A stretch of DNA of 61,485 bases, filler included, from Mustelus asterias (taxonomy: Eukaryota): the NCBI RefSeq assembly GCF_964213995.1. It is 3 parts of 3 records of this genome, joined end to end, with 100 filler letters (N's around TTAATTAATTAA, not from the genome) between each part and the next. Parts side by side here need not be neighbours in the genome. Positions count along the whole stretch, not along the records: positions 1 to 22,793 come from NW_027591538.1; 2 more parts are not named here. One strand, 5' to 3'. Position 1 is the stretch's first letter. Every line of letters starts with the position of its first letter. The notes under the pieces are model-generated. The model was not told the origin of the DNA, did no database searches, and saw only the letters and a list, made by a program, of their open reading frames with translations. A program made the translations under genes and the position numbers. This document shows, one piece after another, positions 1 to 61,485 of this stretch.

Positions 1-629
1 CTCGGTTTAACTCTCTTTCCTTCCAACCGGAGATCAGCTCTTTATATGACACCAGAGCCTGTCTTCATATTGCAATAGACCATGTTTCCCTTGCCATCAG
101 GATAGTATTAATTACGATATCTATCGGTGCGTCTGTCAGAATTCAATCATTTTAGTCAGAGTAAATTAACGATAATAGTGAAAGAGTATATTTAATCTTA
201 TTAACGTTTATAAGTACAAACCCAGAGGCCTCAGATGTCTGCGGTTTCATTTGATCGGATTAACTCGCTCATGTTAAATGTTATTTATTTTTATACCAGT
301 TTGTGACGACTTCTCAAGAACCTTAATCTTATTACCACGCGCTTGACCTGTTTACGCTGAACTTTTCGTTCTGACAGGTAGATTTCCTCGGGTTGCGATT
401 GTAAATAGAACTGTACACGGATTGAACAACTGAGGATTTGGATGGAGATCCCGTGAGGGAAGCAAATGCTGCAACACAGGAATTTTCAGGCGAAGTAATA
501 AAGATAAAGGGATGGAAAGACAATGGGAAACAATCTCATGTCTTTCGTCTGACTCCAGAGAATTATAACACAATTTACTCAGCATTTCATCAATTTCAAC
601 ATGGGGAACACGACAAGCCCCCTTTGTTC

Positions 630-800
630 TACAGAACTTCCAATTTCATGCCATTCGTTGAATACTTCGTTGTCAAATTATTCCTTCTAAATTTAATCAC
701 CACTCTTTTCAGGGTTAAATTCCATCTGCAACTTACCGGCCCATTTGAACATTCCATCCATATCTTCTTGTCGTCAAAGAGACTCAACCTCAGTGTTAAC
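630..800 (-). mobile_element. Degraded CR1-clade LINE ORF2 fragment
   Basis: Minus strand reads QEDMDGMFKWAGKLQMEFNPEKS, matching the CR1 RT C-terminal motif also seen at 26.6 kb (QWDLDQLGQWAVEWQMEFNLDKC). Confidence 0.65.
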
Positions 801-2429
801 CACTCGCCAAATGAAAGTGGTCATCTTTCAATCTGCATTCTCTGACAACGCTGGCAGTTTTAGACTTCGCAGTCAACTGATGGGACGAGTGGAATGTGCA
901 GGAAACGTTTTGATTGCAATTTATTGAAGGACTGAGTGTGGATTTTTCTCTCTCCCTTTGGCTCTCCACAATCTGGCCGATGAAAAACAGAATGAGAGAG
1001 AGGCGGAAAAGATAGGAGTATGAGGACGATGTTGATGTGGGGCGGTTTATTAAGAGAGGCAAAGGTTCTGTAGTTCTCTACAGAGTTGGAGTGGGGAGAG
1101 GTGACTGATAGAAGTTGGAGCTCAATTGCTGATGCTGAATGTACATACAGCACTAGTCCAGGCGTGAGGAGGTTTAGTGGTTGTGCAGGGAGAGCCTGGC
1201 CAACCATCTCCAAAAGGAAACCCACCGATTCCTGTTAAATCATCTGGAAAATCTGAACTGGACCGCCTCGACTGCAATTATATTTCCCATAAAATAACGA
1301 GACGCAGGAGTATACACGTTATTTCTAATATGGGTTCTCCATCCACAGTGCTGCAACCGTCAAAGCCTCGGGTCACTTGTTAGAGTGTGGTATTAAAAGG
1401 AGCTACTAGCTCCATTTGTCGCTGTTGTGTCCAGCGCCACATGATCAGCTGAATGACCACTGTTCGCACCATCGACTTTCTACTGTTCTATTTTTCACCA
1501 GAGGTTTGCAAACTGAAAGGGTACTTATAAAATTATATCGGGTATATTTCAGATTAAATAATATTTCATTGCCAGTTTTACAAAAACTCTGGACTGATAC
1601 TTTCTTTTTCAATCTACCAATCAAAAGTAATCGAAGGCTTTGAATATTACCAGGATAAGTTAGTTGAAAGTCCAAGACATTTCGAGAATGCAACAGTTCA
1701 AGATCGAGGGAATAGCTTCCACACAGACTGCAAGGAACATGGCATAAGGAAGAAGATGAAAGTTTGAATGAATGATACAGGACACATCCTCACTCATCTC
1801 CAAAGATACCAGAAATTGTACATGTGTTTCCGAAAGTAGTTTGGACACGTGATTTACCCCTCTCTCGGAGTAATCTCCATAAAATATTATCTGTGAACAA
1901 CTTGAGGGTAAATGTCTGTCTTATTGATTTTAAACTGTTTCTTGCTGAATAGCAGCAGTGCGATGTTTCCAATCATCCTGCTTCTGGCACCTCTCTTGCA
2001 TGAACAGAAGAATCTCGAATCTGCACTAATTTCATGATTACAATTTTATTCAAATTCTGAAATTGTAGACTGACATTATGTGATAGAAATATTCGTAACT
2101 CCTTTAATTCACTTCAGTTCAGTACATAGTGTTAATCAATATTCATATTTTTTCACCAAACTGCTGGACAAATCTGTTTGCCTTCAGTCAGTTCCTATAC
2201 TATGAGTGCAAAAGACTTTCAATAAACATATATTTTGCAATAAAAGCCGAAGTCATCATGTTTGTTCATTGATCGTGATTAATGTCATTCCGCACATCAT
2301 TTAATTGTTTCACCAGGGGACTTTCCTCACTCGGTAAATATAGAATGTTTTCATTGTGCGCATCAGTGTTAAAACTGAGAGTGGTCTCCAGTACAACCAG
2401 TGATCATTGAATCTCAGAGTCACTAAACC

Positions 2430-4107
2430 ATGTTCTGGATTATTCCACTTGAGCTTCGTGTTGCTTGGGTACTTCACGATATCCAAAGGATTTACTACCC
2501 ACTCCTCGCTGCAGTTGGTGTAGCTGGTGAGTTAAATTTCACTCTGTTGATTGCACTTGTCCGTGAGACCCAATTAATAATTTTATAATGTGCAAACTTC
2601 ATGTTGCATATGTGCTAATGCAATTGGAAAATTTCTCTATCTTCCCAGCAGACATTTTCCCTACTCTTGCCTGGTGGTTGCTCTCTATTTCCCACTCTCC
2701 CCCCTCCCCACTACCAACCCCCTCTCCTCACTCCCCCCACTCCCACCACACCTTCACCGGCCACTTCCACTATTCCTGCCTTAATATCTACAGGGTCCTG
2801 CCTCAGTAAAATAAAATATATAATTTCCAGTTTTGTGATTTACAGCCAATTCCAAATCAACTTATGCAATATCTTCAGATGCACAGTCTGCAGCACAGCC
2901 ACAGCAGAGTGACCCAGACCAGGAACATTCCGTCCAAACCCATTGGTACCATTGTGTCTCCCAAATACAAATAAAGAGAAGGCAGGGAATTGGAGATCTG
3001 CTCTGTTGGTAAATTTAGTTTCTTGATACCTCAGTGCGATGCTTTCTTACTGTGAACCCAGTCTCAGCAGAACAGGTGAATCCATGTTTTTCTGAGGCTG
3101 GACTCTGTAAAACAAAATCCTGCAGCTGTTCCCCAGAAACCTGCCAGATTACTGCTCCTGTTCTCAGTCTGAAATATGAGTTAATTGTCTCTCACTTCCC
3201 TGCAGTGAACTTATTGACGATTCTTATCCTGTCTCGAGGGAGGTGTGGACTTTCCAAATGTGTCTCACGTTACCTAATTTCCATGTCAGCGGCGGATCTA
3301 CTCGTCGTCATCATCGACCTCGTATTGAGGCAAATTCCCATCAGTTTCAGAGATCAATTTGTCTTCATGTATCATGTTAAAGTGTGCAATATCCATGCCG
3401 TCCTGCTTTACGCAGTCACTGACTGTTCTGTCTGGTTCACTGTCACTTTTACCTTTGATCGATTCGTGGCCATTACTTGTCAGAAGCTGAAAATAAAATA
3501 CTGCACTGAGGAAACGGCAACTGTGGTTCTAGGAACAGTGAGTGTGGTATTCACTGTAAAAAACACTTTCTGGTACTTTATGTGTGAGAATAGCTATTGG
3601 CTTTCCAATACTCCCTATTTCTGTTCTGTAGATTTTGATGTCGCCTCCTCACCAGCATGGACAGCAGCTGAAAGTCTCCACTATATTTTAACCCCGACTA
3701 TTCCTTTTTTGTTGGTTGTGCTGTTCAACGTTTTAACCGTTAAATACATTGTAGTGTTGAGTAAAGTCCGCAGGAGACTTCGGACCCACAAGAATGGGGA
3801 AAGTCCAAGTGACCCAGTGATAGAGAAAAGAAGAAAATCTATCATCATACTGTTTGCAATATCGGGAAATTTTCTCCTGTTATGGTCAGTGTTCCTCTTC
3901 TATTGTTTATATGACCGACTGTACATGTTTAAATTATTTCTGTCGCGTTTACCACATTTTCTTTAGGAATTAGGAGTTATGCTCCAACTCCTGAGTTGCT
4001 GCACCAACACATGCATCTATGCAGTGACACAGACACAGTTCAGAGAGGATCTGAAAAATGTGGTGATGTTTCCAGTAACTGGAATTTTGAAATTCATTAA
4101 ACAGTAA
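2430..4107 (+). pseudogene. GPR139/GPR142-like class A GPCR, two exons (2430-2526, 3206-4107), one premature stop
   Basis: Exon 1 MFWIIPLELRVAWVLHDIQRIYYPLLAAVGVA ends G|GTGAGT. The acceptor ttccctgcag| joins it in phase 1 to VNLLTILILSRGRCGLSKC. TM2 is SMSAADLLVV and TM3 is TFDRFVAI. An in-frame TAG at 3964-3966 is followed by an open TM7/helix 8 (ELGVMLQLLSCCTNTCIYAVTQTQFREDLKNVV...KQ*, TAA 4105-4107). AATAAA at 4151-4156. Confidence 0.85.
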
Positions 4108-4160
4108 TAAGCTATTCTATCACGACAATGTATTTATCTGATGTTTTGCTAATAAATTAG

Positions 4161-4180
4161 AGCGCGCACCCTGCTGGGCA
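4161..4180 (-). promoter_or_regulatory. CTCF-like motif downstream of the V1 RSS
   Basis: TGCCCAGCAGGGTGCGCGCT resembles the CTCF core CCASYAGRKGGCRC, imperfectly. It is positionally homologous to the better motif after V3. Confidence 0.5.
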
Positions 4181-4202
4181 CTAACTGGAACTGCCAGTGT
4201 GG

Positions 4203-4242
4203 GGTTTTTGCACGGCATTGGCTATGTCTCTGCAGCAGTGTG
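4203..4242 (-). other. Recombination signal sequence of V1: CACACTG-24 bp-GCAAAAACC
   Basis: Heptamer 4242-4236, spacer 4235-4212, nonamer 4211-4203. Confidence 0.9.
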
Positions 4243-4740
4243 GGCTCCATGGCACAGAAGTACACGGCGCTGTCGGAAATCAGTGTGTTACTGATTGTCA
4301 GCTCACTAGTCTTGTTCTTTTTATCAAATTTGGAAGAAAATCGATCATTGAGGTCGGGATTCTTTTGCACATTCTCTCCAATAAGCTTAAACATGTACAC
4401 CGGAGCTTTCCCGGGCTGCTGACTGTACCAGTACACATAAGGGTTGGAATCGCTTGTTTTCAAAGCGCAGGTTAGTGTGACATCATTTTCCTCTTTAACC
4501 TTTATTCCAGGATCCAATTGTTCCACTTCGTCTTGGTGGCTCCATTCTAACAGAAACAACAGCAATATGACAATCAGAGTTAGCCTCAGATTAAACGATA
4601 CAATTATCATCATCACTATTGTTTTATCAACAAGAATATCTGGGTTACAGCTGTCAGGAGGAGCATGTAGTTTTACGGGGAAGAAAATACTTACTGAGAA
4701 GTGAGAGAATGATGAGGATCGGAGTGAGATAGTTCACCAT
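4243..4740 (-). CDS. TRAV/TRDV: TCR alpha/delta V segment 1 (leader exon 4740-4695, V exon 4546-4243)
   Basis: Leader MVNYLTPILIILSLL with A|GTAAGT donor and tctgttag| acceptor. V-set motifs VTLTC, YWYSQQPGKAP, DRFS and SDSAVYFCAMEP, directly followed by an RSS. Confidence 0.93.
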
Positions 4741-4819
4741 GATGCTTCCTGAGTCTGTAACTCTGCAATGAGTGAAATCCTGTCAGAGACAGAAAGACAC
4801 TGTTCCACTGCACTGCTGA

Positions 4820-4915
4820 TCCAACCAATGAGAGGAATGGAGCAGCGGCAGCAATCCGTCCAATCACACAATTGGTTCAGAGTGAGAGCAGAAAACGGAA
4901 GTCGTGGGCGGGGAT
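4820..4915. promoter_or_regulatory. Probable V1 promoter region: CCAAT boxes, ETS site, GC box
   Basis: CCAAT at ~4825 and ~4860, ATTGG at ~4871, CGGAAGT at ~4896 and GGGCGGGG at ~4906, all 80-175 bp upstream of the V1 ATG. Confidence 0.4.
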
Positions 4916-5752
4916 GCAGTAGACAAAATATTGAGTGAAGTGTGCGGCAGATTCAGCTGCACCCGGAACGGAAATAGCGAGACTTCCATCTCTGGAATCT
5001 GTCACCATTCTGCACCTGCTCACTGTTCAAGTGACTGAGAAGAAATAGAGAGGGAGGGGCATAACGGGGCCAGGGACATGAACAAAATAGAAACATCGCG
5101 TATCAATGCAGGAGATGTGGCCACTCGGACCATGGTATCTTTGCTTGACAGAATTCAGAATTGATGTGAGAATTCAGAATTGACAGAATTCTTCAATTCA
5201 GCTTTCAAATCCCGCATCTCTCACAGTGACTGCATCTTTCTGCTTTCAACCTATCTCCCATTCCCTTCTGAAACTTACTGTTATCTCTTTTTCCGCCATC
5301 TCTTTAGACACCGCGGGGATAGGCCTGGGTAAGAGTCGATGCACACTTGATGGGCCGAATGGCCTCCTTTTGCACTGTAGGGATCCGATGACCACCTTCC
5401 AAGTTTAACAAATCGCAGAGTAATCAATGAATCTAATCTTTCCATTGCCCTCTCACCTCCTAAAGTAGACGCTTGTGTTTTCCAAAGTTCTGCCGGCGGA
5501 AACTGTGACATGCGATTTACTTTGACAAAACCACATGATGTTGAGCACCTCAGCTGGTCTCTCTTTACCTCCTTTGATATTAAGAGATGAACTCCTGTGT
5601 CACAGTGGATCGCGTCTGTGCCTCTGAGGCAGAAACATCGGCTTCAATTCGAAAGCCAGTACCTGATAGCTGAGGATATTTATTGGAGCCTCAGCCATTA
5701 CTATCCACAACTCCAGACAATAACATGGAAAAAAAGTGAACAGAGTACATAA

Positions 5753-5932
5753 GAAGATGTGCGGGTTAGGTTGATTGGCCAGGTTAAAAATTGCCCCTTA
5801 GAGTCCTGAGATGCGTAAGTGAGAGGGATTAGCGGGTAAATATGTGGGGGTAGGGCCTGGGTGGGATTGTGGTCGGTGCAGACTCGATGGGCCGAATGGC
5901 CTCCTTCTGCACTGTAGGGTTTCTATTCTATA
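5753..5932 (+). mobile_element. HE1/V-SINE 3' half
   Basis: Matches the 3' half of the full-length copy at 6427-6761. Confidence 0.85.
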
Positions 5933-6426
5933 AGAGTTTTGCCGCTGTAACTCAGACTGCTCCGAGGGAATGGTTTGAACGGAGGACAGGTTGTTATAGG
6001 AGCACAGAGCCCTATTCCAATTCGGGCTGTGATGTATTTCAAACTCGCCTCCTTGTCCTTCGCGTGGTTCAGTTCATCGCGCTATGGGTCGGACCTGTCT
6101 CTTTGCAGAGAACTCCAGAAGAATTGCAGTTTGCATAGTCCATCTGCATCGCAATTCCTCATCCCTGGCATTATTCTGGTGTATTGCCGCCGCCCTTATT
6201 CCAAAGTCATTACCCGCTTTCGAATCGTTTACCCAAGATTGTACACAGAGTCCTTGTTACCGTTAAACGAAGATGTCTGCGGTTTTAGAATCATAGAATC
6301 ATAGATTTATTGGTTTACAAATCAAAGCAGAAATATCAGACAACATCTTCCAGATATTTAAATTGGACCTAATTATACATAGTCCTTGCTGTTTTTCCTG
6401 GTAAGCCAGAAAGTGGTATAAAAGTG

Positions 6427-6761
6427 GGGCGGCACGGTAGCGCAGTGGTTAGCACTGCTGCTTTACAGCTCCAGGGACCTGGGTTCGATTCCTGGCTTGG
6501 GTCACTGTCTGTGTGGAGTTTGCACATTCTCCTCGTGTCTGCGTGGGTTTCCTCCGGGTGCTCCGGTTTCCTCCCACAGTCCAAAGATGTGCGGGATAGG
6601 TTGATTGGCCAGGTTAAAATTGCCCCTTAGTGTCCCGGGATGCGTGGATTAGCGGGCAAAATATGTAGGGATATGGGGGTAGGGCCTGGGTGGGATTGTG
6701 GTCGGTGCAGACTCGATGGGCCGAATGGCCTCGTTCTGTACTGTAGGGATTCTATGATCTA
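6427..6761 (+). mobile_element. Full-length tRNA-derived HE1-type V-SINE
   Basis: A box (TAGCGCAGTGG), B box (GGTTCGATTCC), V-domain core (GCGTGGGTTTCCTCCGGGTGCTCCGGTTTCCTCCCAC) and a CR1-like tail ending in TTCTATGA. Confidence 0.92.
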
Positions 6762-7462
6762 TAAACTCTTGTAGAATGTAGAATCGGCAATTGTTGAAAG
6801 CAATCTTGATTCTTGCAGGTGAAAAAAATCTGGACACTTGTCCCTATTTTAATGTTGCCACCGTTTGGCGAAGCACGTGCGTATAAATTATAAAATGGGA
6901 CGTTTGGGGATGATAACAGGATATTCCTCTTGTCATGGTACGAATGATTATAATATAATTAAGATTTCACCTGAAGAGGGAGGGACATCAAACTAAATCG
7001 TTGATGCTTCAGTTGAAATCCTGGAGAAAACGGAGCCAGAGCCGAGAGGCGGGAGGACCTGGTTACATTTGAAACGAATATTTGAATTGCAGCTTCAGTA
7101 GAATTCGCATGACTGATCATTTCAATTTGAAATCAATGCCTTCATTGATGAACAGTTAAACTTTAAACACTTTTATCAATGAAAGTAGCTGCAGTAAAGA
7201 AGCGCGCTGGGTTATTGACAACTGACTTGTTCATAAGTGACCCGAAAGAGAAGCGGCGGCGGATCAACAAACCACATCCTGACATCCGAAGAACAGAGTC
7301 TGATTCCAGCCAATCAGACTGCAAAAAACTGAAACTTTATCTGGTGCTCCATGAGTGGCGGATTGAAGCTGTTGATTCACTCCGTGCTTTTCTGCTGCGA
7401 GTTCTGCTCCGGTTCCCTTCTGACATTTTTATTGTATTACTTCTGACATTTTTGTTGTATTA

Positions 7463-7881
7463 ATGGATCTGTTCGTTTTCATTCTGATTCTACTAACTTG
7501 TAAGTGCAGGAAATTTACTCGGTCACTTGTAGAGACTGTTTATTTAAAAACGTTTTGCTCCAGTGCCTCATTGTCTGAATGTTTTTTCATAGATCGGTGT
7601 CGCTCGGACCAAGTTTCACAAACTCCCACAGCGAGAACAGTCCAGAGCGGGGATTCGGTGCTGATAAACTGCAGTTATGATATGTCCAGCATTGATGGAA
7701 TGTATTGGTACAGACAAAAACCCGGTCAGGGACTCGAGTGGATAATAAGAAGATTATCGAATGGCAAAGAGAGAAAAGACCGGTTCGAATTGGAACTTTC
7801 CACTGCGGGCAAACGGGGCCAGTTGGTTATTGGAAACACGGAGAGCGCGGATGCCGCTCTGTATTACTGTGCGATACAGCC
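7463..7881 (+). CDS. TRAV/TRDV: TCR alpha/delta V segment 2 (leader exon 7463-7499, V exon 7593-7881), TRAV-like short C'-D region
   Basis: Leader MDLFVFILILLT with T|GTAAGT donor and ttttcatag| acceptor. Motifs VLINC, YWYRQKPGQGLEW, DRF and ADAALYYCAIQP, followed by an RSS. Confidence 0.93.
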
Positions 7882-7920
7882 CACACTGAGAGGAAAGACG
7901 CTCGTCACTGTACAAAAACC
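7882..7920 (+). other. RSS of V2: CACACTG-23 bp-ACAAAAACC
   Basis: Heptamer 7882-7888; consensus nonamer 7912-7920. Confidence 0.95.
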
Positions 7921-7959
7921 TCACGCCTGTTTTCAGTTGCTGCAGCAATCCTGCCTCGT

Positions 7960-8200
7960 ACATCTCCTTTAAACCTCGCCCCTCACACCTTAAACCTGTG
8001 CCCCCTAGTAATTGGCTCTTCCACCCTGGGAAAAAGCTTCTGACCATCCACTCTGTCCGTGCCCCTCATAATCTTGTAGACTTCTATCAGGTCTCCCCTC
8101 AAACCTCCGTCGATCCAGTGAGAACAAACCAAGTATTTTTCAATGAGATTCCCCCTTCATCTCTCTAAACTCCATCGAATGCAGATCCAAAGTCCTCAGC
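7960..8200 (-). mobile_element. CR1-clade LINE 3' fragment
   Basis: Reverse complement matches the LINE at 27.25-27.4 kb (ttctcactgga..cgacggagg..gacctgatagaa..ctacaagattatgaggggca). Confidence 0.75.
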
Positions 8201-8818
8201 TGTCTGCGGTTTTATTTGATCGGCCTCACACGCTCAGATTGAATGTTATTTATTTTTTGTGACGGTTTCTCAAGAACACTAATCTCATTGTGCGTGACCT
8301 GGTGACGCTGAACTCTTTATCCTCCACGGTAGATTTCAGGGGGTTGCGATTGTAAATAAAACAATACGCGATTTGTACAACAGTGGATTTAGATGTTGAT
8401 CCCGTGAGGGGAATAAATGCAGCAACACAGAAAGCTTCAAGCTGAGGGATGAAGATAAACAAAGAACAAAGAACACAGAACAGTACAGCACAGGAAACAG
8501 GCCCTTCGGCCCTCCAAGCCTGTGCCGCTCATTGGTCCAACTAGACGAATGGAAAGACAGTGGGTGAATTCGAGACCGTGATAGAATTCAAGGCACAGAT
8601 TAGGAGGAACAGATGGAGTTACAGGGATATAAACACGAGGAAAGGGAATGAGAGAAATGTGCGAGAGGCAAGGAGATAAATAGAGGGACAGACAGTAAGA
8701 TAAATGAGGGAGAGACGGAGACAGGAAGGGAAATAGATGAAGGTTCGGTGAAGGAACTGTGAAGGGAGCAGTTGCAGATTTATGGAGACAGTACAGACGA
8801 AAACATAAAGAGAGAACA

Positions 8819-9004
8819 AAGATGTGCGGGTTCGGTTGATTGGCCATGCTAAAAATTGCCCTCAGTGTCCTGAGATGTGTAGGTTAGAGGGATTAGCGGG
8901 TAAATGTGTAGGGATATGGGGGTAGAGCCTGGGTGGGATTGTGGTCGGTGCAGACTCGATGGGCCGAATGGCCTCTTTCTGCACTGTAGGGTTTCTATGA
9001 TTTC
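8819..9004 (+). mobile_element. HE1/V-SINE 3' half
   Basis: Matches the 3' half of the 6427-6761 element. Confidence 0.85.
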
Positions 9005-9242
9005 TCCATCTGTTCCTCCTAATCTGTGCCTTGACTTCTATCACGGCCTCGGCCTCGAATTCACCCACTGTCTTTCCATTCGTTCATCTTCATTCCTTAA
9101 CACAACATAATATAACATAGTACATGATACCGACAGGATTATTTCCGAGAGCTTCTGGATGCCCGAGGAAACCAGACCAGCAGCAGAACCGCCTCGTAAA
9201 GCTTCCCGGACCCGCTGCAGTAAACACACAAACATGGTGAGG

Positions 9243-9260
9243 CACCGCCATCTGGCGGCA
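9243..9260 (-). promoter_or_regulatory. CTCF-like motif between V2 and V3
   Basis: Minus strand TGCCGCCAGATGGCGGTG is a close match to the CTCF core consensus. Confidence 0.55.
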
Positions 9261-10111
9261 ATCTGAGGTAACTGGTCATTTCCTGCAAAATCATCGAATT
9301 CTCAAATTACAGAAGGTCGTTACTACTGGTGATTATGTTGCATTATTCTTGTTCATCCTTTTACTATTCCAATGCAATTGAACACAGTTGAACGTATACA
9401 TGAGAGATAATAACATCGTTATTTTAATTGCTGGCGATTCGCTTTATTCAATTAATAGTGGTTATAAAACTCATTCTAAACAATATGAAGCCCTCAAGAT
9501 TCCGATAAGATGCCTTTCCTAAAATAACAACACAAGATGTAAATATGACCCTGGATTCACATTCATTTCCTATATTCTTTAGTTATTTACATTTAAATAT
9601 TTCCATCATAATGTTACCTCGCAACTTCTGGTTATTAACGTTTTCTACATTTGTTGCACCAAAAGAATGAGTAACTTAGTGGATTCATTGAAATAGGAGA
9701 GTGAGGGAAATCGGATTGTCTGAACTCTGAATTTTAGGGAGAAGGAGAGAAAGATAAGAATGGAGAGCCAGTGCGAAGACAGAGACGGTCAGAAGCAGAG
9801 CAATGGGGGCGAGACAAACAGAGGCGGAATGACAGAGCGAGATAGACAGGCTCCAAACGAAGAGAGAGCAGGGGAATCTGAGAAAGACACGGAGAAAGAG
9901 AAACTCAGAACTTATTAGTCGAGCGAACGCTGATTGATGCCCGACGATCATCAATCCTGAGAAAGCGGCCAATCCTGTCGCTGGGAAACGCCCCATAATT
10001 TCTGAGTAAATTACGTTCCCGCTGATATGAATTTCCGCTTGAATATCAGAACAGAAATGTCAACACATTTCAAATACTGCTTCATTTCTGCCGAACCCGA
10101 AACCAGACACC

Positions 10112-10654
10112 ATGTGCTCCTTACTTTGTTTGCTGATAATAATGGTCTTGCTGCCCGGTGAGTCAATAAACTCTGACAAAGTGTCATCCTGACTTGAAAC
10201 ATTATCTCTGTTCGCCTCTCACAGATGTTGTCAGATCTTCTGAAAATTTCGAGCATTTTCTTTTTTTGAGTCAATGTTTAAACGATCAGTGTCTGTCCCA
10301 TGGGCTCTCTTCCCTCCCAGATATTGAACACCTTCTGTGTTTTGTTACAGGGGCAAAGGCTGAAGATTCAGTGTTTCAAGATCGATCTGAATTATCGGTT
10401 CTGGAAGGACAGAACATAACACTGGACTGTAAATACCCAACAGCTACTTCTGAAACTATGTTCTGGTACATCCAGTATCCCGGGCAAGCTCCGAGATATT
10501 TGATGAAGATATATAGCTCGGGCAATACCGATAAGTCTCCGGATTTCTCAGATAGATTCTCGGCTGCTTTGCACAAAGGAAACAATACTGTTCCTTTGAA
10601 TATCGCCAGAGCTGTTCTGTCCGACAGCGCCGTGTATTTCTGTGCCATGGAGCC
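10112..10654 (+). CDS. TRAV/TRDV: TCR alpha/delta V segment 3 (leader exon 10112-10157, V exon 10351-10654)
   Basis: Leader MCSLLCLLIIMVLLP with G|GTGAGT donor and ttgttacag| acceptor. Motifs ITLDC, FWYIQYPGQAP, DRFS and SDSAVYFCAMEP, followed by an RSS. Confidence 0.93.
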
Positions 10655-10692
10655 CACACTGGTACAGATGGAGCGAACCCCGCACAAAAACC
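10655..10692 (+). other. RSS of V3: CACACTG-22 bp-ACAAAAACC
   Basis: Heptamer 10655-10661; nonamer 10684-10692. Confidence 0.93.
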
Positions 10693-10714
10693 CCAGACTG
10701 GGAGTTCCGGTTAG

Positions 10715-10733
10715 TGATCAGCAGAGGGCGCTC
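10715..10733 (+). promoter_or_regulatory. CTCF-like motif downstream of the V3 RSS
   Basis: TGATCAGCAGAGGGCGCTC is a strong match to the CTCF core and starts 22 bp past the nonamer. Confidence 0.65.
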
Positions 10734-12361
10734 CCACACTGATAAACAGAAATAATTATTTTGTCTCGACAGTGATAGTCACAGGGTCATAAACAAAATA
10801 TCAAAACAAAACACAACACTCAACACGAACGGCTGAGCCACAGTTGAATTTTTAACTTGCTACTATACTAAAAATACATTTACAGTTCCTTAACTCACGC
10901 TTCAACCTTTGATGACATTTTCTTGCCTGTGTGAATTATTGTGCAGCACTTTCCCCATCTTCACTCTCCTTTTCAAGGTCTCTTTGATCAAAGGGTCTAT
11001 TTGATCAGAGTATTTTGCTGCCTAAGGGACAGCTTATATTGGCATATACATTTCGCAAGGTTATCATTGTGCTATTTAAAACAATCCCTGAGAACAGGTT
11101 GCCATCAATGTTCATTCTCATTTTGAATGTCTGTCAAATGTTTTCGGACACAATTCACAACCCAGTGTTTCTCTGTTTCAATAATCAGACCAGCGACTTC
11201 ATTCCCACCCCTGGCCCCAACAATATAGCGATTTTCCTCACAAGCACACTGATTATATCTCAGCTTGGGTTATTTCTGCTCACTGGAAGCCAGGTCTCCA
11301 GCTTCAGGGCTAAAAACACCACTGCGACACATTTTTTTTTTATTTCAAAAATATACTTTATTCACAAAAAAAAACTCTCCAATAAAACATTGCAAAATGA
11401 CAGATCCAAAGGTCATAAACAGTGCAAAAAAGAATCATTTTTACAGTACAATACAGTGCTTATTTACAAAAACATTACATTTTGTTACATTTCATTTCTT
11501 AAAACTATATACATGTGTCAGAGTTTACTGTGTGCCGTTATTTTTCAGGTTGGCACACAGTTACTCAGGCCGAGGGTATTCTGCAGTTACCCGGCCCTCG
11601 GTCTGCCTCGGTTGAGACGGGGTGGGGAGGGGGAACTTCAGATAGGCAATTGTGGAATAAACACATTTAAAGTAATTTCCCAATCGTGATTTCAACCTAA
11701 AGTTTAAACACACTCCGATATGATTGATTCGGGTTTGAACATGTATTTCAGATCTGAGTCATGGAAATTATGTCACTTACTTATTGTCCTCAAATGATGA
11801 GACAGAAAAAGAAGTAGTTTTTTTTACAAGTTTCAACTATGACATTGCAAGGATTGTCTTTGTTTTATTCTGGAACTCACTGATCAATATCAGCTTTATG
11901 ATATTGAACTGCGCTCGCAGGGAGTCTTACTCATGTTTGCAGACAATCGTGAAACAAACAACAGCAACAGCACCGGTCAGGCAGCCAAACCTCTCCATCT
12001 CCAGCTGGAGAAATTGGACTCTGAAGAGATGATCCGAATAAGGACTCACTTACGGAATTTATGATGGAAACCAATCCAACCCCGCACTTTGCATTGTGTT
12101 CGGGAGCTCCTGTCTGTCGGATTGTAAAATAGTAATTGCTTAGCGTTGCAAAGCCAATGCAGAGAGCGGACTGGCCAAGCCAGAATCCATCTCCTCATTG
12201 CCCCCAAAACCAATTCAAATTGAATCTAATTCATGGTCCTCGCAAAAAATCCAAGCTGACATGAAAGAGCATCGCACCTGATCTTGGACTCGATTTGATG
12301 CTTGATTCGAGCCCAAAGACCGAGGTGCCTGCTTTCTGTTTTAGTTATATCCAATCAAAAA

Positions 12362-12749
12362 CCAGGGGAACTGGATTAATTGTTAGATTACACAGTGATA
12401 TGTCACAGAGCAGTAATCCAGGGGAACTGGATTAATTGTTGGATTACACAGTGATATGTTACAGAGCAGTAATCCAGGGGAACTGGATTAATTGTTAGAT
12501 TACACAGTGATATGTTACAGAGCAGTAATCCAGGGGAACTGGATTAATTGTTAGATTACACAGTGATATGTTACAGAGCAGTAATCCAGGGGAACTGGAT
12601 TAATTGTGAGATTACACAGTGATATGTCACAGAGCAGTAATCCAGGGGAACTGGATTAATTGTTAGATTACACAGTGATATGTTACAGAGCAGTAATCCA
12701 GGGGAACTGGAGTAATTGTTAGATTACACAGTGATATGTCACAGAGCAG
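12362..12749. repeat. 56-bp minisatellite, about 7 near-identical copies
   Basis: Unit CCAGGGGAACTGGATTAATTGTTAGATTACACAGTGATATGTYACAGAGCAGTAAT. Confidence 0.95.
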
Positions 12750-13590
12750 AAATGGATGTTAAGTTTGCTGATGACACAACGATAGATTGGAAAATAAATG
12801 GTGATGAGGATGTAAGGGGACGATGAAGGGACATAAGTAGTTCAGTGAATTGGCAAAGCTTCGACAAATTGTGTTTAATGTGGGCGGATGTGAAAATGTA
12901 CATTTTGGCCTGATGAATATAAAATACACTTAATAACTAAATGGTGCGAGATCACAACATTCTGAGGGACAGAGGGATTGGGCCGTCCTTGGGCATGAAT
13001 CAAAAGGGGCTAATATACAGGTACAGCAATTAATCAGAAATGTCATGAAATGTTACCATTTATGACGAGGGAATGAATTATTAAATAGGAAGGGTCAGAA
13101 ATTCCTCAGATATAGGAGCAGATTTAGGCCATTCGGCCCATCGAGTCCGTTCCGTCATTCGATCATGGCTGATATGCTCCTCATCCCCATTTTCCTGCCT
13201 TCTCCCCATAACCCTTCAACCCATTACCAATTAAAAATCTGTCTAACCCCTCCTTAAATTTACTCACTGTCCCAGCCTCCTCCGCTCTTTGGGGTAGCGA
13301 ATTTCACAGATTCACAACCCTTTGGGAGAAGTAGTTTCTCCTCAACTCTGTTTTAAATTTGCTGCCCCTTATCCTAAGACTGTGACCTCTCGTCCTAGAA
13401 TGTCCCAGAAGAGGAAGCATCCTCTCCACGTCTACTTTATCCGTACCTTTTATCATCTTGTCAGTGATCTCTCATTCTTCTAAATTCACGCATGTTTCCA
13501 TTGTGCAAGGCACTGGAGAGACCACATCTGGAGTATTGTGTACAATACTTGATTCCTTATCTATAGAAAGATGGTAATGTGTTAGAAAAC
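12750..13590 (+). mobile_element. Degraded CR1 ORF2 fragment interrupted by an antisense LINE 3' end (~13108-13485)
   Basis: KFADDT motif (aagtttgctgatgacaca) at ~12761. The RPHLEYCVQ-like motif resumes at ~13520. The insert begins with the reverse-complemented CR1 tail (taggccattcggcccatcgag). Confidence 0.7.
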
Positions 13591-13734
13591 TGCCCCAGGC
13601 TCCTGTGAATTCCTCCAACTGGTATTTAATGTAGACTTGAATTGATTTATTTTAAAACGGTTTTTTTTAAACATATTGAGACTGGCCTGAAAGTGGTAGA
13701 CTGGGGACTATCACACAGATGCTCTCAATCTGAT

Positions 13735-14095
13735 GGTGTGGTGGTATTGTCACTGGACTGGGAGCCCAGAGTCCGAGGGTAATGCACTGGGCAGCCAGCT
13801 TCCAATCACACCACAGCAAATAGTGAAATCTCAATTCAATAAAAATCTGTCATTAAAGGTCTGGTGATGACCATGAAACCATTGCCGTTAAAACCCATTT
13901 GGTTCCCCGATGCCCTTCAGAGAAGGAATTTATCCGACTCCAGAATAAGACCAGAGGATGCTGGAAAATCTCAGCAGGTCTGGTAGGACCTGTAAGTCTT
14001 TCATGTGAATCCAGGTCCACACGATGTGGTTGACTCTGGAATGGCCCAGCAAGCAAGCTGCTCAGTTCAAGGGCAGTTAGGGATAGACCGCAAGC
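13735..14095 (+). mobile_element. Degraded shark SINE-like element
   Basis: tRNA-like head (ggtgtggtggtattgtcactggact...) and a body resembling a dispersed elasmobranch repeat. Family recognised from memory only. Confidence 0.45.
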
Positions 14096-16548
14096 AAGGA
14101 ACTGGGAACAATCTGCACTAAATATTGGCCAGTTATTTTCAGTCTGGAAATGTAAAGCTGCCGTTTCGCTCTCAGTCAGGAACAGATCCCAGTTTTACAC
14201 CAATCTCTGATTTAACAGCACATTGGAGAGCTGGTGCAGACACGATGGGCCAAATGGCCTCCTGCACCAACACTATTCTGTGAAATCTTAGAAAAACAGG
14301 GAAATGCTGGAATTAAACTCAGCAGGTTCGGCTGCATCTGTGCAGAGAGAGAGAGAGAAACAGAGTTAACATTTCAGCTCTGTGACCTTTCCTGTGAACT
14401 GGGGAAAGTTCGAAATGTAACAGGTTTGGAGAAAGGGGCGGGTGGGACAGGGACTAAAGGAAGGTCTGTGAGAGGGTGGAAGACAGGAGAGATTGAATGA
14501 GAGAAAAGTGAACCCCCACCCCCAGAGCCAAAGGGAATGGAGATGGAGCGAGAGAAGGAACAGAGAAACAGAAGCTGTGTCTGGAGCAGGGGGGCTGCCG
14601 ACTGAAAGAAAGAAAAATGAAACAAGCAAAGAAAAAGAAGCAGAACGGGCTGAGAGTTCACTCTCTGAAACTGTTGGACTGAATCTTGAGTCCAGAAGGC
14701 TGTAAAGTGTGGAGGGGGTGGGTGAGTGGGGGGGGATGTTCTCCTGGACCTGCTCCAGACCCTGGTTAAAACAGTAACCAGTAGATCCAGGATGGGGGGG
14801 AGGGGGTCACTCTGGCTGATCTGCTGTGGTCTTGTCTGTGCCCAGCTCAATCTGATCTGTGCAACTCAAACACACTGGAGAGTGTTTGATAGGAAATGAA
14901 GATTGTGAATCTAACTCAGTGTGTGAACTCCCTCAGAGGCTCCCACACTGCATTCCAACAAACTGAGCTGGATTGGACTGAATGGGAAGTCATGGGAATG
15001 TAGCCCTCACTGACTTCATGCATCAAGTACATTTCTGGATGGAAATTAGCTGCATAGACTCCAGCCTGGTTGTTGGTGTGAAACAGGAGCTGATGTCTAT
15101 CTGTGTGTGTGTGAGTCCCTGCGTGCAGCTCCCAGAGAGTTTAAAATCCTGCATCTGTCTCTCTGCAGAGCTGCTGGTTAAAGACACACTTACAGCATTT
15201 ATCAGACAGAAACTTCACTCTCATTCTCTCCCTCCCCTCCCCCAGCCAGTGCTTCTGTTTAAAAAACAGTTTAAACGCTTTATGTTGCAGCTCTGATCTC
15301 TGGTGAATCATTAACCACACACACACATTCAGACACCCGGACAGACAGATTGTAAATCAGAAGTGGCAGTTGTAAATGCAGCAACAAAGAACTTTGCAAG
15401 ATATTGTTTCAGTTCAGGCAACTTAAGGAAAAGTGAATTTTGCAAGAATCAGCAAAGGGTGCAAACCTGTAGCCGATGGAGTCCTGGATGAACAAGTTGT
15501 ACAATCCACATTCAGACCTGGCCTCTCTCTCTCTCTGGCAGTGCAGGGCTGCGAGTTAATTGAAACCCATCTTCTCTCAGCTCCCAGTGCTGGTGATGTG
15601 AAGCTGGGAGTGGGGGGGGAGGGAGAGCCTTGGGATAAACCATTTGCCTGGTGCTCACTAACCCCCACACACACAAACACCCCCCACACACTCAGAGACA
15701 GGTTGGTGTTGGACTGGCCCATACCTGGAGGAGGTGTGTTCAGGTGAGGTGTAGGAGATGTGGTTGGATAAGGATTGATTGGGGAGGTGTGGGACTCAGT
15801 GAGGTTATAAAAAGGCTGGCGATGCATTGTCCAGTCTCTCTCTACACGTGGGTTGGTAAGTATCAGGTAAGCTGTGTCTTTGTGAGTGAGTGAGTCAGTG
15901 TGTGCTTGCATGGAGTTCCAGCTCTGATATTTTAACCCCCCCTTTCCCAGCACAAAACCCCTGGCCAAGGATCTGTCTCCCCCACCATGGTAGAGGGGAT
16001 GGAAGGAGTTGGAGAGATCACCGAGGGAAAACATGGGCGATGGTGAGTATGAACCTCTTGACTTTCTGTCTACACCTTTCCCGCCTCAGCCCTGCTTTTC
16101 TCTCTGTTTGCAGCCTCCTCTCAATCTCCCTCTCCAGCNNNNNNNNNNNNNNNNNNNNNNNNNNNNNNNNNNNNNNNNNNNNNNNNNNNNNNNNNNNNNN
16201 NNNNNNNNNNNNNNNNNNNNNNNNNNNNNNNNNNNNNNNNNNNNNNNNNNNNNNNNNNNNNNNNNNNNNNNNNNNNNNNNNNNNNNNNNNNNNNNNNNNN
16301 NNNNNNNNNNNNNNNNNNNNNNNNNNNNNNNNNNNNNNNNNNNNNNNNNNNNNNNNNNNNNNNNNNNNNNNNNNNNNNNNNNNNNNNNNNNNNNNNNNNN
16401 NNNNNNNNNNNNNNNNNNNNNNNNNNNNNNNNNNNNNNNNNNNNNNNNNNNNNNNNNNNNNNNNNNNNNNNNNNNNNNNNNNNNNNNNNNNNNNNNNNNN
16501 NNNNNNNNNNNNNNNNNNNNNNNNNNNNNNNNNNNNNNNNNNNNNNNC

Positions 16549-18965
16549 CCCCCCCTCCTGGGCTTTGCCCCCCCCTCCTGGGCTTTGCCCCCCCCTCCTG
16601 GGCTTTGCCCCCCCCTCCTGGGCTTTGCCCCCCCCTCCTGGGCTTTGCCCCCCCCCTCCTGGGCTTTGCCCCCCCCTCCTGGGCTTTGCCCCCCCCTCCT
16701 GGGCTTTGCCCCCCCCTCCTGGGCTTTGCCCCCCCCCTCCTGGGCTTTGCCCCCCCCCTCCTGGGCTTTGCCCCCCCCCTCCTGGGCTTTGCCCCCCCCC
16801 TCCTGGGCTTTGCCCCCCCCCTCCTGGGCTTTGCCCCCCCCCTCCTGGGCTTTGCCCCCCCCCCCTCCTGGGCTTTGCCCCCCCCCCCCCTCCTGGGCTT
16901 TGCCCCCCCCCCTCCTGGGCTTTGCCCCCCCCCCTCCTGGGCTTTGCCCCCCCCTCCTGGGCTTTGCACCCCTGGGCATTGCCCCCCCCGCTTGCCCCCC
17001 CCCCCCCCGCTTGCCCCCCCCCCGCTTGCCCCCCCCCGCTTGCCCCCCCCCCGCTTGCCCCCCCCCCGCTTGCCCCCCCCCCGCTTGCCCCCCCCGCTTG
17101 CCCCCCCCGCTTGCCCGCCCCCCGCTTGCCCGCCCCCCGCTTGCCCGCCCCCCGCTTGCCCGCCCCCCGCTTGCCCGCCCCCCGCTTGCCCGCCCCCCGC
17201 TTGCCCGCCCCCCGCTTGCCCGCCCCCCGCTTGCCCGCCCCCCGCTTGCCCGCCCCCCGCTTGCCCGCCCCCCGCTTGCCCGCCCCCCGCTTGCCCGCCC
17301 CCGCTTGCCCGCCCCCGCTTGCCCGCCCCCCGCTTGCCCGCCCCCCGCTTGCCCGCCCCCCGCTTGCCCGCCCCCCGCTTGCCCGCCCCCCGCTTGCCCG
17401 CCCCCCGCTTGCCCGCCCCCCGACTGCCCGCCCCCCGACTGCCCGCCCCCCGACTGCCCGCCCCCCCGACTGCCCGCCCCCCGACTGCCCGCCCCCCCGA
17501 CTGCCCGCCCCCCCGACTGCCCGCCCCCCCGACTGCCCNNNNNNNNNNNNNNNNNNNNNNNNNNNNNNNNNNNNNNNNNNNNNNNNNNNNNNNNNNNNNN
17601 NNNNNNNNNNNNNNNNNNNNNNNNNNNNNNNNNNNNNNNNNNNNNNNNNNNNNNNNNNNNNNNNNNNNNNNNNNNNNNNNNNNNNNNNNNNNNNNNNNNN
17701 NNNNNNNNNNNNNNNNNNNNNNNNNNNNNNNNNNNNNNNNNNNNNNNNNNNNNNNNNNNNNNNNNNNNNNNNNNNNNNNNNNNNNNNNNNNNNNNNNNNN
17801 NNNNNNNNNNNNNNNNNNNNNNNNNNNNNNNNNNNNNNNNNNNNNNNNNNNNNNNNNNNNNNNNNNNNNNNNNNNNNNNNNNNNNNNNNNNNNNNNNNNN
17901 NNNNNNNNNNNNNNNNNNNNNNNNNNNNNNNNNNNNNNNNNNNNNNNNNNNNNNNNNNNNNNNCGACTGCCCGCCCCCCCCCGACTGCCCCCCCCCCGAC
18001 TGCCCCCGCCCCCGACTGCCCCCCCCCCCGACTGCCCCCCCCCCGACTGCCCCCCCCCCGACTGCCCGCCCCCCGACTGCCCGCCCCCCGACTGCCNNNN
18101 NNNNNNNNNNNNNNNNNNNNNNNNNNNNNNNNNNNNNNNNNNNNNNNNNNNNNNNNNNNNNNNNNNNNNNNNNNNNNNNNNNNNNNNNNNNNNNNNNNNN
18201 NNNNNNNNNNNNNNNNNNNNNNNNNNNNNNNNNNNNNNNNNNNNNNNNNNNNNNNNNNNNNNNNNNNNNNNNNNNNNNNNNNNNNNNNNNNNNNNNNNNN
18301 NNNNNNNNNNNNNNNNNNNNNNNNNNNNNNNNNNNNNNNNNNNNNNNNNNNNNNNNNNNNNNNNNNNNNNNNNNNNNNNNNNNNNNNNNNNNNNNNNNNN
18401 NNNNNNNNNNNNNNNNNNNNNNNNNNNNNNNNNNNNNNNNNNNNNNNNNNNNNNNNNNNNNNNNNNNNNNNNNNNNNNNNNNNNNNNNNNNNNNNNNNNN
18501 NNNNNNNNNNNNNNNNNNNNNNNNNNNNNNNNNNNNNNNNNNNNNNNNNNNNNNNNNNNNNNNNNNNNNNNNNNNNNNNNNNNNNNNNNNNNNNNNNNNN
18601 NNNNNNNNNNNNNNNNNNNNNNNNNNNNNNNNNNNNNNNNNNNNNNNNNNNNNNNNNNNNNNNNNNNNNNNNNNNNNNNNNNNNNNNNNNNNNNNNNNNN
18701 NNNNNNNNNNNNNNNNNNNNNNNNNNNNNNNNNNNNNNNNNNNNNNNNNNNNNNNNNNNNNNNNNNNNNNNNNNNNNNNNNNNNNNNNNNNNNNNNNNNN
18801 NNNNNNNNNNNNNNNNNNNNNNNNNNNNNNNNNNNNNNNNNNNNNNNNNNNNNNNNNNNNNNNNNNNNNNNNNNNNNNNNNNCGACTGCCCGCCCCCCGA
18901 CTGCCCGCCCCCCGACTGCCCGCCCCCCGCTTGTTCCCCCCCCCCCCCCGCTTGTTCCCCCCCCG
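16549..18965. repeat. C-rich tandem array with progressively changing unit, partly N-masked
   Basis: Units change from C(n)TCCTGGGCTTTG to CCCGCCCCCCGCTTG to CCCGCCCCCCGACTG. Confidence 0.95.
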
Positions 18966-21900
18966 AGCTGTCCCCCCCTCTCAGACCCGCCCTGACCAAT
19001 TCCTCTGAGACCCTCCAGTCCCACCAGGATTTCACCCCCCCTCCCCCCAAATCCCAGCCCTATCCATAGGGGCCCCTCCCCAGCTCCTGAACTCCTGTCC
19101 CCAAACCCCACCCCCACCGACAGACCCAAACCCCACCCCCACCGACAGACCCAAACCCCACCCCCACCGACAGACCCAAACCCCACCCCCACCGACAGAC
19201 CCAAACCCCACCCCCACCGACAGACCCAAACCCCACCCCCACCGACAGACCCAGCCCCCACCGACAGACCCGAACCCCACACCCACCCCCACCGACAGAC
19301 CCGAACCCCACCCCCACCGACAGACCCGAACCCCACCCCCACCGACAGACCCGAACCCCACCCCCACCGACAGACCCGAACCCCACACCCACCGACAGAC
19401 CCAACCCCCACTGAGCCTAATCCCCCCCGACTCCTGAACCCACTCCCAATCCTAAACCTGCCGCACTCAATCTCTCACCCCCAAATTCCCCTCTCCCCTC
19501 CAGGTTCCCCACCCCCCAAAACCCCCTTTAAATCCCCACTGCCCAAACCCACTCTCAGTCCCTCCACTTAAACCCCTCTGAACCTCCCCTCTGCCCAATC
19601 TCTCTCTGCCCCTCCTCCCGATCCTCTCTGCCCCTCCCCCTGATCCTCTCTGCCCAATCTTCTCCAATCCCAATTCCCCCCCCCCCCCCCCACTCCAGCC
19701 AAATCTGTTGTCCCTCCTCACAATCCCTCTAAATCTCCCGATCCTTCCCTCTGAGCCCCGTACCCCGCTCCCCCACTGCCCAAACCATCTTCAAAGCCCC
19801 CCGGCTGAATATCCCTCTAAGTTCCCCTCTTTCCCCCCACCCCTCTCAACCTGGCAAATTCCCACTCCCTCCCTGTGAACAGCCTCTGGACTGACAGATC
19901 CCCCCCCTTCTAATTAGTAACCCCCCCCCCCCCCCCCCCACCACACATCTATCCCCGTCCACCACCCCCCTGTAAACAGCTCCTGGTGGAGTTGGATGTG
20001 GAAACTCTGCCCATTTTAAACATTAACGTTCAAACGACTAATTCCCCTGACACTGAGCAGCCTGTGTTATAACATCCCGCACCCCCATCCTGTACAACAG
20101 ACCCCCTGTCTGATTCCCCCCCCCCCCTCAATTGCCCCCTTTCTCTGATAACCCCTGACTCTGGTCAGCCTGTGTTATAATATTCCCCCCTCTTGTACAA
20201 CAGCCTCCCCCACCAGCCCCTTCCCTCTCTGTCTAATAGCCCCTGGCTCTGAACAAGCCCCTGTATTACACACTCCCCCCTTTCAGCAGTGCTGAATCCC
20301 TCTGAATTGCCCCCGATTCCCTCCCTCTGCGTTCCTGGGCCTTTGCTGCTTGTGAACAGCAAACCCGTGATCTGGCCCGTCCCCCACGAGAGAGCAGAGA
20401 GGGAGATAAGAGGCAGAGAAGCAGAGAGATATAGAGATGGAGTTAGAGAGAATGCTACTGTAATTCAGACAGAATGATTCACAGAGAGAGGGAAGCAGAG
20501 ATCAGATACAGAGAGAGATAAGAGGCAGAGAGATATAGAGATGGAGATAGGATGCGACTGTAATTCAGACATTGATTCACAGAGAAGGGAGGGAGCAGAG
20601 ATAAGAGACAGAGATATAGAGATGGAGTTAGTGAGGAATCTGCTGTGATTCAGACAATGATTCACAGAGAGAGGGAAGCAGAGAACAGATAGAGATATAG
20701 AGACAGAGGATGCTACTTTAATTCAAACAGACTGAGTCAGGGGGAGGCAGAGATAGAGAGAGGGGGAAGCAGAGAGAGATAGAGAGAGTCAAGCAGATAG
20801 CTAGAGAGATAAGACAGAGAAGCAGAGTTAAAGTTCAAATTTTATTCGTCACAAGTAGGCTTACATTAACACTGCAATGAAGTTACTGTGAAAAGATGGA
20901 GATAGAGAGAATGCTGCTGTACTTCAGACAGAATGAGTCAGAGAGGGAGCAGAGATAGATAGAGCGAGAGAGAGATGGAGAGGAGGCTGCTGTGATTGAG
21001 ATAAAATGATCCACAGAGAGGGAGAGAGAGATGTGCAGAGAGGCTGAGATACAAAGTGAGATGTCGAGATAAATAGAAAGTGGGGCTTTGGCAAGACAGT
21101 GACAAAGTTTCAGAGAGAGAGTGAAAGATAGAGAGAATGAGAGAAAAGGGAGAAAGATGCTGCCATTTTGAGAGGCTGAGGTATAAAGGATGGGGAGAGA
21201 CAGGGATTGGAAAGATGTGGAGAAACAGTTCTGAGGATGGGGGAGTTGCACAGACAGAGCTTCAGGGAGAGGGATTGAAATCTGGGATTACATTGGAGCA
21301 GGGATCACTGGGAATACCCCCTCCCCCTGACACACAGACCACTAACCCTCCGTGTAAAAGCCCCACCAGTCTATCTGTGAATAAAAATGAACGACCAAGA
21401 CACGGGGACTTTTATTAATATTTTTCTCTCTGGTTATAGCTCTTGTCCGAGGATTCCTCACGGCAAAACTATTCGCTCTCTGCATCGCCAAAGTTTCCAA
21501 AGGAATTCTCCTTGGAAGAGAGAAAGAGAAAATAAAGTGAAATTTGATTAAACACAAAACAAAAGCTGATTATAAACAATAAAAGGCACAGCAAGATCCC
21601 AGGACTTGCTGAAATTCACAATCTCACTGGGGGAGGTGGGGGAAACATTCATTTTCACCTCCTCATTATTAAACCCTGACAAAATGGGAACACGTTTCAA
21701 ATGCAATGAACTTCCAACTGCCTCCTGACTGTCCCGATATTGAATTTATTAAACACATCAAAGCATTCTGGGGGCTTTACTCCAGAGACAGGCCAGTGAA
21801 AAAACACAGGAGGCCCCAATGAAGTTCCCACTTCTATCAGTCACCTCTCTCCCCTCACTCTGTTTCTCCCTCTCCGTCTCTTACACACTTCCCCCCAGAT

Positions 21901-22793
21901 CTCTATCTGTCCAATACCCCGTCTCTGCTCCTGTCTCTGGATAACCTGTCCTGATCTCTGCTCTGTTTCTCTATCTCGAGGCGAATCTGGATTGAAATGC
22001 TCTCTCTAAGTTTCTGTCTGACCGTTTAAAATAAAACTCACAATCAAAAGGGAAATGAGAAGGGGGCGGGAGCTGGAAAATCCACAATCCCACCCTGAAG
22101 CGGCTGCTTCACATTTTATTGAACCATTGAATTCAGCCACTTAAACCCTGTTGGGGAATTAAGCGAATGCAAAAGTGCTGCTGAGATTTAGGCCGTGAAG
22201 TGAGGCCTAGTCACAGAGGCTGCATTATTCCTCCGGTAGAAAGAACAAACCCCCCTCTCTCCCACCCCCCAGTTAAACAGAACAATCTTCTCCATCCACA
22301 CCCACAAATCCCAGCGCCCTGTCTAAAAACACAAGCAGGACTCTGGGATTGAGAACAAGCCTTTCCCCCAGGCTCAGGAATTTGAATTTCAGCTCCCTCT
22401 CCCTCCCGAGTGCTTCACAGTGAGAGAGAGAGAGAGACTGGGAATGCTGCAATCAGGATCCCACAGGGAGTCCCACACTGCAGGAGGACACCCCCCCCAC
22501 CCCCAGAGCCTCTGTCTCTATCCCCCTACCCCCCCTCCACTGAGCCCCCCCACACTCCCCACCCATTCTCTGTTCCTCTCTCTCTACCCCACCCTCCTTC
22601 CTCTCCATCTTTTCATGTTTAAAGTGTGGGGCGCTGTCACAGTGCAGGGAATATGGGGCGGGGAGGAGGGCACAGCAAGATCCCACACACAGTCTGAGCA
22701 GGGCTAGATACAAAGTGATTTTTAAGTGAGGATTGGGCTAAAGTGAGTGGGCAATGAGGGAACCACACTTCTCCCTCTCTCTCCCTCGCTCCC
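18942..22793 (+). repeat. Left copy of a ~3.9-kb near-identical inverted duplication (partner 49438-53297)
   Basis: Identical ORF translations on opposite strands, e.g. 20165-20362(-) = 51870-52067(+) and 21342-21557(-) = 50675-50890(+). Confidence 0.95.
19100..19410. repeat. 25-bp minisatellite (CCCRAACCCCACCCCCACCGACAGA), mirrored at ~52828-53138
   Basis: About 12 direct tandem copies. Confidence 0.95.
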
Positions 22794-22893
22794 NNNNNNN
22801 NNNNNNNNNNNNNNNNNNNNNNNNNNNNNNNNNNNNNTTAATTAATTAANNNNNNNNNNNNNNNNNNNNNNNNNNNNNNNNNNNNNNNNNNNN
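22794..22893. other. Artificial contig spacer N44-TTAATTAATTAA-N44
   Basis: Exactly 100 bp. The palindromic 12-mer places stops in all six frames. An identical structure occurs at 53298-53397. Confidence 0.93.
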
Positions 22894-23710
22894 TGTGTGT
22901 GAGAGANNNNNNNNNNNNNNNNNNNNNNNNNNNNNNNNNNNNNNNNNNNNNNNNNNNNNNNNNNNNNNNNNNNNNNNNNNNNNNNNNNNNNNNNNNNNNN
23001 NNNNNNNNNNNNNNNNNNNNNNNNNNNNNNNNNNNNNNNNNNNNNNNNNNNNNNGTGCGTGTGAGAGAGACTGTGTGTGTGAGAGTGTGCGCGAGAGAGA
23101 GAGTGTGTGCGAGAGAGCGTGTGCGTGAGAGAGAGTGTGTGTGTGAGAGAGAGAGTGTGTGCGGGAGAGAGAGTGTGTGCGTGAGAGAGAGTATATGTTT
23201 GAGAGAGAGTGTATGTGTGAGAGAGAGAGTGTGTGCGGGAGAGAGAGTGTGTGTGTGAGAGAGCGTATATGTTTGAGAGAGAGTGTATGTGTGAGAGAGG
23301 GAGTGTGTGTGTGAGAGAGTGTGTGAGGGAGTGATTGTGTGTGTGAGAGTGTGTGTGTGAGAGAGAGAGTATATGTTTGAAAGAGAGTGTATGTGTGAGA
23401 GAGAGAGTGTATGTGTGTGAGAGAGTGAGTGTTTCTGTGTGTGTGAGAGACTGAGTGCATGTGTGTGAGAGAGTGTCAGTGAGAGAGAATGTGTGAGCGT
23501 GAAAGTGTGTGTGAGAGAATGTGTGTGAGAGAGAAAGTGTGTGAGAGAGAAAGTGTGTGAGAGAGAGAGAAAGAGTGTTTGTGACAGAGAGAAAGAGCAT
23601 GTGTGTGAGTGAGAGAGTGCGTAAGAGATAGTGCATGTGTGTGTGAGAGACAGAGAGAGCATGTGTGTATGTGTGTGTGTCTGAGAGTGTGTAAGGAGAG
23701 TGTGTGTGTG
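22894..23710. repeat. (GT)n/(GA)n compound simple repeat
   Basis: Directly visible. Confidence 0.95.
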
Positions 23711-23749
23711 ACCTGATCTTCCTCTGCAGTCTATCTGTAACTGAATCAC

Positions 23750-37200: not shown

Positions 37201-40200
37201 TACGCATCCCAGGACACTAAGGGGCAGTTTTAGCATGGCCAATCAACCTAACCCGCACATCTTTGGACTGTGGGAGGAAACCGGAGCACCCGGAGGAAAC
37301 CCACGCAAGCACGAGGAGAATGTGCAAACTCCACACAGACAGTGACCCAAGCCGGGAATCGGACCCAGGTCCCTGGAGCTGTGAAGCAGCAGTGCTAACC
37401 ACTGTGCTACCGTGCTATTTAATTTAAACATTTTCTGGTATTTTAATATATTTCTCTCTCTTTTACCCAAGAATTAATATTTAGATTTTACTGAGAGATT
37501 GTGTAACTGAGAAAGGGGAATCCTGGGCTCTTGTGCTATTTAATTTCAACATTTTCTTGTATTTAAATTAATTATATTCTATCTCTTCCCAAGGAATTCA
37601 TGTTTAGTTAAACAATCTCTCAGTGAAATCTTAGAGGGGGGAATCCTGGGCTCTTGTGCTATTTAATTTAAACATTTTCTTGTACTTTAATTAATTATTT
37701 TCTCTTCTCCCCAGGAATTTGAATTTTGAAGACTGCAATGTGACTCAGAATCCTTGGACAAGGGGCTTTTCTCCAGAGGAGGATGGATGGACTGAGGCCT
37801 GTTCTATAGGCCGCATGTGAGTCGTCGTCTCTTTATTACAGGGATGGGAGACAGACCGCTGTTCCTAATTGTTGAATAAAATTCACAGAGGCCTTTACAA
37901 TTCAGTTTTCAGAAGTTCAAAATTTCATTTCGTCCTCTCTGCAGCTTTTCCCCCATTCTGTCTATTTCCTCTCTGCTTTCTCTCTCTCCATCCCTTTCCT
38001 TCCTCTATCTGTCTCTCTTTTTTATTCCCTCTCTCTCTCCCTCTTTTTCCCAGGAAATAATATTTTGTTGGACAATCTGTCAGTAAAATCTGAGAAGGGG
38101 GAATCTTGGGCTCTTGTGCTATTTAATTTAAACATTTTCTGGTATTTTAATATATTTCTCTCTCTTTTACCCAAGAATTAATATTTAGATTTTACTGAGA
38201 GATTGTGTAACTGAGAAAGGGGAATCCTGGTCTCTTGTGCTATTAAATTTAAACATTTTCTTGTATTTAAATTAATTATATTCGATCTCTTCCCAAGGAA
38301 TTAATATTTAGTTGGACAATCTCTCAGTGAAATCTTAGCTCTTGTGCTAAACATTTTCTTGTATTTTAATTAATTATTTTCTCTTCTCCCCAGGAATTTG
38401 AATTTTGAAGACTGCAATGTGACTCAGAATCCTTGGACAAGGGGCTTTTCTCCAGAGGAGGATGGATGGACTGAGGCCTGTTCTATAGGCTTCAAGTGAG
38501 TTGTCGTCTCTTTATTACCCTGATCCAGGTTTAATTTTAATCTCGCTTTCTTGGACGAACCAGTTCTGGTTCGATTGTGGGATGGGGTGGGGTGGAGTTT
38601 AAAACCCTGGGGTTAAAATATCCCGGCTTTGCAATTAGTCACAAACAGGTTAACCCTTTGCTGGGTGGCAAAGAGTAAATTAAATATCTGTAATATGAAA
38701 CTGTCTAAAAGTTTGATGCAAATCCAAAATAACAGGGGTGGGAGAGAGTGATTTACCCGAATGTTAAATAAGATTCACAGAGGACATTACAATTCAATTT
38801 TCTGAAGTTCAGCCTTTACATTTATCTTCCCCTCTGCAGCTTTCTTCCCCATTCTATTTCGCTCTGCTTTTCTCTCTGTCTCTCTCTCCAGTATTTTTCC
38901 CCTATCTTCAGCTTTCTCTCCCTTCCTGTTTCTTTCCCCCTCTCGAGCATTCTTCCATATCTGTCCATCACTCACCAGAATGTCTCTCTCTCCCTCTCGA
39001 GCATTCTTCCATATCTGTCTATCACTCTCCAGAATGTCTCTCTCTCTCTCTCTCTCGAGCGTTCTTCCATATCTGTCCATCACTCTCCAGAATGTCTCTC
39101 TCTCTCTCTCTCGAGCATTCTTCCATATCTGTCTATCACTCTCCAGAATGTCTCTCTCTGGCTCCATCTTCCTTTGTGTCTCTTTAAACCTTTAATCAAC
39201 AAAAACTGTGTTATTGTAAACAGGGAGACAGGAATATGGCATCGCTCATTTCAATGCAGAGTACATGAGAGAGAGGGAAAGAAACAGCTATGGACAGAGA
39301 CAACGAGTGAGAAAGAGAGGGGACAGGGACAAGGATCTAGACAGGAACATCCATCTTTACACTGAGTGAGAGAGACAGGAGCAGAGGGAGAAAAGAGAGG
39401 GAGATAGTGAAAGGGAGATGGAGGGAGTTGTAGAAACCAATCCCGGGAGGGCGATTTTAAAAAGTGTCCCGAAGGAATCAGCAGCCCCTTCCCAAACTGA
39501 AAGAGGGAGATGAGCAGCTCCTGGAGTCTGAGAGGGAGACAGGGATGGACTGGGGGGTTGTGGATATTTGAATTCAGTTTTAGGAGATTCTGTTTGTAGA
39601 TTTCTCTCTCTCTGTTCATGCCTGTTCTGATGTTTCTGAGAGATTGTGTAACTGAGAAGGGGGAATCCTGCGTTTCGGTGAGATTTAATTCAAATGGTTT
39701 CTTGTATTTAATTAATTTTCTCTCTCTTTTCCCCAAGAATTCATATCTAGTTAGACAATCTCTCAGTAAAATCTGAGAAGGGGAATCCTGGGCTCTTGTG
39801 CTATTTATTTTAAATATTTTCTGGTACTTTAATTATTTTCTCTCCCTTTTCCCCAAGAATTAATATTTAGATTTTACTGAGAGATTGTGTAACTGAGAAG
39901 GGGGAATCCTGGGCTCTTGTGCAATTTAATTTAAACATTTTCTTGTATTTTAATTAATTATTTTCTCTTCTCCCCAGGGATTTGAATTTTGAAGACTGCA
40001 ACGGGACTCGGAATCCTTGGACAAGGGGCTTTTCTCCAGAGGAGGATGGATGGACTGAAGCCTGTTCTATAGGCCGCATGTGAGTTGTCTCTTTATTAAC
40101 CTGATCCAGGTTTAATTTTAATCTCGCTTCCTCGGATGAACCAGTTCTGGTCGATTGTGGGGTGTGGGGGGCTGGAGTTTGAAACCCTGGGGTTAAAATA

Positions 40201-40560
40201 TCCCGGCTTTGCAATTAGTCGCAAACACGTTAACCCTTTGGTGGGTGGCAGAGTAAATTATGTATGAAACTGTCTATAAGTTTGCTTTAAATCTAAAATA
40301 ACAGGGGTCGGAGACAGAGCAATGAACCTAATTGTTGAATAAAATTCACAGAGGCCTTTACAATTCAGTTAACAGATGTTCAGATTTTCATTTCATCCTC
40401 TCCACAGCTTTTCCCCCATTCTGTCTATTTCTCTCTGCTTTTCTCTCCATTTCCTTCCTCTATCTGCCTCTCTTTATTCTCTCTCACTCCCTCTTTTTCC
40501 CAGGAATTAATATTTAGTTGGACAATCTCTCAGTAAAACCTGGAAAGGGGCAATCCTGGG
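34300..40560 (+). repeat. Complex tandem duplication array carrying repeated 102-nt exon-like cassettes
   Basis: Cassettes at 34819-34920, 35743-35844, 37715-37816, 38394-38495 and 39978-40079. A 5'-truncated copy ends at 36560 and a diverged copy lies at 34303-34427. They are separated by ~120-bp AT-rich subrepeats. Confidence 0.9.
37072..37414 (-). mobile_element. Near full-length young HE1-type SINE inserted into one array unit
   Basis: It interrupts gggctctt|gtgctatttaattt, which is intact in sister units. Confidence 0.92.
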
Positions 40561-42289
40561 ATTTTGTGCTGTGTAATTTTCATTCTGGGTGTCCCGGGGG
40601 GGTTTGATTTCACTGTCTCAGCCCCTCTCTGCCTCACTCTCTCTCTCTCTCTGTATAAACTTTTCCCAAATTACAAAACTCTCAACACAGCTGACTGCAC
40701 CTTGTGGGATCTTGCTGGGGATTTTGTTTTAAAAAGGGGTGTTTTCTCAGAGGCAGTTTAAACCTTTCAGGGGACTGCGGGGAAGTCTCCAGACTTGGGA
40801 CAACACACACACAGGGTTGGGGGCTGGGGTTGGCGGGCGGGGAGGTGGGCAGTCAGGTATACTGGTATTCTGGGAGACTGATATTCCCAACAAGGGCCAG
40901 AGGTCTCAGTGCTGAAACATATTAAACTGTTCAAACAGAGGCAGGCAGAAAGCCATGAGGCTTCAGAGCTCCCTGTAGATGCAAAGGTAACTCTGTCAAA
41001 AAGTAGCCACATGTGAAGTGGAAACACCTTCCCTCAGCTTGTTACACACTGACCTTTCCACAACCCCAACATGTTTACAAACACTCGCTGCAGTTTCTGC
41101 AAACTTTGTATCAAACTGCCTCCCACTCTGCTCAATACTGACCCCCTCTCAACCTGGCACTGAACTAGTGTCTGAATTGAGACAGAGACACAGAGACAGA
41201 GGTTTTAAAGTTGAAAGTTTTAAAGTTTGATTATTAGTGTCACAAGTAAGGCTTACATTAACACTGCAATGAAGTGACTGAGAGAGACAGAGACACACAG
41301 AGACATAGATAAAGAGACAGAAAGAGACAGAGAGGATATTTAAAGTTTGTTTATTCGTGTCACAAGTAAGGCTTACATTAACGCTGCAGTTACTGAGAGA
41401 GACAGAAAGAGAGAGTTTTTAAAGTTGAAAGATTTAAAGTTTATTTCTTAGTGTCACAAGGCTTACATTAACACTGCAATGAAGTTAGTGAGAAAGACAG
41501 AGATAGAGGGAGCATCCAGAGTGGGTTCAGTAACACATTTATTGATCAGATATCTCTCTCTGTGACTCTTTAGCGATGAGATATTCAGCCAGGATGGTTT
41601 CACTGACCCTCTTCAGCAGGCAGATATTCCCAAATCCAGCCTAGGTCTCAGACACACACACACACCACTCACACATTCCCTCTGCTCTGTCCAAGGGAAT
41701 ATTTTAATCCAGGAATTTCTATTTTATATTTACAGGGTGAGGGGGGGGGAGAAACTCAACTCAAAAATCCTGCAGTCTCTCCAAGCTGCTTTTAAATTTC
41801 AATTCAAACCCTGGGCCACATGGGAAGCTGCAGAGATTGGGAAACTTACCAAACCCAGTTTGTGTGTGTGAGTGTCTGCAGCTTTTGTGTCTTTGAACTT
41901 GCGAGGGTGCCAGGGAGAGAATGTCACTGTCTTCACCTCTCTCTCTGCCTCTCTGTATAAAAAAATCACCAAATTAAACCACACTCAATAATGCGACCAT
42001 ACACAATTAATTATCAAATATCTGTCTCTCTCGCTTTATCTCTGTCTCTCCCCGTCTCTCTCTCTCCCTGTCCTCTCTCTCCCTGTCTCTTCTCGAGCAG
42101 AAACAGATGGAGACAGAGAGGCAGGGAGAGAGAGGAAGAGGGAGGGATGGAAACAGCTGGAGTTGTGGGTTAGATGCAGGGGGAGAGACACAGGCTGTTA
42201 GAGGGAGGGGGGGTTTCAGTGAGGGACAGGGTCTCCAGTTTAATTCTGAGGGTCCTGAGAGAGGGATTTCACTCTCTCAGCCCCTCTCT

Positions 42290-45200
42290 GGCTCCCTCAC
42301 TCTGTATAAACAATTCCCAAATGTAAAAAATGCTCAACACAGCTGACTGCACTTTGTGGGATCTTGCTGTGCACCACAGGGATTTTAGTTTTAAAAAGGG
42401 TTACTTTTAAGAGGGAGTTCCGGCCTTTCTGGAGATTTGGGATGATGCAGACACACACACAGACACACACAGGGTAGTGAGTGGGGAAGGGGGCTCACAG
42501 CAGGCAAGAGAGTGGGGGAGGGGTGGGGGGAGGACTGTGTCCCATCTGATTCAGGTTCACATTGCTGCTGCTACTGTGGGATCTTGCTGTGCACACACTG
42601 GGCCTGTGGCCTTTGCCTGCACAGCAACAGCGCCCACACTTTTTATTTTCAAACAAAATCTGGCTCAGGGACCGCAAAGTGGGTTCAAGGAAAAAGCTTG
42701 AAAAGGGGTCGGGTAAATTCAAGCACTTTAATCACCGAGGCATCGTAGGCTCTTGAGCAAGTGCTGGGGAATGGGAGGAGGATAGATTGGGATTTGATGG
42801 CCAGCATGGAGCTGGTGGGCCGAAGGGCCTGTTTCTGTGCTGTGTGACTCCAGATTCTTTTCTCTCTCTCTTTTCCCAGGAATTTCTATTTGGATGGGGG
42901 GGGGGGGGTATAGAATTTCTCTGTCTCTCCAGTGTTCTTACCAATCCCAGCACCCCTCCCCTCTCTCTCTCCCCAGACATTCCTGTCTATATTTCATCTT
43001 TCAATAAAATGTTTAAGAAAACACCAATGTGAATTGTTGTCAATTTAATTTGGGAAGAGAGAGAGAGAGAGAGAGGAGTGGATCCCATTTCCCACACACT
43101 CTCCTGCAGTCCTCACCCACAACATTTATTTAATCTGGCCCTCACCAGGTTGTGTGTGTGTGGGATCTTGCTGTGCACACAGGTGGGTCTGGCTCCCTAT
43201 TCCTCGCACTGTGACCGTGAGCAGAACTTTAAACAGGAAAGATGTTGGGGAGGCGGAGGAGGCAGAGAGAGAGACATAGAAATGGAGGGAGAGCTAAACA
43301 GAGAGGGTGTGGGGGGGAGGGGTGTGAGAGGGTCTCAGGAGGGGCAGGGGGAAAGAGACACAGAGTCTGGGGCTGCCCTCCTCCATCGTGGGACTGGCAG
43401 TGGGATCTTGCTGTGCAGAATTACCTTCATTGTCATTTGAATCATTCATTCATTGACTAAGGGAGGGTGGGGGTGTGATTGTGGGATTATAAATATTGTT
43501 ACCACGCTGAGGTGATGTTTCCCTCTGCGCTATTTTGTAACCCCCCCAAAGAGATACACCTTGCCTCGTAATCTTAAGTGTGTGTGAGACAGGAGGAAGC
43601 TACTGGTTTTAGACAGATGTGCAGAAGGAGGTCATTCGGCCCATCTAGTCTGTACCGACCACAATCCCAACCAGGCCCTATTCCCATGACCCCACACTTT
43701 TAACCTGCTAATCCCCCTGACACTAGGGTCAATTTAACACGGCCAATCCACCGAACCCGCACAGCTTTGTGCTGTCGGAGGAATTGGTAAATTAAAGCAG
43801 GATCTGACACTCTCTGTATCAGGAACAACTAACAGGTCTTTAATTTAGACTGGGTGACAACCTTATTAAAACAATGAACAAACTGAATAAACTCCCCAGT
43901 AGAATGCTGTTCCAATGACAAGACTCACTCAGGAACAATGAAATAAATCATTACAGAATAGAGTCACTCTCAAATAATATAATACCAGGCGTCTGTTGGA
44001 AGTGTGAACTTGCTTCTGCTGCTTGGGTCTGGAATACTTTCTGAGTTGGTTTCTGCTTCTATTTAGATGGTGATGTGATGAAGCTGTATATATTACTGCA
44101 GGATTCAGTATCAGACTCTCCCTCCTTCAATCTAAAGAGGCAGCAAGGTCGCTCCCTCCCCGTTATTTCCCCCTGTCCCGGGTTTAAATACCCAGAATTT
44201 CCTCACAGTATTCCTGCAATTTGAGTGGCTTGAGGCTGTCACCAACGCTCCAATTTGAATGCAATTGGTTGTGTGTGTTTGAGAGCTTGTTTTAAAATCA
44301 TTGACCCAATTCAAAGCCTGTTTTGCTCTCTGGAAGGGGACAGGGGGTGGGGGAAGCACAGGTTACCTTTTCCCCCCTCCCTCCTCCCAGGCCCTGTCCG
44401 GGAGGTTTCGGGGCTGGAGGGGATTGTTCTGGTGAACTGGCCGGGGCCTGGGGAACCTGTTCTTTGTCCAGGATGTATAATGCAGCCTCTGTGACCAGGC
44501 CTCAATCCCAGGCCTAACCTCAGGAAGGCTTTTGCATTTTGCTCCTTTTCCAAACAGTGCCTGTGTTTAAATCGATGGGACTCGACGGTCGAATAAAACC
44601 TGCAGCAGCCACTTTAATACAAAGAACAGCACAGCACAGGAACAGGTCCTTTGGCCCTCCAAGCCTGCGCCGATCATGTTTACCTATCGAGACCAATGGC
44701 CTGTATCCCTCTCTACCCCGTTTGTTCATGTGTCTATCCAGATAAGTCTTAAATGTCACTAATGTATCTGCCCCAACCACCTCACTTGGCAGCGCATTCC
44801 AGGCCCCCACCACCCTCTGTGTAAAAACCTTCCCCGCACATCTCCACTCAACCTTTCCCCCCTTATCTTGAACTTGTTCCCCCTTGTAATTATCATTTCT
44901 GTCCTGGCAAAAAGCTCCCAACTGTTTATCCTCGCCACACCCCTCATAATTTTATAAACTTCCCGCTGGTCGTCCCTCAGCCTCCGTCTTTCCAGGGAGA
45001 ACAATCCCAGTTTATTCAATCAATCCTCACAGCCAATACCCTCCATACCAGGCAACATCCTGGTCAACCCTTTCATTGGATTTGGGATGTGATTGTGGGT
45101 TTTCCTGCTATATCTCTTTCTCTTCAATCTTTCTCCCGTGATTGTGAGTTATCAGGGAGGGAGAGAGAGAGAAAGGGATGGTAACAGAGAGAGAGAGAGA

Positions 45201-48200
45201 GAGAGAGGGCAAAGGCAGAGGGGCAGGGAGAGGAGAGAGATTGGAGGGGAGTGGGTTAGAGGGGGGGGGGGTGGGGGGGGGAGCCTCCGCTGTGCACTCA
45301 CAGCCCAGCCAGCTCCCCAGTCTCTGGTTCGGTGCATTAACCCACTCTGGTGCATTAACAGGCGCCAGAGTGTGGCGACTAGGAGAATTTCACAGTAACT
45401 TCATTGCAGTGTTAATGTAAGCCTTACTTGTGACTAAGAAATAAACTTTACTTTACTCTGAGATAAAGACCCTCACTCACAGCCTCCCAGAAGGTGGGAT
45501 TTAGAAACAGCGACTGTGTAACTGAGGCTGAATCTGTGCTGTTGTGTTTGAAAATATATTTTCCTCATATTTGATGTGTTGTAAAGATATTGGAATCTGG
45601 CTGCTGCCACATTGCAGTGAGAGAGAGATCTGGCTTTGCAGGAGGAGCTTCCCTCCCCATTTCCCCATGGAAATCACTGAGAAATAGCAAACGTGGCCCA
45701 CAACACGTCATTATTTGAAACGGTCAGACAGAAACTTATCAGAGAGAGCATTTTAATCCCCATTCATCCCCAGACGGAGAAACAGAGCAGAGATCAGGAC
45801 AGATTATCCAGAGTAGGAGAGACCGGGGCAGAGATGGGTTTGGATATATATATATATATATAGATCTGGGGGGAAAGCAAAAGAGACACAGAGGGGGCTG
45901 GACAGGTTCAGAGATAGAGGGAGAGAGAAACAGCGAGAGAAAGAGGGAATCAGAGAGAGGTGGGACTCTGCTCGAAGTGGAAGGTTCCCAGTTCAGATCG
46001 AATGTACTAACAGCACCAATGCTGGAGTGACTTATTATTTTCATTTGGGGTGGGGGAGAGATGGAGGGGAGAGAGAGGGAGACGTGTGGTTCCCTCATTT
46101 CCCACTCACTTCACCCCAATCCTCACTTCAAAATCACTTTGTATCTGGCCCTGTTCAAGCTGTGTGTGGGATCTTGCTGTGCACTCATGCTCTGTCCCCC
46201 CTGCCCCATATTCCTCACACTATGACAGAGCCCCATGCTTTAAACATGAAAAGATGGAGAGGAAGGCGGGTGGGGTAGAGAGAGAGGAACAGAGAATGGG
46301 TGGGGAGTGTGGGGGGGCTCAGTGGAGGGGGGTAGGGGGATAGAGACAGAGGCTCTGGGGGTGGGGGGGGGGGGTGTCCTCCTGCAGTGTGGGACTCCCT
46401 GTGGGATCCTGATTGCAGCATTCCCAGTCTCTCTCTCTCTCACTGTGAAGCACTCGGGAGGGAGAGGGAGCTGAAATTCAAATTCCTGAGCCTGGGGGAA
46501 AGGCTTGTTCTCAATCCCAGAGTCCTGCTTGTGTTTTTAGACAGGGCGCTGGGATCTGTGGGTGTGGCTTTCTAAAGACACAACGCTGGATGGTTCGTTT
46601 TGGTTTTCTCAGCATTTCTTTTCAATATTTACATTTCTCAAACACCACATCTTTAACCTTATATATGCAGCTTCATAACCATATTACAGAGAGACAGAGA
46701 GAAAGAGACAGAGAGGGGGGGAGAGAGAGAAAGGGAGAGAGAGACAGAGAGGGGAGAGTGAGGGAGAGCAGGAAAGGGCAGCAAGAGGTGAGGTTTGTGG
46801 GGGGTGCAGTGAGGGGGTGGGGGAAGAGACACAGGATCTGGGGGTCTCTCGTGTGGAGGGAGAGAGAGGGAGAAGTGTGGTTCCCTCATTTCCCACTCAC
46901 TTTACCCCAATCCTCATTTAAAAATCACTTTGTATCTATCTGGCCCTGCTCAGACTGTGTGTGTGGGATCTTGCTGTGCCCTCATGCTCTGTCTCCCCTC
47001 CTCATATTTCCCGCACCGTGACAGCGCCCCACATTTTAAACATAAAAAGATGGAGGGGAAGGAGGGTGGGGTAGAGAGAGGAACAGAGAAGGGGTGGGGA
47101 GTGTGGGGGGGCTCAGTGGAGGGGGGTGTAGCGGGATAGAGACAGAGGCTCTGGGGGTGGGGGGTGTCCTCCTGCAGTGTGGGACTCTCTGTGAGATCCT
47201 GATTGCAGCATTCCCAGTCNNNNNNNNNNNNNNNNNNNNNNNNNNNNNNNNNNNNNNNNNNNNNNNNNNNNNNNNNNNNNNNNNNNNNNNNNNNNNNNNN
47301 NNNNNNNNNNNNNNNNNNNNNNNNNNNNNNNNNNNNNNNNNNNNNNNNNNNNNNNNNNNNNNNNNAGAAACAGTGTGAGGGAGAGAGAGAGAAAGACAGA
47401 GAAAGATGGAGGGAGTGGGAGAGAGAGAGAGAAAGATGGACGGAGAGAGAGAAAGGCAGACAGGGAGTGAGAGAGAAAGATGGAGGGAGTGGGAGAGAGA
47501 GAGGGGGAGAGTGAGGGGGAAAACAGGAAAAGAAAGCAAGAGGTGAGGTTTGTGGGGGTGCAGTGAGGGGGTGGGGGAAGAGACACAGGATCACAGTGAC
47601 CCGAGCCGGGAATTGAACCCGGGTCCCTGGAGCTGTGAGGCAGCAGCGCCAACCACTGTGCCACTGTGTGGCCCTACAGCCTCAGCCCCTCTCTGCCTCA
47701 CTCTCCCTCTGTATAAACATTTCCCAAATTAAAACACACAACACAGCGAACTGCACCTTCTGGGATCTTCCAGAGCACCACAGAGATTGTGTTTTAAAAA
47801 GGGTTTGGCTTCGTTTTAAGAGGGACTTCAACCCTTTCTGAAAATTTGGGATGAGACACACACAGACAGATACACACACAGGCGCACGCACACACACACA
47901 CAGACACACACACACACAGGGTAGTGAGTGGGGAAGGGGGCTCACAGCAGGCGAGAGTGTTGGGTGTGTGTTGGGGAGGACTGTGTCCCATCTGATTCAG
48001 GTTCACATTGTTGCTGCTGCTGCTGTTGTTGTGGGATCTTGCTGTGCACACACAGGGCCTGTGGCCTTTGCTCGCACTGCAACAGCGACCACACTTTATT
48101 AAACAAAATCTCGCTCACGGACCGCAAAGTGGGTTCAAAGGAAAGAAAGTGGAAACGGGGTCACGTAAATTAAAGCACTTAAATCACCGAGGCATCGTAG

Positions 48201-49935
48201 GCTGTGCAGCAAGTGCTGGGGAATGGGGGGAGTATAGATTGGGATTTGACGGCCAGCATAGACCTGGTGGGCCGAAGGGCCTGTTTCTGTGCTGTGTGAC
48301 TCCAGATTCTCCTCTCTCTTTTCCCAGGAATTTCTATTTGGATGGAGGGTTCATAATTTCCCTGTCTCTGTCTCTCCAGCGTTCTTCCCAATCTCTGCAC
48401 CCCTCCCCTCTCTCTCTCCCCAGACATTCCTGTCTATATTTCACCTTTCAATCAAATGTGAAGGAAAACACCAATGTGAATTTTTTTGATTTAATTTCAG
48501 GGAGGGAAAGACAGAGAGAGAGAAAGAGAGAGACAGGGAGGGGGGGAAGGAGAGAAAGACAGAGAGAGAGAGAGAGAAAGGCAGCCGAATAAAACCTGCA
48601 GCAGCCGCTTAAATCCATCGGATTGGGGATGTGATTGTGGGTTTTCCTGCTGCATCTCTCTCTCCCATCTTTCTCCTTTGATTGTGAGTTATCAGGGAGG
48701 GAGAGAGAAAGGGAGGGTAACAGAGGGAGATCAAAGGCAGAGGGGCAGGGAGAGGAGACACACTGGAGGGGCGGGGTGGGTTCGGGGGGGGTCCTCTGCT
48801 CTGCACTCACAGCCCAGCTCCCCAGTCTCTGGGGAAAAGACCCTCACTCACACCCTCCCAGAAGGTGGGATTTGTAACCAGCGGCTGTGTGACTGAGGCT
48901 GAATCTGTGCTGTTGTGTTTGAAAAGATTTTTTCCCAATATAAAGATATTGGAATCTGGCTGCTGCCACATTGCAGTGAGAGAGAGATCTGGCTTTGCAG
49001 GAGGAGCTTCCCTCCCCATTTCCCCACGGAAATCACTGAGAAATAGCAAGCGTGGCCCACAACACGTCATTATTTGAAACGGTCAGACAGAAACTTATCA
49101 GAGAGAGCATTTTAATCCCCATTCATCCCCAGACGGGGAAACAGAGCAGAGATCAGGACAGATTATCCAGAGTAGGAGAGACCGGGGCAGAGATGGGGTT
49201 TGGATATATATAGATCTGGGGGGAAAGCAAAAGAGACACAGAGGGGGCTGGACAGGTTCAGAGATAGAGGCAGAGAAACAGGCAGAGAGAAAGAAACAGC
49301 GAGAGACAGAGGGAATGGGAGAGGTGTGACTGTGCTCGAAGTGGAAGGTTCCCTGTTCATATTGAATGTACAAACAGCCCCAATCCTGGAGTGACTTGTC
49401 ATTATTTTTATTTGGGGTGGGGGAAGAGATGGAGGGGGGGAGCAAGGGAGAGAGAGGGAGAAGTGTGGTTCCCTCATTGCCCACTCACTTTAGCCCAATC
49501 CTCACTTAAAAATCACTTTGTATCTGGCCCTGCTCAGACTGTGTGTGTGGGATCTTGCTGTGCCCTCCTCCCCGCCCCATATTCCCTGCACTGTGACAGC
49601 GCCCCACACTTTAAACATGAAAAGATGGAGAGGAAGGAGGGTGGGGTAGAGAGAGAGGAATAGAGAATGGGTGGGGAGTGTGGGGGGGCTCAGGGGAGGG
49701 GGGGTAGGGGGATAGAGACAGAGTCTCTGGGGGTGGGGGGTGTCCTCCTGCAGTGTGGGACTCCCTGTGGGATCCTGATTGCAGCATTCCCAGTCTCTCT
49801 CTCTCTCTCACTGTGAAGCACTCGGGAGGGAGAGGGAGCTGAAATTCAAATTCCTGAGCCTGGGGGGAAAGGCTTGTTCTCAATCCCAGAGTCCTGCTTG
49901 TGTTTTTAGACAGGGCGCTGGGATTTGTGGGTGTG
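42290..49935 (+). repeat. Local direct segmental duplications
   Basis: 42290-43060 resembles 47680-48500; 45076-46570 resembles 48615-49935; 46860-47220 resembles 46070-46430. Confidence 0.85.
44617..45070 (-). mobile_element. CR1-clade LINE 3' end
   Basis: LNKLGLFSLERRRLRDD...FTQRVVGAWNALP on the minus strand. It is absent from the paralogous site at ~48605. Confidence 0.9.
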
Positions 49936-52900
49936 GATGGAGAAGATTGTTCTGTTTAACTGGGGGGTGGGAGAGAGGGGGGTTTGTTCTTTCTACCGGA
50001 GGAATAATGCAGCCTCTGTGACTAGGCCTCACTTCACGGCCTAAATCTCAGCAGCACTTTTGCATTCGCTTAATTCCCCAACAGGGTTTAAGTGGCTGAA
50101 TTCAATGGTTCAATAAAATGTGAAGCAGCCGCTTCAGGGTGGGATTGTGGATTTTCCAGCTCCCGCCCCCTTCTCATTTCCCTTTTGATTGTGAGTTTTA
50201 TTTTAAACGGTCAGACAGAAACTTAGAGAGAGCATTTCAATCCAGATTCGCCTCGAGATAGAGAAACAGAGCAGAGATCAGGACAGGTTATCCAGAGACA
50301 GGAGCAGAGACGGGGTATTGGACAGATAGAGATCTGGGGGGAAGTGTGTAAGAGACGGAGAGGGAGAAACAGAGTGAGGGGAGAGAGGTGACTGATAGAA
50401 GTGGGAACTTCATTGGGGCCTCCTGTGTTTTTTCACTGGCCTGTCTCTGGAGTAAAGCCCCCAGAATGCTTTGATGTGTTTAATAAATTCAATATCGGGA
50501 CAGTCAGGAGGCAGTTGGAAGTTCATTGCATTTGAAACGTGTTCCCATTTTGTCAGGGTTTAATAATGAGGAGGTGAAAATGAATGTTTCCCCCACCTCC
50601 CCCAGTGAGATTGTGAATTTCAGCAAGTCCTGGGATCTTGCTGTGCCTTTTATTGTTTATAATCAGCTTTTGTTTTGTGTTTAATCAAATTTCACTTTAT
50701 TTTCTCTTTCTCTCTTCCAAGGAGAATTCCTTTGGAAACTTTGGCGATGCAGAGAGCGAATAGTTTTGCCGTGAGGAATCCTCGGACAAGAGCTATAACC
50801 AGAGAGAAAAATATTAATAAAAGTCCCCGTGTCTTGGTCGTTCATTTTTATTCACAGATAGACTGGTGGGGCTTTTACACGGAGGGTTAGTGGTCTGTGT
50901 GTCAGGGGGAGGGGGTATTCCCAGTGATCCCTGCTCCAATGTAATCCCAGATTTCAATCCCTCTCCCTGAAGCTCTGTCTGTGCAACTCCCCCATCCTCA
51001 GAACTGTTTCTCCACATCTTTCCAATCCCTGTCTCTCCCCATCCTTTATACCTCAGCCTCTCAAAATGGCAGCATCTTTCTCCCTTTTCTCTCATTCTCT
51101 CTATCTTTCACTCTCTCTCTGAAACTTTGTCACTGTCTTGCCAAAGCCCCACTTTCTATTTATCTCGACATCTCACTTTGTATCTCAGCCTCTCTGCACA
51201 TCTCTCTCTCCCTCTCTGTGGATCATTTTATCTCAATCACAGCAGCCTCCTCTCCATCTCTCTCTCGCTCTATCTATCTCTGCTCCCTCTCTGACTCATT
51301 CTGTCTGAAGTACAGCAGCATTCTCTCTATCTCCATCTTTTCACAGTAACTTCATTGCAGTGTTAATGTAAGCCTACTTGTGACGAATAAAATTTGAACT
51401 TTAACTCTGCTTCTCTGTCTTATCTCTCTAGCTATCTGCTTGACTCTCTCTATCTCTCTCTGCTTCCCCCTCTCTCTATCTCTGCCTCCCCCTGACTCAG
51501 TCTGTTTGAATTAAAGTAGCATCCTCTGTCTCTATATCTCTATCTGTTCTCTGCTTCCCTCTCTCTGTGAATCATTGTCTGAATCACAGCAGATTCCTCA
51601 CTAACTCCATCTCTATATCTCTGTCTCTTATCTCTGCTCCCTCCCTTCTCTGTGAATCAATGTCTGAATTACAGTCGCATCCTATCTCCATCTCTATATC
51701 TCTCTGCCTCTTATCTCTCTCTGTATCTGATCTCTGCTTCCCTCTCTCTGTGAATCATTCTGTCTGAATTACAGTAGCATTCTCTCTAACTCCATCTCTA
51801 TATCTCTCTGCTTCTCTGCCTCTTATCTCCCTCTCTGCTCTCTCGTGGGGGACGGGCCAGATCACGGGTTTGCTGTTCACAAGCAGCAAAGGCCCAGGAA
51901 CGCAGAGGGAGGGAATCGGGGGCAATTCAGAGGGATTCAGCACTGCTGAAAGGGGGGAGTGTGTAATACAGGGGCTTGTTCAGAGCCAGGGGCTATTAGA
52001 CAGAGAGGGAAGGGGCTGGTGGGGGAGGCTGTTGTACAAGAGGGGGGAATATTATAACACAGGCTGACCAGAGTCAGGGGTTATCAGAGAAAGGGGGCAA
52101 TTGAGGGGGGGGGGGGAATCAGACAGGGGGTCTGTTGTACAGGATGGGGGTGCGGGATGTTATAACACAGGCTGCTCAGTGTCAGGGGAATTAGTCGTTT
52201 GAACGTTAATGTTTAAAATGGGCAGAGTTTCCACATCCAACTCCACCAGGAGCTGTTTACAGGGGGGTGGTGGACGGGGATAGATGTGTGGTGGGGGGGG
52301 GGGGGGGGGGGGTTACTAATTAGAAGGGGGGGGATCTGTCAGTCCAGAGGCTGTTCACAGGGAGGGAGTGGGAATTTGCCAGGTTGAGAGGGGTGGGGGG
52401 AAAGAGGGGAACTTAGAGGGATATTCAGCCGGGGGGCTTTGAAGATGGTTTGGGCAGTGGGGGAGCGGGGTACGGGGCTCAGAGGGAAGGATCGGGAGAT
52501 TTAGAGGGATTGTGAGGAGGGACAACAGATTTGGCTGGAGTGGGGGGGGGGGGGGGGGGGGGAATTGGGATTGGAGAAGATTGGGCAGAGAGGATCAGGG
52601 GGAGGGGCAGAGAGGATCGGGAGGAGGGGCAGAGAGAGATTGGGCAGAGGGGAGGTTCAGAGAGGTTTAAGTGGAGGGACTGAGAGTGGGTTTGGGCAGT
52701 GGGGATTTAAAGGGGGTTTTGGGGGGTGGGGAACCTGGAGGGGAGAGGGGAATTTGGGGGTGAGAGATTGAGTGCGGCAGGTTTAGGATTGGGAGTGGGT
52801 TCAGGAGTCGGGGGGGATTAGGCTCAGTGGGGGTTGGGTCTGTCGGTGGGTGTGGGGTTCGGGTCTGTCGGTGGGGGTGGGGTTCGGGTCTGTCGGTGGG

Positions 52901-53297
52901 GGTGGGGTTCGGGTCTGTCGGTGGGGGTGGGGTTCGGGTCTGTCGGTGGGGGTGGGTGTGGGGTTCGGGTCTGTCGGTGGGGGCTGGGTCTGTCGGTGGG
53001 GGTGGGGTTTGGGTCTGTCGGTGGGGGTGGGGTTTGGGTCTGTCGGTGGGGGTGGGGTTTGGGTCTGTCGGTGGGGGTGGGGTTTGGGTCTGTCGGTGGG
53101 GGTGGGGTTTGGGTCTGTCGGTGGGGGTGGGGTTTGGGGACAGGAGTTCAGGAGCTGGGGAGGGGCCCCTATGGATAGGGCTGGGATTTGGGGGGAGGGG
53201 GGGTGAAATCCTGGTGGGACTGGAGGGTCTCAGAGGAATTGGTCAGGGCGGGTCTGAGAGGGGGGGACAGCTCGGGGGGGGGAACAAGCGGGGGGGG
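49438..53297 (-). repeat. Right copy of the ~3.9-kb inverted duplication
   Basis: Reverse complement of 18942-22793; ends exactly at the second spacer. Confidence 0.95.
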
Positions 53298-53397
53298 NNN
53301 NNNNNNNNNNNNNNNNNNNNNNNNNNNNNNNNNNNNNNNNNTTAATTAATTAANNNNNNNNNNNNNNNNNNNNNNNNNNNNNNNNNNNNNNNNNNNN
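53298..53397. other. Artificial contig spacer N44-TTAATTAATTAA-N44
   Basis: Same 100-bp structure as 22794-22893. Confidence 0.93.
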
Positions 53398-53685
53398 CAC
53401 TCTCACACACACTCACACACACACACACACACACTCGCACTCACACTCTCACACTCACTCTCACACACAAGTCACTGTTATGGGGAGCGACAGAAACTCT
53501 CATTGAGAGTGAGAGAGAGAATGTCAGCAACAGGCAGTGGGTTGCTGACTGTGTCTGTGAGAGAGACTGGGGAAAACTCTCCCTATTTGTTTACAAGGAC
53601 GTTTGGGGGAGTTTCCAATGTAGTGTGAATGGAATGAGCTCCCTTTCTGTTTGAGGCAATGCGTGCACTTTGTATGAAGTGCACG

Positions 53686-54019
53686 TAGAATCATAGAATC
53701 GTGGAATCCTACAGTGCCGAAGGAGGCCATTCGACCCATTCGAGTCTGCACCGACAACAATCCCACACAGGCCCTATTCCCATAACCCCACATATTTACC
53801 CTGCTAATCCCCTGACGCTAAGGTCAATTTAACATGGCCAATCAACCTAACCTGCACATCTTTGGACTGTGGGAGGAAACTGGAGCACCCGGAGGAAACC
53901 CGTGGAGATATGGGAAGAATGTGCAGACTCCACACATACAGTGACCCGAGGACGGAATTGAACCCTGGTCCCTGGCGCTGTGAGGCAGCAGCGCTAACCA
54001 CTGTGCCACTGTGTCGCCC
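53686..54019 (-). mobile_element. Full-length HE1-type SINE
   Basis: Reverse complement of the 6427-6761 element. It interrupts a cassette that is contiguous in the paralogs at ~58590 and ~60500. Confidence 0.9.
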
Positions 54020-55249
54020 CACATGTGTGGTAAACTACCCATGTCTTGTCATTGATTACCGAAGACCAAGCTGTGATGAAGCGATGAGAGATGGCGGATT
54101 CTGTGCCACCTTCATTTCCAGTTGCTGTTCTTCAGTTGTGTGTTCTTCGGTTGTAGCTGTCAGCTCTGTAGGTGATGCTGTGTTCCTCACAACTCCTTCT
54201 TTCTTTGGACTGAAACTGGTGAGACACAATCCTCCAGATCCACGCCCCTCTTAGATTTCCGCACTCTCCCGATTTTGACCTCCCTCGCACTTTTCCCTGC
54301 TCCAGAATCATGATTGTGCCTTCAGTTATCCAGAGCCTATGCTGAAGAATTCCCTCCCGGAATCTCTCTGCCTCTTTCCTGCTTTGAGATCCTCCTTACA
54401 ATTGACCTCCTTGATGAAATTTATGTCCATCTGTTTGTATATTTTCTCCTGCTGTTCAGTGCCAGGTTTAGCGTGGTAATTTTCCAGCCAATCATCTTGG
54501 ACATTTCAGTACATTAAAGGTGCTATATAAATGTAATTGTTGTAGCTGCACAAACTGGTGAGATTTATTTACCTTCTTTGTGTGGTGCCTTGTTGGAATG
54601 GATGCAAAAGTAGTGTGATTGGAGGGAAGTGTGTGAAACGATTCATTACATTGCTTGCTGGGTTGGCTGCAAGTACTCTTAACTTTATTGTGACATGTTT
54701 CAGGTTAAGAGAACACTCCCTTCGTCTATCATTTTCTCCTAGACACAGAGAAAATGAATATATCTCGCTTCCTTCTATGATATCAAAGGCTGTTACAGTT
54801 AACACTTTGTGATACTTATTCTAACATTTGATTTGATTTATTATTGTCACATGTATTAGTATACAGTGAAACGTTCTCCTGTACACTGCCTCAGTGAAAC
54901 ATACTCCAGTATACTGCCTCAGCGACTGAAGCAGCAGAGACAGGGTCAACATTTCAGAATACTTCAGAGGGGAGTGTGAAGGAACGGGGAATATTGTGAG
55001 ACGGGATCAGGGCGGGAAGGTGGGATCAGTGAAACTGCTGCTGTGGAGGTAGTCCAACGCCGGCATCTCCACATCAGGGTAAACATCAACAGGGACTGGT
55101 TGGGCCAAATGGCCTTTTTCAGTGTTGCGATTTCTGTGTGATTCTCCCAATGTTGGTGAATTTTACCCCTTGTTTTCAATTGACAGAAACACTTGTGTAA
55201 TTTATAACGGGAATTTAACTTGTTGAATAGGCACAAATTGGAAAAAAAA

Positions 55250-55560
55250 GCACTTGCAATTACATAGAGCCTGTCACAACCTCAGGATATCCCAACGTGC
55301 TTTGCAGCCAGTGAGGTACCTGTTGAATTGTAGTTACTGCTGTTATGTAGGAATATGGGGAAGCTGATTTCTGCACAGCAAGATCCCACAAATATATATA
55401 CACCTGAATCCCAATAGATCTGTTTCAGTAAGGATTAAGTATTGGCCTGGGCTGAACAGATCACTTACTCCTCTATCTTTATTTGAACTGGTGCTCTGGG
55501 ATTTTTTTAACATCCTCCTGGGAGGGCAGAATACCCTCCATTTAATGTCCCATCTGAACT
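55250..55560 (-). mobile_element. DeuSINE/AmnSINE-like element with an L2-type tail; duplicated at ~58845-59140 and ~60755-61060
   Basis: Minus-strand tail GTGGGATCTTGCTGTGCA...TCCTGAGGTTGTGA...GC(G/T)CTAT(A/G)TAA. Family assignment is from memory. Confidence 0.6.
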
Positions 55561-56429
55561 AACCCACTCTTGTGCATGGGGCAGGTCTATCCAGCTAATT
55601 CCTACAGAATCCCAACATTTTCAATCCAGCAATCAGTCGTTTTTTGTACCGAGGCAGCTGATCTGTGAGGTGAATCTCTCCTGGGTCTGTGACGACAGGT
55701 GTGAGAAAGGGATAGGGAGCGATGGGAGGGATCTGGGTGATGCTGTTCCCTCATCGACAGACTCAGAGACAGTTCCAATAAACAGGAACAAACTCACTCT
55801 CTCTCACACACACACCGAGCGTCACAAGGAATAGTCAAGACATCCAGACAGGTTCGATGTCAAGAGGCTGGCTTGTTGCCCTGTTCTGAAAGATTTCAGA
55901 GAAGTTGTGCCATTAATTGTGAAGATCTTGTTGGAAGTTTCCACGTTAGCGTGAAGGAGGGGAGCGATGAGGCTTCTGAATTTGGTGCTTGGTTCCTTAT
56001 TCTCTGAGCTGCAGTTTTGCTGTCACCTTTTCCAATCCGGTCCGATTCTTTCCAATGAGCAACTTAGGCAGAGTGTCAGAAGCACCAAGCGTAAACCACC
56101 GACCAGTACGGAGCCTCCTTACGACAATACAGGTAACTGCTGTGTACACGTGTGCTGTAGCTCATCACAACCTTGGCATTCTGCTGCCTCCCTGCCCTAA
56201 CCTTCTGCTGAAGGCAGTGACTGATTGGGACACGGCTCCACAGATACCAGCAACTCTGTTAACCCCAAATCCAATCTCTAACTCCAAATTCTGACAATTA
56301 ATTGGCTGATTACCAAGGGAAGCATTGCAACTGTGCTCAGTGTTGACTTTGTACGGAGTCCAAACTCTTGAGGGTCTCATGTGTTAATGATCAGTAGCAT
56401 ATTTGGAAATTAACATGTGAGTTAAGAGG

Positions 56430-57000
56430 AAGAGTAGGCCTCTCAGCCTCTTGAACCTGCTCCACCTTCAATCACATCATGACTGATCTGGTTTTAGCCT
56501 CAACGTCACACTCTTTCCTGCCCCTGTTGCTGCCTGGGGTTGAATTCCAGCCTCAGGTCACTGTCTGTGTGGTGTTTGCACATTTTATGCAAATGTGATT
56601 TGTCTGCATGGGTTTCCTCCGGGTGCTTCAGTTTCCTCCCACGTCAAAGATGTGCGGGTTAGGTTGATTAAATTTCCCCTTCGTGTCAGGGGAATAGAAA
56701 GGTAAATATGTGGGGTTACGGGGATAGGGCCCAGGTGGGATTGGTACCGATGCAAACTCAATGGGGCGAATGGCCTCCATCGGCACTGTAGGGATTCTAA
56801 TCTAACCCTGAAACCCCTCCCTTATCGAGAATCTATCTAGCTCTGCCTTAGAAACATTGAAAGGCTCTGCTCCCACTGCCTTTTGAGAAAGTGATGCTCA
56901 AAAGCTAATGTCCGTCAGAGAGAAAACATTTCTCCTCACCTCTGCCTTAAACGGGTGACCCCTTATTTTTAAACAGTGACTCCTAGCTCCAGAAGGAACT
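56430..57000. mobile_element. Antisense CR1 3' end with a nested HE1-type SINE (~56525-56800, +)
   Basis: CLKIRGHPFKAEVRRNVF on the minus strand; SINE core and tail on the plus strand. Confidence 0.7.
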
Positions 57001-60000
57001 GCAGAAGACTTGTTATGTTTCTCCATTGATGGGAAAGTAAGGTCAGCGACACCAACCCTGTTCCCTCCTCTCCTTGACATAGAGAGACTAAACCTCCATC
57101 TTGCTTGTGTGGTACAGTTGTGTGTCACAGGAAGTAGACAGAATCTACACATTGGGTGAAGCCCGATTGATGGGATTTGGTGAAGTTTAAAGTTAAAATA
57201 TTTGAATGTTTATTTCAGATCAGTTCTCATCAAATGTTGCTGATATTAATGCGATAATTAAAGGCCTACTGCACAGGAGCACCTGGTTGGTGAGAGGATG
57301 CTCCCCTGGGTTACTGGCAGCAGGTTGTAGGAAAACTGTTGATGGGTTCTGGGTAATGATATTCCCCAGTCAATCGCAGCTTCTGTAAATAAGAACAAAG
57401 TCTCTCTCGCTCTTTCTCTCGCGCTCTCTCTCACACATAGGCTCGTGTCGCTGAGCGAGGCAGAAACTTTCTGTCTGTGGTAACAGATCCTTGAAACTCC
57501 CAGTGTTGTTTGGAAGCAATGTGGGGACTGTGATGGCTTCAAAAGACATGTGACCAATGGCATTTACAATGATGCACATGCAGTTCTTTTACGTATGTCG
57601 TGAGGTGCAGATGTGCTGTGCGCTTTTTGGCAGCTTTCCGATCCTTTCCGACAAGGAACTTGCCCAGAGCCTGCGAGAGAAAGAAGCGATCGCGAGGGCT
57701 AAAGACCACACCAAGGTTCCTTACAATGATGCAGGTAACTGCTGTGTGCTGCAGCTCATTGTAATGTTGGGATTCTATTTGCCTCCTGCCCTGACCTTCT
57801 GCTGAAGGCAGTGATTGATGGGGACACGGTTCCACAGATGTTAGCAACTCTCTGTCACCCACCTGCACAGTGTGGGCACATTTCACCAATACTTCAGGCA
57901 AGTGGAGCTGAGCTCAATGCTGTCCTCATCTGTGTCCCAAACTCTTGCAGTTTCTGACAGGACTCAAAGGGTTAATGATCAGGCTGGAAACGTAGAAGAA
58001 TTTTTGACCTTTTTGAAGGATAGGGAAACAGAAACTATGCTGACACCTTCTCGTCTGGGCACAGGGTAGACACCATACCTCTTGTTTGTACTGTTTGTAC
58101 ACAACACGGGAAAGAGTGTATCGACACCTTAGGGGAATAGGTGTTGGTGAATGCTAGGCTTTCATTGTTCGAGTGCTTATTTCAGACTTGCAGATAGCTC
58201 TGGTCAAATGCTGCTGATACTAATCTATAGTGAAAGGTTTAGTGTAGGGAGGTACCTGGTTTATGCGGTGAACCTCCCCTGGGTCAGTGTCTCAAGTAGG
58301 AGACGGATTGTGGATTGGTTCTGGGTAAGAATATTCCCGGATTGGTCTCAGTTTCAGTAAATAGTAACTAACCCTTTCTCTCTCTCTCACTCACACACAC
58401 ACACGTGAGTCAGTGTCACAGAGACTGGCAGAAACTCTCACTGAGAGAAACGGGCTGTCCCAGCAACAGGCAGTGTGTGGAAATCTCTCACTGTTATTTA
58501 GAAGGACAATTAAGAGAGTTACCACTGCAGGGTAAATGAGCTGAACCTTGTTTCTGTTTGAAGCAATGATTCACACATTGTATGAAATACGCGTGTGTTA
58601 TAAACTCTTCAGACTCTGTTCATTGAGTACCGATAACCAACATTAAACTCTGAGAGAGCGAGATTCCGCACTGAGTCAATACCATGCTACCTTTTAACCC
58701 AGCAGGTAGGTAATGGTTGTGCTTTGTTCCTGTGTTCTTGTTTTGTAGCTGAGAGCTTTGCAGTTAGAATCATAGAATCCTACAGTACAGAAGGAGGCCA
58801 TTCGGCCCATCGAGTCTGCATCGACCACAATTCCACCCAGTCAAAGGAAGTACTTGTGTTTATATAGCGCCCGTCACAACCTCAGGACATCTCAATGTGC
58901 TTTCCAGCCATTGAAAAATCGGTTGAATTGTTGTGGGAAAAGTGGCAGCCAATATGTGCACAGCAAGATCCCACCAACAGCAATATGATAAATGACCAAC
59001 AGATCTGTTTCAGTGAGGATTAAATATTGTCCTGGGCTGAACAGATCACTTACTCCTCTGTTCTTATTTGAATTGGTGCTCTGGAATCTTTTACATCCAC
59101 CTGGGAGGCCTCAGTTTAATGTCCCATCTGAACTAACCCTGTCCTCATCTGTGTCCCAAACTCTTGCAGTTTCTGACAGGACTCAAAGGGTTAATGGTGC
59201 ATGTTTGGTGCATTGACCCGAATAGGCACTGGACTGTGGTGACCAGGGGAATTTCACAGTAACTCCATTGCAGCTTTAATGTAAGCCTTACTTGTGACTA
59301 CTAAATAAACTTTTAACTTTCTTGTGCATGGGGCAGGTCCCTTCAGCTAATTTCTACAGAATCCCAACATTTTCAATCCAGCAATCAGATATTTTTTGTA
59401 CCGAGGCAGCTGGTCTGTGAGGTGAATCTCTCCTGGGTCAGTGACGACAGGTGTGAGAAAGGGATAGGGAGCGATGGGAGGGATCTGGGTGATGCTGTTC
59501 CCTAATCGACAAACTCAGAGACAGTTCCAGTAAACAGGAACAAACTCACTCTCTCTCACACACACAAGAAATAGTCAAGACATCCAGACAGGTTCGATGT
59601 CAAGAGGCTGGCTTGTTGCCCTGTTCTGAAAGATTTCAGAGAAGTTGTGCCATTAATTGTGAAGATCTTGTTGGACGTTTCCACGTTAGTGTGAAAGAGG
59701 GGAGAGATGAGGCTTCTGAACTTGATGCTTGGTTCCTTATTCACCAAACTGCAGTTTTGCTGTCGCCTTTTCAAATCCGGTCCGATTCTTTCCAATGAGC
59801 AATTTGCGCAGAGTGTCAGAAGTGCCAAGCGTAAAGCACCAACCGGTACGGAGCCTCCTTATGATGATACAGGTAACTGCTGTGTACACGTGTGCTGTAG
59901 CTCATCACAACCTTGGCATTCTGCTGCCTCCCTGCCCTAACCTTCTGCTGAAGGCAGTGACTGATAGGGACACGGTTCCACAGATACCAGCAACTCTCTG

Positions 60001-61485
60001 TCACCCACTAACCGAATTCCCAGGTCAGCGTGTGCACAGATTAGGGGAATAGGTGTTGGTGAATGCTTGGCTTTCATTGGTTGAGTGCTTATTTCAGACT
60101 TGCAGATAGCTCTGGTCAAATGCTGCTGTCACTAATCTAATAGTGAAAGGCTTACTGTACGGAGGGACCTGGGTCATTGTCCCAAGAGAGAGACGGATTG
60201 TAGATGGGTTCTGGATAAAGGTATTCCCGGGTTGGTCTCAGTTTCAGTAAATAGGAACTAACCCTTTCTCTCTCTCTCGCTCCCACGTGAGTCCGTGTCA
60301 CAGACAATAGCAGAACCTCTCACTGAGGGAGACGGGCAGTCCCAGCAACAGGCAGAAGTGTGTCTGTGCCTGTGAGAGAGACTGTGGAAATCTCTCTCTG
60401 TTATTTAGAAGGACAATTGAGAGAGTTACCACTGCAGGGTAAATGAGCTGAACCTTGTTTCTGTTTGAAGCAATGATTCACACATTGTATGAAATACACG
60501 TGTGTTATAAACTCTTCAGACTCTGTTCATTGAGTACCGATAACCAACATTAAACTCTGAGAGAGCGAGATTCCGCACTGAGTCAATACCATGCTACCTT
60601 TTAACCCAGCAGGTAGGTAATGGTTGTGCTTTGTTCCTGTGTTCTTGTTTTGTAGCTGAGAGCTTTGCAGTTAGAATCATAGAATCCTACAGTACAGAAG
60701 GAGGCCATTCGGCCCATTGAGTCTGCACCGACCACGATCCCACCCAGTCAAAGGAAGTACTTGTGTTTATATAGCACCCGTCACAACCTCAGGACATCTC
60801 AATGTGCTTTCCAGCCATTGAAGAATCGGTTAAATTGTTGTGGGAAAAGTGGCAGCCAATATGTGCACAGCAAGATCCCAACAACAGCAATATGATAAAT
60901 GACCAACAGCTCTGTTTCAGTGAGGATTAAATATTGCCCTGGGCTGAACAGATCACTTACTCCTCTGTTCTTATTTGAATTGGTGCTCTGGAATCTTTTA
61001 CATCCTCCTGGGAGGGCTGAATGGCCTCCATTTAATGTCCCATCTGAGCTAACCCATTCTGGTGCATGGGGCAGGTCCCTTCAGCTAATTTCTACACAAT
61101 CCCAACATTTTCAATCCAGCAATCAGATGTTTTTTGTACCGAAGCAGCTGGTCTGTGAGGTGAATCTCTCCTGGGTCAGTGACGACAGGTGTGAGAAAGG
61201 GATAGGGAGCGATGGGAGGGATCTGGGTGATGCTGTTCCCTAATCGACAGACTCAGAGACAGTTCCAGTAAACAGGAACAAACTCACTCTCTCTCACACA
61301 CACACACCGAGCGTCACAAGAAATAGTCAAGACATCCAGACAGGTTCGATGTCAAGAGGCTGGCTTGTTGCCCTGTTCTGAAAGATTTCAGAGAAGTTGT
61401 GCCATTAATTGTGAAGATCTTGTTGGAAGTTTCCACGTTAGCATGCAGGAGGGGAGCGATGAGGCTTCTGAATTTGATGCTTGGT

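What the first reader, a model, noticed from the sequence alone, without database searches (positions are those of the whole stretch)
4161..10733. RSS-proximal CTCF-like elements behind shark TCR V segments
Seen: the ~40 bp after the nonamer is conserved between V1 (ccacactggcagttccagttagtgcccagcagggtgcgc) and V3 (ccagactgggagttccggttagtgatcagcagagggcgc), although their RSS spacers are mostly dissimilar. Both end in a CTCF-like core starting 22 bp from the nonamer and oriented with the V. Known: mouse D-proximal Igh VH segments have CTCF-binding elements just downstream of the RSS that promote usage during cohesin loop extrusion and RAG scanning. Inference: the same architecture may operate in a cartilaginous-fish TCR locus, which would suggest an ancient origin. 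This is my best candidate for an undescribed mechanism here.
Basis: partly seen in the sequence, partly recalled or inferred. Interest (0 to 1): 0.7.

Follow-up and report, generated by a model that had tools for sequence, protein, structure and literature searches.

The report
CTCF cassette behind shark TCR Vs
Two otherwise dissimilar shark T-cell-receptor gene segments carry, just behind their cutting signal, the same conserved two-part motif that is predicted to bind the genome-folding protein CTCF and would likely help these segments get used, as similar sites do for mouse antibody genes; binding is untested.

Summary
V1 and V3, intact TCR alpha/delta-type V segments only about 45% alike as proteins, share 32 of the first 39 bases behind the RSS nonamer. 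That stretch is a two-part CTCF-type site: a core one mismatch from the published consensus (2 of only 3 such matches in 61 kb) plus an upstream module (8/10 and 7/10), both oriented with the V. Contigs of related genomes keep it while the RSS spacer varies, and a skate gene model appears to carry it. It is one shared 3' cassette, so V1 and V3 are one observation, not two; V2 lacks it. The layout resembles the RSS-associated CTCF sites of mouse and human IGHV (23 bp here versus 17-19), not mouse Tcra/d, whose sites lie at promoters. V1 is inverted relative to V3, so strict linear RAG scanning cannot serve both from one centre. CTCF binding and any effect on V usage are untested. I found no paper describing this in sharks (six searches, listings only). 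This scan noted the same element before on other DNA, in this genome and others. Verdict: real feature, new variant of a known kind.

The parts
4243..4740 (-). V1: intact TCR alpha/delta-type V gene (leader 4740-4695, intron, V exon about 4546-4243), inverted relative to V2 and V3
   Evidence: open spliced frame; Pfam V-set E 1.4e-15
4203..4242 (-). V1 RSS: heptamer CACACTG, 24-nt spacer, nonamer GCAAAAACC
4187..4196 (-). V1 predicted CTCF upstream module TGGCAGTTCC (8/10 to CTGCAGTTCC), 9 nt before the core
   Evidence: consensus from PMC12885311
4162..4180 (-). V1 predicted CTCF core (14-mer 4164-4177, CCAGCAGGGTGCGC), oriented with V1; carries T at a normally G position
   Evidence: 1 mismatch; rank 3 of 115,970 scored positions, recalled matrix
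7463..7920 (+). V2: intact V gene of another family with a canonical 23-nt RSS (heptamer 7882-7888, nonamer 7912-7920) and no RSS-proximal CTCF-type site; internal negative control
9243..9261 (-). third CTCF-type core, best score in the window, about 850 bp upstream of the V3 leader and pointing away from V3; not RSS-associated; weak upstream module (6/10)
10112..10654 (+). V3: intact TCR alpha/delta-type V gene (leader 10112-10157, V exon about 10351-10654)
   Evidence: Pfam V-set E 2e-17; 92% to a Mustelus asterias gene model
10655..10692 (+). V3 RSS: heptamer CACACTG, 22-nt spacer, nonamer ACAAAAACC
10699..10708 (+). V3 predicted CTCF upstream module TGGGAGTTCC (7/10), 9 nt before the core
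10715..10733 (+). V3 predicted CTCF core (14-mer 10718-10731, TCAGCAGAGGGCGC), oriented with V3
   Evidence: 1 mismatch; rank 2
10620..10731 (+). shared 3' cassette (last 11 codons, heptamer, spacer, nonamer, upstream module, core); its counterpart is 4164-4277 on the minus strand
   Evidence: 82% over 114 bp, the only V1-V3 DNA match at E<1e-5; other V bodies join the block at 10620-10623 in related runs

Best explanation
The 39 bp behind the nonamer of V1 and V3 is a conserved two-part motif, predicted to bind CTCF, inside a 3' cassette shared by dissimilar shark TCR alpha/delta-type V families, and it likely stalls cohesin loop extrusion beside the RSS so that these V segments would contact the RAG-bound recombination centre for longer and be used more. 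Shown: the motif, its offset, its orientation with each V, its conservation relative to the spacer and flank, and its absence from V2. Inferred: CTCF binding by zinc fingers 3-7 (core) and 9-11 (upstream module); purifying selection as the cause of conservation; spread between V families by an old exchange of 3' ends; and the effect on usage. Because V1 and V3 are inverted relative to each other, at least one would have to be captured by short-range diffusion and joined by inversion, or be little used, rather than be reached by strictly linear scanning.
For: Core one mismatch from the published consensus in both V segments at the same 25-nt offset, 2 of 3 matches in the window. Ranks 2 and 3 of 115,970 positions with a recalled 19-nt matrix. 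Two mismatches from the mouse mVH-CTCF 14-mer, i.e. within that paper's cut-off (read from the sequence; PMC6746451). Upstream module 8/10 and 7/10 at a 9-nt gap; window frequency per position 0.0007 and 0.005; lamprey CTCF binds the same two-part motif (PMC5504073). Conservation drops in the spacer (13/22) and after the core (11/20, 10/40). In contigs of two runs laid on 10615-10764, differences at 25% share or more number 8 in the 31 nt of spacer plus nonamer and 1 in the 39 nt behind it, in the linker (Fisher p 0.005). Read-through peptide tails: the 4 ending in CAMEPT rank 1-4 of 40 for compatibility with the element, including a Leucoraja erinacea model at 23/27 nt versus at most 19 in the other 36. 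Mammalian clan-III-type VH contigs fetched here carry a forward site one base closer (4 of 5). Mouse RSS-associated sites raise usage of VH with weak RSSs (PMC11153149), and V1 and V3 have off-length spacers (24, 22) while V2 has 23.
Against: No binding, chromatin or repertoire data. V1 and V3 are not independent. V1-V3 identity is about even across the 39 nt (5/6, 9/10, 7/9, 11/14), so it does not single out CTCF-contact bases. The V1 core has T at a nearly invariant G (also seen in one mouse RSS-associated site, mCTCF19). The window count of consensus matches is reached by 5 of 100 shuffles. Contigs were recruited at 80% likeness, which favours carriers of the element; only 16 of 109 laid records were shown; 2 of 4 runs gave nothing; one run may be the window's own source. 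Peptide-tail evidence is indirect (no DNA seen) and 2 of the 4 tails (20/27) barely exceed the background maximum (19). Only 4 of 60 teleost V clusters have a forward site at offsets 10-49, at variable offsets, and only 1 of 60 under the strict consensus (p 0.07). Opposite orientations of V1 and V3 do not fit linear scanning from one centre. No J, D or C segment was seen in the window, so linkage to a recombination centre is not shown. Motif prediction alone predicted CTCF sites poorly in Hox clusters (PMC5504073).
Confidence: 0.55

Rival explanations
1. CTCF binds these sites, but they serve general locus folding or insulation (for example between V promoters, or between V1 and the convergent GPCR gene 54 bp away) and do not tune use of the adjacent RSS.
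For: A stronger core at 9243-9261 is not RSS-associated, and with the V3 site it flanks V3 divergently. The upstream module is typical of insulator-type sites (PMC12885311). Mouse Tcra/d sites are mostly upstream of V promoters (PMC5859386 Table 2). The sites follow each V, not one locus direction.
Against: The offset from the nonamer is identical in V1 and V3 and close to that of mammalian VH sites of proven effect. V3 has no neighbouring GPCR gene.
Confidence: 0.2
2. Passive hitch-hiking: a gene-conversion tract copied the end of FR3, the RSS and flank between V families, and the CTCF resemblance is incidental or no longer functional.
For: One contiguous 114-bp block with a sharp 5' edge near 10620; linker as conserved as the core; faint residual likeness beyond the core; 9 of 10 shared residues in the last 11 codons use identical codons versus 19 of 31 elsewhere (not significant, p 0.13).
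Against: The spacer in the middle of the block is far more diverged (13/22, with length change) than either side, which one neutral tract would not give. The element persists in other runs and apparently in a skate. A passive tract does not explain a core plus upstream module at correct spacing.
Confidence: 0.12
3. The block is under selection for something other than CTCF, such as another zinc-finger or E-box factor, nucleosome positioning at the RSS, or RAG contacts beyond the nonamer.
For: Conservation begins immediately after the nonamer and includes non-CTCF positions; an extra CACACTG follows the V1 nonamer and the V3 core (sequence).
Against: Both halves match the two known CTCF modules with a permitted gap, and conservation ends close to the end of the core. 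The extra heptamers have no nonamer partner. No other factor matrix was tested.
Confidence: 0.1

Closest known systems
RSS-associated CTCF-binding elements of mouse D-proximal VH (7183, Q52 and others; VH5-2) and human IGHV clans II/III (PMC6746451, PMC4914699, PMC11153149)
   Same: CTCF core at a fixed short distance behind a V 23-type RSS nonamer, one orientation relative to the V, confined to a subset of V lineages, two mismatches or fewer from GACCAGCAGGGGGC.
   Different: Here on TCR alpha/delta-type V segments of a cartilaginous fish; 23 bp in that paper's register versus 17-19 (mouse) and 19 or 48 (human); intervening DNA is conserved and holds an upstream module, whereas in mouse it is not conserved; carriers lie in both chromosomal orientations; binding and function untested.
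CTCF sites of the mouse Tcra/Tcrd V region (PMC5859386 Table 2; INT1/INT2, TEA)
   Same: Same receptor class; the third site about 850 bp upstream of V3 resembles the promoter-upstream class.
   Different: Mouse Tcra/d sites are listed as upstream of V promoters or intergenic, not at the RSS; only 2 Tcrb sites are listed near an RSS.
Two-part (core plus upstream/M2) CTCF sites of vertebrates including lamprey (PMC12885311, PMC10484683, PMC5504073)
   Same: Core plus CTGCAGTTCC-like module at a permitted gap (9 nt to the CCA).
   Different: Modules match at 8/10 and 7/10 only; occupancy not shown.
Igk-type diffusion-mediated V capture with CBE impediments (PMC11153149)
   Same: V segments in both orientations, which linear scanning cannot serve.
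   Different: None of 103 mouse Vk segments has an RSS-proximal CBE, and Vk RSSs are strong.

Membership tests
Two-part CTCF binding site | core matching CCASYAGRKGGCRS | tested here: met
   one mismatch each; matrix ranks 2 and 3 in the window (recalled matrix)
Two-part CTCF binding site | upstream CTGCAGTTCC-like module at a permitted gap | tested here: met
   8/10 and 7/10 at 9 nt; other gaps 0-5/10; the IL3 site in PMC12885311 has 8 nt
Two-part CTCF binding site | CTCF occupancy in vitro or in vivo | not testable with these tools
   no ChIP library was identifiable among the 18 runs listed (library field empty)
RSS-associated VH CBE (mouse/human IGH class) | two mismatches or fewer from mVH-CTCF 14-mer | tested here: met
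   two mismatches each, read from the sequence at 10716-10729 and 4166-4179 against PMC6746451
RSS-associated VH CBE (mouse/human IGH class) | 17-19 bp (mouse) or 19/48 bp (human) from the nonamer | tested here: not met
   23 bp in that register in both V1 and V3; mammalian VH contigs fetched here give 22
RSS-associated VH CBE (mouse/human IGH class) | one orientation relative to V transcription | tested here: met
   G-rich strand on the V sense strand in V1, V3 and the mammalian VH contigs
RSS-associated VH CBE (mouse/human IGH class) | attached to IGHV clan II/III segments | tested here: not met
   named relatives are TCR alpha or alpha/delta V
RSS-associated VH CBE (mouse/human IGH class) | positional enrichment across the V segments of the locus | tested here: inconclusive
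   2 of 3 V in the window, not independent; many paralogous contigs carry it but recruitment is biased; no genome held
RSS-associated VH CBE (mouse/human IGH class) | raises usage of the adjacent V during loop extrusion | not testable with these tools
   no repertoire or perturbation data
TCR alpha/delta V segment | open leader plus V-set exon followed by a 23-type RSS | tested here: met
   spacers 24, 23 and 22 nt
TCR alpha/delta V segment | heptamer at position 15 from the cysteine codon, the class used in zebrafish tra joins | tested here: met
   all three V against PMC10322711 Extended Data Fig. 1 legend
TCR alpha/delta V segment | linkage or rearrangement to TRA/TRD J and C segments | not testable with these tools
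   no J, D or C segment seen in the window (RSS scan, ORF list); no genome held

The most novel reading that the evidence does not exclude
The RSS-proximal two-part CTCF site is an ancestral jawed-vertebrate module for tuning V usage that predates the split of Ig heavy-chain and TCR V lineages. In cartilaginous fish it travels as a 3' cassette between unrelated TCR V families and compensates for weak, off-length (22- or 24-nt spacer) RSSs; mammals kept it on clan II/III VH and lost it from TCR alpha/delta.
Probability: 0.25. Interest if true: 0.75.

Novelty: new variant of a known kind. Interest (0 to 1): 0.5.

Why it matters
CTCF and loop-extrusion control of V choice has been worked out in mouse, and RSS-associated sites are described for mammalian IGH. 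A conserved equivalent on shark and probably skate TCR V segments would push this control back to the base of jawed vertebrates and onto a second receptor class. It gives a direct test: cassette-bearing versus cassette-less V segments side by side in one locus, in both orientations, with different RSS spacer lengths.

Tried and rejected
No genome is held for the window, so a locus-wide scan was impossible. The metagenome pattern scan (104 stretches) returned no shark V; it gave teleost-type and mammal-type host contigs, used only as outgroups (fish and mammal labels are my reading of the proteins). My first enrichment count wrongly counted mammalian VH as fish and was redone. No RNA holder listed; this says nothing on expression. 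Runs X17 and X18 laid nothing, no proof of absence. Depth profiles peak at FR3-heptamer and again behind the spacer, but contig depth is not copy number and I did not rest any count on it. A V remnant near 28264 was rejected: it sits between SINE pieces without a V frame. The extra CACACTG heptamers were considered as a second RSS and rejected (no nonamer at 12 or 23). A synonymous-site test for recent conversion of the FR3 end was not significant (p 0.13). Jain 2018 (Cell), a 2022 review and Hara 2018 (shark CTCF ChIP, recalled) are not held, so I rely on PMC11153149 for the mouse experiments. PMC12227049 and PMC10322711 have no occurrence of CTCF; PMC12310595 passages gave no RSS-proximal Tcrd site.
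Full report
Setting. The window holds three V genes in its first 11 kb and repeat-rich, gapped DNA after that. All three have an open leader and V exon and a V-set domain. V1 is on the minus strand, V2 and V3 on the plus strand. V3 is 92% identical to a Mustelus asterias gene model, and named relatives are TCR alpha or alpha/delta V segments. In all three the heptamer starts at position 15 from the cysteine codon, the class used in zebrafish tra joins (PMC10322711, figure legend). No J, D or C segment was seen and no genome is held, so the locus assignment rests on homology.

Observation. V1 and V3 share 32 of the first 39 nt behind the nonamer, then 11/20, 10/40 and 26/100. Their RSS spacers align at 13 of 22 and differ in length (24 and 22 nt). 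The last 11 codons are 32/33 identical while the rest of the exon is 135/252, and leader, intron and promoter do not align above shuffles. So the shared piece is one 114-bp 3' block (82%) with a decayed spacer in its middle. V2 shares none of it.

What the block is. The published consensus CCASYAGRKGGCRS (PMC6746451, figure legend) matches the window three times at one mismatch, 0.89 expected, and 5 of 100 shuffles reach three. Two of the three start exactly 25 nt behind a nonamer and run with the V. From that rate, a forward match within 50 nt of a given nonamer has a chance near 4 in 10,000 (my arithmetic), and I count V1 and V3 as one event. A recalled 19-nt matrix ranks them 2 and 3 of 115,970 positions. 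Nine nt upstream of each core is a match of 8/10 (V1) and 7/10 (V3) to the upstream module CTGCAGTTCC (PMC12885311, passages); such matches occur at 0.0007 and 0.005 per position in the window. The conserved 39 nt therefore coincide with a two-part CTCF site, a form that lamprey CTCF also binds (PMC5504073, passages; structure in PMC10484683, passages). Against this: identity is about even over module, linker and core, and the V1 core has T at a nearly invariant G, though one mouse RSS-associated site has the same change (supplement part 1 of 3).

Relatives. Of 18 runs listed I laid 6. On 9100-11300, four runs gave 736, 144, 696 and 697 contigs. On 10615-10764, X1 gave 64, X15 45, X17 and X18 none. 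Among the 16 records shown, seven with 9-21 other letters bridge from FR3 across the spacer to the core or beyond. Differences at 25% share or more fall at 5 spacer positions, 3 nonamer positions and 1 linker position, none in the module or core (8/31 versus 1/39, p 0.005). Loose ends show other V bodies joining the block at 10620-10623, and a longer spacer form reading 24 nt in three of four runs clearly and one blurred. Recruitment at 80% likeness favours carriers, organisms are coded, and X1 may be the window's source. Gene models that read through the RSS give a second line: of 40 distinct peptide tails, the four ending in CAMEPT rank first for compatibility with the element (26, 23, 20, 20 of 27 nt; the other 36 mean 16.5, maximum 19). 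The 23 is a Leucoraja erinacea model whose stop falls where a CCACTAG core would put it; an unnamed Logan protein 56% identical to V3 reads SADG at the same offset. This is inference from peptides; I saw no DNA for them.

Outgroups. An RSS-anchored scan of metagenome contigs gave 104 stretches and 92 distinct matches; I dropped 3 that were not V and 3 with under 70 nt of flank, leaving 86 in 62 clusters. Four of 5 mammalian clan-III-type VH have a forward site at matrix offset 21, one base closer than the shark's 22. Four of 60 teleost-type clusters have a forward site at offsets 10-49 (20, 31, 37, 44) against 0.45 expected (p 0.001) and one has a reverse site; under the strict consensus it is 1 of 60 (p 0.07). 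So RSS-proximal sites recur in a minority of fish V lineages at variable offsets. Shared ancestry and repeated gain both remain open.

Mechanism. In mouse, CBEs within 20 bp of proximal VH RSSs impede extrusion and raise usage of otherwise weak RSSs (PMC11153149, passages; PMC4914699, passages and section 20). The shark element has the same anatomy, and its carriers have off-length spacers while site-less V2 has a canonical one, a correlation on three genes only. I put binding at about 0.8 and a role in usage, given binding, at about 0.65-0.7, hence 0.55. Strict linear scanning is a poor fit because V1 and V3 face opposite ways and an inverted mouse VH locus barely joins; diffusion-aided inversional joining, low use of one gene, or mis-assembly would each resolve this. 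Rivals are insulation or general folding (0.2), passive conversion (0.12) and another factor (0.1).

Comparison and novelty. It works like the RSS-associated CBEs of mouse and human IGHV but fails two of their defining features, receptor class and exact distance (23 versus 17-19 bp; PMC6746451 abstract, Results part 1 of 3 and passages), so I file it as a variant. Mouse Tcra/d sites are listed at promoters or intergenic (PMC5859386 Table 2). Searches for a description in sharks or fish (listings and abstract starts only) showed none; the library lacks most subscription journals, including nurse shark TCR locus papers and shark CTCF ChIP work that I recall, and their supplements could bear on novelty. 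Earlier notes of this scan report the same element in this genome and others; they are unchecked leads and I did not count them as support. The word cassette and the lead to PMC11153149 come from them; the shared block and the 24-nt spacer were in my notes before.

Verdict. Real and conserved sequence feature, likely a functional CTCF site, function untested. Interest 0.5.

Noticed in passing
window 4212-4235 (minus) and 10662-10683 (plus): Off-length RSS spacers: 24 nt in V1 and 22 nt in V3; loose ends in related runs also read a 24-nt form, whereas all 86 outgroup V segments had 22 or 23.
   Followed up: partly
window 9243-9261 (minus): Best CTCF-type core of the window, about 850 bp upstream of the V3 leader and pointing away from it; with the RSS site it brackets V3 divergently. 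Similar to the '800 bp upstream' class in mouse Igh (PMC6746451).
   Followed up: partly
window 3019-4107 (plus): Rhodopsin-family GPCR frame (Pfam 7tm_1), convergent with V1 and ending 54 bp from its CTCF core; in-frame stop at 3964-3966 before the last helix, so probably a pseudogene or an assembly error.
   Followed up: partly
window 4195-4201 (minus) and 10735-10741 (plus): Extra CACACTG heptamer right after the V1 nonamer and right after the V3 core, without a nonamer partner.
   Followed up: partly
window 18942-22793 and 49438-53297: 3.86-kb inverted duplication at 99.5% identity next to N gaps; may be an assembly artefact and bears on trust in orientations on this contig.
   Followed up: no
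window 222-508 and 8187-8459: 76% alike over 287 bp; the second copy lies downstream of V2, so a V2-like unit may once have ended at or just left of the window start.
   Followed up: no
L006, L008, L019, L053 (offset 31), L023 (37), L029 (44), L032 (20), L015 (37, reverse): CTCF-type cores close behind V RSS nonamers in teleost-type TRAV, a CAVS-ending TCR V and a VH; background sites in these loci are also mostly in the V orientation (6 forward, 1 reverse).
   Followed up: partly
L021, L026, L039, L070: Mammalian clan-III-type VH with a forward CTCF-type core at matrix offset 21 and a CTGCAG-containing word between nonamer and core, at a longer gap than the usual upstream module.
   Followed up: no
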